A stretch of DNA of 64,000 bases, taken from contig CAVVLJ010000017.1 of assembly GCA_963749075.1 (NCBI GenBank), forward strand, positions 640,001 to 704,000, given 5' to 3'. The notes beneath the pieces are model-generated. The model searched no databases, had not been told where the DNA came from, and was given only the letters and a program-made list of their open reading frames with translations. Within the stretch, counting starts at the first letter, position 1. Each line of letters starts with the position of its first letter. The translations under genes were made by a program, and so were the position numbers. This stretch comes from an uncultured Pseudomonadota bacterium. GTDB taxonomy: Bacteria; Pseudomonadota; Alphaproteobacteria; JACZXZ01. Shown piece after piece: positions 1 to 64,000 of the stretch.

Positions 1-34
1 CGTTGGGCGTCGCCCAGCTATAGACGTTGATCAT
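1..34 (-). CDS. glutathione S-transferase N-terminus (partial, runs off window start)
   Basis: Reverse strand reads GGAGGAGG RBS then MINVYSWATPN, matching the YfcG/YghU-type GST start MIxLYxWxTPNG. Confidence 0.75.
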   Translation of the reverse strand, partial: MINVYSWATPN

Positions 35-203
35 CCCATCCTCCTCCTGCCTCGGCTCTCCCTTTGCGCCGTTGCGACATGAGATCGTCACGCGGCCGGC
101 AAAGGCAAGCGCGCGAAAGCCGCTGCAAAGTCAAGGCATTGTAGCCGCTTGCCGGTGCCGCGCAATGCGGCCGAGAGGTTTGAGGCCGCGCCGGCGCCGC
201 AGC

Positions 204-581
204 TCAGGCGGGCTTGCCGCAATAGGCCTCGATGCGATAGCCGTCCGGGTCGACGACGAAGGCGGCGTAATAGCTCTCGCCATAGTCCTTGCGCGGGCCC
301 GGCTTGCCGTTGTCGCGGCCGCCGGCCTTGAGTGCTGCGGCGTGGAAGCGGTCCACGTCGGCGCGGTGCGCCGCCGCAAAGCAGAGATGGAGCCCCGACT
401 TGTCGTCGGGCGGCACCGGCCGCTCGGCCGCCATCACCCAGAGGTGCGGCGCCTCATCACCATAGCCGGCGTAGCCCGCGCCCTCGCTCAGGCACTTGTA
501 GCCGAGCGCTGCCAGGGCCGCATCGTAGAACGCCCTCGCGCGCGCGATGTCCTTAACGCCAATCGAGACATGGTCGATCAT
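204..581 (-). CDS. VOC/glyoxalase family protein
   Basis: MIDHVSIGVKDIARARAFYDAAL...LHLCFAA...YYAAFVVDPDGYRIEAYC. Confidence 0.9.
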   Translation of the reverse strand: MIDHVSIGVKDIARARAFYDAALAALGYKCLSEGAGYAGYGDEAPHLWVMAAERPVPPDDKSGLHLCFAAAHRADVDRFHAAALKAGGRDNGKPGPRKDYGESYYAAFVVDPDGYRIEAYCGKPA

Positions 582-656
582 GGGGAGTCCCTCTTCTCGC
601 AATTGCAGCGTCGCTTGCCGATGGATGCGGCGCGGACGCTAGCAGGACCGAGGGCT

Positions 657-1535
657 TCAGACTGTCAGATTCTTGCGCATTTCGCCGAGGTGCTGCGGCG
701 TGACCGAGCGGCGGAAGGCCGAGGGCGTGGTGCCGAAGGCGGCTTTGAAGGCGGCGGTGAAATGGCTATGGCCGGCAAAGCCCAGATCGAGGGCAAGCGT
801 CAAGAGGCTGCCGCGGCCCTCGAGCATGCGCTCGAGCGCCAAGGCGAGGCGCGCGCGCAGGCGATATTGGTGGATGGGGATGCCGACGCTCGCGCGGAAG
901 AGGCGCGCCAGATGAAAGGGCGAGCTCGCCACGCTCTCGGCGATCTCGCCGAGGCCGAGATCGCACTCCGGCCGGCCGGCGAGGAGCAGCTTGGTCGCCT
1001 CGACGCGCTCGCGCCGCAGCCGCGCGCTCGCCTCGCGCTGCCTGCGGCGAGGGCGGCCCTCTTTCTCGCCCGGCGTTGCGAGAATGGCGTTGAGCAGCGC
1101 GAGCGCCGTCTCCTCGAGCTCGAGCGAGGCTGCCGCCCCGCTCCGCACGCGGTGGCGAAGCCGGCGTCCGAGAAGAAGCGCGTGCGGATCGAGGAGCCCG
1201 TGGGTGCGCGGAAAGGGACGCCCAGGCGTGCCCCGGTCCTCGTTGCCCAGCGCCTCGGAGAGCACCTCGTCCGCGAAGTCGAGTACCATGCAATCGTCGC
1301 CGCCCGGCACCGGATGGCTTACCCGGTAGGGCTCGTCGGCATTGAAGAAGATCACGTGATTGGCGTCGGCGACGTGGCGCTCGCCGCGCACGTGCCTGAC
1401 GAAGACGCCGTTTCTCGGGAAGACCAGCTTGTGCCCGCTCGTGCATTCCTCGGCGCCGCACTGGGCGCTCTCGGGTCGGCAGCGCACGTCCGTGAGCGTC
1501 ACGAGCGGGGTGCGAGAGAGGGTCTTGGCTTGCAT
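657..1535 (-). CDS. AraC family transcriptional regulator
   Basis: C-terminal double HTH: SPFHLARLFRASVGIPIHQY...ALDLGFAGHSHFTAAFKAAFGTTPSAFR. Confidence 0.9.
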   Translation of the reverse strand: MQAKTLSRTPLVTLTDVRCRPESAQCGAEECTSGHKLVFPRNGVFVRHVRGERHVADANHVIFFNADEPYRVSHPVPGGDDCMVLDFADEVLSEALGNEDRGTPGRPFPRTHGLLDPHALLLGRRLRHRVRSGAAASLELEETALALLNAILATPGEKEGRPRRRQREASARLRRERVEATKLLLAGRPECDLGLGEIAESVASSPFHLARLFRASVGIPIHQYRLRARLALALERMLEGRGSLLTLALDLGFAGHSHFTAAFKAAFGTTPSAFRRSVTPQHLGEMRKNLTV

Positions 1536-1613
1536 GGCCCGACGATAGGAGCTCCGCCAAGCTGCGCCAGCAGGATCGTCCCGTGCTGCCGTTGGCGGAG
1601 CGCCCGCCCCTCG

Positions 1614-2570
1614 CTACTGCTTCGTCCAGCTCGTGTCGGGATCGAAGGCGGTCATGCGGCCGGCGAGCGCCGCCGTATTGCGGCCGAGGTCCTTCTGGTA
1701 GACGACGCCGTCCTGGTTGACGATGAAGGTCATGACGCCCGAGTCCCGGTACTTGGCGGGATAGGCGACGAGCGCGAAGCCGCCGATCATGTGGCCTTTG
1801 ACGATGTAGCTATAGGCCCCGCCGGACGCGTCTTTCCCCTGCCGCGTCAGGATCTTGTAGTAATAGCCGTGGTAGGGCGCGTGCTTGCCCGTCGCCTTGT
1901 CCTTGGGCCCGTAGCCCTCGGCGCGGGCGCTCGCCACGAGCGGCCCCAAGGGGCTCTCCGCCTCGCCCGCCGCCGCCGGCCAATAGAGCCCGTCGTGCTT
2001 GCCGGGGCTGCTCACGAACTTCGCCGCGTACTCGCGGAGCCCGCTTGTCTGAGAGGCGTATTCGCGCTGCGCCTCAACATAGGCGCGGCACACGTCGATG
2101 GCGCCCAATTCATCGCGGCCGATCCGCCGGGCGAGGATCTCGTGCTCGCCGGCAGCCGCGTCGAAGCGCCAGGCGCTCGCCTGCTTGACGAGCGGGATCG
2201 GCATGGGCCAAGCGTCCTCGCCGATCTCGACGACCGCCTTGTCGTCGCCCTCCATGACGATCTTGTGCGCCTTGTCGAAGGCGGCCACGAACCGCGCGCG
2301 GGCCTCCTTGTCGGCGACCGCGTCGCCGGAGTACACGAGCTTCCGCGCCTGCGGTCCGAGGATCTTCACGAGATCGCGCGTGGCGTCCGCGCGCGTCGCC
2401 GTGACGAGCGCGTCCACCGCCGCCTCGGGCGTAGCAAAGGTCGTCGCCTTGGCCATGACGGCCGCAGCAGGTGCTGCAGCAAGCGCCGACGCGACGATCG
2501 CGGCGAGCGTCAACGCGGCTCGCCGGCGCCGCACGAAGCTTCTCAGATCATTCCATCTCACTCGGGCCAT
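1614..2570 (-). CDS. DUF2950 family exported protein
   Basis: Signal peptide, FATPEAAVDAL, WPMPIPLVK, EILARRIGRDEL, PYHGYYYKIL, GFALVAYPAKYRDSGVMTF; usual partner of DUF3300. Confidence 0.85.
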   Translation of the reverse strand: MARVRWNDLRSFVRRRRAALTLAAIVASALAAAPAAAVMAKATTFATPEAAVDALVTATRADATRDLVKILGPQARKLVYSGDAVADKEARARFVAAFDKAHKIVMEGDDKAVVEIGEDAWPMPIPLVKQASAWRFDAAAGEHEILARRIGRDELGAIDVCRAYVEAQREYASQTSGLREYAAKFVSSPGKHDGLYWPAAAGEAESPLGPLVASARAEGYGPKDKATGKHAPYHGYYYKILTRQGKDASGGAYSYIVKGHMIGGFALVAYPAKYRDSGVMTFIVNQDGVVYQKDLGRNTAALAGRMTAFDPDTSWTKQ

Positions 2571-2593
2571 GGCGTCCTCGTGCATTCTTCTAG

Positions 2594-2635
2594 GTGGACC
2601 GGCTTGTAAGTGGACCGGCTTGTAAGTGGACCGGC
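2594..2635. repeat. 16-bp tandem repeat GTGGACCGGCTTGTAA x2.6
   Basis: Copies at 2594-2609 and 2610-2625, partial copy at 2626-2635. Confidence 0.9.
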
Positions 2636-2643
2636 GCCGGCGA

Positions 2644-3864
2644 TCATGGGCGCGGCGGGGCGCCGGGCGCCCCAGGTGCAGCGGCAGGGCGAGATGCCGG
2701 AGCGGCAGGCCGGGCCGGCGCCGCAGCGCGCGGCGGGGGTGCTGCCCTTGGCGGTGCGGCCAGGCTCGCTTGGCCGCGCGCCGCCTGAGCGCGGGCGGCT
2801 GAGCCATTGCCCATGCTCGAGAAGGCGGGCGGCGCCGGGCGGGCAGGTGCTGCCGGACGGGCCGCGGGGCGCGCCGCAGGTGCACTGGGCGCCGGTGCGC
2901 CGCGGGGCGGTGCGGCCACCATGGGTCCTGGGTGCGGTGCCGGTCGCGCTGCCGCGGGGGCGCCTGCCGCATAGCCCCTGGCATCGCGCGAGGCTGCAGG
3001 ACCTGCCGCCTGGCCGCCGGTGTAGCGCGCGCGCGTGCCGGCATCGCGATAGGCCACGCCGCGGCGGTGGTAGGGATCGTGCTGCCAGGTATCGCCGCTG
3101 AAGGGCCGCCGGTTGCGGTCGATGCGATTGAAGCGGCCGGCGTCGATGCGGATGCGGTGGCCGCGCCAGTCCCAGCTGTCCCAGCCCCAGAAATCGCCGA
3201 AGACGGCGAAGGCGGCGCCGTAGGCGAGCGCCGCCCCGATGGTGCAGCCCGACCACGGCGCGAACTGCACCGGCGGATAGCCGGCGTAGGGCCAGGCGCC
3301 GAAGACGGCGCCGGGATTGTAGCAGGGCACGTAGACGTCGCTCGAGCTGGTCGGCTCGATCTGGATGTCCTGGCCGTCGGAGGTCACGCTGATTTGCGGG
3401 CCAGAGGCGAGCGTGCCCGCGGCCTGTGCCGCACGGCGCAGGCGCTGCACCGAGTCCATCACGTCGGACTGCTGGGCGAGGAAGGCGTCGCCCACCGACT
3501 GCATCCACTGGAGCTGGCTGCTCATCATCTGGAGAATCTGCGGGAAGGCGACGAGCGAGATGACGCTCGGGTCCCAGTCCTGGCCCTGCGCCGCCGAGGC
3601 GAGGGAGGCGCCGCTCGAGCCCGAGCTCTGCACCCACTGCGCCGCGGCGCTGACCTCGAGCGGATAGGTGGCGGCCATCAGAATCTCGCCGAGGAGCGGA
3701 TCGGGATAAAGCGCGATCGGCGCCAGCATCTGGTCGAGCTGCTCGGGCGTGAAGGCCGGCGCCGTCTGGGCCGAGGCCCGCGGGTAGTGCAGCGAGAGGG
3801 GTAGAGGCACGAGGGCCAAGATCGCGAGAGCCGCCGCGATGGCGCGAACCAGGCTCGTCTTCAT
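2644..3864 (-). CDS. DUF3300 family exported protein with Pro/Ala/Arg-rich tail
   Basis: EQLDQMLAPIALYPDPLLGEILMAATYP, WDPSVISLVAFPQIL, WQHDPYHRRGVAY. Confidence 0.88.
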   Translation of the reverse strand: MKTSLVRAIAAALAILALVPLPLSLHYPRASAQTAPAFTPEQLDQMLAPIALYPDPLLGEILMAATYPLEVSAAAQWVQSSGSSGASLASAAQGQDWDPSVISLVAFPQILQMMSSQLQWMQSVGDAFLAQQSDVMDSVQRLRRAAQAAGTLASGPQISVTSDGQDIQIEPTSSSDVYVPCYNPGAVFGAWPYAGYPPVQFAPWSGCTIGAALAYGAAFAVFGDFWGWDSWDWRGHRIRIDAGRFNRIDRNRRPFSGDTWQHDPYHRRGVAYRDAGTRARYTGGQAAGPAASRDARGYAAGAPAAARPAPHPGPMVAAPPRGAPAPSAPAARPAARPAAPARPAPPAFSSMGNGSAARAQAARGQASLAAPPRAAPPPRAAAPARPAAPASRPAAAPGAPGAPPRP

Positions 3865-4130
3865 GTCTTATCCTTTCTTCACCCAGGTCACGCGATGACT
3901 CGAGTTCTCCGAATATACTGCGATCCTAGCGGTTTCCGGCGCGGAATGTCAGCCTCGGCGAGAACAAATTTTGGGCCTCGCCGGAGGACACGCATCGAGA
4001 GAAGCGAATTCAACCATCGGCAGCGGCGACGGAAGCGCCATCACGTCGGGCCGCGAGGACGCGCCGAATGCGCGAAGAGGGCTCGACGGCCGAAGCCTGC
4101 AAGGTCCGCCACGGAAACTTTGATGCCGCT

Positions 4131-4715
4131 CTATCGAATTGCCTTTGCCAAATCTCTGCCAAGCCCCGCCCGCTGCAAGCGCTCCACGATGCGCTCGACC
4201 GAGGCTTCGCGATGCGTCTCGCGAATAAGCGCCGCATCGTGCGCCGAAGGCGGCTGAGGCGCTCCTCGAGGCGGCTTGCGAAATAAATCAGGCCGTTCGC
4301 TCGCGAGCTCCAACAGGCGCACCATGGCGGCGCTCGGCGTCACCTCGCCGCTCTCATACTTCTCGAAGGCCTTTTCGCCGCCGCCGAAGACGCGCGCCGC
4401 CTCGCGCTGAGTGAGGCCGCAATCCTCTCGTATCGAGCGGATTTGCAACGGGGTCAGCCTTGCCCCCTTGGCCAACGCCTTTGCCTCGCTCAGGGCCAGA
4501 TCGGCAATCTCATTGTCCTCATCGACCAGTTGGCCGTCGTCATCGTCCGGGTCGTCGAGGCTCGCCCACCAGCCCGGCTGCGGGTAAGTATAGCGATACC
4601 CGCCGATCTCGATGGACACCATTTTCACGCCGCGCCGCATGGGACGCCCGGTCTCGGCCGACAAGATGCTATCGGGATAGTTCCTTGGATTGGCCGTCTT
4701 GCGTGGCCGGCCCAT
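4131..4715 (-). CDS. mqsA: MqsA-family antitoxin (XRE HTH)
   Basis: IRSIREDCGLTQREAARVFGGGEKAFEKYESGEVTPS; directly downstream of an mqsR-like remnant. Confidence 0.8.
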   Translation of the reverse strand: MGRPRKTANPRNYPDSILSAETGRPMRRGVKMVSIEIGGYRYTYPQPGWWASLDDPDDDDGQLVDEDNEIADLALSEAKALAKGARLTPLQIRSIREDCGLTQREAARVFGGGEKAFEKYESGEVTPSAAMVRLLELASERPDLFRKPPRGAPQPPSAHDAALIRETHREASVERIVERLQRAGLGRDLAKAIR

Positions 4716-4718
4716 GGC

Positions 4719-4991
4719 TCAAGCCCCCTTGAAACTGATGAGCAGATACCGATTGTCGTGGTCCTTGGTGAATTTGATGTAGAGCGTCCTGCCAGACGCG
4801 GCTCGAGACGTGCGAGGTCATCGACTTGTCGAAATCCCTCGGCGTCAATGCCTGCACCAGCGCCACCACCACGCATCGAGGCCCAGCGCCGCTGCACCCT
4901 TGGTTGCCGTCATCGTCCGGTTCAGGGTCTTTGGATCGGCGAGCGCCGCCTTGATATCCACCAGCGGATAGTGCGGCCTGCGCTTTTCCAT
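4719..4991 (-). pseudogene. mqsR: MqsR-family mRNA interferase toxin, frameshifted and internally deleted
   Basis: Pieces in different frames: MEKRRPHYPLVDIKA / VVALVQALTPRDFDKSMTSHVSSRVWQD / GRTLYIKFTKDHDNRYLLISFKGA*. Confidence 0.8.
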
Positions 4992-5010
4992 ATCCCCCAT
5001 CTTGGGGGAT
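4992..5010. promoter_or_regulatory. palindromic operator for mqsRA (ATCCCCCA-tct-TGGGGGAT)
   Basis: Perfect 8-bp inverted repeat with 3-nt spacer directly upstream of the mqsR ATG; overlaps a TTGACC-N17-CAAGAT promoter candidate on the minus strand. Confidence 0.65.
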
Positions 5011-5059
5011 TATCGCCGGAAGGTCAAGGCAAAGACGACGAGCGCGCTGCGCTCAAGCC

Positions 5060-6514
5060 TCACCCGGCGAGCTTCTTGCGCAGGAGCTCGTTCACCATCT
5101 TCGGATTGGCCTTGCCGCCCGTCGCCTTCATGACCTGGCCGACCAGCCAGCCGACGACGCCCTCCTTGCCGCTTTTGAATTGCGCCACCTGGCCGGGATT
5201 GTCGGCGATCGCCTTGGCGATCGCCGCCTCGATGGCGCCGGTGTCGCTGATCTGCGTGAGCCCCTTGGCGGCGACGATGGCGGCGGCGGGCTTGCCGCTC
5301 TCGAACATCTCGTCGAGCACCTCCTTGGCGCTGCGGCCGGAGATGGTGCCGTCGGCGACGAGATCGATGAGGCCGCCGAGGGCCTCGGCGCTCACCGGCG
5401 ACGCCGTCATCTCGAGCCCCGCCTTGTTGAGGCGGCCGAAGAGCTCCGAGATCACCCAGTTGGCGGCGAGCTTGGCGTCGCGCCCCTCGGCCACCGCCTC
5501 GAAGTAGTCGGCGCTCGCGCGCTCGGCGACCAGCACGCCCGCATCGTAAGCCGTGATCCCGTAGCCCGCGATGAAGCGCGCCTTCTTGGCGTCCGGCAGC
5601 TCGGGGAGTGAGCGGCGCAGCTCCTCGACCCAAGACGGATCGAGCTCGAGCGGCAGGAGGTCGGGGTCGGGGAAGTAGCGGTAGTCGTGCGCCTCCTCCT
5701 TCGAGCGCATCTCGCGCGTGATGCCGCGCTTGGCGTCGAAGAGGCGCGTCTGCTGCGCCACCACGCTGCCACCCTCGATGAGCTCGACCTGGCGGCGCGC
5801 CTCGTACTCGATCGCCTGCTGCACGAAGCGCACCGAGTTCACGTTCTTGATCTCGCAGCGCGTGCCGAGCTCGCCGCCCGGCCGGCGCACCGAGACGTTC
5901 ACGTCGGCGCGCATGGAGCCCTCCTCCATGTTGCCGTCGCAGGTGCCGAGATAGCGCAGGATCGAGCGCAGCTTGCGCAAATAGGCGCCCGCCTCCTCGG
6001 AGCTGCGCATGTCGGGCTTGGAGACGATCTCCATGAGCGCCACGCCGGAGCGGTTGAGATCGACGAAGGTGCGGCGCGGGTCCTGGTCGTGGAGGCTCTT
6101 GCCGGCGTCCTGCTCGAGATGGAGCCGCTCGATGCCGACCTCGCGCACGCCGCCGTCCGGGAGATCGACCGCGATGCTGCCCTCGCCCACGATGGGCTGC
6201 TTGTACTGGGAGATCTGATAGCCGGCCGGGAGGTCCGCGTAGAAGTAGTTCTTGCGATCGAACACCGAGACGAGGTTGATGCGGGCGTTGAGCCCGAGCG
6301 CGGTGCGCACCGCCTGGGCGATGCAGACCGCGTTGATGACCGGCAGCATGCCGGGCATGGCGGCATCGACGAATGAGACCTGGGTGTTGGGCTCGGCGCC
6401 GAACTTCGTCGCGGCACCCGAGAAGAGCTTGGCCTCGGAGACCACCTGGGCGTGGACCTCGAGCCCGATGACGATCTCCCACTCGCCGCTCTTGCCTGCG
6501 ATGAGGGCGGTCAT
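5060..6514 (-). CDS. gatB: Asp/Glu-tRNA amidotransferase subunit B
   Basis: [40 protein letters not shown]. Confidence 0.98.
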
Positions 6515-6546
6515 GGCCGATCCCGCAGAGTGCGCGTGAACGAGCC

Positions 6547-6653
6547 ACCCCCCACCCTGCCCTCCCCCTCAAGGGGGGAGGGGAAAGAGAGAATGAGCCG
6601 ACCCGCCAAACGAGCCCCCTCCCCCCTTGAGGGGGAGGGATGGGGTGGGGGGT
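6547..6653. repeat. palindromic MITE/REP-like element, family A copy 1
   Basis: Two inverted arms of about 37 bp, each with a CTCCCCC-TCAA-GGGGGAG hairpin; matches 24195-24296. Confidence 0.85.
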
Positions 6654-6677
6654 AAGTCGCGAGCCGACTCTCGCCCA

Positions 6678-8159
6678 TCATCCCCTCCCCGCTACGAAGG
6701 CGGGCAGGTGCGCAAAGCCGGCGGCCTCCTCGAGCGCCGCCGCGATGGCGAGCACCGTCTCCTCGTCGAAGGCGCGGCCGATGATCTGGAGGCCGAGCGG
6801 CAGCCCGTCCGCCGAGAGGCCGGCCGGCAGCGAGATGCCGGGCAGGCCCGCGAGATTGGCCGGCACCGTGAAGACGTCGTTCAAATACATGGCGATGGGA
6901 TCGTCCATGTTGTCGCCGACCGCGAAGGCCGCACTCGGCGTCGAGGGGGCGAGGATGGCGTCGACCGTCGCGAAGGCCTCGGTGAAGTCGCGGAGGATGA
7001 GGGCGCGCACGCGCTGCGCCTTCAAGTAATAGGCGTCGTAATAGCCGGCCGAGAGCACGTAGGTGCCGATCATGACGCGCCGGCGCACCTCGCGGCCGAA
7101 GCCCGCGGCGCGCGTCTTCTCGTACATGTCGATGAGGTCCTCGCCCGCCACGCGCAGGCCGTAGCGCACGCCGTCGTAGCGCGCGAGGTTGGAGGAGGCC
7201 TCGGCGGGGGCGATGATGTAATAGGTCGGCAGCGCATATCTGGTGTGCGGCAGGCTCACTTGGCACGTCTCGGCACCCGCCGCCTCGAGCCAGGCAATAC
7301 CCTGCCGCCAGAGGCCGTCGATCTCCTCCGGCATGCCGTCGACGCGGTATTCCTTGGGGATGCCGACCTTGAGGCCCTTGAGCGAGCGGCCGACCGCCGC
7401 CTCGTAATCGGGCACCGGGCGGTCGACCGAGGTCGAGTCCTTGGCGTCGTGACCGGCGATCGCGCGCAGCATGATGGCGGCGTCGCGCACGCTCCTCGTC
7501 ATGGGGCCGGCCTGGTCGAGCGAGGAGGCGAAGGCGACGATGCCCCAACGCGAGCAGCGCCCGTAGGTCGGCTTCATGCCGACGATGCCGCAGAAGGCGG
7601 CGGGCTGGCGGATCGAGCCGCCGGTATCGGTGCCGATGGCGCCGAGTGCCGCGCGCGCCGCGACCGCCGCGGCCGAGCCGCCGGAGCTCCCGCCGGGGAC
7701 GAGCGGGCGGTTGTCGCCTTTGCGGCGCCACGGGTTCTCGACGGGGCCATAGAAGCTCGTCATGTTGGAGGAGCCCATGGCGAACTCGTCGAGGTTGGTC
7801 TTGCCGAGCATGACGGCACCCGCGCGCCACAGATTGGCGGTGACGGTCGACTCATAGGCCGGCTTGAAGCCGTCGAGGATGTGCGAGCCGGCGGTGGTCA
7901 AGACACCCTCGGTGCAGAAGAGATCCTTGATGGCGAGCGGGATGCCCTCCATAAGGCCGCCCTCGCCGCGCTTGAGCCGTGCGTCCGCGGCCTCCGCCAT
8001 GGCGAGCGCCGCCTCCGGCGTCTCGCTGATGAAGGCGTTGAGCGGGCGCGCCGCCTCGACCGCGCGGATATGCGCCTCCGCGAGCTCGCGCGCGGAGAAG
8101 CTGCCTTTACGCAGGCCGTCGCGGGCAGCTGCGATGGTGAGCTCGTTGAGCGCGGTCAT
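6678..8159 (-). CDS. gatA: Asp/Glu-tRNA amidotransferase subunit A
   Basis: [38 protein letters not shown] amidase signature. Confidence 0.98.
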
Positions 8160-8443
8160 TCGAGCACCTTGGGCACCGCGAAGAAGCCCTCGACCCCCTC
8201 GGGCGCATTCTTGAGCACCTTCTCGCGGTAGCCGCCGTCGGTGACCTTGTCCGGCCGCCAGGGCAGCTTGGCATTGACCGTGCTCGCGAGCGGTGCTACC
8301 GCCGCCGTGTCGACCTCGTTCAACTGCTCGATCCAGGCGAGCAGGCCCGAGAGCTCGCGGGCGAGCGGCTTGAGCTCCTCCTCGCCGACCTTGATGCGCG
8401 CGAGGCGCGCGATCTTGCGCACCGTGGCTTCGTTGACGGACAT
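8156..8443 (-). CDS. gatC: Asp/Glu-tRNA amidotransferase subunit C
   Basis: [17 protein letters not shown]...[17 protein letters not shown]; ATGA overlap with gatA. Confidence 0.95.
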
Positions 8444-8594
8444 GGAATGGCCCAGAATGTCGATGGCGCCAAGGCCGCCGGGCGGCCGAATTCGCGGCCG
8501 GAAAATAGCACCCGGTGGCGGCCGCCCGCAACCGCCCCGGCGGCCGGCCAGCTTTCGCCGCCGGGCGGCCATCCGCCCGGATGGCGACGGCGGC

Positions 8595-9173
8595 CTAGCG
8601 CTTCTCCGTCCAGCTCTCGGAAAATGCCAGCGCGCAGGTGCTGAAGGGCTTTCCCTCGCGCTCCTTGGGCCACGGGCGGCCGGCCGCCTCGATGCCGTTG
8701 CGCGACAGGCGGGCGCCGAGCGCGGGCACCAGCACCGTGCACACGCCGTAAGGACGCCCCGGTTCCGCATTGGGCTGGGTGTGGATGAGCAGCGGCTCGC
8801 CGATCTCGTACCAGGTGAGCGCGATCTCCTCATCGCGCGAGACCACGCGCTCCGTCCAGAAATAGCGCGGGTCGCCGGAGCGGCTGAACTGGGCATCGAG
8901 CACGGGGATCGCCCTGTCGGCGGTCTCGGCGTTGAGCATGCCCTGGACGGTCGCTTGCAGCCAGCGCGCCATCGCGATGTTGTCCGAGTAGATGCGCCAG
9001 CGATTGTCCGTGAGCTCGCTCTTGACGTAGAGAACGTGCCCCGGCCCGGCAGGGCAGAAGACGATGCGCCAGAAGCTCGCATTCGTCGTGATGGCATCGC
9101 CGTCGTTCCGGCTCAGCCGGATGAAGGGGTTTTCGCCCGTGAGGATCACGCGGTTGGGGTCTGCGACGCTCAT
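8595..9173 (-). CDS. hypothetical protein
   Basis: GAGG RBS then MSVADPNRVILTGENPFIRL...; protein-like composition and codon bias; no family recognised. Confidence 0.7.
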   Translation of the reverse strand: MSVADPNRVILTGENPFIRLSRNDGDAITTNASFWRIVFCPAGPGHVLYVKSELTDNRWRIYSDNIAMARWLQATVQGMLNAETADRAIPVLDAQFSRSGDPRYFWTERVVSRDEEIALTWYEIGEPLLIHTQPNAEPGRPYGVCTVLVPALGARLSRNGIEAAGRPWPKEREGKPFSTCALAFSESWTEKR

Positions 9174-9306
9174 CTCATCGACCTCCCGGCGGCAAGAGCT
9201 CTCCCGCCACTCTACCAGCAGAGCTCGCTCCGGGTCTGTACTATACTGGCGAAGCCGCCGAAACGCTCGAGCCGGCATCCGGGCGGCAACCTGCCCAGGA
9301 GATGCG

Positions 9307-9729
9307 ATGGACGACATTCTCCTTGCTTTCGTCGTCTATGGCGCCGTCGTCGTGGCCTTCGGCGCTTGCGTCGCCGCCATCTCGCGCGGCGCGAGGGAAG
9401 CCGGCGGCGCGGAGCCGGGCAAGGGGAGCGGTGCCCGCGCGTTTCCCATATGGAGTCTCCTGGCGCTGGGCGTTCCCCTTTCGGGGCTCATCGGCGACCC
9501 CATCTTTGGACTTCTCGCGATCGGGCCTTTCGCCCAGCCCTCGACGCCCTGGGTTGCGCTCCTGGGATCGAGCCTGGCGGACTTGGGCTGGCTGCTCGCG
9601 GGCGCGGCACTCGGCGTCGGGCACTTCAACGCCCTCAAGCTCCATAGCCGGCTATCGACCTTCGCCGCGGCACTCGCCTTCTTCGCCATAGGGACCGTGC
9701 TGGCAAATGCCGACGCCTTCGCCAAGTGA
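9307..9729 (+). CDS. hypothetical membrane protein
   Basis: AGGAG RBS; several hydrophobic helices ([19 protein letters not shown]...). Confidence 0.6.
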
Positions 9730-9828
9730 AAGATCGCGCAACAGGCCTTGCGCGCCGGTGCAGCGAGCGGTTAGGGAGAAGCTGCCGGTCGAGCGCGGCC
9801 GGCGCGGGCAAAGATTTGGGAGGAATCC

Positions 9829-10101
9829 ATGCTCTTCATGGTGGTCGAGCGCTTCAAGAACCGCGACGCCAAGGCGGTCTATCGCCGCTTTCGCGAGCAA
9901 GGCCGCGGGGCGCCGGAGGGGCTCACCTACGTCAATAGCTGGATCGAGGCCAATTTCGACCGCTGCTTCCAGCTCATGGAATGCGACGACGCGCGCCTGC
10001 TCCAGCAGTGGGTCGCCTTCTGGGGCGATCTCATCGAGTTCGAGATCACGCCGGTCGTCCCCTCGGCGGAGACGCGCACGGCGATCGAGCCCTTGCTCTG
10101 A
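9829..10101 (+). CDS. DUF3303 family protein
   Basis: MLFMVVERF...[23 protein letters not shown]...[10 protein letters not shown]...[11 protein letters not shown]. Confidence 0.8.
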
Positions 10102-10108
10102 GGCGGCC

Positions 10109-10585
10109 GTGAGCGAGCGACCCGCCCCGCTCTCCTCCCTCGCCGAGCTCAAGGCGCGCTTGGCAACCGGCGAGCGCCTCCTCGGCCTCGACGTGGGGAG
10201 CAAGACGATCGGCCTGGCACTCTCCGACACTACGCTCACCGTGGCCTCGCCCATGGAGACCATCCGTCGCGGCAAGTTCGCGGCCGACGCCGAGCGGCTG
10301 CGGCGGATCATCGCCGAGCAGGGCGTGGGCGGCCTCGTCGTGGGGCTGCCGATCAACATGGACGGCAGCGAGGGGCCGCGCTGCCAGTCGGTGCGCCAGT
10401 TCGCCCAGAACCTCCTCGCCCGCGTCACACTCCCCCTCGCCTTCTGGGACGAGCGCCTCTCGACCGCGGCGGTGACGCGCACGCTCCTCGAGGCCGACAT
10501 GTCGAGGAAGCGCCGCGCCGAGACGGTCGACAAGCTGGCCGCCGCCTATATCCTCCAGGGCGCGCTCGACGCCGGCCGCGGCTGA
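10109..10585 (+). CDS. ruvX: Holliday junction resolvase / pre-16S nuclease RuvX (YqgF)
   Basis: [49 protein letters not shown]. Confidence 0.95.
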
Positions 10586-10598
10586 GCGGCGGCAAGGC

Positions 10599-10749
10599 TA
10601 ATGCGTCAGTTTCACCTCATCCTTCGAGACGCCGCCTAAGGCGGCTCCTCAGGATGAGGTGAAACCCCTAGCACCGGGTCCTCATCCTGAGGAGCGTCGC
10701 GCATGCGACGCGTCTCGAAGGATGAGGATCCAGCCGGACTGACCCACTA
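10599..10749. repeat. nested palindromic MITE-like element (two CCTCATCCT...AGGATGAGG hairpins inside terminal IRs)
   Basis: Hairpins at 10609-10665 and 10679-10728 are inverted relative to each other; outer TAATGCGTCAGT / ACTGACCCACTA is a 10/12 inverted match. Confidence 0.8.
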
Positions 10750-10822
10750 TCTGGGCAATGCGGCCGTTGACAATCCGGGCGACGGGAGTAGCGTTTCGGG
10801 GAAGCCGCACGGGAGCATCCCA

Positions 10823-11704
10823 ATGAGCGTTCTCGCCGTCAATCAAGGGCCGCGCTACCGCCGTCTCGCGGGCGAGGCGGCAGCTTACGAGAAGATCTCG
10901 GTCGACAAGCTGACCCCCATCATCGGCGCCGAGATCGGCGGGGTGAGGCTGGCCGGGCCGCTCGACAACCGCACGCTCGACGAGATCAACCGCGCGCTCG
11001 CCGAGAACCTGGTGCTCTTCTTCCGCGACCAGGAGCTGACGCCGGAGCAGCACCTCGGCTTCGGCCGCCTCTTCGGCGAGCTCCACCTCCATCCGGCGGC
11101 ACCCCACGCGCCGGGCCGGCCGGAGCTCATGATCGTCCATGCCGACAAGGAGAGCTTCCGCGCCAACGGCGAGGGCTGGCACAGCGACGTGTCCTGCGAT
11201 GCCGAGCCGCCCATGGGCAGCATCCTCTACATCAAGACCTGCCCGCTCCAGGGCGGCGATACCCTCTTCGCCAGCATGTATGCGGCCTACGAGGCGCTCT
11301 CCGAGCGCATGAAGACCTACCTCGAGGGGCTCTCCGCCGTGCACGACGGCGAGCCCGCCTATCGCGGCACCTACGCCAACTACGGCATCGTGGACAAGGC
11401 GAGCTATCCGCGCGCCGAGCACCCGGTCGTGCGCACCCATCCCGTGACCGGGCGCCAGGCGCTCTACGTCAACCGCGGCTTCACCACGCACATCCTCGGC
11501 ATCCCGCGCGACGAGAGCGACGGCGTGCTCGCCTACCTCTTCGCGCACATGGAGAACCCGCTCTTCCAGTGCCGCTTCCGCTGGCGCGCCAACTCGCTTG
11601 CCTTCTGGGACAACCGCTCAACGCAGCACCGCGCCATGTGGGACTATTGGCCGCACACCCGCTCCGGCTTCCGCGTGACCGTGCGCGGGGAGAAGCCGGT
11701 CTGA
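10823..11704 (+). CDS. TauD/TfdA family 2-oxoglutarate/Fe(II) dioxygenase
   Basis: LTPIIGAEI, GWHSDVS (HxD), GGDTLFA, HPVVRTHPVTG, FWDNRSTQHRA. Confidence 0.92.
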   Translation: MSVLAVNQGPRYRRLAGEAAAYEKISVDKLTPIIGAEIGGVRLAGPLDNRTLDEINRALAENLVLFFRDQELTPEQHLGFGRLFGELHLHPAAPHAPGRPELMIVHADKESFRANGEGWHSDVSCDAEPPMGSILYIKTCPLQGGDTLFASMYAAYEALSERMKTYLEGLSAVHDGEPAYRGTYANYGIVDKASYPRAEHPVVRTHPVTGRQALYVNRGFTTHILGIPRDESDGVLAYLFAHMENPLFQCRFRWRANSLAFWDNRSTQHRAMWDYWPHTRSGFRVTVRGEKPV

Positions 11705-11726
11705 CGCCGCCCGCGGGCGGTGCGGC

Positions 11727-12647
11727 ATGAGGCCGGTCCTCCTCGCGGTCGTCCCGGTCTTCCTCGTCATCGTGCTGGGCGCCGTCCTGCGCCGGCTCGG
11801 CTTTCCCGGCGACGCCTTCTGGCAGCAGACCAACCGCGTCAATTATTACCTCTTCTTTCCCGCCCTCCTGGTGCACACGCTGGCGCGCGCCAGCTTCCGC
11901 GGCGCCGGCATCGTCCCCATGCTGGGCTCGACCGCCTTCGCCATCCTCGCGACCAGCCTCCTCCTCTTCCTGCTGCGTCCGGCGCTCCGCATAGGCGGCC
12001 CCGCCTTCAGCTCGGTCTTCCAGGGGGCGGTGCGCCAGAACACCTTCGTCGGCCTCGCCGCGGCGGCGAGCCTCTACGGCCAGGAGGGCCTGACGCTGGC
12101 GGCCGTGCTGCTCGCGGGCTACGTGCCGCTGGTGAACCCGATCTGCATCGCCGTCTTGGTGCGCTACGGCAGCCGCGGCGGCGGCAGCGGCGGGGCCGCC
12201 CGCATGGCCGCCGAGATCGTGAAGAACCCGATCCCCATCGCTTGTGCTGTCGGCCTCTTCCTCGACCTCTCCGGCATCGGCCTGCCCTTCGGCTCAGCCG
12301 AGCTCCTCGGCATCCTCGGCGAGGCGTCGCTCGCGCTCGGGCTGCTCGCCACGGGTGCCGGGCTCGAGGCCATGGCGGTGCGCCGCCTGGGGCTGCCGAT
12401 CCTCGTGGCCTCGCTCGCCAAGCTCGTCCTCCTGCCGCTCCTCGTGGCGCTCCCGCTCGCCTTCCTCGGGGTGCACGGCTTGGCGCTCTCGATCGCCGTG
12501 CTCTTCGCGTCGCTGCCGAGCGCCTCGGGCTCCTACGTGCTGGCGGCGGTGCTCGGCGGCGATGCGGCACTCATGGCCGCCATCCTGGTGGTCGAGACCG
12601 CACTCGCCGTCGCCACCATGCCGGCGGCCCTGCTCCTTCTCACCTGA
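11727..12647 (+). CDS. AEC family transporter
   Basis: About 10 TM segments; YYLFFPALL, NTFVGL, IVKNPI, LPSASGSYVLA. Confidence 0.88.
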   Translation: MRPVLLAVVPVFLVIVLGAVLRRLGFPGDAFWQQTNRVNYYLFFPALLVHTLARASFRGAGIVPMLGSTAFAILATSLLLFLLRPALRIGGPAFSSVFQGAVRQNTFVGLAAAASLYGQEGLTLAAVLLAGYVPLVNPICIAVLVRYGSRGGGSGGAARMAAEIVKNPIPIACAVGLFLDLSGIGLPFGSAELLGILGEASLALGLLATGAGLEAMAVRRLGLPILVASLAKLVLLPLLVALPLAFLGVHGLALSIAVLFASLPSASGSYVLAAVLGGDAALMAAILVVETALAVATMPAALLLLT

Positions 12648-12705
12648 GCGGGCTTCTCAGCTGAGCGCTGTTGACGCGAGCGGGCCGGCGCGCTAGAGCG
12701 GCCGG

Positions 12706-13197
12706 GTGTCCGCCGCCAGGCCCAAAGCCGAGACCCCCGCCATCCGCCCGGCGACGCTTGCCGACGTGCCGGCGCTGGTCGAGCTGGAGAACCGCATCTT
12801 CGCGGGCGACCGGCTCAGCCCGCGGAGCTTCCGCCATCTCATCGCCCACGGCCATGCCGCGGTCCTCGTCGAGGAGCGGGAGGGGCAGATCCGCGGCCTG
12901 GCCGTGCTGTTCTTCCGCCGCGGCAGCAGGGCTTCCCGCCTCTACTCCTTCGCCGTGGCGCCGGAGCATCGCGGCCGCGGCCTGGCCAAGGCGCTCCTCG
13001 AAGCTGCCGAGCGCGCGGCTGGGGCGCACGGCTGCACGGCGCTGCGGCTCGAGGTGCACAAGGAGAACCACCAGGCGCAGGCGGTCTATCGCAAGGCCGG
13101 CTACCACGCCTTCGCCAGCTACCCCGCCTATTACCACGACGGCGGCACAGCACTCCGCATGGAGAAGCGCCTCGAGGGCGGCCGGGCGGGCGCCTGA
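12706..13197 (+). CDS. GNAT (RimI-like) N-acetyltransferase
   Basis: RLYSFAVAPEHRGRGLAKALL, LRLEVHKEN..AQAVYRKAGY, YYHDGGTALRMEK. Confidence 0.88.
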   Translation: MSAARPKAETPAIRPATLADVPALVELENRIFAGDRLSPRSFRHLIAHGHAAVLVEEREGQIRGLAVLFFRRGSRASRLYSFAVAPEHRGRGLAKALLEAAERAAGAHGCTALRLEVHKENHQAQAVYRKAGYHAFASYPAYYHDGGTALRMEKRLEGGRAGA

Positions 13198-13477
13198 GGG
13201 GCGGCGGCGCGCCGCCGCCGCAGTTTTTTCGCGCGGAGGCAAATTTGCAGTTGAGGCTGCGGCGGGAATCGACGACGATCCGACCCTAGCCCTGATGCCA
13301 GGGCGGGACGGACGATCCGAGCGATGAGCCTGACCCTCGTGTGGACCGCAAAGGCCACAGCACCGCGACAAGCTGCTCCGACATGCCGACTGCGAGCAAC
13401 GACCCCGAGTGCTACGCCCGCGCGATGCGGGCGCAAGCGACGGCGGCTCTGACCATCGCCATGCCCAGGGCCGGCGC

Positions 13478-15043
13478 ATGACCGCGCATATCATCATCGT
13501 CGACCGGCGGGGCGACTTCAAATGGGACGAGGCCGGCCACCCGGTGGCGACCGCGCGCGAGTACCTCTCGCGCCCGGAGGCCTTCATGTCGCGCTACCCG
13601 CGCATCATCAACCTCTGCCGCGACTACGACTACATGAGCTACGGCTACTACTGCTCGCTCCTTGCCGAGGCGCGCGGCGAGCGCGTCATCCCCTCGGTCT
13701 CGACCATCCTCGACCTCTCGCGCAAGTCGATCTACGGCCTCGCCCTCGACGAGCTCGACGAGCTCCTCGAGAAGACCGCCAAGAAGGACGCCAAAGGCAC
13801 CTCCGGGTCCTTCGCCCTCCACGTCTTCTTCGGCATGCCCGAGGAGGAGCGCTACCAGGACCTGGCGCACCAGATCTTCGACCTCTTCCGCTGCCCGCTC
13901 CTCAAGGTGCAGATCAACCCGGGCGAGAAGTGGCGCGTCACCTCGATCGAGCCGGTGCCGCTCAACGAGGTCAAGCCCGAGCAGGAGCCCCTCTTCGTGC
14001 GGGCGCTCGAGGCCTACACAAGGGTCGCCTGGCGGCCGCCCAAGGCCAAGCCGCCGCCGCGCTTCTATCTCGCCGTGCTGCACAGCCCGCAGGAGGCCCT
14101 CCCGCCCTCCTCGCCGCGCACGCTGCAGAAGATCGTCAAGGTCGGCGAGCAGATGAACATCGAGGTCGAGCTCGTCGAGAAGAAGGACTACCACCGCATC
14201 GCCGAGTTCGACGCGCTCTTCATCCGCGAGACCACGGCGCTCGACCACCACACCTACCGCTTCGCCAAGAAGGCGGAATACGAGGGCATGGTGGTGATCG
14301 ACGACTCCACCTCGATCCTCCGCTGCACCAACAAGGTCTATTTGGCCGAGCTCCTGCGCTCGCACCGCGTGCCGACGCCGCGCACCCTCGTCGTCGACCG
14401 CGCGCGCATGGGCGAGATCGAGGCGGAGTTCGGCTATCCCCTCGTGCTCAAGATACCCGACGGCTCGTTTTCGCGCGGCATCCACAAGGTGACGGGCAAG
14501 CAGGAGCTCAAGGACCTCTCGGCCGAGCTCTTCCGCCGCTCCGAGCTCATCATCGCCCAGGAGTTCGTGCCGACCCAGTTCGACTGGCGCATCGGCATCC
14601 TCAATGGCCGCGCCGTCTACGCCTGCCAGTATTTCATGTCGCGCAACCACTGGCAGATCGTGAAGCACAGCGCGAGCGGCCGCTTCTCCGAGGGCGGCTG
14701 CAAGACGCTCGCGGTCGAGGAGGCGCCGCCATCCGTGGTCGATGCCGCGGTCAAGGCGGCGCGCCTCATCGGCGACGGCCTCTACGGCGTCGACCTCAAG
14801 GAGACCGAGCGCGGACCCGTGGTCATCGAGATCAACGACAACGCCAGCATCGACACGGGCTACGAGGACACCGTGCTCAAGGACGAGCTCTACCGCATCA
14901 TCCTCGGCGAGTTCGTCCGCCGCCTCGAGGCGCAGATGGAGCCGATCGGGGTCAATGGCGGGGAGGCGCCCCGCCCGGCAGTCACGAGTGTCGCGAGCGC
15001 GATCGAGCCCGCGCTGCCGTTTGAGGTGGGGAGGAAGGAGTGA
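13478..15043 (+). CDS. RimK-family ATP-grasp ligase with RLAN N-terminal domain
   Basis: IINLCRDYDYMSYGYYCSLLAEARG (RLAN), CTNKVYL, VLKIPDGSFSRG, QEFVPTQFDWRIG, GLYGVDLK, IEINDN. Confidence 0.9.
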   Translation: MTAHIIIVDRRGDFKWDEAGHPVATAREYLSRPEAFMSRYPRIINLCRDYDYMSYGYYCSLLAEARGERVIPSVSTILDLSRKSIYGLALDELDELLEKTAKKDAKGTSGSFALHVFFGMPEEERYQDLAHQIFDLFRCPLLKVQINPGEKWRVTSIEPVPLNEVKPEQEPLFVRALEAYTRVAWRPPKAKPPPRFYLAVLHSPQEALPPSSPRTLQKIVKVGEQMNIEVELVEKKDYHRIAEFDALFIRETTALDHHTYRFAKKAEYEGMVVIDDSTSILRCTNKVYLAELLRSHRVPTPRTLVVDRARMGEIEAEFGYPLVLKIPDGSFSRGIHKVTGKQELKDLSAELFRRSELIIAQEFVPTQFDWRIGILNGRAVYACQYFMSRNHWQIVKHSASGRFSEGGCKTLAVEEAPPSVVDAAVKAARLIGDGLYGVDLKETERGPVVIEINDNASIDTGYEDTVLKDELYRIILGEFVRRLEAQMEPIGVNGGEAPRPAVTSVASAIEPALPFEVGRKE

Positions 15044-15156
15044 GGCGGGTTGGAGCGGCCGCTATAATTCCGGGTCGGCAGATCAATTCACGGTTGCAAT
15101 CGTTCTTGTTTTGTGCTAAAGACATTAGCCAAGACGGCGGCCCACAAGGCCTCGCG

Positions 15157-15186
15157 TTGACAGGGGAAGCCACCACAACATATCGT
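15157..15186 (+). promoter_or_regulatory. candidate sigma70 promoter of the R-M operon
   Basis: TTGACA-N18-TATCGT about 45 nt upstream of the MTase ATG. Confidence 0.4.
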
Positions 15187-15230
15187 GGTTCACCCGCATA
15201 GCCGAGATTTGCAGCGGAGGGACACTGGTC

Positions 15231-16169
15231 GTGGACATGGCATTTGCAGCCACCGGCAAGGGCCGCTCAGATCGCGACGCGATCATGGCTTGCGAGGACA
15301 ATCTCGCATTCATGCGCCGGCTGCCGAGGGAGTCGATGCAATTGATCGTGACGTCCCCGCCCTACAACATCGGCAAGGCTTACGAAGCCAAGTCGCCGCT
15401 CGATGCTTATGTCCAGGCGCAGGCGGAGGTGATCGCCGAGTGCGTGCGCCTGCTACACCCGCGCGGCTCGCTCTGCTGGCAAGTCGGGAACCACGTCCAG
15501 AAGGGAGAAATCTTCCCGCTCGACATCGTGCTCTACCCCCTATTCCGAGGACATGGCCTCAGACTGCGCAACCGCATCGTCTGGCATTTCGAGCATGGCC
15601 TGCACTGCTCCAAGCGGCTCTCCGGCCGCTACGAGACCATCATGTGGTTCACCAAGTCGGACGATTACGTCTTCAACCTTGACGCTGTCAGGGTTCCCTC
15701 GAAGTACCCTGGAAAGAAATATTTCAAGGGACCGAAGGTAGGCCAACTTTCCGGCAATCCGCTCGGCAAGAATCCGAGCGATGTGTGGATATTTCCGAAC
15801 GTAAAGAACAATCACGTCGAGAAGACGATCCACCCTTGCCAATTCCCGATCGAGCTTGTCGAACGTCTCGTGTTGTCGCTGACGAATCCGGGTGATGCGG
15901 TGTTTGATCCATGCATGGGTGTCGGGTCCACCGTCGTCGGTGCGCTCAAGCACGGCCGCGCCGGCTATGGCTGCGACATCGTACAAGAATACGTCGATGT
16001 CGCGTGGCGTCGCGTCCGTAAGCTTCGCGCCGGCACGCTTAGAACGCGCCCCATGGATAGGCCCGTCTATGATCCAGCCAAACCCCACGGCGGCCAAAGA
16101 GAACCCCGTCACGCCCGCCGGCAAAAGTCCCTCTTGTCGATCGTGGCGGAACTCGAGCGTGGCCTATGA
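15231..16169 (+). CDS. site-specific DNA methyltransferase, beta class N4-cytosine type (M.BglII/BstYI-like)
   Basis: LIVTSPPYN catalytic motif before HPCQFP and VFDPCMGVGST SAM motif; ATGA-coupled to the REase. Confidence 0.9.
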   Translation: MDMAFAATGKGRSDRDAIMACEDNLAFMRRLPRESMQLIVTSPPYNIGKAYEAKSPLDAYVQAQAEVIAECVRLLHPRGSLCWQVGNHVQKGEIFPLDIVLYPLFRGHGLRLRNRIVWHFEHGLHCSKRLSGRYETIMWFTKSDDYVFNLDAVRVPSKYPGKKYFKGPKVGQLSGNPLGKNPSDVWIFPNVKNNHVEKTIHPCQFPIELVERLVLSLTNPGDAVFDPCMGVGSTVVGALKHGRAGYGCDIVQEYVDVAWRRVRKLRAGTLRTRPMDRPVYDPAKPHGGQREPRHARRQKSLLSIVAELERGL

Positions 16170-16777
16170 GACTCGTCACCCGATATTCGCATCTGAATGG
16201 GCTGGAGTATCTTAAGGTTCATAAGCCGAAGCTTTGGCGGGAGATACGCAGCGTCATCTCGCGGGTCGATGCGGCCACTTGCCGGACCAAGGTCTCGAAA
16301 GAGGTGCGCACGAAGGACAAGCTGCTGTACTCGCCGATCGAGCTGAACAAGGCGGTGAAGGGCGGCTTCAGGGCGCACGGCTGGAGCGAAAGCCGCACGT
16401 CTTATTGGGTTACCTCGGACGCGCGGCTCATCCGCAAGACGATGCACATGACGCCGGCCCAGCAGAAGGCCAAGATCGAAGCGTCGGGTCGCACCCCGAT
16501 TTACTCCTTTAACCAAACCGACTTCGTGAAAGAGCGCGTCGCCGTCGAGGTGCAGTTCGGCAAGTACGCCTTTGTCGCCTACGACCTCTTCGTGAAGCAC
16601 ATGGCATTCTTTGTCGGCGACGTAATCGACGTAGGGATCGAAATTCTGCCCATGAAGGAGTTGCAACAAGAGATGTCGTCCGGCGTCGGCTATTACGAGG
16701 GCGAGCTTTACAACCTAATTCGAGAAGGAAGGAGCATTCCGGCGGTGCCCCTTGTTCTGATCGGGGTTGCTGCTTAG
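16166..16777 (+). CDS. BglII/BstYI family type II restriction endonuclease
   Basis: SPIELNK, QTDFVKERVAVEVQFGKY (D...E-x-Q active site), IDVGIEILP. Confidence 0.88.
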   Translation: MRLVTRYSHLNGLEYLKVHKPKLWREIRSVISRVDAATCRTKVSKEVRTKDKLLYSPIELNKAVKGGFRAHGWSESRTSYWVTSDARLIRKTMHMTPAQQKAKIEASGRTPIYSFNQTDFVKERVAVEVQFGKYAFVAYDLFVKHMAFFVGDVIDVGIEILPMKELQQEMSSGVGYYEGELYNLIREGRSIPAVPLVLIGVAA

Positions 16778-16885
16778 ATTGAATTTGGCGACATACTGCT
16801 TTGTCATCTATTCCTCGGCAGAGCCGACTTCCAAGGCAGCGAGTCGCCCGGCGTACCGTGGCAGCCGCCAGCGCTCTCGGCATGG

Positions 16886-18034
16886 CTACCGACGTATGGC
16901 CTTCCGACGGGCTTTCGGCCGCAGCACCAGCATTAATTCGTCCGCGTGGTGGCGCGCCGCTCGGCCAGACAGTTCGTCTCCGTCCGTCCGTGTCCCACCA
17001 AGGGTACTGAACGTGCTCTTTACCCTACGTTCTTCTAGCCGGAAGTGCCGCTGTGCTATTTCGCGCACAAGATTTCCTGAAAGGCCATTAGAACAATCGT
17101 AGTTCGGGAATGTAACTATACCCGTTGCACCGACACACGATAATGTGCGCAGCAAGTCTTCGAGTGCGCCTGCGGATTCGCCTTTGAGACTGTATTTTGA
17201 GCGTGGCCGGTGCCGCGGAGCGGGATATCGTCCCACACCTGATACTGCGCCGCACTTGCCGACCGCTATTGTTTCGAGGACGTGATAGAATCGGCTGTAG
17301 TGAACCCCTGAATAGGGCGGATCGATAAAGACGAGGTCGCCGGCCCGGAGCGTGGGGACTATTCTATTTGCATCTGACCGCTCAGCATGTCCCTGTCGTT
17401 GCGCAAACTCCAGAGAAATCTGTTCGAATGCTTCCCGCGTCACGTCGGCAATATCACGCTTCCACGCGTCCGCTATAAACCGCTTTGCGGTTCTTGTCGG
17501 TTGAAATGGCTGCGCGGTGTGTCCCGGCGCGGCAGCCGACTTGCTAGCGGCATGGATGAGCGCCGCAAGAGCTACGGTTTTGTCCGGCTTTCGCGTTGGC
17601 AGACTTGCTCTCAACGCGTCAATCCAAGTTGCTTGTTCCGGACTAAAGTAATGTCCACCATACGCTTGGGTGACGACTCCCGATTGCGCAGCGCTCCATT
17701 TGCGATAGTCGGCGACAACAGAACGCGTGAGTCTCTCAGACCAAGGTACAGAGACCTTGTCTAACCATGCCTGCGCGGAGGCATGCCATTTCCTCCACAC
17801 TGCTCTCGCGCCGAGCGCGGCTACGCGACCGATAACGGCCTCAGCCAATACCACGCTATATTGTTGAAGATCGACAGCCAACACCGGAAGGGCAAAGCGC
17901 CGAGCCGCAAACGAAGCTACAGCGCCTGAGCCAGCGAATAAGTCCACAAAACGATCCGCCGAAGCGAGCTCCTTTTCAAGAAGGAGCCCGAGGCCGTTCC
18001 GCAGCATCGCCCGTTTGGACCCCATATATTTCAA
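16886..18034 (-). CDS. DNA adenine methyltransferase (D12/Dam class, alpha motif order)
   Basis: MKYMGSK (TTG start), FVDLFAGSGAV, LVFIDPPYSGVHYSRFYHVLETI. Confidence 0.88.
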   Translation of the reverse strand: MKYMGSKRAMLRNGLGLLLEKELASADRFVDLFAGSGAVASFAARRFALPVLAVDLQQYSVVLAEAVIGRVAALGARAVWRKWHASAQAWLDKVSVPWSERLTRSVVADYRKWSAAQSGVVTQAYGGHYFSPEQATWIDALRASLPTRKPDKTVALAALIHAASKSAAAPGHTAQPFQPTRTAKRFIADAWKRDIADVTREAFEQISLEFAQRQGHAERSDANRIVPTLRAGDLVFIDPPYSGVHYSRFYHVLETIAVGKCGAVSGVGRYPAPRHRPRSKYSLKGESAGALEDLLRTLSCVGATGIVTFPNYDCSNGLSGNLVREIAQRHFRLEERRVKSTFSTLGGTRTDGDELSGRAARHHADELMLVLRPKARRKAIRR

Positions 18035-18057
18035 GTCTCACCTATACCCAACCGCCT

Positions 18058-19406
18058 TCAGCTTGGAGTCAAACTCCAAACGGCTACGCGCTCGCAACTG
18101 CCAAGCCCGACAAGCGCTTGACCGAGCTCACTTCCAACGCGGAAGAATGTCTGCTCCTCCCGTGGATGCCTGTTTTGAAAGATGTCGAGATCCCGCAAGA
18201 GCGGCTCTATATCCGCCCAGAGATCAAGTAGATCGTCCGCGCCCTTTGCATTATCCCACAGTCCACGCGATTGGCCCATACGCTCCCACCAGAAAGCTAT
18301 GGCATCGGACGTGAATCCCACTGATTGAAAGAGATCCGCGATCGAGCCCGATGCGACACGCAACAAGAGCGTCGCCCGCGCAACGATGGCGGAATGGCTA
18401 TTCTCCCTCGTTCCTGGCGAGATTCTTCGAGAATTCGAAAATGCTCAGGTTATCGGGGGCATTATTGCGGCAAAGGAACTTAAGCCATCGTTCTGCCGCG
18501 TCCTTGGAGAAACCCTGATTTTCCACAACCCTGGACGCGAGTTGCCGAAATCCTGTTGGATCGCGCGCGGCCGAAACGCCATTTTGTCCCTTGAAAATGG
18601 ATTCTACCGCCAAGCGCAGAATATGGCGATCAATCGTGTCAAACCGAGAGGGCTGGGAGGGCTCCAGAGCGAGCCAGATGTCTCGTGCGAACGTGAGCGT
18701 CTTGGATGGATCAAGACACCATGCATCCGGCATCCCGTCCGGACGGTAGCTCGAACTCGTTTCGAGCTTCTCTATCCTCCGTAGGCAATTGAAGATCCAT
18801 GCCCCATTGCAGAAACCATTCCTTGGCCTGAGGTGCGGCAACACTGCCACCGCCCAGCGGTGCAAGCCAGTCGTCCAACGTACGACCGTTAGGTCGTACG
18901 ATCGAGGCGAACAGATCACCAGACATAGGTTGTGCGCACCAATATTCCAGGCAGTCCCAAACAAATACATGGGTCGATGATTGGGCTCTCAATGCGGCCA
19001 CCGAATTGGGGGCGTCAATGACGAAATGGTACCTGTCAAAGACGCCCACGCCAGTTGTCGCGAGAAGCGACATCGCAGCTCGAAGCTCGGCGTAATAGGC
19101 TAGGTGGCGCGCCCTGTGGGGATCGCCGCGTAAGAGGGAGGAGATCGCCTTTCCGAGGTAACTCCACCCATCTGTACAATGCAGTAGACAGCTAGCTGCG
19201 ATGTATTGCGACAATTGACGTGGCCTTTTAAGGGCACCGGCTTTGCTTTCGAAAGCTATCTTCTTCTTTGTATCGATCACATACCAGTTTCGCTCACCGA
19301 CCCATCTTGAGGTTTTTGCAAAGTGCCTCAAGCCCGCCAGGGTCTTTTCGACATTTTTGCGCTTCAGCGATTGGACCGCGCCAAAATTGTGAGGGCTAAG
19401 TGACAT
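18058..19406 (-). pseudogene. HEPN-like domain protein (about 450 aa), split by two +1 frameshifts (pseudogene or sequencing error)
   Basis: ORFs 18711-19406, 18398-~18755 and 18058-~18420 join after removing one base each near 18755 and 18423; motifs ARHLAYYAELRAAMSLLA, SSTH and repaired RNESSY. Confidence 0.65.
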
Positions 19407-19408
19407 AG

Positions 19409-20934
19409 TTATGCCGGCCGATGCAAGCGTTTGGCAGCTTTGCCGACGTCACCTTGGCAAGCGCGGAGATGTTGGAGGAGCTGTGCCCGCAGCTCCTTGT
19501 AACCGCTGCTTCCTCTGAATACGAGCTTCTGTCGGCGCAGGTCTTCAGAAATGTTCGGGGCGGAGCTCGTGCGCCAGTCGAAAGTGGCAAGCCCGATCGC
19601 AATACTCTCCAGGAATGCTGCCACAGGCTCATAGCAATGGATTTCAGCGCCACAGTAACCGCACCCGCGTCGCTTGCTGAAGCCTTTTTGTCGAGTTGCC
19701 ATGTATCAAGCCGGAGATGGGGCGCCATAACAAAGCACAAATCATTGACTACGTGCAGGAAACCGCGCACACCCTGGTCGGTGACGATGAGCGAGCAGTT
19801 ACCGTAGAATGCTGGATCTTCTGATTTCGTGATCGAGACGCGTTGCCGCTCTGCATCCGCCCGCAATTCGACGGCCCAGGGCTCTTCGACGGCATGAACA
19901 GCTTTGGAGAGTTTCTGCCAAGCGAAAATTAGAAAAGCCGCCTGCTGCGCACGGCTCCAACCGAGAACTTCTCCACCTTCTCGAAGTCGGGAACCGAACA
20001 ACCCCCCGATTTTTGTGCCACGACCATCCCAGGATCGTACAAGCGTGGCCATTAGCGCCTTTATCCACGCCGATTGCGTCACCCAGCTGATGTGACGCTC
20101 GCCTAGCATGTTTATTCGATCGTACCAGGGGCTGTCGGAGTGCGACCAAAGAGCCTCCGTCAGCTCCTGCGACCGCGTCTCCCGATAGATCGGATGCCCT
20201 TCCGCCTTGTCCAGCCAATCCTCGGCCCTGAGCAAAGGGTACAAGTCGAACGCGAGGCTCGGGTTTATTCGCTTCGGCTTGATATTGATGGTCCAAAAAA
20301 GATACGCCTGCCAGCTCACGTCTAGTCCGCTGAACGCCACGACTGGCACCTCGAATCCGGCGGCGGTGGAGTCCTCTTCGAATGCCCAAAGCCGATGTTG
20401 GCCGTCAATTACTTCCAAAGGCGGCACCGCGGATGGCCGCCAAGTTTTTGTCCAATTCGAATATGGCAGTGCAATGGTACAAGAGCCCTCGTCGTCATGC
20501 ACTGTGAGGAGGTCATGCTCCGCCACTTTGCCACCTGGGCGTACGTCCGATTTGTGAAGAATGTTGATCACAATAGCAGTTGGCAACCAACCCGGCTTTC
20601 GCAGATCGTAGAACTCAGTCGTCTTGCGCTTTGCCGTACTCAGTGTGGACCAAGGATACCCGAATTCAACGAAGCGCGAGATTTCCTCAGATCGTTCTGG
20701 ATCATGTTGTCGCTGGATGCCGAGGTCGGCAGCGCGTGGCGTGACACCAGATGTCTGACGGCGCACGATTCCACACAGACTGCGAAGCTCCTGTGCAGAA
20801 AGCGAGAACAGATAGAAATGCGGCGATGGCTTGGCTCGATGGTGGGCGGAATCATACTGCACGCGATTCCAGGCCTTGAGCCATTGATGAACCTTAATGA
20901 CGGGGATACGCCGACGTTCTTCAGGCTTAGCCAT
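19409..20934 (-). CDS. DGQHR domain protein (DndB/ParB-Srx fold), one frameshift near 19633
   Basis: LGIQRQHD.ERSEEI, WLPTAIVIN, EVIDGQHRLWAF, YLFWTINIKPKRINPSLAFDL; C-terminal part continues in frame 19409-19702. Confidence 0.85.
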
Positions 20935-21057
20935 CCCCCTCCCCCGTTTTCATACACGGCATTTTGCCCGGCGATACGAGAAAGGACAACCCCGATTGTA
21001 TAGGCGGTCCACTTTTCTACCGGCACCGCAACATCCAGGCGCGAACTTCCGCCCCCC

Positions 21058-21080
21058 ATACTGCGCCTTTAATGACCGCC
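21058..21080 (+). repeat. 23-bp direct repeat copy 1 (ATACTGCGCCTTTAATGACCGCC)
   Basis: 22/23 identical to 21833-21855, which is the pyrB -10 and start codon region. Confidence 0.85.
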
Positions 21081-21128
21081 GTAAGAGCCAATCGCAAAGG
21101 GCGCCGCGCTCTTCTGTCCGCTCGCGCC

Positions 21129-21482
21129 TCATGCCTCCCGCTTTGCTCTCGGCGACACCGCGAGCCCGAGAAATACGAGCACGGCCCGGTTGAGCCGCAG
21201 GATATCCTCGTCGTCCAGGCGTCCGAGACGCGCGCCGAGCTTCGATTTTGGCACGGTGGTGATCTTGTCCACCATTAGGCGGCAGCTCTCGCGCAGTCCG
21301 TTTCGCTCGTTCGGCGCAACGCGCAGGCGGAACAAGGGCGCTTCTGTCTCGTCGCTGGTGAAGGCGCAGATGGTGATGGAGTCCGTTCCGTCGAAGCTGT
21401 CGTCCTGCAGGATGACGACCGGACGCGGTTTGCCCGCATAGCCCTTGCCGCCCGAGACGGTCCAGACGTCTCCCCGCCTCAT
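21129..21482 (-). CDS. PemK/MazF family toxin
   Basis: MRRGDVWTV..GKPRPVVILQDD...SITICAFTS...NGLRESCRLMVDKITTV. Confidence 0.9.
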   Translation of the reverse strand: MRRGDVWTVSGGKGYAGKPRPVVILQDDSFDGTDSITICAFTSDETEAPLFRLRVAPNERNGLRESCRLMVDKITTVPKSKLGARLGRLDDEDILRLNRAVLVFLGLAVSPRAKREA

Positions 21483-21704
21483 TCATCGCCCCGATCCGAC
21501 ACCGCGTCGATGAAGGCCTGATCCTCGCGCGCGCGTGCGCTGGCAGCCACGGCGCGCGACTGGCGATGGGCCTGTCGCGCGGAAGGCGGGCGAGCGCACG
21601 TCGGGCACCCAGATCTGGATGGGGCGCAGACCCTGCCCGCGCAGCCGCTCGCGATGTTCTCGCACCTTCACGCGGGAGGGCTTCGGCTGAGATGTCGAGG
21701 TCAT
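21479..21704 (-). pseudogene. MazE-like antitoxin (DUF3018), apparent +1 frameshift near 21575
   Basis: [31 protein letters not shown], continuing in another frame as [12 protein letters not shown]...[14 protein letters not shown]; ATGA overlap with the toxin. Confidence 0.8.
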
Positions 21705-21722
21705 GGCATTCCTCCGCCAGCA

Positions 21723-21734
21723 GTTACATGTAAC
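21723..21734. promoter_or_regulatory. palindromic TA operator GTTACATGTAAC
   Basis: Perfect 12-bp palindrome about 20 nt upstream of the antitoxin start. Confidence 0.65.
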
Positions 21735-21807
21735 CTAGCACGGGCAAGGAGGTTGTGCCAGACCTGTCCGCCGGCCCCGCGCCACTGACATCCGACCTTC
21801 CGCGTCC

Positions 21808-21855
21808 TTGCCCCACCCCGCCCCCACCCGCTATACTGCTCCTTTAATGACCGCC
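21808..21855 (+). promoter_or_regulatory. pyrB promoter (TTGCCC-N18-TATACT), near-leaderless; contains direct repeat copy 2 (21833-21855)
   Basis: -10 TATACT ends 9 nt before ATG 21847; no SD sequence. Confidence 0.55.
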
Positions 21856-22830
21856 TTAGCCCCTCTCCCCGTGTTGCGCTTCCCGCACCGGCATCTCCTC
21901 GGCATCGAGGGGTTGACTGCCGAGGAGATCACCTTCCTCCTCGACCTCGCCGAGTCCTACGTCGAGCAGAACCGCCAGGCCGACAAGAAGAGCGCCATCC
22001 TGCGCGGCCGTACGGTCATCAACCTCTTCTTCGAGAACTCGACGCGCACGCGCACCTCCTTCGAGCTGGCGGGGAAGCGCCTGGGCGGCGACGTGATCAA
22101 CATGCAGGTCGCGGCCAGCAGCATCAAGAAGGGCGAGACGCTCATCGACACGGCGATGACGCTCAACGCCATGCACCCGGACGTGCTGGTGGTGCGCCAC
22201 TTCGACTCGGGCGCCGTCAAGCTCCTCTCCGAGAAGGTCAACTGCTCGGTCATCAACGGCGGCGACGGCAGCCACGAGCACCCGACGCAAGCGCTCCTCG
22301 ACGCCCTCACCATCCGCCGCCGCAAGGGCCGCATCCGCGGCCTCGCCGTCGCCATCTGCGGCGACATCCTCCATAGCCGGGTCGCGCGCTCCAACATCTC
22401 GCTCCTCAACATCATGGGAGCCAAGGTGCGGGTGGTGGCACCCCCCACCCTCCTTCCCGCCGCCGTCGAGCGGCTCGGCGTCGAGGTCTTCTACGACATG
22501 CGGAACGGCCTCAAGGACGTCGACGTGGTGATGATGCTGCGCCTCCAGACCGAGCGCATGCACGGCTCCTTCGTGCCCTCGATCCGCGAGTACTTCCACT
22601 TCTTCGGCCTCGATTACGCCAAGCTCGAGGTGGCCAAGAAGGACGCCATGATCATGCACCCGGGTCCCATGAACCGCGGCGTCGAGATCGACAGCGAGGT
22701 GGCCGACGACATCGGCCGCAGCGCCATCCACGAGCAGGTCGAGATGGGGGTCGCCGTGCGCATGGCCTGCCTCGATTCCCTGACGCGCCGCGGCCAGCGC
22801 GGGAACGAGGGCGACGGAGCCGAGGCATGA
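21847..22830 (+). CDS. pyrB: aspartate carbamoyltransferase catalytic subunit
   Basis: [31 protein letters not shown]. Confidence 0.98.
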
Positions 22831-24158
22831 GCATCCCCCAGGGGATGCGCCCCGGCCGCACGGCCTATCTCGACGTGCGCCTCCTCGACCCGGCAAGCGG
22901 GCTCGACGCGCGCGGGGCGCTCTTGACCGAGGGCGAGACGATCGCCGACTTCGGGCCCCGCCTCTTCAACGACGGCGTGCCCGAGGGCATCGACGCCGTC
23001 CACGGCCGCGGCGCCTGCTTGGCCGCCGGCCTCGTCGACATGCGCGTGCAGCTCTGCGAGCCCGGCGAGGAGCACAAGGAGACCATCCAGACCGGAAGTG
23101 CCGCCGCCGCCGCGGGCGGCGTCGCCGCCATGGTGACGCTGCCCAACACCGAGCCGGTGATCGACGACGTGGCCGGCGTCGAGTTCATAGCGCGGCGCGC
23201 GCGCGAGGTGAAGCGCGTCAAGATCTACTGCCACGCCGCGGTGACCAAGGGCCTCGCCGGCAGGGAGCTCGCCGAGATCGGCCTCTTGCAGGAGGCGGGT
23301 GCGCTCGCCTTCACCGACGGGCTCAAGGCGGTCGCACACCCGCTCGTCATGCGCCGCGCCCTCTCCTACGCGCGCACCTTCTCGGCACTCGTCATCCAGC
23401 GCCCCGAGGAGCCGGAGCTCGCCGAGGGCGGTGCGATGAACGAGGGCGAGGTGGCGACGCGCCTCGGCCTCCCCGGCATCCCGCGCCTCGCCGAGGTCAT
23501 GCTGCTCGAGCGCGACTTGCGCCTCGTCGAGCTCACGGGCGGGCGCTATCACGCAGGTCCCCTCTCGACGGCGGAGGCGGTCGAGGCGATGCGGCGCGCC
23601 AAGGCGCGCGGCCTCGCCGTCACCTGCGACACGGCCCCCCACTACTTCACGCTCGACGAGAGTGCCGTCGGCGACTACCGCACCTTTGCCAAGGTCTCGC
23701 CGCCCTTGCGCCGGCCCGAGGACCGCGAGGCGCTCATCGAGGGCATCGCCGACGGCACCATCGACGTGATCGCGAGCGACCACGCGCCCCAGGACCAGGA
23801 CAGCAAGCGCCAGCCCTTCGCCCAGGCGGCGGCCGGCATCATCGGGCTCGAGACGCTGCTGCCGCTCTCGCTCGCCCTCGTTCACGACGGCCGGCTCGGG
23901 ATTCTCCAGGCGCTCGCACCGCTCACCTCTCGGCCCGCGCAGCTCCTCGGCCTCGCCGCCGGCCGCCTGGCCAAGGGGGCGCCAGCCGATCTCGTGCTCT
24001 TCGATCCCGATGTGCCGTGGACCGTCGAGGAGAGCCGCTTCCGCAGCAAGTCGAAGAACTCGCCCTTCGCCGGGCGCGAGGTCAAAGGCAGAGCGCTCCG
24101 CACCATCGTCGACGGCCGCCCGGTCTTCGTCGACGGGGAGGCCGGGAAACGGCTATAA
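22827..24158 (+). CDS. pyrC: dihydroorotase (PyrC'-like)
   Basis: [13 protein letters not shown] (HxH replaced), [22 protein letters not shown]; follows pyrB. Confidence 0.93.
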
Positions 24159-24194
24159 GTCGCGGCTCGCTCCTCGGCGACCACGACGGCCAAT

Positions 24195-24296
24195 ACCCCC
24201 CTCCCTACCCTCCCCCTCAAGGGGGGAGGGGAAATGCGGATGCCACGCCGAAACTGACCCCCTCCCCCCTTGAGGGGGAGGATTGGGGTGGGGGGT
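24195..24296. repeat. palindromic MITE/REP-like element, family A copy 2
   Basis: CCCTCCCCCTCAAGGGGGGAGGGG ... CCCCTCCCCCCTTGAGGGGGAGG inverted arms, as at 6547-6653. Confidence 0.85.
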
Positions 24297-24335
24297 GAGC
24301 CGGCCGCGATTGCCGAGCTATGGAGACGCCACTTC

Positions 24336-24941
24336 ATGCCCTCGCCCCTCGGCAGTCTCTTGCCGCTCCTCGCCGCAGCGCTCGCCGGCTATCTCCTCGG
24401 CTCGATCCCCTTCGGACTGCTGCTCACGCGCCTGGCGGGGCTCGGCGACATCCGCAAGGTGGGCTCCGGCAATATCGGCGCCACCAACGTGCTGCGCACC
24501 GGCAACAAGGCGCTCGCCGCGCTCACGCTCCTCCTCGACATCGGCAAGGGAGCGGCGGCGGTGCTGCTCGCCGGCCGATTCGGGGCGGACCTGGCGCTCG
24601 TGGCGGGCGGAGGTGCCGTGGTCGGCCACCTTTTCCCCATCTGGCTCGGCTTCAAGGGCGGCAAGGGGGTGGCGACCGGGCTCGGCGTACTGCTCGCCGC
24701 CGCCTTCCCGGTCGGCCTCGCGGCTATCGCCACCTGGCTCGCCGCCGCCGCCGTCTTCCGCTACTCCTCGCTCGCCGCCCTCGCGAGCTTCGCTCTCTCG
24801 CCGCTCTACGGCTGGCTCCTCGCCGGTCCCCGCGTCGCGGTCCTCGCCGCCTTCATCGCCGTGCTCGTGTTCCTGCGCCACCGCGACAACATCCGCCGCC
24901 TCTTCAAGGGCGAGGAGACGCGGATCGGCGCCAAACGCTAG
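24336..24941 (+). CDS. plsY: glycerol-3-phosphate acyltransferase
   Basis: YLLGSIPFG, GSGNIGATNVLRTG, GHLFPIWLGFKGGKGVAT, RHRDNIRRL. Confidence 0.96.
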   Translation: MPSPLGSLLPLLAAALAGYLLGSIPFGLLLTRLAGLGDIRKVGSGNIGATNVLRTGNKALAALTLLLDIGKGAAAVLLAGRFGADLALVAGGGAVVGHLFPIWLGFKGGKGVATGLGVLLAAAFPVGLAAIATWLAAAAVFRYSSLAALASFALSPLYGWLLAGPRVAVLAAFIAVLVFLRHRDNIRRLFKGEETRIGAKR

Positions 24942-24992
24942 CTCGCTCATCCTACAGTTGACGAAGTCTCACCCCTTCTCCATCTTGGCGCG

Positions 24993-26111
24993 ATGGCGCG
25001 CGACCGGGCCTTCAGCCATGCCGAGCGGCTCGACTGGCTTCGCCTGATCCGGAGCGAGAACGTCGGGCCGATCACCTTCTACCAGCTCCTCGCCCGCTTC
25101 GGCTCGGCCGACTCGGCGCTGGCAGCGCTGCCCGAGCTCGCGCGGCGCGGCGGGCGGCGGGCGCCGATTCGCATCCCCTCGCGGGCAGCCGCGGAGCGCG
25201 AGCTTGCCGCGACCGAGGCGTTCGGCGGCCGCCTCCTCTGCCGCGACGAGCCCGGCTACCCGGCGACGCTCGCTGCCATCGAGGATGCACCACCCGTCGT
25301 GGCACTCCTCGGCCACGGCCATCTCATGGAGCGCCGCATGATCGGCGTGGTCGGCGCGCGCAACGCCTCCGCGAGCGGCCGGCGCTTCGCCCGCCAGCTC
25401 GCGGTGGAGCTGGGCGAGGCCGGCCTCGTCGTGGTCTCGGGCCTGGCGCGCGGCATCGACGCCAGCGCGCACGAGGGAGCGCTCAAGAGCGGCACCATCG
25501 CGGTCATGGCCGGCGGCGTCGACGTGGTCTATCCCGAGGAGAACCGGGCACTCTACGGCCGCGTCAGAGAGGAGGGTCTGGCGCTCTCCGAGATGCCCCC
25601 CGGGACGGAGCCGCAAGGCCGCCATTTCCCGCGGAGAAACCGAATCATTTCAGGACTTTGCCTCGGCCTCGTGGTGGTCGAGGCGGCGCAGCGCTCAGGA
25701 TCCCTCATCACCGCCCGCTTCGCCGCCGAGCACGGCCGCGAGGTCTTCGCCGTGCCCGGCTCGCCGCTCGATCCGCGCTGCAAGGGGACGAACGGCCTCA
25801 TCCGCGACGGCGCCCACCTGACCGAGGGGGCGGCCGACGTGCTCGCCGTGCTCGCGGGCATGGGCCTGCCGCCCTTGCGCGAGGCGCCGGCCGAGGGCGA
25901 GGCGCCGCCGCCCGCCCAGCCGACGCCTACCGAGCTCGAAAAAGCGCGCCTGCTCGTCCTCGAGGCGCTCGGCCCGACGCCGGTCCCGGTTGACGAAATC
26001 CTGCGGCAAACCCATCTCTCCCCCGCAGTGGTGTCGTTGGCGCTCCTCGAGCTGGAGCTCGCCGGGCGGTTGGAGCGCCACCCCGGCAATCGGGCAAGCT
26101 TGCTCTCCTAG
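24993..26111 (+). CDS. dprA: DNA-processing protein DprA
   Basis: VVGARNAS, VVSGLARGID, HFPRRNRIISG, SGSLITA, VFAVPGSP. Confidence 0.96.
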   Translation: MARDRAFSHAERLDWLRLIRSENVGPITFYQLLARFGSADSALAALPELARRGGRRAPIRIPSRAAAERELAATEAFGGRLLCRDEPGYPATLAAIEDAPPVVALLGHGHLMERRMIGVVGARNASASGRRFARQLAVELGEAGLVVVSGLARGIDASAHEGALKSGTIAVMAGGVDVVYPEENRALYGRVREEGLALSEMPPGTEPQGRHFPRRNRIISGLCLGLVVVEAAQRSGSLITARFAAEHGREVFAVPGSPLDPRCKGTNGLIRDGAHLTEGAADVLAVLAGMGLPPLREAPAEGEAPPPAQPTPTELEKARLLVLEALGPTPVPVDEILRQTHLSPAVVSLALLELELAGRLERHPGNRASLLS

Positions 26112-26158
26112 GCGAAACCGACTAGCCTCCCGGCCCTTTGGCAACCAGGCCAGGCGCA

Positions 26159-28807
26159 ATGATCGTCGTCGTCGTCGAGTCACCGGCCAAGGCCAAGACC
26201 ATCAACAAGTACCTGGGCAAGGACTATGTGGTGGTGGCGAGCTACGGCCATGTGCGCGACCTCCCGGCCAAGGACGGCTCGGTGCGGCCCGAGGAGGACT
26301 TCGCCATGTCGTGGGAGGTCGACGGCGGCTCGGAGAAGCACATCCGCGCCATCGCGAGTGCCTTGAAGGGCGCCGACCGGCTCTGCCTGGCGACCGACCC
26401 GGACCGCGAGGGCGAGGCCATCTCCTGGCACGTGCTGCAGCTCTTGAAGGAGCGCCATGCCCTCGGCAAGGCCGAAGTGAAGCGCGTCGTCTTCAACGAG
26501 ATCACCAAGGACGCGGTGCTCGAGGCCATCGCCCATCCGCGCGAGGTCAACCGCGAGCTCGTCGAGGCCTATCTCGCGCGCCGCGCCCTCGACTACCTCG
26601 TGGGCTTCACGCTCTCGCCCGTGCTGTGGCGCAAGCTGCCGGGGAGCCGCTCGGCCGGCCGCGTGCAGTCGGTGGCACTCCGCCTCGTCTGCGAGCGCGA
26701 GTCCGAGATCGAGCGCTTCCGCCCGCGCGAATATTGGACCATCGACGTGGAATTCCGCACCGAGGGCGGCCAGACGCTCACGGCGCGGCTCAGCCACCTC
26801 AAGGGCAAGAAGCTCGAGAAGTTCGACCTCGGCGACAAGGCCTCAGCGGATGCCGCGGTGACGCTCCTCGAGGGCGGCGACTATGCCGTCCTCAAGGTCG
26901 AGCGCAAGCAGCAGCGCCGCCATCCCAACCCGCCCTTCACCACCTCGACCCTGCAGCAGGAGGCCTCGCGCAAGCTCGGCTTCAGCGCGAGCCGCACCAT
27001 GCGCGTGGCCCAGCGGCTCTACGAGGGCGTCGAGCTCGGCGGCGAGAGCGTCGGCCTCATCACCTACATGCGCACGGACAGCACCGTGCTCGCCAACGAG
27101 GCGCTCGCCGCCTCGCGCCGTCTCATCGAGCGGCAGTTCGGCAAGAACTACGTCCCGGCCGAGCCGCGGCGCTACAAGGCCACGGCCAAGAACGCCCAGG
27201 AGGCCCACGAGGCGATCCGCCCGACCGACCTCTTCCGCCGGCCCCAGGAGGTGGCGGGACACCTCGACGACGACCAGCGCCGGCTCTACGAGCTCATCTG
27301 GCTGCGCACGGTGGCGAGCCAGATGGAGAGCGCCGTGCTCGACCAGGTGGCGGTCGACATCGCCGACAAGGCGGGGGCCGCCATCCTCCGCGCTACCGGC
27401 TCGGTGCTGCTCTTCGACGGCTTCCTCCGCGTCTACCAGGAGGGCCGCGACGACCCGGGCGAGGAGGATCAGGACGAGCGCCGCCTGCCCCAGGTCAAGG
27501 AGGGCGAGGGTCTCGCGCGGCAGGCCATCAAGCCCGAGCAGCATTTCACCCAGCCGCCGCCGCGCTACACCGAGGCGAGCCTTGTCAAGCGCTTGGAAGA
27601 GCTCGGCATCGGGCGGCCCTCGACCTACGCCTCGATCATCCAGGTCCTGCAGGACCGCAAATACGTGCGCATCGACAAGGGCCGCTTCCTGCCCGAGGAC
27701 CGCGGCCGCGTCGTCACCGCCTTCCTGGTGAGCTTCTTCCAGCGCTACGTCGAGTACAACTTCACCGCTGAGCTCGAGAACAAGCTCGACGACGTGTCGG
27801 ACGGCCGCGTCGACTGGAAGCAGCTGCTGCGCGATTTCTGGGCCGATTTCTCGAAGGCGGTCGAGGGCACCAAGGACCTCTCGATCAAGCAGGTCATCGA
27901 GGCGCTCAACGAGGAGCTGGCGCCGCATTTCTTCCCCGACGCGGGCGACGGCAAGGACCCGCGCGCCTGCCCGGCCTGTGCCGCGGGCCGGCTCAGCCTC
28001 AAGCTCGGCAAGTTCGGCGCCTTCATCGGCTGCTCGAACTACCCGGAATGCCGCTACACCCGCCCGCTCGAGGTGCGCGTCAACGGCGAGGGCAACGGCG
28101 GCCAGGCAGCACTCGAGGGGCCGAAGCCGCTCGGCAGCGATCCCGCGAGCGGCCTGCCGGTGGGCTTACGCAAGGGGCCCTACGGCTATTACGTGCAGCT
28201 CGGCGACACGCCGGCCGCCAACGGCAACGGCGCCGAAAACGGCACGGCCAAGGCGAAGGGCCGCGGCAAGGCCAAGGCCGCCGCCGAGAAGCCGAAGCGC
28301 GTCTCGCTGCCGCGCGGGGTCAAGCCCGAGGAGGTCACCTTGGCACTCGCCCTGCAGCTCCTCTCGCTGCCGCGCGAGGTCGGCCTCCATCCCGAGACGG
28401 GGAAGCCGATCTCGGCCGGGCTCGGCCGCTTCGGCCCCTACGTCAGGCACGAGGGCACATATAAGAGTGTCGGCACCCTCGAGGAGGTGCTGACGATCGG
28501 GCTCAACCGCGCGGTCGATCTCCTGAGCCAGGCGCGCACGCACGGGCCGACCACGTTGCGCGAGCTCGGCGCCCATCCCGCGGACAGTGCCGTGGTGCGC
28601 ATCATGAAGGGCCGCTACGGCCCCTACATCAAGCACGGCTCGACCAACGCGCCGATCCCGAAGGGGAAGGCTCCCGAGGCGGTGACGCTCGAGGAGGCTG
28701 TGGCCCTCCTGGCCGCGCGCGCGGCCCGAGGCGGCGGCGGCGCCAAGACGCCGACGCGAAAGGCGCGGGCGAGCCGCAAGAGCAAGGCCGTGGCGGACGT
28801 GGACTGA
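26159..28807 (+). CDS. topA: DNA topoisomerase I
   Basis: VESPAKAKTI, ATDPDREGEAI, SAGRVQS, LITYMRTDS, AQEAHEAIRPT. Confidence 0.98.
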   Translation: MIVVVVESPAKAKTINKYLGKDYVVVASYGHVRDLPAKDGSVRPEEDFAMSWEVDGGSEKHIRAIASALKGADRLCLATDPDREGEAISWHVLQLLKERHALGKAEVKRVVFNEITKDAVLEAIAHPREVNRELVEAYLARRALDYLVGFTLSPVLWRKLPGSRSAGRVQSVALRLVCERESEIERFRPREYWTIDVEFRTEGGQTLTARLSHLKGKKLEKFDLGDKASADAAVTLLEGGDYAVLKVERKQQRRHPNPPFTTSTLQQEASRKLGFSASRTMRVAQRLYEGVELGGESVGLITYMRTDSTVLANEALAASRRLIERQFGKNYVPAEPRRYKATAKNAQEAHEAIRPTDLFRRPQEVAGHLDDDQRRLYELIWLRTVASQMESAVLDQVAVDIADKAGAAILRATGSVLLFDGFLRVYQEGRDDPGEEDQDERRLPQVKEGEGLARQAIKPEQHFTQPPPRYTEASLVKRLEELGIGRPSTYASIIQVLQDRKYVRIDKGRFLPEDRGRVVTAFLVSFFQRYVEYNFTAELENKLDDVSDGRVDWKQLLRDFWADFSKAVEGTKDLSIKQVIEALNEELAPHFFPDAGDGKDPRACPACAAGRLSLKLGKFGAFIGCSNYPECRYTRPLEVRVNGEGNGGQAALEGPKPLGSDPASGLPVGLRKGPYGYYVQLGDTPAANGNGAENGTAKAKGRGKAKAAAEKPKRVSLPRGVKPEEVTLALALQLLSLPREVGLHPETGKPISAGLGRFGPYVRHEGTYKSVGTLEEVLTIGLNRAVDLLSQARTHGPTTLRELGAHPADSAVVRIMKGRYGPYIKHGSTNAPIPKGKAPEAVTLEEAVALLAARAARGGGGAKTPTRKARASRKSKAVADVD

Positions 28808-28821
28808 AGCGAGAGCCGGAG

Positions 28822-31083
28822 TTGCCGAGCCAGCATCCGAAGCAGAAGCCCTCCCCGCTGCCCACGCGGGAGGAGCTCGTGAACTTCATCCGCGAGAGCC
28901 CGGTGCCGGTGGGCAAGCGCGAGATCGCGCGCGCCTTCCGCCTCACGGGCGCCGAGCGCATCCAGCTCAAGGCCATGCTCAAGGAGCTGCAGCACGAGGG
29001 GGCGCTCGGGCGCGACCGCGCGCGGCGCTTCGGAGCCGCCGGCCGCCTGCCCGAGGTGACGCCCGTCGAGGTCATCGGCACCGATGCCGACGGCGAGCTC
29101 CTGGCGCGGCCGCTCGCGTGGGAGGGCGAGGGTCCGCCGCCGCGCATCTATATGGCGCCCGAGCGGCGCGGCCAGCCTGCCCTCGGGCGCGGCGACCGCG
29201 TGCTGGCGCGCTTGCGCCACGTCGGCGCCGGCAACTACGAGGGCCGCACCATCCGCCGCATCAGCGAGGCGCCGGACAAGGTGCTCGGCGTCCTCGCCTT
29301 CGGTCCAGACGGCGGGCGCATCCGGCCGACCGACCGCAAGCTCAAGGCCGAGTTCGCCGTGGCGCGCGGCGACGACGGCGGCGCCAAGGAGGGCGAGCTG
29401 GTGCTTGCCGAGGTGCTGCCTGGCCACCGGCTCGGCCTGCGCCAGGCGAAGATCGTCGAGCGCCTGGGCGATCTCGGCAACCCGCGCTCGGTCAGCCTGA
29501 TCGCCATCCTGGGGCGCGGCATTCCCGTCGATTTCCCGGCGGATGCGCTCGCCGAGGCAGCGGCCGCCGGCCCGGTCGGCCTGGCCGGGCGCACAGACCT
29601 GCGCCGCACCCCGCTCGTCACCATCGACGGCGAGGACGCCCGCGACTTCGACGATGCCGTGTGGGCCGAGCGCGATCCCGACGCCGGCAACCCCGGCGGC
29701 TGGCACCTTCTCGTCGCCATCGCCGACGTGGCGCATTACGTGCGGCCCGGGTCCCCGCTCGACCGCGCCGCCGGCGAGCGCGGCAATTCCGCCTATTTCC
29801 CCGACCGCGTCGTGCCCATGCTGCCGGAGGCGCTCTCCAACGGCTGGTGCTCGCTCAAGCCCGGCGAGGAGCGCGGCTGCCTCGCCGTGCACATGTGGAT
29901 CGACAAGGAGGGCGACAAGCTCCGCCACCGTTTCGAGCGCGGCCTCATGCGCTCGGCGGCGCGCCTCACCTATGCGCGGACGCAGGACGCCCACGACGGC
30001 CGCGGCGACGACGCCACAGCACCCCTCGCCGAGACGGTGATAGCACCGCTCTACGGCGCCTTCGAGGCCCTCCTCAAGGCGCGGCTCCGGCGCGGCGCCC
30101 TCGACCTCGACCTGCCCGAGCGGCAGATCGTCATCGGGGCGGACGGCCACATCGACCGCATCGTCCCCCGCCCGCGCCTCGACAGCCACCGCCTCATCGA
30201 GGAATTCATGATCGCGGCCAACGTCGCCGCGGCGGAGACGCTCGAGGAGCGCCGCACCCTCTGCATGTACCGCGTGCATGACGAGCCGGCGCCCGAGAAG
30301 ATCGACGCACTCCGCGAGTTCCTCGCCGGCCTCGGCTACAAGCTCGCCAAGGGACAGGTGCTGCGCCCCCAGCACTTCACCCAGATCCTCGACAAGGCGG
30401 CCGGCACGCCCGAGAGCCGCCTGGTGAGCGAGGTGGTGCTCAGGAGCCAGGCCCAGGCGCTCTACAGCCCCGAGAACCACGGCCATTTCGGCCTGGCGCT
30501 GCGCCGCTACGCCCATTTCACCTCGCCCATCCGGCGCTATCCCGACCTCCTCGTCCACCGCGGCCTCATCAGCGCCCTCGGGCTCGGGACCGACGGGCTG
30601 CCGCAAGGGCTCACGGAAGCCGTCTTCGCCCGCCTCGGCGAGCACACCTCCATGACCGAGCGGCGCGCGGACGCCGCCGAGCGTGAGGCGGAGGACCGCT
30701 TCACCGCCGCCTACCTCGCCTCGCGGGTAGGGGCGAGCTTCGCGGGCCGCATCTCGGGCGTCACCCGCTTCGGCCTCTTCGTCACCCTCGAGGAGACCGG
30801 CGCCGACGGGCTGATACCGATCAGTACGCTGCCCTCCGACTATTACATTCACGAGGAGCAGCGCCACCGCCTCGTCGGGCGCACGAGCGGCAACACCTAC
30901 GTGCTCGGCGACGCGGTCGAGGTGCGGCTCGGCGAGGCCGACATGGTGACGGGCGGGCTCATCTTCGAGCTCCTCTCGGGCGGCACCGCTGGTCGAGCGG
31001 GGAAGGGCAGCGCCGGCCGCGGCCGGCCGCGCGGCAGGCCGCCGCAGCGCCGCGGGGCCAAAGGGCGGGCACCGCACGGCTAG
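28822..31083 (+). CDS. rnr: ribonuclease R
   Basis: TIDGEDARDFDDAV, LIEEFMIAAN, YAHFTSPIRRYPD, S1 domain. Confidence 0.96.
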   Translation: MPSQHPKQKPSPLPTREELVNFIRESPVPVGKREIARAFRLTGAERIQLKAMLKELQHEGALGRDRARRFGAAGRLPEVTPVEVIGTDADGELLARPLAWEGEGPPPRIYMAPERRGQPALGRGDRVLARLRHVGAGNYEGRTIRRISEAPDKVLGVLAFGPDGGRIRPTDRKLKAEFAVARGDDGGAKEGELVLAEVLPGHRLGLRQAKIVERLGDLGNPRSVSLIAILGRGIPVDFPADALAEAAAAGPVGLAGRTDLRRTPLVTIDGEDARDFDDAVWAERDPDAGNPGGWHLLVAIADVAHYVRPGSPLDRAAGERGNSAYFPDRVVPMLPEALSNGWCSLKPGEERGCLAVHMWIDKEGDKLRHRFERGLMRSAARLTYARTQDAHDGRGDDATAPLAETVIAPLYGAFEALLKARLRRGALDLDLPERQIVIGADGHIDRIVPRPRLDSHRLIEEFMIAANVAAAETLEERRTLCMYRVHDEPAPEKIDALREFLAGLGYKLAKGQVLRPQHFTQILDKAAGTPESRLVSEVVLRSQAQALYSPENHGHFGLALRRYAHFTSPIRRYPDLLVHRGLISALGLGTDGLPQGLTEAVFARLGEHTSMTERRADAAEREAEDRFTAAYLASRVGASFAGRISGVTRFGLFVTLEETGADGLIPISTLPSDYYIHEEQRHRLVGRTSGNTYVLGDAVEVRLGEADMVTGGLIFELLSGGTAGRAGKGSAGRGRPRGRPPQRRGAKGRAPHG

Positions 31084-31363
31084 CCGCGCGCGGGCCGACT
31101 CGGCTCGCTCCCGCCAGATGTGGCAAAATTCACGCGCTGCGGGTTATTTCGCCTCGGAAGTCCTTGGACAAGAGAAGCGCACTGCGCTACTTCTTACATG
31201 GCATATCGGGCAAGTAATGTCCTCCCTTGGCCACTTGGCCACTTGGCCGGCGGCCTTCGGCGGCCCCGCTTGCGGCGGGCGCCGGAGCGAAGGAGGACGG
31301 TGTGCATCCAGAGGGAACGCTTCCAGAGCGCGGACGGGTCGGCGGGGGGTTAGAGGATCGCGA

Positions 31364-32962
31364 ATGAGCGATGGTTTGCGGAGGACGCTCGCGGCGCGCT
31401 GCGCATGGCTGCGGCGCCCGGGCGTTGGCCTTCCCCTCTTCCTCGTCCTGGCACTGGCCGGCTGCGCGCAGGCCAGCGGCAGCGCGCACGGCCCCTTCGT
31501 CGGCGTCGCCGAGGCGGAGTTCGGCGCCGGCTTCACCGACATCGCCGAGCGCTACGTCGAGCCGGTCTCGATCGGCGATCTCGCGGTGGCCGGCATGCAG
31601 CGCATGGAGACCGTCGACGACAAGCTCAAGCTCACGCGCGAGGGGAGCCGGCTCCGCCTCTCCTACCAGGGCGGCCGGAGCATCGACTTCGCGGCCCCGA
31701 GCGACGATGATCCGGTCGCCTGGGCGGTGACCACGAGCCTGGTGCTCGACGGCGCGCGCGAGCTCTCGCCGGCGCTCAAGTCGACCGACCTCGAGGCCAT
31801 CTACGATTTCGTCTTCACCGGTGCCCTCAAGAGGCTCGACCCCTACTCGCGCTACGCCACTGCTGCTGCGGCCCGCGAGCAGCGCGCCCAGCGCGACGGC
31901 TTCGGCGGCATCGGCATCACCGTCAAGGAGGACGGCAAGGACATCCGCGTCGTCTCGGTGTTCGACGACGGGCCCTCGGCCAAGGCGGGCATCAAGCCCG
32001 ACGACCTCCTGGTGCAGATCAACGACGACGCGGTGGCCGGGCTGTCGCTCGACGACGTGGTCGAGCGCCTGCGCGGGCCGATCGGCGGCGCGCTCCGCCT
32101 CACGCTCGAGAGTGGTGCTGACCGCGCCCGGCGCGAGGTCTCGCTCGCCCGCGCCCTCGTGGTGCCGCCGACCGTGAGCTACGCGCGCCGCGGCGACATC
32201 GCCTATTTCCGCATTACCAGCTTCAACTCGAACACGACCGCGAGCCTCGAGCGCGCGCTCAGCCAGGCCACGCGCGAGATGGGCAAGGCCATGCGCGGCG
32301 TGGTCCTCGATTTGCGCGACGATCCGGGCGGCCTCCTCGACCAGGCGGTCAGCGTCTCCGAGCTCTTCCTCAAGAGCGGGCGCATCCTCACGACGAGCGG
32401 GCGGCACCCCGACAGCAACCAGGTCTTCGACGCCGAGGGCCACGACATGCTGCACGGCCTGCCGCTCGCCATCCTCGTCAATCACGGCACGGCGTCCGCC
32501 GCCGAGGTGGTGGCCGCGGCGCTGCAGGACGACGGCCGCGCCATCGTCGTGGGCACCGCGTCCTACGGCAAGGGCACGGTGCAGACCGTGCACGAGCTGC
32601 CCAACAGCGGCGAGCTCATCATCACCTGGTCGCGCATCCATGCCCCCTCGGGCTACGTGCTCAACGAGGTGGGCGTGATCCCCAACGTGTGCACGAGCAG
32701 GGTGGCGCTCGAAGGCAGCCAGGCGGTCTCCCAGGTCCTCGACACGGTCAAGAGCGGCGGCAGCGACACCTCGGCGGCGCGCTACGCGCTGCACCAGAAC
32801 GGCAGCCCGAACAAGACCGAGACCCGGCTCCTGCGCGCGAGCTGCCCGGCGCGCAACGGCGAGGGCGAGGTCGACATCGACGTGGCCAAGCGGCTCGTCG
32901 AGGACGGCACCCTCTTCGCCCGCGCCCTCCAGCCGCCCGGTCCCGAGGTCGCCAAGCGCTGA
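31364..32962 (+). CDS. S41 family carboxy-terminal processing peptidase (lipoprotein, PDZ)
   Basis: LAGC lipobox, LDPYSRY, FGGIGI, LDLRDDPGGLL, TASAAEVVA, GKGTVQ. Confidence 0.9.
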   Translation: MSDGLRRTLAARCAWLRRPGVGLPLFLVLALAGCAQASGSAHGPFVGVAEAEFGAGFTDIAERYVEPVSIGDLAVAGMQRMETVDDKLKLTREGSRLRLSYQGGRSIDFAAPSDDDPVAWAVTTSLVLDGARELSPALKSTDLEAIYDFVFTGALKRLDPYSRYATAAAAREQRAQRDGFGGIGITVKEDGKDIRVVSVFDDGPSAKAGIKPDDLLVQINDDAVAGLSLDDVVERLRGPIGGALRLTLESGADRARREVSLARALVVPPTVSYARRGDIAYFRITSFNSNTTASLERALSQATREMGKAMRGVVLDLRDDPGGLLDQAVSVSELFLKSGRILTTSGRHPDSNQVFDAEGHDMLHGLPLAILVNHGTASAAEVVAAALQDDGRAIVVGTASYGKGTVQTVHELPNSGELIITWSRIHAPSGYVLNEVGVIPNVCTSRVALEGSQAVSQVLDTVKSGGSDTSAARYALHQNGSPNKTETRLLRASCPARNGEGEVDIDVAKRLVEDGTLFARALQPPGPEVAKR

Positions 32963-32970
32963 GCGGCGAT

Positions 32971-33124
32971 CTCCCTCTCCTCCTTTAGGAGGAGAGGGCT
33001 GGGGTGAGGAGGCGGCACCGCAAGGCGCGCCATAGGCCGCAAAGACGTGCAATCGGCCGGCCTCCTCACCTTCCCATCGCTTCGCGATGGGCCCCTTCCT
33101 CTCCTCCTAAAGGAGGAGAGGAGT
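32971..33124. repeat. palindromic MITE/REP-like element, family B copy 1
   Basis: Terminal CCTCTCCTCCT-TT/AA-AGGAGGAGAGG hairpins, inner GGTGAGGAGG/CCTCCTCACC IR and CCCATCG..CGATGGG hairpin. Confidence 0.8.
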
Positions 33125-33145
33125 GAATAGCGGCGCCGGGCAAAC

Positions 33146-33173
33146 TTGACAACGCCTCCGGGCGCGCTATGTT
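33146..33173 (+). promoter_or_regulatory. candidate sigma70 promoter for rpmG
   Basis: TTGACA-N16-TATGTT with GCTAT context, 37 nt before ATG. Confidence 0.55.
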
Positions 33174-33210
33174 CCTCCGCGCCCGGGCTTAGCAGCGAGG
33201 AAATGCCGTC

Positions 33211-33378
33211 ATGGCCAAGCCGAACAGCGTTCTCATCAGGTTGCAGAGCACCGCCGACACCGGCTTCTTCTACGTGGCCAAGAAGAACGCGCGCAAGCAG
33301 GGCGGCAAGCTCGAGTTCAAGAAGTACGACCCGGTCGCGCGCAAGCACGTGCTCTTCAAGGAGACCAAGCTCAAGTAG
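33211..33378 (+). CDS. rpmG: 50S ribosomal protein L33 (below the ORF-track cutoff)
   Basis: [55 protein letters not shown]. Confidence 0.96.
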
Positions 33379-33406
33379 GCGCCGCGGCCGCGCGGTACCT
33401 AGGCCG

Positions 33407-33434
33407 AGGCCGCCCGCGGGCGGCCTTTTGCTTT
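33407..33434 (+). terminator. rho-independent terminator after rpmG
   Basis: AGGCCGCCC-gc-GGGCGGCCT stem followed by TTTGCTTTT. Confidence 0.75.
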
Positions 33435-33500
33435 TGCGCCTCGCTGCCCTCAGAATAGGGGGCCGGCCCGGGAGGGACCGGCCGGCTCGCGAGGCGCGCC

Positions 33501-34424
33501 ATGCGCATTGGGATCGACCTCGGCGGCAGCAAGATCGCGGCCCTCGCCCTCGACGCGGCCGGCACCCCGCTCTTGAGCCGGCGCGTGCCCACTCCCGCCG
33601 GCGACTACGAGGGCACGCTCGCAGCGGTGCGCCTCCTCGTGGACGGGATCGAGCACGAACTCGCGCGCCGCGGCACCGTCGGGGTCGGCATGCCGGGCGC
33701 CTTCTCCTCCGCGACGGGCCTCGTCAAGAACGCCAACTCCACCTGGCTCATAGGCCAGCCCTTGGACCGCGATCTCGCGCGCGTCCTCGGCCGGCCGGTG
33801 CGCCTTGCCAACGACGCCGACTGCTTCGCGCTCAGCGAGGCTGTCGACGGCGCCGGGCGGGGCTCGGAGGTCGTCTTCGGCGTCATCCTCGGCACGGGCG
33901 TCGGCGGCGGCATCGTGGTGGGCCAGCGCCTCCTCAAGGGCGCCAATGCCATCGCCGGCGAATGGGGCCATAACCCACTCCCCTCGCCGCGCGACGACGA
34001 GCGGCCCGGCCCGGCCTGCTACTGCGGCCGGCGCGGCTGCGTCGAGACCTTCCTCTCGGGTCCCGGCCTCGCCCGCGATCATGCCGCTCTCACCGGCGAG
34101 CGGCTGGCGGCCGAGGAGATAGCGCTGCGGGCGGCGCAAGGCGAGCCTGCGGCCGCGGCGACGCTCGCGCGCTACGCCGAGCGCCTCGCCCGCGCGCTCG
34201 CGGTCGTCATCAACATCCTCGACCCGGAGGTCATCGTGCTCGGCGGCGGCCTCTCGCGGATCGCGAGCCTCTATAAGGAGGTGCCGCGGCACTGGTCCGC
34301 CCATGTCTTCAGCGAAGCTGTGGCGACCCGGCTCGTCCCGCCAGCGCACGGCGACGCGAGCGGCGTGCGCGGTGCCGCCTGGCTGTGGCCGCCTCAAGGG
34401 GAAGCCGCGGGAGGCGAGCGGTGA
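33501..34424 (+). CDS. ROK family sugar kinase (fructokinase/Mak-like)
   Basis: IGIDLGGSKI, ANDADCFALSEA, ILGTGVGGG, AGEWGHN, CYCGRRGCVE. Confidence 0.92.
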   Translation: MRIGIDLGGSKIAALALDAAGTPLLSRRVPTPAGDYEGTLAAVRLLVDGIEHELARRGTVGVGMPGAFSSATGLVKNANSTWLIGQPLDRDLARVLGRPVRLANDADCFALSEAVDGAGRGSEVVFGVILGTGVGGGIVVGQRLLKGANAIAGEWGHNPLPSPRDDERPGPACYCGRRGCVETFLSGPGLARDHAALTGERLAAEEIALRAAQGEPAAAATLARYAERLARALAVVINILDPEVIVLGGGLSRIASLYKEVPRHWSAHVFSEAVATRLVPPAHGDASGVRGAAWLWPPQGEAAGGER

Positions 34425-35704
34425 CGGCACTCTGCCGCGACTGCGCGAGCCCGCTTGCGGCCGGCGGCACGCCGCCGCGGCGCTGTCCGAACTGCGCCTC
34501 GCCGCGCCTCTTTGCCCATGACGAGCTCGACGAGCTCTCGATCGCGCATATCGACTGCGACGCCTTCTACGCGAGCGTCGAGAAGCGCGACCAGCCGCAG
34601 TTGCGCGACCAGCCGGTGATCGTCGGCGGCGGCCGGCGCGGCGTGGTCTCGGCCGCCTGCTACGTCGCGCGCATCTATGGCGTGCGCTCGGCCATGCCCA
34701 TGTTCAAGGCGCTCAAGCTCTGCCCGCAGGCGACCGTCATCCATCCCAACATGCGCAAGTACCAGGCGGTCGGGCGCGAGGTGCGCCGGCTCATGCTCGC
34801 CACCACGCCCCTCGTCGAGCCGCTCTCGATCGACGAGGCCTTCCTCGACCTCAGAGGGACAGAGCGCCTCCACCACGGCAGCCCGGCGCGCACGCTCGTG
34901 CGCCTGGCGCGGCGCATCGAGGAGGAGATCGGCATCACGGTCTCGATCGGGCTCTCCTACAACAAGTTCCTCGCCAAGGTGGCGTCCGAGCGCGACAAGC
35001 CGCGCGGCTTCTCCGCGATCGGCCGCGCCGAGGCCAAGGCCTTTCTCGCCGAGCAGCCCGTCGGCCTCATCTGGGGGGTCGGCAAGGCGCTCAGGGAGCG
35101 CCTGGCGGCCAACGGCCTCCACCGCATCGGCCAGCTGGCACTCTCGGACGAGGCCCGGCTCGTCGCGCGCTACGGCGCCATCGGCCTCAGGCTCGCCCGC
35201 TTCGCGCGCGGCGAGGACGGCCGCGCCGTCGATCCCTCGGCACCGGCCAAGAGCGTCTCGGCCGAGACCACCTTCGAGGAGGATCTCGCAACGCTCGCCT
35301 CCCTCAAGGAGGCGCTCTGGCCGCTCGCGGAGACGGTGGCGGCACGGCTCAAGCGCGCCGAGCTCGCCGGCCGCACCGTGACGCTCAAGCTCAAGACCGC
35401 CGAGTTCCGCATCCTCACGCGGAGCCGCACGCTCTCAGCGCCGACGCAGCTTGCCGAGGCGCTCTATCAGGCGGCCCTGCCGCTCCTCGCCGCGGAGGCG
35501 ACGGGACGCCGCTTCCGCCTCATCGGCATCGGCGCCGCTACCTTCTCGCCCGCCGCCGACGCCGACCCGCCGGATCTGCTCGATCCCGCGGCGGGCCGCA
35601 TCCGCGCCGTCGAGCGCGCCATCGATGCCGTGCGCGCCAAGCTCGGCAGCAACGCCATCGCCAAGGGAAGGGGGTTCAGACGACGGACGTCAGACGACGG
35701 ATGA
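34421..35704 (+). CDS. dinB: DNA polymerase IV
   Basis: N-terminal CRDC..CPNC, AHIDCDAFYASVE, SAACYVAR, PLSIDEAFLD. Confidence 0.95.
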   Translation: MTALCRDCASPLAAGGTPPRRCPNCASPRLFAHDELDELSIAHIDCDAFYASVEKRDQPQLRDQPVIVGGGRRGVVSAACYVARIYGVRSAMPMFKALKLCPQATVIHPNMRKYQAVGREVRRLMLATTPLVEPLSIDEAFLDLRGTERLHHGSPARTLVRLARRIEEEIGITVSIGLSYNKFLAKVASERDKPRGFSAIGRAEAKAFLAEQPVGLIWGVGKALRERLAANGLHRIGQLALSDEARLVARYGAIGLRLARFARGEDGRAVDPSAPAKSVSAETTFEEDLATLASLKEALWPLAETVAARLKRAELAGRTVTLKLKTAEFRILTRSRTLSAPTQLAEALYQAALPLLAAEATGRRFRLIGIGAATFSPAADADPPDLLDPAAGRIRAVERAIDAVRAKLGSNAIAKGRGFRRRTSDDG

Positions 35705-35756
35705 CGGAAGAACCGAGCTTCCGATCCGTCGTCCGTCGTCCGTCGTCCGTCATCTG
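35677..35756. repeat. inverted arrays of 7-bp repeats (RGACGAC)n ... (TCCGTCG)n
   Basis: About 4 heptamers per side forming a long hairpin between convergent dinB and eipB. Confidence 0.8.
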
Positions 35757-35760
35757 GTCT

Positions 35761-36552
35761 TCAGCATTTCGGGCGCGGCAGGGGGGCGAAGTAGCTGATC
35801 TTGCCGCTCACCGTGAAGTCCTCGTAGATCAGGCTCATGTCGACGACGACGCCGTTCTCGAGGAGACGCATGGCGAGCTCGTAATCGGGGAGTGCCGCCT
35901 TGCTGCCGATGGGGAAGAAGGCCCAGCGCATCGGCCAGCTCGGCTGGCCGAGCTTGCCCGCGAGGCCGGGCAGCTGCTCGAGCGGCACGGACTTGCTGAT
36001 CAGGATATTGACCTCGTCCGGACCGTCGGCGGTGGCGCCGTCGAAGACGGTGCGGTCGATGATGTGGGCGCCCGCGCGCGCCGCGTCGAGGACGGTGTTG
36101 ACGTGGATGGTCGGGAAGAGCGTGCCCTTGGGCAGCACCACGTCCTTGCGCGCGGGCAGGCTGAACTTCGCGACCCCGCCGCCGTTGGGCTTGACCCGGG
36201 CCTCGCCGCGGAATTCCTCGTTGACGGCGCCGTTGAGCCGGTTGCGCACGTTGAAGCGATAGCGCGAGCCGTCCTTCGCCTCCCAGCTGGTGAAATTGTT
36301 GTCGCTCACCACCTCGTCGCCCTCGTCGCGCACGAGCTTCAGGCGCAGGCGCTGCTTGGTGAGCCAGGCGTCGCAGGTCTCGCTGACCTCGATCGCCATG
36401 CCGCCGCTCGCCTCGATGATGTTGCCCTGTCCCGTATTGTGGCCGAGATGCAGCGTATAGAACGCGTGGTGGGGAATGAGCTCCACGGCGTGCCCCGGCC
36501 CCGGCAGGCACATGAAGGGCAGGGCCAATACGGCTATGAGCGGTCGCGCCAT
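35761..36552 (-). CDS. eipB: cell envelope integrity protein EipB family (DUF1849)
   Basis: Signal peptide, LIPHHAFYTL, CDAW, SWEAKDG, FPTIH, VFDG, YELAMRLLENGV, terminal C. Confidence 0.85.
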   Translation of the reverse strand: MARPLIAVLALPFMCLPGPGHAVELIPHHAFYTLHLGHNTGQGNIIEASGGMAIEVSETCDAWLTKQRLRLKLVRDEGDEVVSDNNFTSWEAKDGSRYRFNVRNRLNGAVNEEFRGEARVKPNGGGVAKFSLPARKDVVLPKGTLFPTIHVNTVLDAARAGAHIIDRTVFDGATADGPDEVNILISKSVPLEQLPGLAGKLGQPSWPMRWAFFPIGSKAALPDYELAMRLLENGVVVDMSLIYEDFTVSGKISYFAPLPRPKC

Positions 36553-36729
36553 CGGGACTCCCAGGTTGGGGGAGAGCTTGGGGTGTGACGGGAGCCCGTC
36601 GCGGCTCCATCCGGCGGGATTATGGCATGCTTCCACGGGCAAGGGTAGAATGCGCACGAAGCCGCGACGGGGACCCCGAGCGCTGCCCGCCGCCTGCCCT
36701 CTCCACCTCGCCATCTGCGGAGATGCCCC

Positions 36730-37695
36730 GTGCCAAGCAAACCGACCATCCTCGTGACCCGCCGCCTGCCCGACAACGTGCTCGCCCGCGCCGGCCGGGA
36801 CTACGACGCCCGCATCAATCTCGACGACGCGCTCTATGACGGCGCCGAGGTCGTGCGCCGCGCCGAGGGCTGCGCCGGCCTTCTCATCTGCTCGACCGAG
36901 AAGCTTCCGGCCGAGCTCATCCGGGAGCTGCCCGCCGCCGTCAAGATCGTCGCCACCTTCTCGGTCGGCTACGAGCACATCGACCTCGAGGCGGCGCGCA
37001 AGCGCGGGCTCGTCGTCACCAACACGCCGGACGTGCTGACCAACTCGACCGCGGACATCGCCTTCCTCCTCATGCTGGGCGCCGCGCGCCGCGCCTCGGA
37101 AGGCGAGCGCCTGGTGCGCTCAGGGCAATGGAAGGCCTGGACCCCCACCTTCATGCTCGGCACGGACGTGACCGGCAAGAAGCTCGGCATCTTCGGCATG
37201 GGCCGCATCGGCCAGGCGGTCGCCCGGCGCGCGCGCGGCTTCGAGATGGAGGTCCATTACGCCAACCGCAAGCGCCTGCCGCCAGCGCTCGAGGCCGGCG
37301 CCATCTTCCATGCCGAGGCCGAGAGCATGCTGCCCGAGATCGACTTCCTCTCGATCAACTGCCCGTCCACGCCGGAGACCCTCCGTTGGCTCAACGCGAC
37401 GCGCATCGGCCGCATGAAGAAGGATGCCATCGTGGTCAACACGGCGCGCGGCAACATCGTCGACGACGCGGCGCTCATCGCAGCCCTCCGCGAGGGCCGG
37501 CTGCGCGGCGCGGGCCTCGACGTCTACGAGGGCGAGCCCAGGCTCAACCCGGGCTACCTCGCCCTCGACAACGCCTTCCTCTTGCCCCACATCGGCAGCG
37601 CCACCCTAGGCACGCGCGACGCCATGGGCTTCCGCGCCCTCGACAACCTCGACGACTACTTCGCCGGACGGCCCCCGCGCGACCGCCTCGCCTGA
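36730..37695 (+). CDS. D-2-hydroxyacid (glyoxylate/D-glycerate) dehydrogenase
   Basis: VTNTPDVL, GIFGMGRIG, VNTARG, GLDVYEGEP, LLPHIGSAT. Confidence 0.92.
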   Translation: MPSKPTILVTRRLPDNVLARAGRDYDARINLDDALYDGAEVVRRAEGCAGLLICSTEKLPAELIRELPAAVKIVATFSVGYEHIDLEAARKRGLVVTNTPDVLTNSTADIAFLLMLGAARRASEGERLVRSGQWKAWTPTFMLGTDVTGKKLGIFGMGRIGQAVARRARGFEMEVHYANRKRLPPALEAGAIFHAEAESMLPEIDFLSINCPSTPETLRWLNATRIGRMKKDAIVVNTARGNIVDDAALIAALREGRLRGAGLDVYEGEPRLNPGYLALDNAFLLPHIGSATLGTRDAMGFRALDNLDDYFAGRPPRDRLA

Positions 37696-37704
37696 GCTCG
37701 CTAA

Positions 37705-37850
37705 CTCCCTCTCCCGCAAGCGGGAGAGGGAGGGGCCCGCGGCCGCAAGGCCGTGGGAGGGTGAGGGACGACGCCGACATCCGGCAATCCCTCACCCTTC
37801 CCATCCCTTCGGGATGGGCCCCTTCCCTCTCCCGTAAACGGGAGAGGGAT
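37705..37850. repeat. palindromic MITE/REP-like element, family B copy 2
   Basis: CCCTCTCCCG..CGGGAGAGGG hairpins at both ends, GGGAGGGTGAGGGA/TCCCTCACCCTTCCC IR, CCCATCC..GGATGGG. Confidence 0.8.
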
Positions 37851-37890
37851 TTAAGCGGGAGAGGGGCTTAACGTAATCGGAGCGCTCGGT

Positions 37891-38850
37891 TCAGATGCGG
37901 CCGGGGAGTGATGCGAGCTCGAGATCGCCCGCGGGGCGCCTGAGGACGGCAGAGGGCGATGCGGTGGCGCCGGGTAGCGACCAGCTCTTGCTGAGATCGT
38001 AGCTCTTGGCGAGCCTGGCGCGGGCCTTGGCGAGATCCTTGGCGCTGTAGGGGCCGCTGACCACGCGGTACATTTCCTTGCCGCCGACGGTCGTGACGGC
38101 GACTCGCGGCTTGGCCGCGGCGTAGAGGGCAAGCCCGGATTCGGCGTGCGCCCGGCTCGAGAAGCTGGCGAGCACGAGATAGGCGCCCTCGGCGCGTGCC
38201 TCGCTGGCGGGACGTGCCGCGGCACCGCGCGGCAGCGCCGGACGCGCGGCCGCGGTCATCACCGGCTTCGGTACCGGGAGCGGCAGCGGGGTCGCATGGG
38301 CGACGGCCGGCGTTGACGCCGCAACGGGCAGCACCTCGTGCTTGGGCCCGGCAAGGGGTGCGAGGGGGACGACTTGGATGTCCGGCGAGCCGCCAGCGGC
38401 AAAGGCGATCGTCGCCTGGGGCGGGCCCTTCTTGTCGAGCGTGGCGATGCTGGCGGATGCGCGGTCGGCCTTCTCGGCCTCGGCGCGGTCGACCTCCGCC
38501 ACGAGCTCCTCCTCCGAGCGCTTGCGCACGAGCGCATAGGTCGGCTCGCTCGACCGCCGGCTCACGCCCACGTAATTGTTCGCTTCCGCGTAGGCGATCG
38601 CCATGTCGTGGCGCTGCTCGGGCGTGTAGTCGCGGCAGACGTCCTTGCCGCGCAGGATGCGGAACATCGAGCAATCCCGGTCGGCCGCCTGCGAGAGTGC
38701 GAGATCGGTGACGCTCTTGTCGGTGGCGACGTAGGCGAGGCCGTCGAAGCTGTAGGAGGCGATTGACACGGCAATCGGCACGGCGCAGCCCGTCAGCATC
38801 AGCGCCGTCACCGCCAGGACGGCGGGAATTCTGTGCTTCGCAGGATTCAA
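37891..38850 (-). CDS. SPOR-domain lipoprotein
   Basis: LTGC lipobox; C-terminal YLVLASFSSRAHAE...YRVVSGPYS. Confidence 0.7.
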   Translation of the reverse strand: MNPAKHRIPAVLAVTALMLTGCAVPIAVSIASYSFDGLAYVATDKSVTDLALSQAADRDCSMFRILRGKDVCRDYTPEQRHDMAIAYAEANNYVGVSRRSSEPTYALVRKRSEEELVAEVDRAEAEKADRASASIATLDKKGPPQATIAFAAGGSPDIQVVPLAPLAGPKHEVLPVAASTPAVAHATPLPLPVPKPVMTAAARPALPRGAAARPASEARAEGAYLVLASFSSRAHAESGLALYAAAKPRVAVTTVGGKEMYRVVSGPYSAKDLAKARARLAKSYDLSKSWSLPGATASPSAVLRRPAGDLELASLPGRI

Positions 38851-38940
38851 CCGCGCGCCCTCTGCCCAGATCAGCGGTCTCTACTTCCCGCGCGAATCTT
38901 AGGCTGCTATTGGCTCAATATCAACAAGTAATGTCGGCGC

Positions 38941-40746
38941 TCAACTTTCCTTCGGCCCCGCTTTCTTCGCCGGCGGCAAGTCGAGCTTGAGGTGGAGCTC
39001 GCGGAGCCGCGCCGGATCGACGGGAGCGGGCGCCCCCATCATGAGGTCCTCGGCCTGCTGGGTCATCGGGAAGGTGATGACCTCGCGCAAGTTGCGCTCG
39101 TCCGCCAGCAGCATGACGATGCGGTCGATGCCGGGCGCCGAGCCGCCGTGCGGAGGTGCGCCGAAGCGGAAGGCCGAAAGCATGCCGCCGAAGCGGCTCT
39201 CCACCTCGTGGCGCGAATAGCCAGCGATCTCGAAGGCCTTGATCATGATGTCGGGCCGGTGGTTGCGGATGGCGCCCGAGGAGAGCTCGACCCCGTTGCA
39301 CACGATATCGTACTGGTAGGCCTTGACGGTGAGCGGGTCCTGGCTCTCGAGCGCCTCGAGGCCGCCCTGGGGCATCGAGAAGGGGTTGTGGCTGAAGGCG
39401 ATCTTGCCGGTCTCCTCCTCGCGCTCGTACATCGGGAAGTCGATGATCCAGCAGAAGCGGTAGGCCTCCGGCTCGACGAGCGCCAGCTCGTCGCCGAGGC
39501 GCGTGCGCACGAGGCCGGAGAGCTTCTGCGCCGCGGCGACCATGTCGCAGACGAAGAAGAGCGCATCCCCCGCCTTGAGGGCGGCGCGCGCCATGAGCGC
39601 CTCCTGCACGGAAGCAGGGAGGAACTTGGCGATCGGCCCCTTGCCGCCGTCGGCATCGAAGACGACGTAGCCGAGCCCGGGGGCGCCCTGCTCCTTGGCC
39701 CAGCCGTTCAAGCGGTCGAACCAGCTCCGCGGGCGCCCGGCGGCACCCGGTGCCGGGATGGCGCGCACCACCGCACCCTTCCCGATCGCCGCCTTGAAGG
39801 CGCGGAACTCGACCTCGGGCTTGGCGAAGAGGTCGGTCACGTCGTGGATTTGAAGCGGGTTGCGCAGGTCGGGCTTGTCGCTGCCGTAGCGCAGCATGGC
39901 CTCGTCGAAAGCGATGCGCGGGAAGGGCGGCTCGCTCACCTTGCGGCCGCGCCCGAACTCCGCGAAAACTCCGGCGAGCACGGGCTCGAGTGCGGCGAAG
40001 ACGTCCTCTTGCGTCACGAACGACATCTCGAGGTCGAGCTGATAGAACTCGCCGGGGGCGCGGTCGGCGCGCGCATCCTCGTCGCGGAAGCAGGGTGCGA
40101 TCTGGAAATAGCGGTCGAAGCCGGCCACCATGAGGAGCTGCTTGAACTGCTGCGGCGCCTGGGGGAGCGCGTAGAAGTGGCCGGGATGGATGCGCGAGGG
40201 CACGAGATAGTCCCGTGCCCCCTCGGGCGAGCTCGCGGTGAGGATGGGCGTGTGGAGCTCGGTGAAGCCCTGCGCCACCATGCGCCGCCGGATGCTCTGG
40301 ATCACGCTCGCGCGCAGCATGATGTTGCGGTGCATGCGCTCGCGCCGCAGGTCGAGGAAGCGGTAGCGGAGGCGGATCTCCTCGTTGTCCTCGCGGTCGA
40401 CGTTGACCTGGAGCGGCAGCGCGTCTGCCGCCGAGAGGAGCCGGTAGGCGGCGACCTTGAGCTCGACCTCGCCGGTCGGCAGCGCCGGGTTGACCGTCGC
40501 GGCGCTGCGCGCCACGACCTTGCCGGTCAGGGTTACGACGCTCTCGAGCCGCGCCGCCTCGAGCTCGGCGAAGATCGGGCTCGAGACGTCCGTCACGCAT
40601 TGCGTGATGCCGTAATGGTCGCGCAGGTCGACGAAGAGGAGCTGGCCGTGGTCGCGCTTGCGATGCACCCAGCCGGAAAGCCTGGCCTCGAGGCCCACGT
40701 GCGCGGGCCTCAAGGCGCCGCAGGTATGGCTACGATAGGCGTGCAT
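38941..40746 (-). CDS. aspS: aspartate-tRNA ligase (non-discriminating type likely)
   Basis: [47 protein letters not shown]. Confidence 0.98.
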
Positions 40747-41047
40747 CGGGTCCTCGCGCGCGTGCTGTCCGGAAAAAGCCGGGCGGCAAGAGCGCACGGA
40801 GGGCGCGATTTGTCAAGCTGGCGCGCTTCCGGGAGTGACGCAGTCTGAATTTCAGCATCCGACCCACAGCGGCGGTCGCGACCATGTCCGCGCTTTGTCG
40901 GATCAGCCCCACGCAACCGCGCTTCAGTGTATCGCGCGCATGGCGGTCGGGCGCGCGCCATTCCGCCGACGAGCGGAAATGTCGTTGTGTGGGGCGGCTC
41001 CGCGCGGCTCGCACATCATGGCCTGCACAGACTTATCCCATGCGCGA

Positions 41048-41944
41048 TCAGCTCTCCCGGCCGTTCCGCTTCGACCTGACCTTACGCTTGACCGGGCGGG
41101 AGGCGCGCTCGATGTCCGAGGCGGAGAGGCCGAGCGTCCGCTTCGCCTCCTTTAACAAATCAGGATCAATCGGGTGCGGCTCCAGCGGCACACCCTTGCC
41201 CAGCCGGTCCACAAGGATGCGAAACGCCGCGATCCGGCCGTAAGGCTTGTCGTTCGCCGGAATCAGATGCCACGGCGCTCGTTTTGTCGCGGTCTCCTCG
41301 ATCATGTCCTCGATCGCCGTCTCATAGTCCGACCAGCGGGCGCGATTGCGGAAATCCTCATAAGATAGTTTCCAGCGCTTCACCGGATCGGTAAGCCGGT
41401 CGCGGAAGCGGCGGACCTGCTCGTCGGACGTGATGTGCAGGAACAGCTTGACGAGGCGGATTCCCGACTCGATCAGCATGCGCTCGAAATCGTTGATTTC
41501 GCGATAGGCGCGTCGCCATTCCTTGCCGGTCGCCAAGCCTTCGACGCGCTCCACCAGCACGCGGCCATACCAGGAGCGGTCGAAGGCAACGATCTGCCCC
41601 TTCTGCGGCAAGCGTTCCCAGAAGCGCTGGAGGTAGTGCTGAGCGCGTTCGTGCGCGTCCGGCGCGGCGATCGGGTGGACCTTGAAACTGCGTGGATCGA
41701 GGGCCCAGCCAAGGCGGCGAATGACGCCGCCCTTGCCGGCGGTATCCCGCCCCTCAAGCACGAGGAGTGCGCGCTCCGAGCTCCCGAGATACGCCTGCTG
41801 GACAAGCTGAAGCACTCCCTGCAGCGACATGAGACGCCGCTCGTAGTCGGCGAAGTCCATTTTGGGGTGCTTGGTGATCTGCGCGAGCCGCGGGCGGCCC
41901 GTGACAACGAAATTCTGAGACTTCATTGTGCGATACGATGACAT
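41048..41944 (-). CDS. ppk2: polyphosphate kinase 2 family protein
   Basis: LEGRDTAGKGG Walker A, FDRSWYGRVLVERV, KLFLHIT, KRWKLSYED, APWHLIPANDK; exact start uncertain. Confidence 0.9.
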   Translation of the reverse strand: MSSYRTMKSQNFVVTGRPRLAQITKHPKMDFADYERRLMSLQGVLQLVQQAYLGSSERALLVLEGRDTAGKGGVIRRLGWALDPRSFKVHPIAAPDAHERAQHYLQRFWERLPQKGQIVAFDRSWYGRVLVERVEGLATGKEWRRAYREINDFERMLIESGIRLVKLFLHITSDEQVRRFRDRLTDPVKRWKLSYEDFRNRARWSDYETAIEDMIEETATKRAPWHLIPANDKPYGRIAAFRILVDRLGKGVPLEPHPIDPDLLKEAKRTLGLSASDIERASRPVKRKVRSKRNGRES

Positions 41945-42447
41945 GGCGAAACCATGGCCCGCCAGAACAGCTTGCGACGAGGTCGATCACGCTTCATAGC
42001 AAAAAGCACCGCGCAGCGGTATCCGGCAATGATCTGGGTCACGACGGCCGTGCTTCGATTTGCACCGCAAAAATTCGGCAAGTGGGGCGAGCCATGAGGG
42101 CAAGGGCCCCTCTTTGGGCGCGGCATTATGTCCGCAAACCACCCATTGCCGAAATTCAAGCTGAGACACGACTTGCCCCCGGGCGCCGTCACCGTCTCGC
42201 TCCCGCCGAGATGTCGCCGCTTAATTTCGCTCTTCAGGCGGCCGTCACAATAGGCGCGCCGTCTTGGATGCAACGCTCGTAAAGGGACTGCCACGGGCGA
42301 GCCGATTGCAATGAACAGGGCGGAACGCTTAGGCGTGACCATCGCGATGATCGTTGCCGCAGCACCTCCCGATGCCATCGGCATTCAATTCGAACTGTAT
42401 CTCTGCCCGCTTCCTGCGCCACGCGAAAGCGTGTATGAAGGAGGGCG

Positions 42448-43641
42448 ATGACGCTCATTGCCGACACCGAAGCACTCGCGGCCTTCTGCCGGCGGCTCGC
42501 CGCCTCCTCCTACATCGCGGTCGACACCGAGTTCATGCGGGACAAGAGCTATTACCCGCAGCTCTGCCTCGTGCAGCTCGCGGGCGACGAGGACGCCGCC
42601 GCCATCGACGCGCTGGCGCCCGGCATCGATCTCTCGCCCCTCATGACGCTCATGAGCGATGCCTCGCTTCTCAAGGTGTTCCACGCCGGGCGGCAGGATT
42701 TCGAGATCTTCTGTCTTTCGACCGGCCGGGTGCCGGCCCCCATGTTCGACACCCAGATCGCCGCGATGGTGTGCGGCTTCGGCGATTCCGTCGGCTACGA
42801 CACGCTCGTCGCCAAGCTCACGGGCGCCCACGTCGACAAGTCCTCGCGCTTCACCGACTGGGCGCTCAGGCCGCTCACCGAGCGCCAGATCAAGTACGCG
42901 ATCGCCGACGTGACCCATCTGCGACCCGTCTACGAGAAGCTCCGGCAGCGGCTCGAGCACTCGGGCCGCACCGCCTGGCTCGCCGAGGAGATGGCGATCC
43001 TCGCCGATCCGGCGACCTATCGCCTCGAGCCCGAGGAGGCGTGGCAGCGGCTCAAGACGCGGAGCGGCGACCGCCGCTTCTTAGCCGTGCTCAAGGCGCT
43101 CGCCGCCTGGCGCGAGAGCGAGGCGCAGCGCCGCAACGTGCCGCGCAACCGCGTGCTGCGCGACGAGTCGCTGCTCGAGATCGCCGCCCACCACCCGGGA
43201 AGTGCCGACGAGCTCGCGCGCACGCGCGGGCTCTCGCGCGGCTTCGCCGAGGGGCGCATGGGCGAGGCCGTGCTCTCGGCCGTGCGCCGCGGCCTGGCGG
43301 TGCCCGAGGCCGAGCGTCCCGAGCCGCCGCCGCGCATAGACCTGCCGCGCGACCTCGGCGCCGTGGTCGAGCTCTTGAAGGTGCTGCTCAAGGTGCGGTG
43401 CGACGCGCAGCACGTGGCGACCAAGCTCGTCGCCTCCTCGGCCGACCTCGAGCTGATCGCCGCCGCCGACGATGCCCCGGTGCCGGCACTCAAGGGCTGG
43501 CGCCGCGAAGTCTTCGGCGAGGCGGCGCTCAAGCTCAAGCACGGCGAGCTGGCGCTCGCCCTCGACGGCAAGGCCCTCAAGCTCGTCGAGCGCACGCCCG
43601 CTCCCTCGCCCGCCCGCGGGCGCGAGGCCATGGGAGGATGA
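42448..43641 (+). CDS. rnd: ribonuclease D
   Basis: AVDTEFMR, KVFHAGRQD, FDTQIAA, YAIADV, HRDC domain. Confidence 0.96.
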   Translation: MTLIADTEALAAFCRRLAASSYIAVDTEFMRDKSYYPQLCLVQLAGDEDAAAIDALAPGIDLSPLMTLMSDASLLKVFHAGRQDFEIFCLSTGRVPAPMFDTQIAAMVCGFGDSVGYDTLVAKLTGAHVDKSSRFTDWALRPLTERQIKYAIADVTHLRPVYEKLRQRLEHSGRTAWLAEEMAILADPATYRLEPEEAWQRLKTRSGDRRFLAVLKALAAWRESEAQRRNVPRNRVLRDESLLEIAAHHPGSADELARTRGLSRGFAEGRMGEAVLSAVRRGLAVPEAERPEPPPRIDLPRDLGAVVELLKVLLKVRCDAQHVATKLVASSADLELIAAADDAPVPALKGWRREVFGEAALKLKHGELALALDGKALKLVERTPAPSPARGREAMGG

Positions 43642-43654
43642 GAGAGAGCGGCGC

Positions 43655-45175
43655 TCAGCGCCCCTTGCTGCGCGCGACGACGGGCTTGCGGCCGAAGGCC
43701 TCGGCGAGCGCCTCGAAGCGGCGGCCCATCTGCTCGCCGTCGAGGTCAGCGGTCTCGCCGGGGAGGTGGAGGACGAGGCGCTCGCCCTCGAGGCTGAGCG
43801 AGGTGCGGCGCAGCAGTGCCGCGACCCCGCCCGAGGCGGCGATCGCCGCCCTCAGCGCCATGCCGATGCGCTCGGCCTGGACGACGTGGTCGGAGCCGAG
43901 CAGCAGGCGCGCCGCCTCGGGCTCGTCGCCCCCCAGCCGGCCGGCATAGCGCGCATAGACGGCGAGTGCGATGAGGCCGCGGCTCGGATGGTCGAGGCCG
44001 GCGATCGGCAGGCGCAGGATGCGCAGGCAGCCGTGCTCGGCGCGGTAGTCCGGGTGCTCGCGCCAGGCGATGTCGGCGAGATGGCAGGCGGCGAGGCGGA
44101 GCCGGCGTTCGCCGCGCGTCTCGTCGGCGAAGAGCGGCGCCATCCAGCGGAAGAGCGCGTCGCCGATCGGCTCGAAGCGGCGGTCGGCGCGGGCGAGCTC
44201 CGAGGCGGCGCTGATGAGCGGGTCCTCGCGCCGCGTCGCCTCGGAGAGCAGGCTGAACATCTGGCCCTCGCGGATGCCCTGCGCCGAGAAGACGACCTGC
44301 GACGGCGAGGCCTCGCGCAGCACGCGCCACAGCACGAGTGCCGCGTGCGGCAGCGTCTCGAGGCGCTTGCGCGACACCGACGAGGTCATGTTCTCGAGCG
44401 ATTTCCGGCTCTGCGCGGTCATGAGCTGGCAGAACTCGATCATCTTCTCGCGCGCCACGCTGTAGTGATGGATGACGTGGAGCGGATAATCCATATGCTC
44501 AATGTGGATGCGCGCAATCGCCCGCCATGCGCCGCCCACGGCGTAGAAGCTGCGGCCCTTGCAGGCCGCGAGCCAAGGGAGGCCGGCCAATGCCGTGTCG
44601 ACGATCGCGCGCGCGCGCTTCGGCTCGTCCGCCGCCACGTCCATCATGCGCAGCGGGCCCAAGGGAAGCGTGCCCTGCGCGCCGACGGCGCCCTTGTCGA
44701 GCGCCACGAGCTCGAGGCTGCCGCCGCCGAGATCGCCCATGACGCCGTCCGCCTCGGGCACGCCCGAGAGCACGCCGAGTGCCGCGAGCCGCGCCTCCTC
44801 CTCGCCGGAGACGACGCGGATCTTCTCCCTGCAGCGCCGCTCGGCCTCGGCGACGAAATCGGCGCCGTCGCTCGCGTCGCGCACGGCGGCCGTCGCCAGG
44901 ATGTCGAGGCGCCGCACCCCCATGTGGCGGGCGAGGAGCGTGAAGCGCGCCAGGTTGTCGAGCGCGCGCGCGCGGCCGCCCTTGTTGAGCCGGCCCGTCG
45001 TCTGCAGCCCCCGCCCGAGCCCGCACAGCACGCGCTCGTTGAAGACCGGCCAAGGTGCCCTGGCGAGGCGCTCGTAGACCACGAGGCGGATCGAGTTGGA
45101 GCCTACGTCGATGACCGCGATGCCGGTGCCGCGCGCCTTGATGGCTGCAGCACTGCGCGTCGCCTCGAGCGCCAT
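43655..45175 (-). CDS. ppx: exopolyphosphatase Ppx/GppA
   Basis: VIDVGSNSIRL, ATAAVRDA, SGEEEA, DLGGGSLE, GIREG. Confidence 0.93.
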   Translation of the reverse strand: MALEATRSAAAIKARGTGIAVIDVGSNSIRLVVYERLARAPWPVFNERVLCGLGRGLQTTGRLNKGGRARALDNLARFTLLARHMGVRRLDILATAAVRDASDGADFVAEAERRCREKIRVVSGEEEARLAALGVLSGVPEADGVMGDLGGGSLELVALDKGAVGAQGTLPLGPLRMMDVAADEPKRARAIVDTALAGLPWLAACKGRSFYAVGGAWRAIARIHIEHMDYPLHVIHHYSVAREKMIEFCQLMTAQSRKSLENMTSSVSRKRLETLPHAALVLWRVLREASPSQVVFSAQGIREGQMFSLLSEATRREDPLISAASELARADRRFEPIGDALFRWMAPLFADETRGERRLRLAACHLADIAWREHPDYRAEHGCLRILRLPIAGLDHPSRGLIALAVYARYAGRLGGDEPEAARLLLGSDHVVQAERIGMALRAAIAASGGVAALLRRTSLSLEGERLVLHLPGETADLDGEQMGRRFEALAEAFGRKPVVARSKGR

Positions 45176-45178
45176 GCC

Positions 45179-47329
45179 TCAGGCTTGCTTGGAGACCAGC
45201 CGCGGGCTCGGCGCCGGCTTCGCCTTCTTGAGCGCGCTGCCGCGTCCCGAGAGGCTCGGGTTGGTCATGAAGAAGGTGTGGGCGCTGAAGGCATCCTTGT
45301 CCGACTTCAGGCGCGTATATGTGCCGTCCGGGCCGAGCCACCAGCTCTGCGCCACGTCCTTGAGGTTCGCCACCATGATCTGGTCGAGCACCTGCTGATG
45401 CACCGTGGGGTTCTCGATGGGGACGAGGGTCTCGACGCGGCGGTCGAGGTTGCGCGGCATCCAGTCCGCCGACGAGATGAAGACCTTGGCATGGGGCGAG
45501 GGCAGCGCGTGTCCGTTGCCGAAGGCGACGATGCGACCGTGCTCGAGGAAGCGGCCGACGATGCTCTTCACGCGGATGTTGTCGGAGAGGTCGGCGACGC
45601 CGGGCCTGAGGCAGCAGATGCCGCGCACCACGAGGTCGATCTGCACGCCGGCCTGGGAGGCGCGGTAGAGCGCGTCGATCAGCCGCGCATCGACCAGCGA
45701 GTTGACCTTCACCCAGATCTGCGCCGGCCGTCCCTTGCGCGCGTGCGCGATCTCAGCGTCGATGAGGGCGAGCAGCGTCTCGCGCAGGTTGACCGGGGAG
45801 ATGGCGAGCTTCTCGGGGTGCTTGGGCCGGGCGTAGCCGGTCATGAAATTGAAGAGCAGCGCCGCGTCGCGGCAGAACGCCGGCTCGCAGGTGAAGAAGG
45901 AGAGGTCGGTATAGACCTTGGCGGTGACCGGATGGTAGTTGCCGGTGCCGAAGTGCACGTAGGAGCGCAGGTTCTTCCCCTCGCGCCTGACCATGAGCGA
46001 GACCTTGGCGTGGGTCTTGAGGTCGAGGAAGCCGTAGATGACCTGGGCGCCCGAGCGCTCGAGATCGCGCGCCCAGCGGATGTTGGCCGCCTCGTCGAAG
46101 CGCGCCTTGAGCTCGACCATCGCGGTCACCGACTTCCCCGCCTCCGCGGCCTCGATGAGGGCCTGCACGACCGGCGAATCGTCGCTCGTGCGGTAAAGCG
46201 TCTGCTTGATCGCGACGACCTGCGGATCCTGCGCCGCCTGGCGCACGAACTGCACCACCACGTCGAAGCTCTCGTAAGGGTGGTGCACCACGATGTCCTT
46301 GGCGCGGATCGCCGCGAAGCAGTCGCCGCCGAAATCGCGGATGCGCTCGGGAAAGCGCGGGTTGTACGGCCGGAAGAGGAGGTCGCGCCGCTCCGGCACG
46401 ATGAGCGCCTTGGTCGCCTCGAGGCCGATGAGGCCGTCGATCTCGAAGATGTCGCTCGGCGCGACGCGGAATTTGTCGATGACGAAACGCTTGAGCTCGG
46501 GCGGCATGCCCAGGTTCATGACGAGGTGGATGACGCTGCCGCGCTTGCGCCGCTTGAGCGCCGATTCGAAGACGCGCACCAGGTCCTCGGCCTCCTCCTC
46601 GATCTCGACCTCGCTGTCGCGCAGCACGCGGAAGAGCCCCTGACCCAGCACCTCGAAACCGGGGAACAGGCGGTCGAGGAAGAGCCCGACCAGCGCCTCG
46701 ATGGGAAGGAAGCGGATCTTGGCGCCCGGCAGGCGCGCGAAGCGGTCGATCTGGCTCGGCATGGGCACGAGGGCGCTCATCGCCTTGCCGTCCTCGGCGC
46801 GCGCGAGCGACAGCACCATGGCGAAGCCGAGGTTGGGGATGAAGGGGAAGGGATGCGCCGGATCGACCGCGAGCGGCGTCAGCACCGGGAAGATGTGATC
46901 CATGAAATAATTGTCGAGCCAGTGGCGGTCCTCGGCCGTGAGCTCGGCGGGCTCGACGACCGAGAGCTCGGTCGCGCGGAGCGCGTCGCGCAGCGTCCGC
47001 CAGTGCTTCTGCTGGTTCAGCACGAGCTCGCCCGCGCGCCTGTTGATGGCCTCGAGCTGCTCGGCCGGCGTGAGCCCGTCGTCGCTCGGCGTCACCACGC
47101 GGGCCGCAACTTGCGCCTTGAGGCCGGCCACGCGCACCATGTAGAACTCGTCGAGGTTGCTCGCCGAGATCGAGAGGAAGCGCAGGCGCTCGAGCAGCGG
47201 ATGGTTCGGATTCTCCGCCTCGGAGAGCACCCGCTCGTTGAAGGCAAGCCAAGAGAGCTCGCGGTTGATGAAGCGCGCGTCCGAGTCCATCCCGATGCTC
47301 GGGGCCGCCGCGTAGGTCTGATCGGGCAC
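45179..47329 (-). CDS. ppk1: polyphosphate kinase 1
   Basis: [51 protein letters not shown]; GTG start after GAGGAG. Confidence 0.97.
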
Positions 47330-47617
47330 TCGGGCTCCTCCCCCGCCCGCGGCGCGGGCGGCCACATAACACACGTTGCAGCCGCATCCTACCACGGAGA
47401 ACCGGCAGGAATTATGACATGGGGAGCCTTGCGCTGCCATGACAACCCTTGCCCCGCCGTGCTAGGCCTAGGGCTGCCCGCAGGGTTTCGAGGGCGCGCG
47501 GCGCGCCCCCTGCAAGCGGATGCAACGCCTTGACTTCGTGCCGATTTCGCCTCTGCCGCGGCGCCGGACGGCGGCTGCGGGCGTGCGAGAGCCGGCGCCG
47601 CCGCCCGGGAGCCGGCC

Positions 47618-48136
47618 ATGAAGACGATCATCCTCCTGCGCCACGCCAAGTCGAGCTGGGACGAGGCCGGCACGCCCGACTTCGAGCGCCCGCTTTCGCC
47701 CCGCGGCAAGCGGGCCTGCGCCGCGGTGCGCACGGCGCTGGGGCGGCTCGGGGCAGCGCCCGAGCTCGTGCTCTGCTCGTTGGCCAGGCGCACGCAGGAG
47801 ACGCTCCGCCGCATCGCCCCGGCGCTTGCCGGCGGTCCCGACGTCATCGTCGAGCGGCGCCTCTATCTCGCGAGCGCCAAGAAGCTCCTCGAGCGCCTGC
47901 AGGCGCTCGAGGCGGAGCCGGACTCGGTGCTGCTCCTCGGCCACAACCCGGGTCTCCAGCGCTTGGCCGTCGAGCTCGCAGGCCGAGGCGAGGCCGCGGC
48001 GCTCAAGCGCCTCGCCGCCAAGTTCCCGACCGCGGCCCTTGCCGAGCTGAGCTTCCCGGGGAAGAGCTGGCGCGAGCTCGAGCCCGGCTCGGCGGAGCTG
48101 GTGAGCCTGTGGAGTCCCAAGGACGACGAGGATTGA
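47618..48136 (+). CDS. SixA-like histidine phosphatase
   Basis: LLRHAKSSW, DFERPLSPRG, LLGHNPG, KFPTA. Confidence 0.9.
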   Translation: MKTIILLRHAKSSWDEAGTPDFERPLSPRGKRACAAVRTALGRLGAAPELVLCSLARRTQETLRRIAPALAGGPDVIVERRLYLASAKKLLERLQALEAEPDSVLLLGHNPGLQRLAVELAGRGEAAALKRLAAKFPTAALAELSFPGKSWRELEPGSAELVSLWSPKDDED

Positions 48137-48154
48137 CGCGATCCGCAGCGCCGC

Positions 48155-49219
48155 TCAGCCCGCCTCGCTCAGGCGCTCGGGCGCCCCAGCGGGCTCGCCG
48201 GCCGGGAGGTAGCGGCAAATCGCCACCGGGGCGGAGATGCCCTTGATCTTCTCGGTGCCGATCGGCAGCAGCCGGTTGTCGCGATTGTCGAGCGCCTCGG
48301 CAACGTCGCCGGATATGACGCAGGCGACGCCGAGCGCCTTCGCCTCCTCCTCCATGCGCGCCGCGATGTTGATGGTATCGCCATAGATGCCGATGGCGCG
48401 CTTGATGTCCCCTTGCTCGCTCACGACGACCTGGCCGCCGTGGATGCCGACGCGAAAGCTCGGCACGACGCCGAAGCGCCGGCGGTACTCCGCGTGCTCC
48501 CGCCTCACGGTGGCGAACATCGCGTCGACGGCGCCGAGGAGCCGGTTGTCCTTCACCGCCTCGTTCCAATCCCACATCGCGATCAGGCCGTCGCCCTTGT
48601 AGACGTAGATTTCGCCGCCGTGGTCGGTGATCGGCTGCGAGATGTCGAAGAGGAATTTGCCGACGAAGTCTTTCGTCTCGAACATGCCCAGCCGCTCGGC
48701 GATGGCGGCCGAGTCGTTGATGTCGAGAAAGAGCAGCACCTTGGTTTTCAGCACCGGGCGGTGATAGGTGCCGACCATGAGATCGAGCAAGGTCTCGGCG
48801 CCGACGAAATGGACGACCCGCATGACGACGATGCAGACGACCGAGAACGCCATGAACACCGGAATGATGAACGGCAGCCGCCTATACATCGTCGGCAAGT
48901 CGTCCAGGCGCCACAGGATCAAATGGGAGAGGTGGATGGCGACGAGAAAGATCGCCATCGCGACAAGCGCGTAGACGAGAATCGAGCGCAGAGGGTGCAT
49001 GCTGCGCAGCCAGCGCCCGCGCAGGCTTTGCACGTAGAATTCCTCGAAGACGCCGATGCCCATGCCGATCAGGATGGCATTGCTGATGCCGAAGCGGAGC
49101 GGACGCCCCGCGGCGAGCGTCGTCAGGCAGCCGAGCAGAGCGAAGATGCCCATCGCCAGCAGGATCGAGACGAGTCTCCGGCGCGCCGAGATGGAGAGGT
49201 GGATCATTCCGAACGCCAT
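48155..49219 (-). CDS. membrane-anchored class III adenylate/guanylate cyclase
   Basis: 4 N-terminal TM helices; LFLDIND, YKGDGL, FRVGIHGG, GDTINIAARME. Confidence 0.88.
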   Translation of the reverse strand: MAFGMIHLSISARRRLVSILLAMGIFALLGCLTTLAAGRPLRFGISNAILIGMGIGVFEEFYVQSLRGRWLRSMHPLRSILVYALVAMAIFLVAIHLSHLILWRLDDLPTMYRRLPFIIPVFMAFSVVCIVVMRVVHFVGAETLLDLMVGTYHRPVLKTKVLLFLDINDSAAIAERLGMFETKDFVGKFLFDISQPITDHGGEIYVYKGDGLIAMWDWNEAVKDNRLLGAVDAMFATVRREHAEYRRRFGVVPSFRVGIHGGQVVVSEQGDIKRAIGIYGDTINIAARMEEEAKALGVACVISGDVAEALDNRDNRLLPIGTEKIKGISAPVAICRYLPAGEPAGAPERLSEAG

Positions 49220-49811
49220 CGGCTCATTGCAATCGCTGAGCGAAAGGTGCCGCGCGGAGGCCCGGACGACAAGCATTCGCCGGGGCCGAACCGGACGAGC
49301 GGCCTGCCGGCCTCAGGATGGCATTTCCCGGGCTTGCCGACAATGAAGCGCCGACATCACGATTTCGGCATCACGGATGCAGTATCACGGTCGCAAAATG
49401 GTGGTTGCAACACGCGTCGCTTTCATGGCTCGAGGCGTGAATTCATAAACGCGTCTTGAAGTGGCTTGCCAGAGTCCGCTTTGTGACCGTAAGCAGCTGT
49501 CACCCGCGGCCGGCAGCACTTCCGAGATGTGCCTGGAGCAGAAATATCTCCTCCAGGGCCCGCATCGAATCTGTTACACTAGCCATACTACACGTTTTGT
49601 CGGGTGAAGCGTGAGCGGGCCTTCCATCCGAACAATTAAGCGTCTCTTTGCTGTGTCGGGGAACGAGTGTGCGTTTCCCGAATGCAGGGAATTCATAATT
49701 CGGGGCGAGAGTTTGATTGGCGAGGTGTGTCACATCAAAGCTGTCCGGCAAGGTGGTCCGCGGTTTGATCCTGAGCAAGCAGAAGTGGATAGACATAAAT
49801 TCGAGAATCTA

Positions 49812-50635
49812 GGGTCTGTACCCGCATAATGTCTTGAAAAAGTTGTCCGAATGTGATTCACCGTGGTTGGAGGTGGATCATGCGGTTTGATTTGAGCGAC
49901 GAGGAATGGGCTGTGCTGGAGCCGTTGATGCCGGGCCTTCGCAAGAAGGCGCGAGAGGATGATCGCCGGATCATGAATGGCATCTTCTACGTGCTGCGCA
50001 CCGGCATGCCGTGGCGAGATTTGCCGGAGCGCTATGGGCCTTACACGACGGTCTACAATCGCTTCAACCGCTGGTCTCGCCGCGGCATCTGGAAGCGGAT
50101 TTTCGACGCGCTGGCCGCGACATCGCACGATAGCCTCTATCTGATCGACAGCACCATCGTGAAAGCGCATCGCGCGGCGAGCGGCGCAAAAGGGGGGAGA
50201 AAAATCAGGCGATCGGTATTAGCCGGGGCGGGCGCAGCACGAAGATCCATGCGGTCGTCGACGGCAAAGGCCGCCCGCTGAACTTCATCGTCACGGGCGC
50301 ACAGGTCCATGACAGCCAAGTCGTCGAAGCGGTACTGGACACGCCCAAGCCGCCCCTCGCCGTCGCGGCCAACAAGGCTTATGACAGCCAAAAGGTCCGC
50401 CAGCAGATCAGGGACGAAGGTGCCTTGCCCGTCATCCCCAGCCGCAGCAATGCCACCAAGAAAGCCTATTGCCCCAAGCGCATCTATCGCAGGCGCCACA
50501 AGATCGAAAATTACTTCTGCCGCATCAAGGATTGGCGGCGCATCGCAACCCGATACGACAAGCTGGCCAGAAACTTCCTTGCCGCCGCAGCCCTCGTCGG
50601 CGCACTCTACTGGATCAAATTGTGAGTCCAGACCC
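49812..50635 (+). mobile_element. IS5 family (IS427-group-like) insertion sequence, 824 bp
   Basis: Terminal IRs GGGTCTGTACCCGCA / TGTGAGTCCAGACCC, TA target duplication (49810-11, 50636-37), two-ORF transposase. Confidence 0.92.
49880..50625 (+). CDS. IS5 family transposase, orfA/orfB joined by frameshift at AAAAGGGGGGA (~50190)
   Basis: GIFYVLRTGMPWRDLP, LIDSTIVKAH, SRGGRSTKIH, ANKAYDS, RHKIENYFCRIK, RIATRYDK. Confidence 0.88.
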
Positions 50636-51840
50636 TAATTTTACTGTGCTCGACCCACCACGCACTCGTGGACAGCGACACACGCAATTATACGGTAGAG
50701 CGCATCACTGCAATGAAGCTTAAACATGAACAGATTCAGGTACAATATTTCAATATCAGTAACGAATTAGCATCAAGGATTGTTGCGCTCTCCGCTGGAA
50801 CAGCGATAGGCACTATTATAGGAAGCACGATTCACCAACTAATAGAAGCAGCCCGCCTTTTTGTAGACGACACATCGAAGAAAAATACCATAGAACAATT
50901 CCAAAACGAGATGTTCAAACGACTAGAAAAAATTCGACCTGGTGGAATCTTGGTAGGTGTAAAGGGGAATGACATGACAGCATTAGGCTTATTTATCAGC
51001 AAGCTATTTATAGCGGCTGATTGGAAGGTCAGGCAAGGCAACGGTTCGGGTGTTCCGGCGGAACAAGGCATATGTTTTATGTTTGCATTAGAAGATAGCG
51101 ATTGGTTTTCTGAGGAGCCCTCGACCACTCTCGGCATCTTGGTTTCAAAATTTGGGTTCAAAGCGATAGGAAATGCTAGGACCATGGGCCCTATAAACGA
51201 TCCGCCAAGGATAGTAATTCCAGAACGAAGAGTAATTCCCCCTAAAGCGTTTCGGGACAGAGCCGGGGCGTTTATTTTGTTGCTCCAAATGACGGGCTCG
51301 ATCCGAGCTGACAATCATATCGGTGGTATTGCCGGGTTCTCGATCAGCGCCTTATCGAGCAATGATGTCGCCTTCGGGTCTTGGCTGTGCGAAAACCATT
51401 CAGCAGGTCATCCCGGCGCAAGATTGATTCGAAGAGAATGCCGCTCACGCTTGAAAGATTCGTCAAGGCTGCCGGTTCGCTTCCTTTGTTGCGCGTTGAC
51501 GACTGCCTCGAGCGTTTTCGCACAGCCTAGGTTATGGGCGGCCGTCGGGCGGCGCGCGCCGAGCGTCCGTAGCAACTTCAGCACCGGATATCATGGAAAA
51601 AGGCCGTTGGCTTGCTCCTTCGTGCAGTGCTCAAGAGTTTTGAAGCATGCGATAAGTGATTGAACCACGAGAATATTGTGCTGTCATCTTCGCCTATCGA
51701 GGCCGTTCACTTGAACGCATATGAAGGGCCGCTCTACCCCGGGAAACCCGACACCGGGTCGCGGGTTGGCGAGGTCTTGCGCGCGACGGCGAAAGGCGGA
51801 AAGTTGATAAAGAACGAGATCGACCACGCGGGAGAAGCTC

Positions 51841-52680
51841 ATGCGCCGGTTCCTGCTCACGTCCCTCATCGTCCTCGCCGCTCTGCCGGCGCTTGCGGCC
51901 GAGAGATGGCAGACCTTGCCGCCGACGCCGGCGCCGATCGCCACCGACCGTAGCGGCCAGGCGCAGGTGAACGGCATCAGCATCCATTATGCGATCTACG
52001 GCCGGGGCCCGCCGGTGATCTTCCTGCACGGCGGCCTGGCGAATACCGACTATTGGGGCAACCAGGTGCCGGCCGTGGCGGCGCATCATACCGTCATTCT
52101 GATGGACAGCCGCGGCCATGGCCGCAGCACCCGAGACGCGCGGCCCTACGGCTACGATCTGATGGCCGACGACGTTGTGGCGTTGATGGATAGCCTCAAA
52201 ATCGCCAAGGCAGACATCGTGGGCTGGAGCGACGGCGGCATTATCGGCATCGATCTCGCCATGCGCCACGAGGACAGGGTCGGCAAGGTCTTCGCCTTCG
52301 CGGCCAATACGGTGCCGTCGGGCGTCAAGGAGGGCGTCGAGAAGAATCCGACCTTCGCCGCCTACATCGAGCGCGCCGGCCACGAATACGAGACCCATTC
52401 GGCGACGCCCAAGGAATACGACGCCTTCGTCGATCACATCAGCAAGATGTGGGCCGAGCAGCCGAATTGGAGCGATGCGCAGCTCAAGGCGATCGACACT
52501 CCGATCCTCGTCGTCGACGGCGACCATGACGAGGCGATCAAGCGCGAGCACACCGAATATATCGCGGCGACGATCCCGCACGCCGGGCTGTTGATCCTAC
52601 CCGATGCAAGCCATTTCGCCTTTCTGCAGGACCCCGGGCAGTTCAATTTCGCCATCCTGCACTTCTTGGGCGACGAGTAG
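51841..52680 (+). CDS. secreted alpha/beta hydrolase
   Basis: Signal peptide, FLHGG, DSRGHGRS, GWSDGG, GDHDE, SHF. Confidence 0.9.
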   Translation: MRRFLLTSLIVLAALPALAAERWQTLPPTPAPIATDRSGQAQVNGISIHYAIYGRGPPVIFLHGGLANTDYWGNQVPAVAAHHTVILMDSRGHGRSTRDARPYGYDLMADDVVALMDSLKIAKADIVGWSDGGIIGIDLAMRHEDRVGKVFAFAANTVPSGVKEGVEKNPTFAAYIERAGHEYETHSATPKEYDAFVDHISKMWAEQPNWSDAQLKAIDTPILVVDGDHDEAIKREHTEYIAATIPHAGLLILPDASHFAFLQDPGQFNFAILHFLGDE

Positions 52681-52689
52681 GGAGCGGCC

Positions 52690-54323
<1,634 letters not shown>

Positions 54324-54324
<1 letters not shown>

Positions 54325-55172
54325 CACCTGTTCCTCAGCCGCGGGTTGAGCGCGTCGTTCAGGCCCTCGCCCACCAGGTTGATCGCCAGGACCGTGAGCA
54401 GGATGGCGATCCCGGGAAAGGTGCAGATCCACCAGGCGCTGCGCAGCACGGTGCGCCCGGCGCCGACCTGGAAGCCCCAGCTCATCACGTTGGGATCGCC
54501 GAGGCCCAGGAAGGCGAGCCCGGATTCGATGAGGATCGCGGTCGCCACCAGGAGCGAGGCGGTGACGATGAGGGGCGAGAGGCAATTGGGCAGGATCTGC
54601 GCGAACATGATGCGCATATCGCCCATGCCGAGGCTGATGCAGGACTGCACGTATTCGCGCCGGCGCATGGCCATGAACTCGCCGCGCGCCAGGCGCGCCA
54701 CGCCGGGCCAGGACACGATCGAGATGGCGATCACGGTGCTGGCGAGCGACGGGCTCATCACCGCCACCAGCACGATCGCGAAGATGAAGGAGGGAATGGT
54801 CTGGAAGATCTCGGTGAGCCGCATGAGGAGTGCATCGAGGCGGCCGCCGTAGAAGCCCGCGAGCCCGCCTAGAAGCGTGCCGAAGGCGACGGCCGCCGTG
54901 GTCGAGACGATGCCGATCATGAGCGAGGTGCGGGCGCCGTGGGCGATGCCGGCGCCCACGTCGCGCCCCAGCGTGTCGGTGCCGAAGAGGAAATCGCCGA
55001 AGGGGGGCGAGAGGGGCTTGCCCGCGAGTGCAAAGGGCGTCCCCGGATAAATGAGCGGCGCCGCGGCGGCGAGGAGGAGGATGGCCGCGAGGATGGCGAG
55101 GCCCAGGAGCCCTGCGCGGTTGCGCGCGAAGCGCCGTGCGAGCCCGCCGAAGGCTGCCGCGGCCCCGCTCAT
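54324..55172 (-). CDS. peptide ABC transporter permease (OppC/DppC-like)
   Basis: FGTDTLGRD, GARTSL, ILPNCLSP, ESGLAFLGLG, GEGLNDALNPR. Confidence 0.92.
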
Positions 55173-56143
55173 CCGAGCTCGATGCGCGGATCGAGAAAGC
55201 TGTAGACCACGTCGACCGCGAGATTGACCAGCACGACCATGCAGGCGGAGAGGAAGAAGATGCCGAAGAGCAGGTTGAGGTCGCGCGCGAAGAGCGATTC
55301 GAAGGCGAGCAGGCCCAGGCCCGGCCAGTCGAAGATGGTCTCGACGACGACCGAGCCGCCGATGAGGCCGCCCATCTGCACGCCGGCGATGGTGACGACG
55401 GGAAGGAGCGCGTTGCGCAGCACGTGGACGAAGGTGATGCGCCGCTCGCTCAAGCCCTTGGCGCGCGACGTCGTGACGTAGTCCATGCCCGCCTGCTCGA
55501 GGAGTGCCGCGCGCATGAGCCGCGTGTAGACCGCGAGATAGAAGAGCGAGAGCGTCACCGCCGGCAGCACGAGATGGCGGGCTATGTCGAGGACGCGGTC
55601 GGAGCCCTCGTAGAAGGCGCCGATCGTCTCCATGCCGCTCGTCGGCAGCCAGTCGAGACGGATGGCGAAGAGGATGATGAGCATGAGGCCGAGCCAGAAG
55701 AGCGGCGTCGCGTAGGAGACGAGGGCGAGGACCGAGATGAGGTTGTCGCGCCAGGTCCGCAAGCCCGTCGCAGCAAGCACGCCCAGGAGCGCGCCCAAGC
55801 CGACCGAGATGAGGAACGTCGTCGTCATGAGGAGGAGCGTCGGGCCGAGCCGGCCGAGGATGAGCGTTATGACCGGCATGTTGTGGCGGAACGAGGTGCC
55901 GAGGTCGAAGGAGAGGATCGCCCTGAGATAGTCGAAGAGCTGCACGTAGAGCGGGTGGTCGAGGCCGAACTTCGTGCGCAGCGCCGCCATGTACTCGGGC
56001 GTCGCCGAGCCCGCCTCGCCGGCGAGCACCGTCGCCGCGTCGCCCGGCGCCAGGTGGAGAAGGAAGAAGTTGAGCACGACGATGACGAGCACGGTCGGCA
56101 CCGCCTGGACGAGCCGCCGCAGCACGAAGAGGAGCCGCCTCAC
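55169..56143 (-). CDS. peptide ABC transporter permease (OppB/DppB-like)
   Basis: LAPGD, DLGTS, DYVTTSRAKGL, HVLRNAL, VETIFDWPGLG. Confidence 0.92.
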   Translation of the reverse strand: MRRLLFVLRRLVQAVPTVLVIVVLNFFLLHLAPGDAATVLAGEAGSATPEYMAALRTKFGLDHPLYVQLFDYLRAILSFDLGTSFRHNMPVITLILGRLGPTLLLMTTTFLISVGLGALLGVLAATGLRTWRDNLISVLALVSYATPLFWLGLMLIILFAIRLDWLPTSGMETIGAFYEGSDRVLDIARHLVLPAVTLSLFYLAVYTRLMRAALLEQAGMDYVTTSRAKGLSERRITFVHVLRNALLPVVTIAGVQMGGLIGGSVVVETIFDWPGLGLLAFESLFARDLNLLFGIFFLSACMVVLVNLAVDVVYSFLDPRIELG

Positions 56144-56186
56144 GGCGCCCGACGCCAGCCGCCATGGCGCCCGCGCGCCACGGCCC

Positions 56187-57794
56187 CTACTCCATCCACG
56201 CCCGATCGAAGGAGGCGTAGACGCCGAGCGGCGAGGTGATCACGTCGTGGAATTTCTTGTTGTAGATGTTGACGAACTGCATGTCGAAGAGCCACACGAT
56301 CGGCGAATCGTCGACCACGATCTTCTGGAACTGGTGGTAGAGCTGAGCACGCTTGGCGGGATCGGCCTCGACGGTCGCCAAGGCGAGGATACGGTCGACC
56401 TCGGGGTTGGCATAGTGGGTGTTGTTCACGAAGACCGTGCCGGGATGGACCATCGTGCTCAGGTACTGGCGGTGCACGCCCATCACCGGGTCGGCGAGGC
56501 CGTAGTAGAAGTCCGAGTCGATGTCGAAGTCGTAGGTCGTGAAGACGCGGCGGAGGAAGCTCGGCACGTCCTCGTAGCGCAGCGTCACGTCGATGCCGAT
56601 CTGGGCGAGCGCCTGCTTCACGTACTCGCCGAGGCGCTGCCAGGACTCGCCGTAGGGCAGGATGTCGTGGGTGATCTTGAAGCGCATGCCGTCGGCGCCG
56701 CGCTTGAGGCCGGCGTCGTCGAGCAGCTTGTTGGCGATTGTCAAGCGGTCGGGCACGTCGAAGTGCCGCACGTCCGTCGTATAGAGCCCGGCCTTCTCGA
56801 AACCGACGTGGAGCGGGCCCACGGCCGGCACGCCGAAGCCGTACCAGATGTTGTCGACGATGAACTTGCGGTCGATCGCGTAGGCGATGGCCTGGCGCAC
56901 CTCCTTCTTGTCGAGCGGCGGGTGCTGGCTGTTGATCTCCATCATCGCGACCGAGTTGATGAACTCGTAGCCCTGGGTCGTGACGGCGATATAGGGAAGT
57001 GCCGAGAGCCGCTTCACGTCGACGAAGGGAATGGCGTCGAAGGCGGCGAAATGCACCTCCTGGTTCTCCATGGCGGCGGTGCGCGTCGAGGCGTCGGGCA
57101 CGAAGCGGGCGACGATGCGGTCGAGGTAGGGCAGGCCCTTCTTCCAATAGTCGGGGTTCTTGTCGAGGCGGATGTACTGGCCCTTCTTCCACTCGACGAA
57201 CTTGAACGGTCCGGTGCCGACGGGCGCGTCGGCGGTCGGGTTGCTGCGCGGGTCGGTGTTCTCGAAGAGATGCTTGGCCACGATCGGCAATTCGTAGCCG
57301 GAGAGCGCCTTCATGATATAGGGCGCGGGCTCGCTCAGCTTGAAGACGGCCGTATAGGGGTCGGGCGTCTCAACCGCCTGGAGCGCCTTGAAGGTGACGG
57401 CCGCGCGCGGATGCACCTTCTTCAGCACCTCCATGATCGAGTACTGCACGTCGGCGCTGGTGAAGGGCGTGCCGTCGTGGAACTTGACCCCGTGGCGCAG
57501 CTTGAAGGTGATGGTCTTGCCGTCGGCGGCGACCGCCCAGGATTCGGCGAGGCTCGGCTGCGCCTCGAGCGCCAGATTGTACTCGAGCAGCCCGTCGTAG
57601 ATCTTGGCGGTCACCTGCGCGATCGGCCCGGCGGTCGAGAGATAGGAGGCGAGCGTCGGCGGCTCGGGCTGCACCATCATGATGAGCGTGCCGCCCGACT
57701 TCTGCGCCTCGGCCGAGGGCACCGCCAGCATGAGCGCGGCGAACGCCGCCGCGATTGCCGCAAGGCGCCTCGCGGCGCCCGATCGTCCTCTCAT
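56187..57794 (-). CDS. family 5 ABC substrate-binding protein
   Basis: LAESW, FKLRHGVKFHDGTPFTSADV, PVGTGPFK, VRQAIAYAIDR. Confidence 0.92.
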   Translation of the reverse strand: MRGRSGAARRLAAIAAAFAALMLAVPSAEAQKSGGTLIMMVQPEPPTLASYLSTAGPIAQVTAKIYDGLLEYNLALEAQPSLAESWAVAADGKTITFKLRHGVKFHDGTPFTSADVQYSIMEVLKKVHPRAAVTFKALQAVETPDPYTAVFKLSEPAPYIMKALSGYELPIVAKHLFENTDPRSNPTADAPVGTGPFKFVEWKKGQYIRLDKNPDYWKKGLPYLDRIVARFVPDASTRTAAMENQEVHFAAFDAIPFVDVKRLSALPYIAVTTQGYEFINSVAMMEINSQHPPLDKKEVRQAIAYAIDRKFIVDNIWYGFGVPAVGPLHVGFEKAGLYTTDVRHFDVPDRLTIANKLLDDAGLKRGADGMRFKITHDILPYGESWQRLGEYVKQALAQIGIDVTLRYEDVPSFLRRVFTTYDFDIDSDFYYGLADPVMGVHRQYLSTMVHPGTVFVNNTHYANPEVDRILALATVEADPAKRAQLYHQFQKIVVDDSPIVWLFDMQFVNIYNKKFHDVITSPLGVYASFDRAWME

Positions 57795-57930
57795 GACCCG
57801 TCCCCCGTTTGTTGCGCGAGCATCCCTGCCGCCGGTCCGAGAGGCCGGCCGTTTCGCTTACGATGCAACAGAACTTTGTCGCAGTGCAACATAATTGCGA
57901 GGAGTGGGCCCGCTGCGACGCCGGCGCGCG

Positions 57931-59481
57931 CTAGCCCGCCTTCCAGAAGGGCTTGAGCTCGGCGAAGCCGTGCCACAAGGCCTGCAGGCGCCTGCGGTCG
58001 CTCTTCACCGCGGCAAGGCACCAGCCCTCGAGGCGGCCGATCGCACGCACCGCCTCAGGGCCGGCGTCGGCCTCGAGCTGGGGAATGAGGTCGTGCGCCA
58101 CGAGCGCGTCGTTCGCGGCACCCAGCACGTCCTGCAGCTCCTTGAGCGAGGCGACGTAGCGTTTGGCCGTCTTGTCCGTGTAGAGGTTGCGGAAGAACTC
58201 GACGGCATAGCGCAGCTTCTTGACCCGGATGCGGAAGCGGTGGAGGTGCTGCTCGTCGAGCTTGCGCAGCTTGGCGCCGAGCTTGTGCACCTTGGCGTGG
58301 CGCGCGCGCAGGACCTCCGCGGAGAAGCCGAGGATGGGCCGCCGGTCGAGGAGCTCCGCCGAGGCCCGCCCGGCCTCGCCGCCCGCGGCGCGCACCAGGC
58401 CGCGGTCGACCCAGGCCTCGAGCTGGAGGAGGAGGTCGGTGTAGCGCCGGTCGCCGAGTGCCGCGCGGGCGCGCACGTAGGCCGCGGCGCGCGCGGTCTC
58501 CGCGGCCTCGCTCACGGGCCTGAGGCTGTCGCCGTCGTCCAGCCGTTTGCCGAGCGCCTTGAGCGTGCCGTCGATGAAGACGTCCCATTCGCGCGCCGGG
58601 CCGAGCTCCTGCTGAAGCCAGCGCAGCTGGCCGGCAAGGGTCTTGCGCTCGCGCTCGGGAAGTGCCGCGCCGAAGACCGAGAGGGCCGCGCGCAGACGCC
58701 GCAAGCCGACGCGCAGCTGATGCACCCCCTCGGGATCCTTGCCGTGGTGCGCGCAGTCGACATTGCCGACGATATGGACGAGGCAGGCGCGCGCCGTCGC
58801 GGCAAAGGCCTGGCGCACGCTCATGGTGCCGTCGAGCGCCACCTGCACGGCCTTGCGCGGCGCCGGCTCGGCGCCGCTCGCGAGGCAATAGCCGCGCTCG
58901 GCCTTGCTCACGGGCTCGATGCGCAGCGGCACCGCGGCATTGAGCTGGCGGGCGAGCTGGAAGAGACGCTGGGGTGCCCCCGACTTGAGCTCGAGCTCGA
59001 CCTCGCACACGGGGGTGCTCTTGCCGTTCGCCTTGATCTCGCCCACATCGAGCGCGCACTCGATCTTGCTCGTGCCCATGCGCAGCGGCCAGACCTGGCG
59101 CCGCACGTCGGTCACGAAAACGGGGCCGAGCTCGCCGCGCTCGCTAAGGGGCGAGATGAGCCGGCGCAGCTCGGGGTCCTCGAGCGCCGAGAGGTCGGGC
59201 CGATCGCCCTCGATGCTGCGCTCCCACTCCCGGCGCGCGAGCGGGCTCTTGCCCGCCTCCGCCTCGCGCTTGATCGACTGGATGCGCTCGTGCCCGATCT
59301 GGCGCACCCTCAGCGCCACCGCCTTGTGGCGGAGCTCGAAACGCGGCGTGTCGTAATAGGTGCTGACGAGATGGCTCGTCGAACCCCGCCGCTCCTTGAG
59401 CGCGCGGAGAATCGGATGCCGGCGGAAGCGCTCGACATCCTCCGGTGCCACCGCGAGCTTGAGTTCGAATTCCTCGCCCAT
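57931..59481 (-). CDS. CYTH (triphosphate tunnel) + CHAD domain protein (YgiF-like)
   Basis: EFELKL, TYYDTP, LRVR, CEVELELK, SKAERGY; CHAD motifs VHQLRVGLRRLR, HRFRIRVKKLRY, LQDVLG..ND. Confidence 0.92.
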   Translation of the reverse strand: MGEEFELKLAVAPEDVERFRRHPILRALKERRGSTSHLVSTYYDTPRFELRHKAVALRVRQIGHERIQSIKREAEAGKSPLARREWERSIEGDRPDLSALEDPELRRLISPLSERGELGPVFVTDVRRQVWPLRMGTSKIECALDVGEIKANGKSTPVCEVELELKSGAPQRLFQLARQLNAAVPLRIEPVSKAERGYCLASGAEPAPRKAVQVALDGTMSVRQAFAATARACLVHIVGNVDCAHHGKDPEGVHQLRVGLRRLRAALSVFGAALPERERKTLAGQLRWLQQELGPAREWDVFIDGTLKALGKRLDDGDSLRPVSEAAETARAAAYVRARAALGDRRYTDLLLQLEAWVDRGLVRAAGGEAGRASAELLDRRPILGFSAEVLRARHAKVHKLGAKLRKLDEQHLHRFRIRVKKLRYAVEFFRNLYTDKTAKRYVASLKELQDVLGAANDALVAHDLIPQLEADAGPEAVRAIGRLEGWCLAAVKSDRRRLQALWHGFAELKPFWKAG

Positions 59482-59657
59482 TCCGGCTCCGGCGCGGTTT
59501 CCCCCTCCGCGCTCATCATTTCCCCGATAAGACCGTCCAACCCATGCCCGCCCGGCCCGCCGACTCTACCCGAGGAGGCCCTGGCCGCACAATCGCCTCA
59601 TGGTTGCAGCCCATTGAGGTCCTCTCCAAAAAGGAGCAACGGTGCCGAATCAAGGCC

Positions 59658-60437
59658 TTAGAGGGTCCCCGGGAAGGCGCCGCCGTCGAGGAGGAAGTTC
59701 TGGCCGGTGATGAAGCTGGCCTGGGCGCTGCACAGGTAGGCGCAGGCGTCGCCGAATTCGGCCGGAATGCCGATGCGCCCCGAGGGGTTGGCCGCCTTGA
59801 CGCCGGTCAAGTGATCCTCGAAGGATTTGCCCAGCTTTTCCGCCTGGAAGCGGATGTTCTCGCGCAGCCGGTCGGTTTCGAAATGGCCGGGCAGCAGATT
59901 ATTGATGGTGACGTTCGCCTTGACCGTGGTGCGCGAGAGGCCGGCGATGAAGCCGGTCAGTCCCGCGCGCGCGCCGTTGGAGAGGCCGAGGTTCCAGATC
60001 GGCGACTTCACGGCGGCTGAGGTGATGTTGACGATGCGGCCGAAGCGCCGCGCCATCATGCCGTCGACGATCGCTTTGATGAGGAGGATCGGCGTCACCA
60101 TGTTGTTGTTGAGCGCCTTGAACCACGCCTCCTCGCCCCACTCGCGGAAGTCGCCGGGGGGCGGGCCGCCCGCGTTGTTGACGAGGATGTCGGGCTCCGG
60201 GCAGGCCGCCAACGCGGCGCGCCGGCCCTCCTCGCTGGTGATGTCGCAGGCGACCGCAGTCACTTTGCCGCCGGTCGCCTTGCGGATTTCCGCGGCGGCC
60301 GCTTCCAGCACGCCCTCGGTGCGCGCGGCGATGGTGACCGCAACACCCTCGCGCGCAAGCGAGAAGGCGCAGGCCTTGCCAAGGCCCTTGCTCGCGGCGC
60401 AGACGAGCGCCCTCTTGCCGGCAATTCCGAGATCCAT
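59658..60437 (-). CDS. SDR family oxidoreductase
   Basis: ALVCAASKGLG, DILVNNAGG, GRIVNITS, ITGQNFLLDGG. Confidence 0.9.
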   Translation of the reverse strand: MDLGIAGKRALVCAASKGLGKACAFSLAREGVAVTIAARTEGVLEAAAAEIRKATGGKVTAVACDITSEEGRRAALAACPEPDILVNNAGGPPPGDFREWGEEAWFKALNNNMVTPILLIKAIVDGMMARRFGRIVNITSAAVKSPIWNLGLSNGARAGLTGFIAGLSRTTVKANVTINNLLPGHFETDRLRENIRFQAEKLGKSFEDHLTGVKAANPSGRIGIPAEFGDACAYLCSAQASFITGQNFLLDGGAFPGTL

Positions 60438-60468
60438 GGTCTCCTCCTGTGAAAATCTAGCCTGCGTG

Positions 60469-61152
60469 TCAACCAGGCGATCGCTCGAGGCGCTCCAGCA
60501 CCGCGCGCGCGAGCGGAACGGTGACGGGCCGCCCTGCCGCAAGCGCCGCCCCGTCGAGGGCCGCCACCAGGCGCGCGGCCGCCGCGAACGAGCGCTCCAT
60601 GCGGCTTACGAGATAGGCGATGAGCTCGGCGCCGACGCGGAGCTGACGGTCGGCGAAGAGCTTGACGAGGACGGCCGAGAGCAGCGCGTCGTCGGGCGGC
60701 GCCACGGCGACCGCCGGAGCCGCCAAGAGGCGCGAGGCGAGATCGGCGAGGCGGAGGTGCCAGCGCGCCGGCGGCTCGCGCGCGGTCAGCAGCAAGTGCC
60801 CGCGGCGCTCGGCCAGCATGTTGTAGAGATGGAGGAGAGCCTCCTCCTCGACGCCGCGGTCCGCGTCCTCGACGATGGCGGCGCGGGCGGCGCCGAGGCG
60901 CTCGCCGAGAGCGGCCACCGCGAGGCCTTGCGGCGGGAGCTCGAGGGCGTCCGCATGGCGGCGCCAAACTTGAGCAAGATGGCTCTTGCCGCAGCCGGCG
61001 GGGCCGTGGACGGTCAGCGCCGGCGCCGGCCAGTCGGGCCAGCGGTCGAGCCACAGCACGGCCTCGGCATTCGAGGGGGCCACGAGGAAGTCCTCGCGCC
61101 CGTAGGCGGGACGATGGCCGAGGTCGAGGGCGAGCTGTGCCACGGCGGTCAC
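60469..61152 (-). CDS. hdaA: DnaA regulatory inactivator HdaA
   Basis: QLALDL clamp-binding motif, FLVAPSN, GPAGCGKSHL, DLASRL, KLFADRQ, RMERS. Confidence 0.88.
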   Translation of the reverse strand: MTAVAQLALDLGHRPAYGREDFLVAPSNAEAVLWLDRWPDWPAPALTVHGPAGCGKSHLAQVWRRHADALELPPQGLAVAALGERLGAARAAIVEDADRGVEEEALLHLYNMLAERRGHLLLTAREPPARWHLRLADLASRLLAAPAVAVAPPDDALLSAVLVKLFADRQLRVGAELIAYLVSRMERSFAAAARLVAALDGAALAAGRPVTVPLARAVLERLERSPG

Positions 61153-62247
61153 GCAGCACCCGGACCGCCGTCCGGGTGCGTGCCGCCGCCCTTGTAGACC
61201 GGGCTCTCGAGGTAGCGCTTGAGGGCGAAGCGGGCGAGGACGCCGATGGCCGCCGCCGCCGGGATCGCCAGCAGCACGCCCACGAAGCCGAGAAGGGCGC
61301 CGCCCGCGAGGAGCGCAAAGATGATCCACACCGGGTGCAGCCCGACGCGGTCGCCGATGAGCTTGGGCGAGAGGAAGTTCGCCTCGATCAGGTGGCCGAG
61401 AAGGAAGACGGCGGCGGTGGCCGCGACCCAGCGCCAGTCGGAGAATTGCAGCAGGGCAAGGCCGATGCTCACCACGAAGCCGCCGATCGTGCCGACGAAA
61501 GGGACGACGGAGAGGATACCGGCGGCAATCCCGACGACGAGGCCGAAGTCGAGGCCGACGATCGACAGTCCGATCGCGTAGAAGCTGCCGAGGAAGAGGC
61601 AGACGATCGCCTGGCCGCGGGCGAAACCGGCGAGCGAGTCGTCGATCTCGCGCACGACCGAGCGGATCGCCTCGGCATGCTCGCGGGGCAGCCAGCCGTC
61701 GACGCGCCTGACCAGCTTCTCCCAGTCGCGCAGCAGGTAGAAGGTGACCACCGGCGTGATGACGATCAGCGAGATGAGATTGACGAGCGCCAGCCCGCCG
61801 CTCCACACGCTGGAGAGGAGCGAGCCGAGCCAGCTCACCAGCCGCGAGGAGAACTCGCCGAAGGCGGCGCGCAGGCGCTGGGCGTCCTCCGGATCGATGC
61901 GCATCTCGACGCGCTGGACCCAAAGGGTGGCGCTGTCGCGCAGGACGTTCGAGATAGTGCGGCAGCCGCGCCGCGAGGTTGGCGATCTGCGCCTGGACGG
62001 CGGGCACCAGGAGAAAGAGGGCGAGCGCCACGAGGAGCGCGAAGGCGGCGGTGATGATGGCGGTCGCGAGCGTGCGCGAGGCGCCCCAGCGCTCGAGCCG
62101 GTCGACCACCGGATCGAGCATGTAGGCGACCGCCATGCCGGCCACGAAGGGCAGCAGCACGCCCCGCAGCAGGTAGAGCGCCAAGGCGGCGGCGACGAAG
62201 CCGGTCAGCCAGAAGCGCAGCTCGCGCACGGGGCTTTGCAGCGCCAT
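61149..62247 (-). CDS. AI-2E family transporter (PerM-like), apparent +1 frameshift near 61949
   Basis: N-part LLPFVAGMAVAYMLDP in one frame, C-part ITPVVTFYLLRDW...GLHPVWIIFAL in another; removing one A gives YLDVLRDS. Confidence 0.85.
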
Positions 62248-62891
62248 CAGGCGCCCTCGATGTCGGCGGCGCGGCGCGCCCACGACACCACGTAGGCGGC
62301 ACCCGAGAGTGCGGTCGTCGCGGCGACGAGATAGATGAGCGCCGCCACGAGCCGGACGTGATTGATGCCGAGCCCGAGCTCGGCCAGCACGTAGGCCGGC
62401 AGCACGAATTGCGCGACGGTGTTGAGCTTGCTGATCATGAGCGGCCGCATCTTGAGCTTGCCGGTCAGCGTATGGACGAGGAGTGCTCCGCCGACGATCA
62501 GGAGGTCGCGGAAAACGACGAGGATGACGAGCCAGTTCGGCAGCTGATGCAGGTAGCCCAAGACGACGAAGACGCCGACGAGGAGCGCCTTGTCGGCCAG
62601 CGGGTCGAGGTAGCCGCCGACGAACGTCCGCGCGTGGAAGCGCCTGGCGACGAAGCCGTCGAGCGCGTCCGACAGGCCCGCCACCACGAAGATCCAGAAG
62701 GCCCACACCCAGGCCTCGTTGAGGATGACGTAGACGGCGAGCGGCGAGGCGAAGAGGCGTGCGAGCGTGATCAGATTGGGCAGATTGACGACCGCGCGAC
62801 CGCGCGGCGTCGCTTTCGCGGGCGGCTCGCTGGGCTCCGCTCGGGCGGCGGCACCGCGCTCTCGCCGAAGCAGCTCGTGCGTATCGTCCAT
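62247..62891 (-). CDS. CDP-alcohol phosphatidyltransferase (PgsA-like)
   Basis: NLPNLITLAR, SDALDGFVAR, GGYLDPLADK. Confidence 0.92.
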   Translation of the reverse strand: MDDTHELLRRERGAAARAEPSEPPAKATPRGRAVVNLPNLITLARLFASPLAVYVILNEAWVWAFWIFVVAGLSDALDGFVARRFHARTFVGGYLDPLADKALLVGVFVVLGYLHQLPNWLVILVVFRDLLIVGGALLVHTLTGKLKMRPLMISKLNTVAQFVLPAYVLAELGLGINHVRLVAALIYLVAATTALSGAAYVVSWARRAADIEGA

Positions 62892-62916
62892 GCCTCGTTG
62901 CGGGCACGCGACTGGC

Positions 62917-64000
62917 TCATTCGGTCGCGGCACCCGTCCCCTTGCCGGTATCGCCCGCCGGCGCGGCGCCACTCGGAGCCGCACCCGCCTCGCCGCCGGG
63001 CCCCGCGGCACTTCCCGTGCCGCTCCCTGCGGGTGCGGCGCTGCCGGCGAGGCGCAGCTCTAGTGCCTCGCCCTCCTCCGTCAAGACCAGGTCGTGCTGG
63101 GCGAGCGCCAGCTTGAGCTGCGCCAGGGCGCCGAGATAGTGCACATCGACGCGCGCCTCGCTGCGCGAGAGATAGACGAGCATCGCCTGCTTGATGCTCG
63201 CGATCTGATCGAGCCGGCCGCGCAGCTTGACCCACTCCGCGAGGTCGGCGATCGGCACCGTCACCAGGGCTTCCTGGGCGTCGTCGAAGCGCAGCAGATT
63301 CTCTTCCTTCCAGTGCTCGCTCGCCGTGGTCTCGACCTGATCCGCCGCGCGCGCCATGAGCGCATCCAGCGTCTCGCCCGGCTTTGCCGGCACGCTCGAG
63401 ACGACGAGCGGCGTGTCGCTGCCCGTGCCGTAGCGGCTCGCGGCAAGGTCGAGGGCGCCCGGGCTGCCGTCGGGTTTGGCATGCAGCGTGGCGATCAGCA
63501 CGAGCACGCTCCCCGCGTCGTAACGGGTCTCGATGGCGCCGATCTTCTGGGCGTCGCCGCTCGCCGCCGCCTGCGCGCCGATATCGGCGATGTCGTTGAT
63601 GTCGCCGACCGGGCTGATGAAGGGCACGAGCCCGTCCGCCGGCGGCAGGCTGGCCCAGGCCGCGCGCCAGGGGTTGGGATCCTCCCAGAGCGCCAGCGTA
63701 TCGCCCGTGCGCATGACCGGCAGCACGAGGACGGGCTTGCTCGGCGTCTCGGCAAAGGCGACGCCGGCATCGCGCAGCAGCTGCTCGACTGCCGCCGGCT
63801 TGAAGCGATAGGTGAGCTTCGCGATGTAGCGCACGGGGGAATGCTTCTCCTCCTGCACCTCGAAGCCCTCGGTCAAGTCGGCGAGCGCCGCGTCGCCCAC
63901 CTTGGGGAGCTGCCGCAGGCTGTCCTTGGAGGCGAGGCGCGCGAGGAGCCGGTTGAAGGCCAGGCGCTGGCCGGTCGCGAGCGCCTTGTCGCGCGCCGCC
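62917..64000 (-). CDS. DUF2066 domain protein (5' end outside window)
   Basis: AFNRLLARL, FEVQEEK, RYIAKLTYRF, LWEDPNPW; usual position upstream of pgsA/AI-2E/hdaA. Confidence 0.75.
   Translation of the reverse strand, partial: AARDKALATGQRLAFNRLLARLASKDSLRQLPKVGDAALADLTEGFEVQEEKHSPVRYIAKLTYRFKPAAVEQLLRDAGVAFAETPSKPVLVLPVMRTGDTLALWEDPNPWRAAWASLPPADGLVPFISPVGDINDIADIGAQAAASGDAQKIGAIETRYDAGSVLVLIATLHAKPDGSPGALDLAASRYGTGSDTPLVVSSVPAKPGETLDALMARAADQVETTASEHWKEENLLRFDDAQEALVTVPIADLAEWVKLRGRLDQIASIKQAMLVYLSRSEARVDVHYLGALAQLKLALAQHDLVLTEEGEALELRLAGSAAPAGSGTGSAAGPGGEAGAAPSGAAPAGDTGKGTGAATE

Follow-up and report, generated by a model that had tools for sequence, protein, structure and literature searches.

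DndB, the product of the first gene of the dndBCDE operon, is an experimentally demonstrated repressor of dndCDE (PMC4507180), and DpdB, a second protein with the DGQHR motif, is described as an ATPase required for base insertion, the modification step (PMC12839542). DndI and SspE likewise tie a ParB-fold nucleotide switch to a DNA-modification module (PMC11662687, PMC10853773); each is a phosphorothioate-sensing NTPase of the DUF262 type, with a DGQQR motif, fused to an HNH nickase, and in the account given for DndI phosphorothioate-marked DNA stimulates the ATPase and frees the enzyme from self, while unmarked DNA is nicked (PMC11662687). Operons combining a ParB nuclease, a HEPN protein of the MAE_28990 family (PF18737) and a DNA methylase were listed, as predictions, by Anantharaman et al. 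in 2013 (PMC3710099), and PD-lambda-5 (Vassallo et al. 2022) is a compact cassette that includes a methyltransferase, has shown activity in experiments and is presented by its authors as an 'RM+Abi' compaction (PMC9519451).

The cassette described here, found in a 64,000-nt stretch of DNA (the window), resembles each of these in part. Like DndB, its gene 1 has an N-terminal ParB/Srx-like DGQHR domain and opens an operon that also encodes a DNA-modification enzyme; unlike DndB, it is ~508 aa long, differs in its C-terminal half, is always coupled to a 447-aa partner absent from dnd operons, and is usually accompanied by an adenine methylase, not by DndCDE. Compared with DndI and SspE, the motif is DGQHR, the module is divided between two proteins and the mark is mostly m6A, and Pfam searches of genes 1 and 2 and of 31 homologues of each returned no HNH or DUF1524 match of the DndI, SspE or GmrSD type. 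With the operons listed in 2013 the cassette shares its three-part logic, but gene 2 is twice as long as the MAE_28990 protein, lacks an RNxxAHG-type motif and shows no profile similarity to it, and the ParB partner is of the DndB type here and of the DUF262 type there. Among 12 PF18737 loci that we fetched, 11 have a co-oriented gene of ~350-375 aa (177 aa in L062) immediately ahead of the HEPN gene. We take these preceding genes to be DUF262-like from an N-terminal motif and not from a family search. The likeness to PD-lambda-5 lies in the compact layout with a methyltransferase; no PADLOC model for that system matches genes 1-3 at E <= 0.01.

The locus and its three products

A first-pass annotation had proposed three co-oriented minus-strand genes with gaps of only 2 and 23 nt, lying in lower-GC DNA beside a type II restriction-modification (R-M) pair and a toxin-antitoxin module. 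The coordinates hold (Table 1), as does the setting: GC content is 0.55-0.60 over ~15.0 to 21.5 kb as against 0.66-0.74 on either side (genome ~70% GC), and the neighbours are a BglII/BstYI-type R-M pair and MazEF. The motifs it had named, EVIDGQHRL in gene 1 and FAGSG and DPPY in gene 3, can all be read in the translations. It had also reported no dnd modification genes in the window, in agreement with our failure to find DndC across the whole 96%-complete genome, where gene 1 is the sole DGQHR protein (six-frame genome search, 64 bits). No tRNA gene was found between 10 and 26 kb in the window. In five genomes of the same genus, the 1.5-kb sequences on either side of pyrB hold none of the genes that flank the cassette in the window, but these sequences are too short, and their contigs too fragmented, to bear on an empty site.

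Table 1. Features of the cassette and its surroundings (positions in the window)
Feature	Position	Strand	Description
Gene 1	20934 to 19409	-	DndB-family DGQHR (ParB/Srx-fold) protein by sequence, ~508 aa when intact; frame changes near 19633
Gap, genes 1/2	19408-19407		2 nt
Gene 2	19406 to 18058	-	Partner protein, ~447 aa; window sequence spans three frames
Gap, genes 2/3	18057-18035		23 nt
Gene 3	18034 to 16886	-	D12-class N6-adenine DNA methyltransferase, 382 aa, intact
Methylase	15231-16169	+	PF01555
BglII-family endonuclease	16166-16777	+	PADLOC REase_II PDLC03442, 202/203 positions, E 9.7e-94
PemK/MazF	21129-21482	-
MazE-like antitoxin	21483-21704	-
Extra A	18423/18424		In gene 2; probable assembly error; AGATCT (BglII/BstYI-type site) once removed
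Extra T	18754/18755		In gene 2; probable assembly error; GAGTC (GANTC site) once removed
-1 frame break	19630..19636 (near 19633)		In gene 1; C run seems one base short vs homologues

On profile evidence, gene 1 is a DndB-family DGQHR protein. It carries the motif and scores 66.3 bits against the DGQHR model TIGR03187 (cut-off 58.85); the window copy reaches 25.4 bits against PF14072 (DndB; gathering score 29.1), an intact homologue (L002) reaches 31.4 bits, and the family matches all 31 intact homologues, only over profile positions ~13-159 of 338. Against TIGR04172 (DNA phosphorothioation-associated DGQHR protein 1), which has a cut-off of 450 bits, gene 1 scores 61.5 bits and its two Dnd-linked homologues (L031, L036) 62-65 bits. 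Residues ~37-240 correspond to a ParB/Srx fold. Near the C terminus lies an R-x5-H motif, of which 30 of 31 homologues retain R483 and 27 retain H489; the C-terminal part gave no HEPN fold or family match, the C-terminal half matched no Pfam family, and hhalign gives gene 1 a probability of 0.13% against HEPN_MAE_28990. Neither Foldseek (PDB, E <= 1e-3) nor a profile search among solved structures found a match for gene 1. Gene 3 is readily placed, with 56.6 bits against the D12 methylase family PF02086 (cut-off 22), FAGSG as motif I, DPPY as motif IV and matches to the PADLOC MTase_II models (PDLC03257, E 4e-24).

Gene 2, 82% identical to an intact homologue of 448 aa (P0001), has 1205 cluster representatives at E <= 1e-3 in many bacterial phyla and in Methanoregula, and 795 homologues measure 406-2000 aa. 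Its predicted model (pLDDT 88.2, pTM 0.90) is a bundle made up of helices apart from one small sheet, distinct from the PD-(D/E)XK, HNH and GIY-YIG cores, and HEPN domains account for six of its ten best structural matches, suggesting a helical, HEPN-like core. The earlier description of gene 2 as HEPN-like has no backing from sequence, though the predicted structure is suggestive of it. The three pieces of the gene have no Pfam, NCBIfam or PADLOC match at E <= 0.01; at E <= 10 in Pfam, 31 homologues yield no HEPN family, only scattered chance hits, of which DUF4398 is the commonest (3/31); and the hhalign probability against an alignment of 11 HEPN_MAE_28990 (PF18737) proteins is 0.06%. The canonical Rx4-6H motif is absent: helix 336-361 has the invariant residues R343 and R349, an R-x5-R with no conserved histidine, whose placement at the Rx4-6H site follows from the aligned range and not from a residue-level alignment. 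Some accepted HEPN families are described as lacking that motif as well (PMC3710099). A Foldseek search of the PDB returned nothing for the gene 2 model at E <= 1e-3, with membrane proteins in the top rows, and among solved structures a profile search turned up only a chance match (E 0.34). In a protein atlas gene 2 falls in unnamed clusters, the nearest named one being YaaC at 0.78, below lead level, and it was not matched in 50,697 phage records.

Linkage, partner exchange and spread

Patterns of gene 2 led us to 49 related loci, bacterial and archaeal, and in 47 of them gene 2 is immediately preceded by a homologue of gene 1; the exceptions are a 65-aa fragment by a transposase (L049) and a locus with remnants of both genes (L050). 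The pair is also tightly coupled, the distance from stop to start being -8 to +5 nt in 33 of the 35 loci where both reading frames were called by script, with a 4-nt overlap in 11. A DNA-modification gene adjoins the pair in 45 of the 47 loci, a methylase in 42. This third gene is a long D12 methylase of the window's type in 25 loci, among which homologues of gene 3 (44-63% identical) directly follow gene 2, and probably in one more (L034, partial at a contig end); it is of Dam type in 13 and MT-A70 in three, is replaced by dnd genes in three and is missing in two (L002, L039), where the pair is intact and no methylase lies within 6 kb. A tblastn search revealed the Dam gene in L007 and long-D12 genes in L027, L033 and L046. 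The three genes are therefore a conserved unit and not chance neighbours, as the proposed triad implied, but the methylase is not a fixed member of it: with three unrelated or distant adenine-methylase types, and dnd genes in three loci, the third gene can be swapped, and the conserved core is the DGQHR-partner pair with an interchangeable modification partner.

A tree of gene 1 and gene 2 (34 rows, on which the Dam-type locus L007 still bore the label 'none seen') requires six changes of partner type, compared with a mean of 14.3 after shuffling and with none of 200 shuffles as low. Partner types cluster on this tree, which itself cuts across phyla, archaea included, and this pattern indicates that the cassette is transferred as a unit with occasional partner swaps. 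The cassette in the window was acquired horizontally; gene 2 was not found in 60 relatives, five of the same genus among them, nor in 400 genomes of the phylum. Elsewhere it is plasmid-borne, beside DUF4433 and macro-domain genes on Zymomonas plasmid pZZM405 and beside TniB/Mu-type transposition genes on Rhizobium plasmid pRt932, and other loci neighbour integrases, transposases and genes for Mrr, Fic and RiboL-PSP-HEPN proteins. In the Zymomonas ZM4 methylome, as described, only CAGN4CTG, GAAGN7TCC and GANTC are methylated and none is ascribed to a plasmid Dam-type enzyme (PMC8432527); the strain used may lack the 30,952-bp cassette plasmid, so that this is evidence neither way. We considered a 765-aa DGQHR protein encoded after the cassette in one locus (L023) as a clue to gene 2 and rejected it, since the ParB-like domain is all that it shares with gene 1 (probability 97.9%) and no part of it resembles gene 2.

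Candidate functions of the pair

At roughly even odds (probability about 0.5), we read the cassette as an R-M-like system of self/non-self immunity, in which the methylase marks self and a complex of the DGQHR protein and its partner reads the mark and acts as effector. The linked modification enzyme would mark the cell's own DNA, here through the D12 adenine methylase and elsewhere through Dam-type or MT-A70 enzymes or Dnd phosphorothioation, and gene 1, with its ParB/Srx-fold domain and DGQHR nucleotide-binding motif, would act together with the 447-aa gene 2, to which its frame is coupled. On the model of DndI and SspE, gene 1 may read the mark through its ParB-like NTPase: marked DNA would stimulate NTP hydrolysis and release, and on unmarked DNA the complex would stay engaged. 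Gene 2, possibly jointly with the C-terminal R-x5-H helix of gene 1, would then cut nucleic acid, either RNA, leading to growth arrest in the manner of abortive infection, or DNA, leaving nicks. Structure prediction of the gene 1-gene 2 complex lends weak support to such binding, with a score of 0.55 (runs 0.65, 0.55 and 0.00; best of three controls 0.00), a partner pLDDT of at least 83 and agreement between runs over at least 0% of contacts; of 157 solved complexes 116 reach the mark for this score, as do 2 of 215 mismatched pairs, and only 18 of the 157, together with both passing mismatches, reach it at 0.60 or below.

A bolder form of the immune reading, which we think unlikely, makes the pair a modification-agnostic reader-effector: the DndB-type ParB NTPase switch would read whichever mark the operon writes, be it phosphorothioate or the m6A made by any of three methylase kinds, and unmarked DNA would switch on a composite HEPN-type RNase to which gene 1 contributes its R-x5-H tail and gene 2 its R-x5-R helix. 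An RNA-cutting abortive response would in that case be under the direct control of DNA's epigenetic state, suggesting an original role for the long-puzzling DndB family. As an immune system of any form, the cassette would add a widespread but rare family (1205 representatives of gene 2), and with an effector lacking a recognisable nuclease and an interchangeable marker enzyme it amounts to a natural experiment on uncoupling the 'reader' of a DNA mark from its 'writer'. Against immunity, the precedents with a DGQHR motif (DndB, DpdB) are on the modification side, those on the restriction side (DndI, SspE, GmrSD) having DGQQR and a fused HNH; neither gene 1 nor gene 2 has a recognised nuclease domain in Pfam, in solved structures searched by sequence or in Foldseek/PDB; and in L031 the pair occupies the exact dndB position of a dndBCDE operon, before dndC, dndD and dndE, with L036 similar. 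The L031 locus has no other DGQHR match and has nuclease candidates of its own. A pair attacking unmarked DNA in L002 and L039 would need a marker encoded elsewhere, and we found no experimental report of protection from phage or foreign DNA by any member in the literature searched.

The dndB-like position, the lack of a recognisable nuclease and the two loci that retain the pair with no adjacent methylase also favour a different role, possible if doubtful, in which the pair is a DndB-like regulator or an NTP-driven accessory that limits, times or directs the linked enzyme. It would repress the operon, or act on DNA alongside the modification enzyme, in an epigenetic module that restricts nothing. 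The DndB-family membership of gene 1 (all 31 homologues in PF14072, TIGR03187 above cut-off) and the repressor and base-insertion roles of DndB and DpdB point the same way, and the cassette bears on whether DndB-type DGQHR proteins serve as regulator, NTPase or effector. Yet ~950 strongly conserved residues (mean column identity 53-56%) are much for controlling a lone methylase, one pair with four unrelated kinds of modification enzyme fits a reader of marks better than an enzyme partner, the top structural matches of gene 2 are HEPN-like, and the cassette resembles defence genes in its rare and patchy occurrence on islands or plasmids.

We consider it distinctly unlikely that the cassette is a classical type II-like R-M system, with gene 2 an unrecognised sequence-specific DNA endonuclease matching the specificity of the methylase and gene 1 a helper. 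The arrangement of the operon, which includes a methylase at 42 of the 47 loci, would suit it, as would the great diversity of restriction endonucleases, which frequently lack a family model, and the many invariant acidic and basic residues of gene 2 (D79, E107, D204, D211 and R215 among them). The all-helical fold, with its HEPN best matches and none of the three nuclease cores, argues otherwise, and the gene 1-gene 2 lineage has swapped methylase family at least twice and taken up phosphorothioation once, an ill fit with a fixed endonuclease specificity. Neither gene 1 nor gene 2 is matched by an endonuclease model of PADLOC or Pfam, and the BglII-family neighbour is paired with its own PF01555 methylase, in line with the initial remark that gene 3 has no cognate endonuclease in the window. 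That the cassette is an already named system, or a set of chance neighbours, is very improbable: the linkage of genes 1 and 2 in 47 of 49 loci excludes chance, and the partial match to the Dnd-associated model TIGR04172 (61.5 bits) is set against its 450-bit cut-off and a genome lacking DndC. The operons listed for MAE_28990 are likewise precedent for a ParB nuclease, HEPN and methylase combination, but those HEPN proteins, at ~200-270 aa, follow DUF262-type genes and resemble gene 2 with a probability of only 0.06%, and genes 1 and 2 lack a PADLOC match. The cassette has no name in PADLOC (2023 copy) or in the literature searched, and the first-pass annotation had not recognised one either.

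State of the copy in the window

Three one-base breaks interrupt the reading frames, and only that of gene 1, placed by tblastn and alignment, looks real. We aligned short-read contigs from one soil-metagenome run (X1) to this stretch; a second run (X2) covers only 11 of the 30 bins and leaves all three sites uncovered. An independent 953-nt contig of X1 (depth 4.5) lacks single bases at 18423 and 18754 and is otherwise identical, so gene 2 is intact there; because both insertions are absent from this contig and fall inside GANTC and AGATCT motifs, they are probably assembly errors in methylation motifs. A 1348-nt contig (depth 6.5) spans 19446-20793 without any gap, and the frameshift in gene 1 is therefore common to both sequences and probably real, so that the window copy is likely disabled. 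Two of three apparent pseudogene lesions would then be artefacts at methylation motifs, and the genuine one spares an intact methylase, likely leaving gene 3 as an orphan. The break removes the conserved C-terminal ~74 residues of gene 1 (FDWR...FRGSxGYKELR-x5-H).

The conserved gene pair and its changing partner

Gene 1, a DGQHR protein of the DndB family, and gene 2, its ~447-aa neighbour, form a conserved unit together with a linked DNA-modification gene, in the window the D12 adenine methylase gene 3. A search with the first 231 aa of gene 2 matched 795 longer proteins, almost all of 440–460 aa, all unnamed and none with a Pfam domain, and a profile of 31 gene 2 homologues returned 1205 cluster representatives among 1.84 billion, 807 of them at E <= 1e-30. 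When one genome per species was scanned with gene 2 patterns, 64 stretches matched, 49 of which encode a relative; these loci span Alpha- and Gammaproteobacteria, Binatota, Actinomycetota, Planctomycetota, Chloroflexota, Acidobacteriota, Armatimonadota, Myxococcota, Spirochaetota and Methanoregula. Gene order across genomes, by which the first-pass annotation proposed to judge its candidate operon, is kept for the pair: in 47 of these 49 loci the gene immediately 5' of gene 2 is a gene 1 homologue, although contig ends cut it short in L009 and L034 and it has an internal deletion in L043. L049 holds a 65-aa fragment adjoining a DDE transposase and L050 remnants of both genes. Among the 35 loci where both ORFs were called by script, 33 have a stop-to-start distance between −8 and +5 nt, and 11 a 4-nt overlap.

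The modification gene beside the 47 pairs varies. A window-type D12 methylase of ~380 aa lies directly downstream in 25 and probably in one more (L034, where its probable start meets the contig end); a ~290-aa Dam-type enzyme accompanies 13 (downstream and co-oriented in 11, with L020 on the opposite strand and split, and L024 upstream), an MT-A70 enzyme three (L011, L021, L043) and dnd genes three (L031, L032, L036), and no modification gene was found within 6 kb of the pair in two (L002, L039). The triad that had been proposed thus holds in its gene 1–gene 2 linkage but not in a fixed D12 methylase, which gives way elsewhere to Dam, MT-A70 or dnd. In a tree built from gene 1 joined to gene 2 (34 rows, with 15 loci of broken, cut or uncalled genes omitted), partner type is strongly clustered: it needs six changes, whereas shuffled labels need 14.3 on average and 0 of 200 shuffles came out so low; L007, scored 'none' on this tree, actually carries Dam, as does its sister clade. 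The long D12 type is scattered over the whole tree, the Dam and dnd types are essentially one clade each, and close branches join different phyla.

In L031 the genes after the pair match DndC at 676 bits, DndD at 664 and DndE at 131; L036 carries a DndD-like ATPase, a Dnd-system restriction helicase and a DndA-like desulfurase, and L032 a desulfurase before its contig ends. L031:135-12260 is a complete dnd cluster in which the pair stands at the place of dndB: it is preceded by dnd-associated protein 4 and followed by DndC, a Uma2-family nuclease-like gene, DndD and DndE, in this order. Upstream there are also an Rpn-family nuclease and another DndD-like ATPase.

Two further loci show unusual architectures. 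A second DGQHR protein, of 765 aa, directly follows the cassette methylase at L023:6950-9244; it has only the ParB-like domain in common with gene 1 (hhalign probability 97.9%) and may be a fused relative using the same methylase. DGQHR matches also occur at L033:9493-9862. An apparent 805-aa gene 2–methylase fusion at L033:5980-8394, in a metagenome-assembled genome, falls where the reading frame shifts within the tail of gene 2 and was set aside as most likely an assembly artefact.

The low-GC island and its copy of the cassette

The stretch between the rimK-like gene and pyrB has a GC content of 55–60%, against ~70% for the genome. The first-pass annotation had described three co-oriented minus-strand genes with gaps of 2 and 23 nt, bearing DGQHR, FAGSG and DPPY motifs, in lower-GC DNA beside a restriction-modification (R-M) pair and a toxin–antitoxin module; coordinates, family matches and composition all bear this out. 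The PF01555 methylase and BglII-family endonuclease ORFs overlap by 4 nt and are an intact type II R-M pair (15231-16777). The PemK/MazF and MazE-like module (21129-21704) forms the island edge, adjoining pyrB. Across the whole genome (5.49 Mb, 23 contigs, 96% complete), DndC was not found and gene 1 is the sole DGQHR protein.

Features of the island and frame breaks in the cassette
Feature	Position	Strand	Basis or remark
rimK-like gene	13409-15043	+	island left flank
PF01555 DNA methylase	15231-16169	+	family match
BglII/BstYI-family endonuclease, 203 aa	16166-16777	+	full-length PADLOC REase_II match, E 9.7e-94
Gene 3, D12 methylase, 382 aa	18034-16886	-	FAGSG and DPPY, D12 family match
Gene 2	19406-18058	-	no family match
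Gene 1	20934-19409	-	EVIDGQHRL; TIGR03187 66.3 bits (cut-off 58.85)
PemK/MazF toxin	21129-21482	-	family match
MazE-like antitoxin	21483-21704	-	family match
pyrB	21808-22830	+	island right flank
Extra T in gene 2	18754/5		comparison with intact relatives
Extra A in gene 2	18423/4		comparison with intact relatives
Missing base in gene 1	near 19633		comparison with intact relatives

Alignment with intact relatives placed three one-base frame breaks in the cassette. The first-pass annotation proposed to repair the frameshifts; comparison with X1, a soil-metagenome run that contains 95% of the window's sampled words and is marked as short-read data by adapter-like loose ends, separates them. A 953-nt X1 contig differs from the window only by the absence of a single base at each of 18423 and 18754. 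It carries gene 2 as an unbroken 447/448-aa frame, and we read gene 2 as probably intact in the organism. A 1348-nt X1 contig (19446-20793) shows no gap relative to the window, so the gene 1 break is common to both data sets; we take it as a likely real −1 frameshift that would remove the last ~74 residues, a tail where four positions are invariant in the homologue alignment and an R-x5-H is conserved. Because of this frameshift, the window copy of the cassette is probably inactive.

Without its extra base, one gene 2 site becomes GAGTC, which fits GANTC, and the other AGATCT, a coincidence noticed post hoc, with motifs of these types covering only ~2% of the window. It fits the known tendency of long-read basecallers to err at methylated motifs and hints that the two spurious insertions are methylation-linked basecalling errors; if they are, the BglII-type methylase of the island would be active, as would an enzyme of the CcrM type. 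In run X2, from another sample of the study, one contig of depth 5 has C>T at window position 17811, inside the methylase gene, so that this sample contains the cassette in a closely related strain variant.

Protein features, related systems and a proposed mechanism

All 31 gene 1 homologues match the DndB profile over its first half. The gene 1 model (pLDDT 81) contains a ParB/Srx-fold domain at ~37-240, with matches to pNOB8 ParB-N (5.8), sulfiredoxin (5.5), KorB (4.6), SspE (3.7) and BrxU (3.1), and a helical C-terminal half without clear match, at whose extreme end R483 is kept in 30 and H489 in 27 of the 31 homologues, an R-x5-H spacing resembling the HEPN signature. The HEPN-like character proposed earlier for gene 2 is suggestive rather than proven: HEPN profiles gave no sequence match, and its last core helix has R343 and R349 in place of R...H. 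Structure prediction weakly supports a gene 1–gene 2 complex (score 0.55; the best of three controls reached 0.00).

Profile searches of gene 2 returned no match in Pfam, NCBIfam or the 2023 copy of PADLOC, and no description of the pair or triad was found in the literature searched on DGQHR, DndB/HEPN/ParB, SspE/DUF262 and Zymomonas restriction, though supplementary tables may include the family under no name; the first-pass annotation, too, did not recognise the triad as a named system. DndB itself is described as joining a ParB-like to a HEPN domain, and DGQHR/COG1479 proteins as accompanying modification systems (Makarova et al. 2013). For comparison we retrieved 12 loci of the HEPN_MAE_28990 family (Anantharaman et al.). 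These proteins, of ~200-270 aa and without profile similarity to gene 2, have a same-strand gene directly upstream in 11 of the 12 loci, of ~350-375 aa (177 aa in L062). From its motif, we read that gene as probably of DUF262-like ParB type. The family's loci (L053-L063) are an analogous, unrelated ParB + HEPN pair. PD-lambda-5, a methyltransferase-containing cassette whose activity was shown by experiment, is termed by its authors a compacted RM+Abi system (PMC9519451); its PADLOC model did not match the cassette genes. The cassette belongs among modification-linked ParB-NTPase systems, and what is new is the uncharacterised partner family and the interchangeable marker enzyme.

Because a strictly coupled pair travels with whichever enzyme marks the DNA, we infer that it is the reading and acting half of an R-M-like system. 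The model would be the experimentally solved DndI, described as a ParB-like DGQQR ATPase that phosphorothioate-marked DNA stimulates, leading to release from self DNA, with a fused HNH domain that nicks unmarked DNA (PMC11662687); SspE is given as its equivalent in Ssp systems (PMC10853773). By this analogy, to which we assign a probability of about 0.5, m6A would be the usual self mark, gene 1 the switch and gene 2 the effector, perhaps through a heterodimeric HEPN-like site shared with the gene 1 tail, acting on RNA (an abortive response, which the first-pass annotation had raised) or on DNA. The R-M-like interpretation first put forward survives in part, in its linked pair and marker enzyme, and loses its constant methylase and a HEPN domain evident from sequence.

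The main rival, which we consider unlikely though worth weighing, is that the pair governs modification as DndB does: gene 1 falls in the DndB family, experiments have shown DndB to be a repressor of dndCDE (PMC4507180), DpdB is reported as an ATPase required for the modification reaction (PMC12839542), the pair sits at the dndB place in L031, two loci (L002, L039) have no methylase, and no nuclease domain is recognisable. Less credible still is a classical type II R-M system with gene 2 as a novel endonuclease, since the methylase family changes repeatedly within one gene 1 + gene 2 lineage. The R-M-like reading, with DndI-type logic, remains the one we prefer.

Rarity and mobility

The cassette was not found in 60 relatives, including five of the same genus, or in 400 genomes of the phylum, and it had no match in 50,697 phage records. 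Five of 72,556 plasmid records carry it, four 30,952-bp Zymomonas plasmids and one Rhizobium tumorigenes megaplasmid, and the annotation of these genes goes no further than DGQHR domain-containing protein, hypothetical protein and Dam-family or DNA adenine methylase; the plasmid cassettes adjoin DUF4433/macro-domain genes or transposition genes. On the Zymomonas mobilis plasmid pZZM405 (L051, 31 kb; 4514-11805), from a genetically tractable strain, ~1.9 kb separates the cassette, whose methylase is of the Dam family, from DUF4433 and macro-domain genes downstream, which are a DarT/DarG-like pair.
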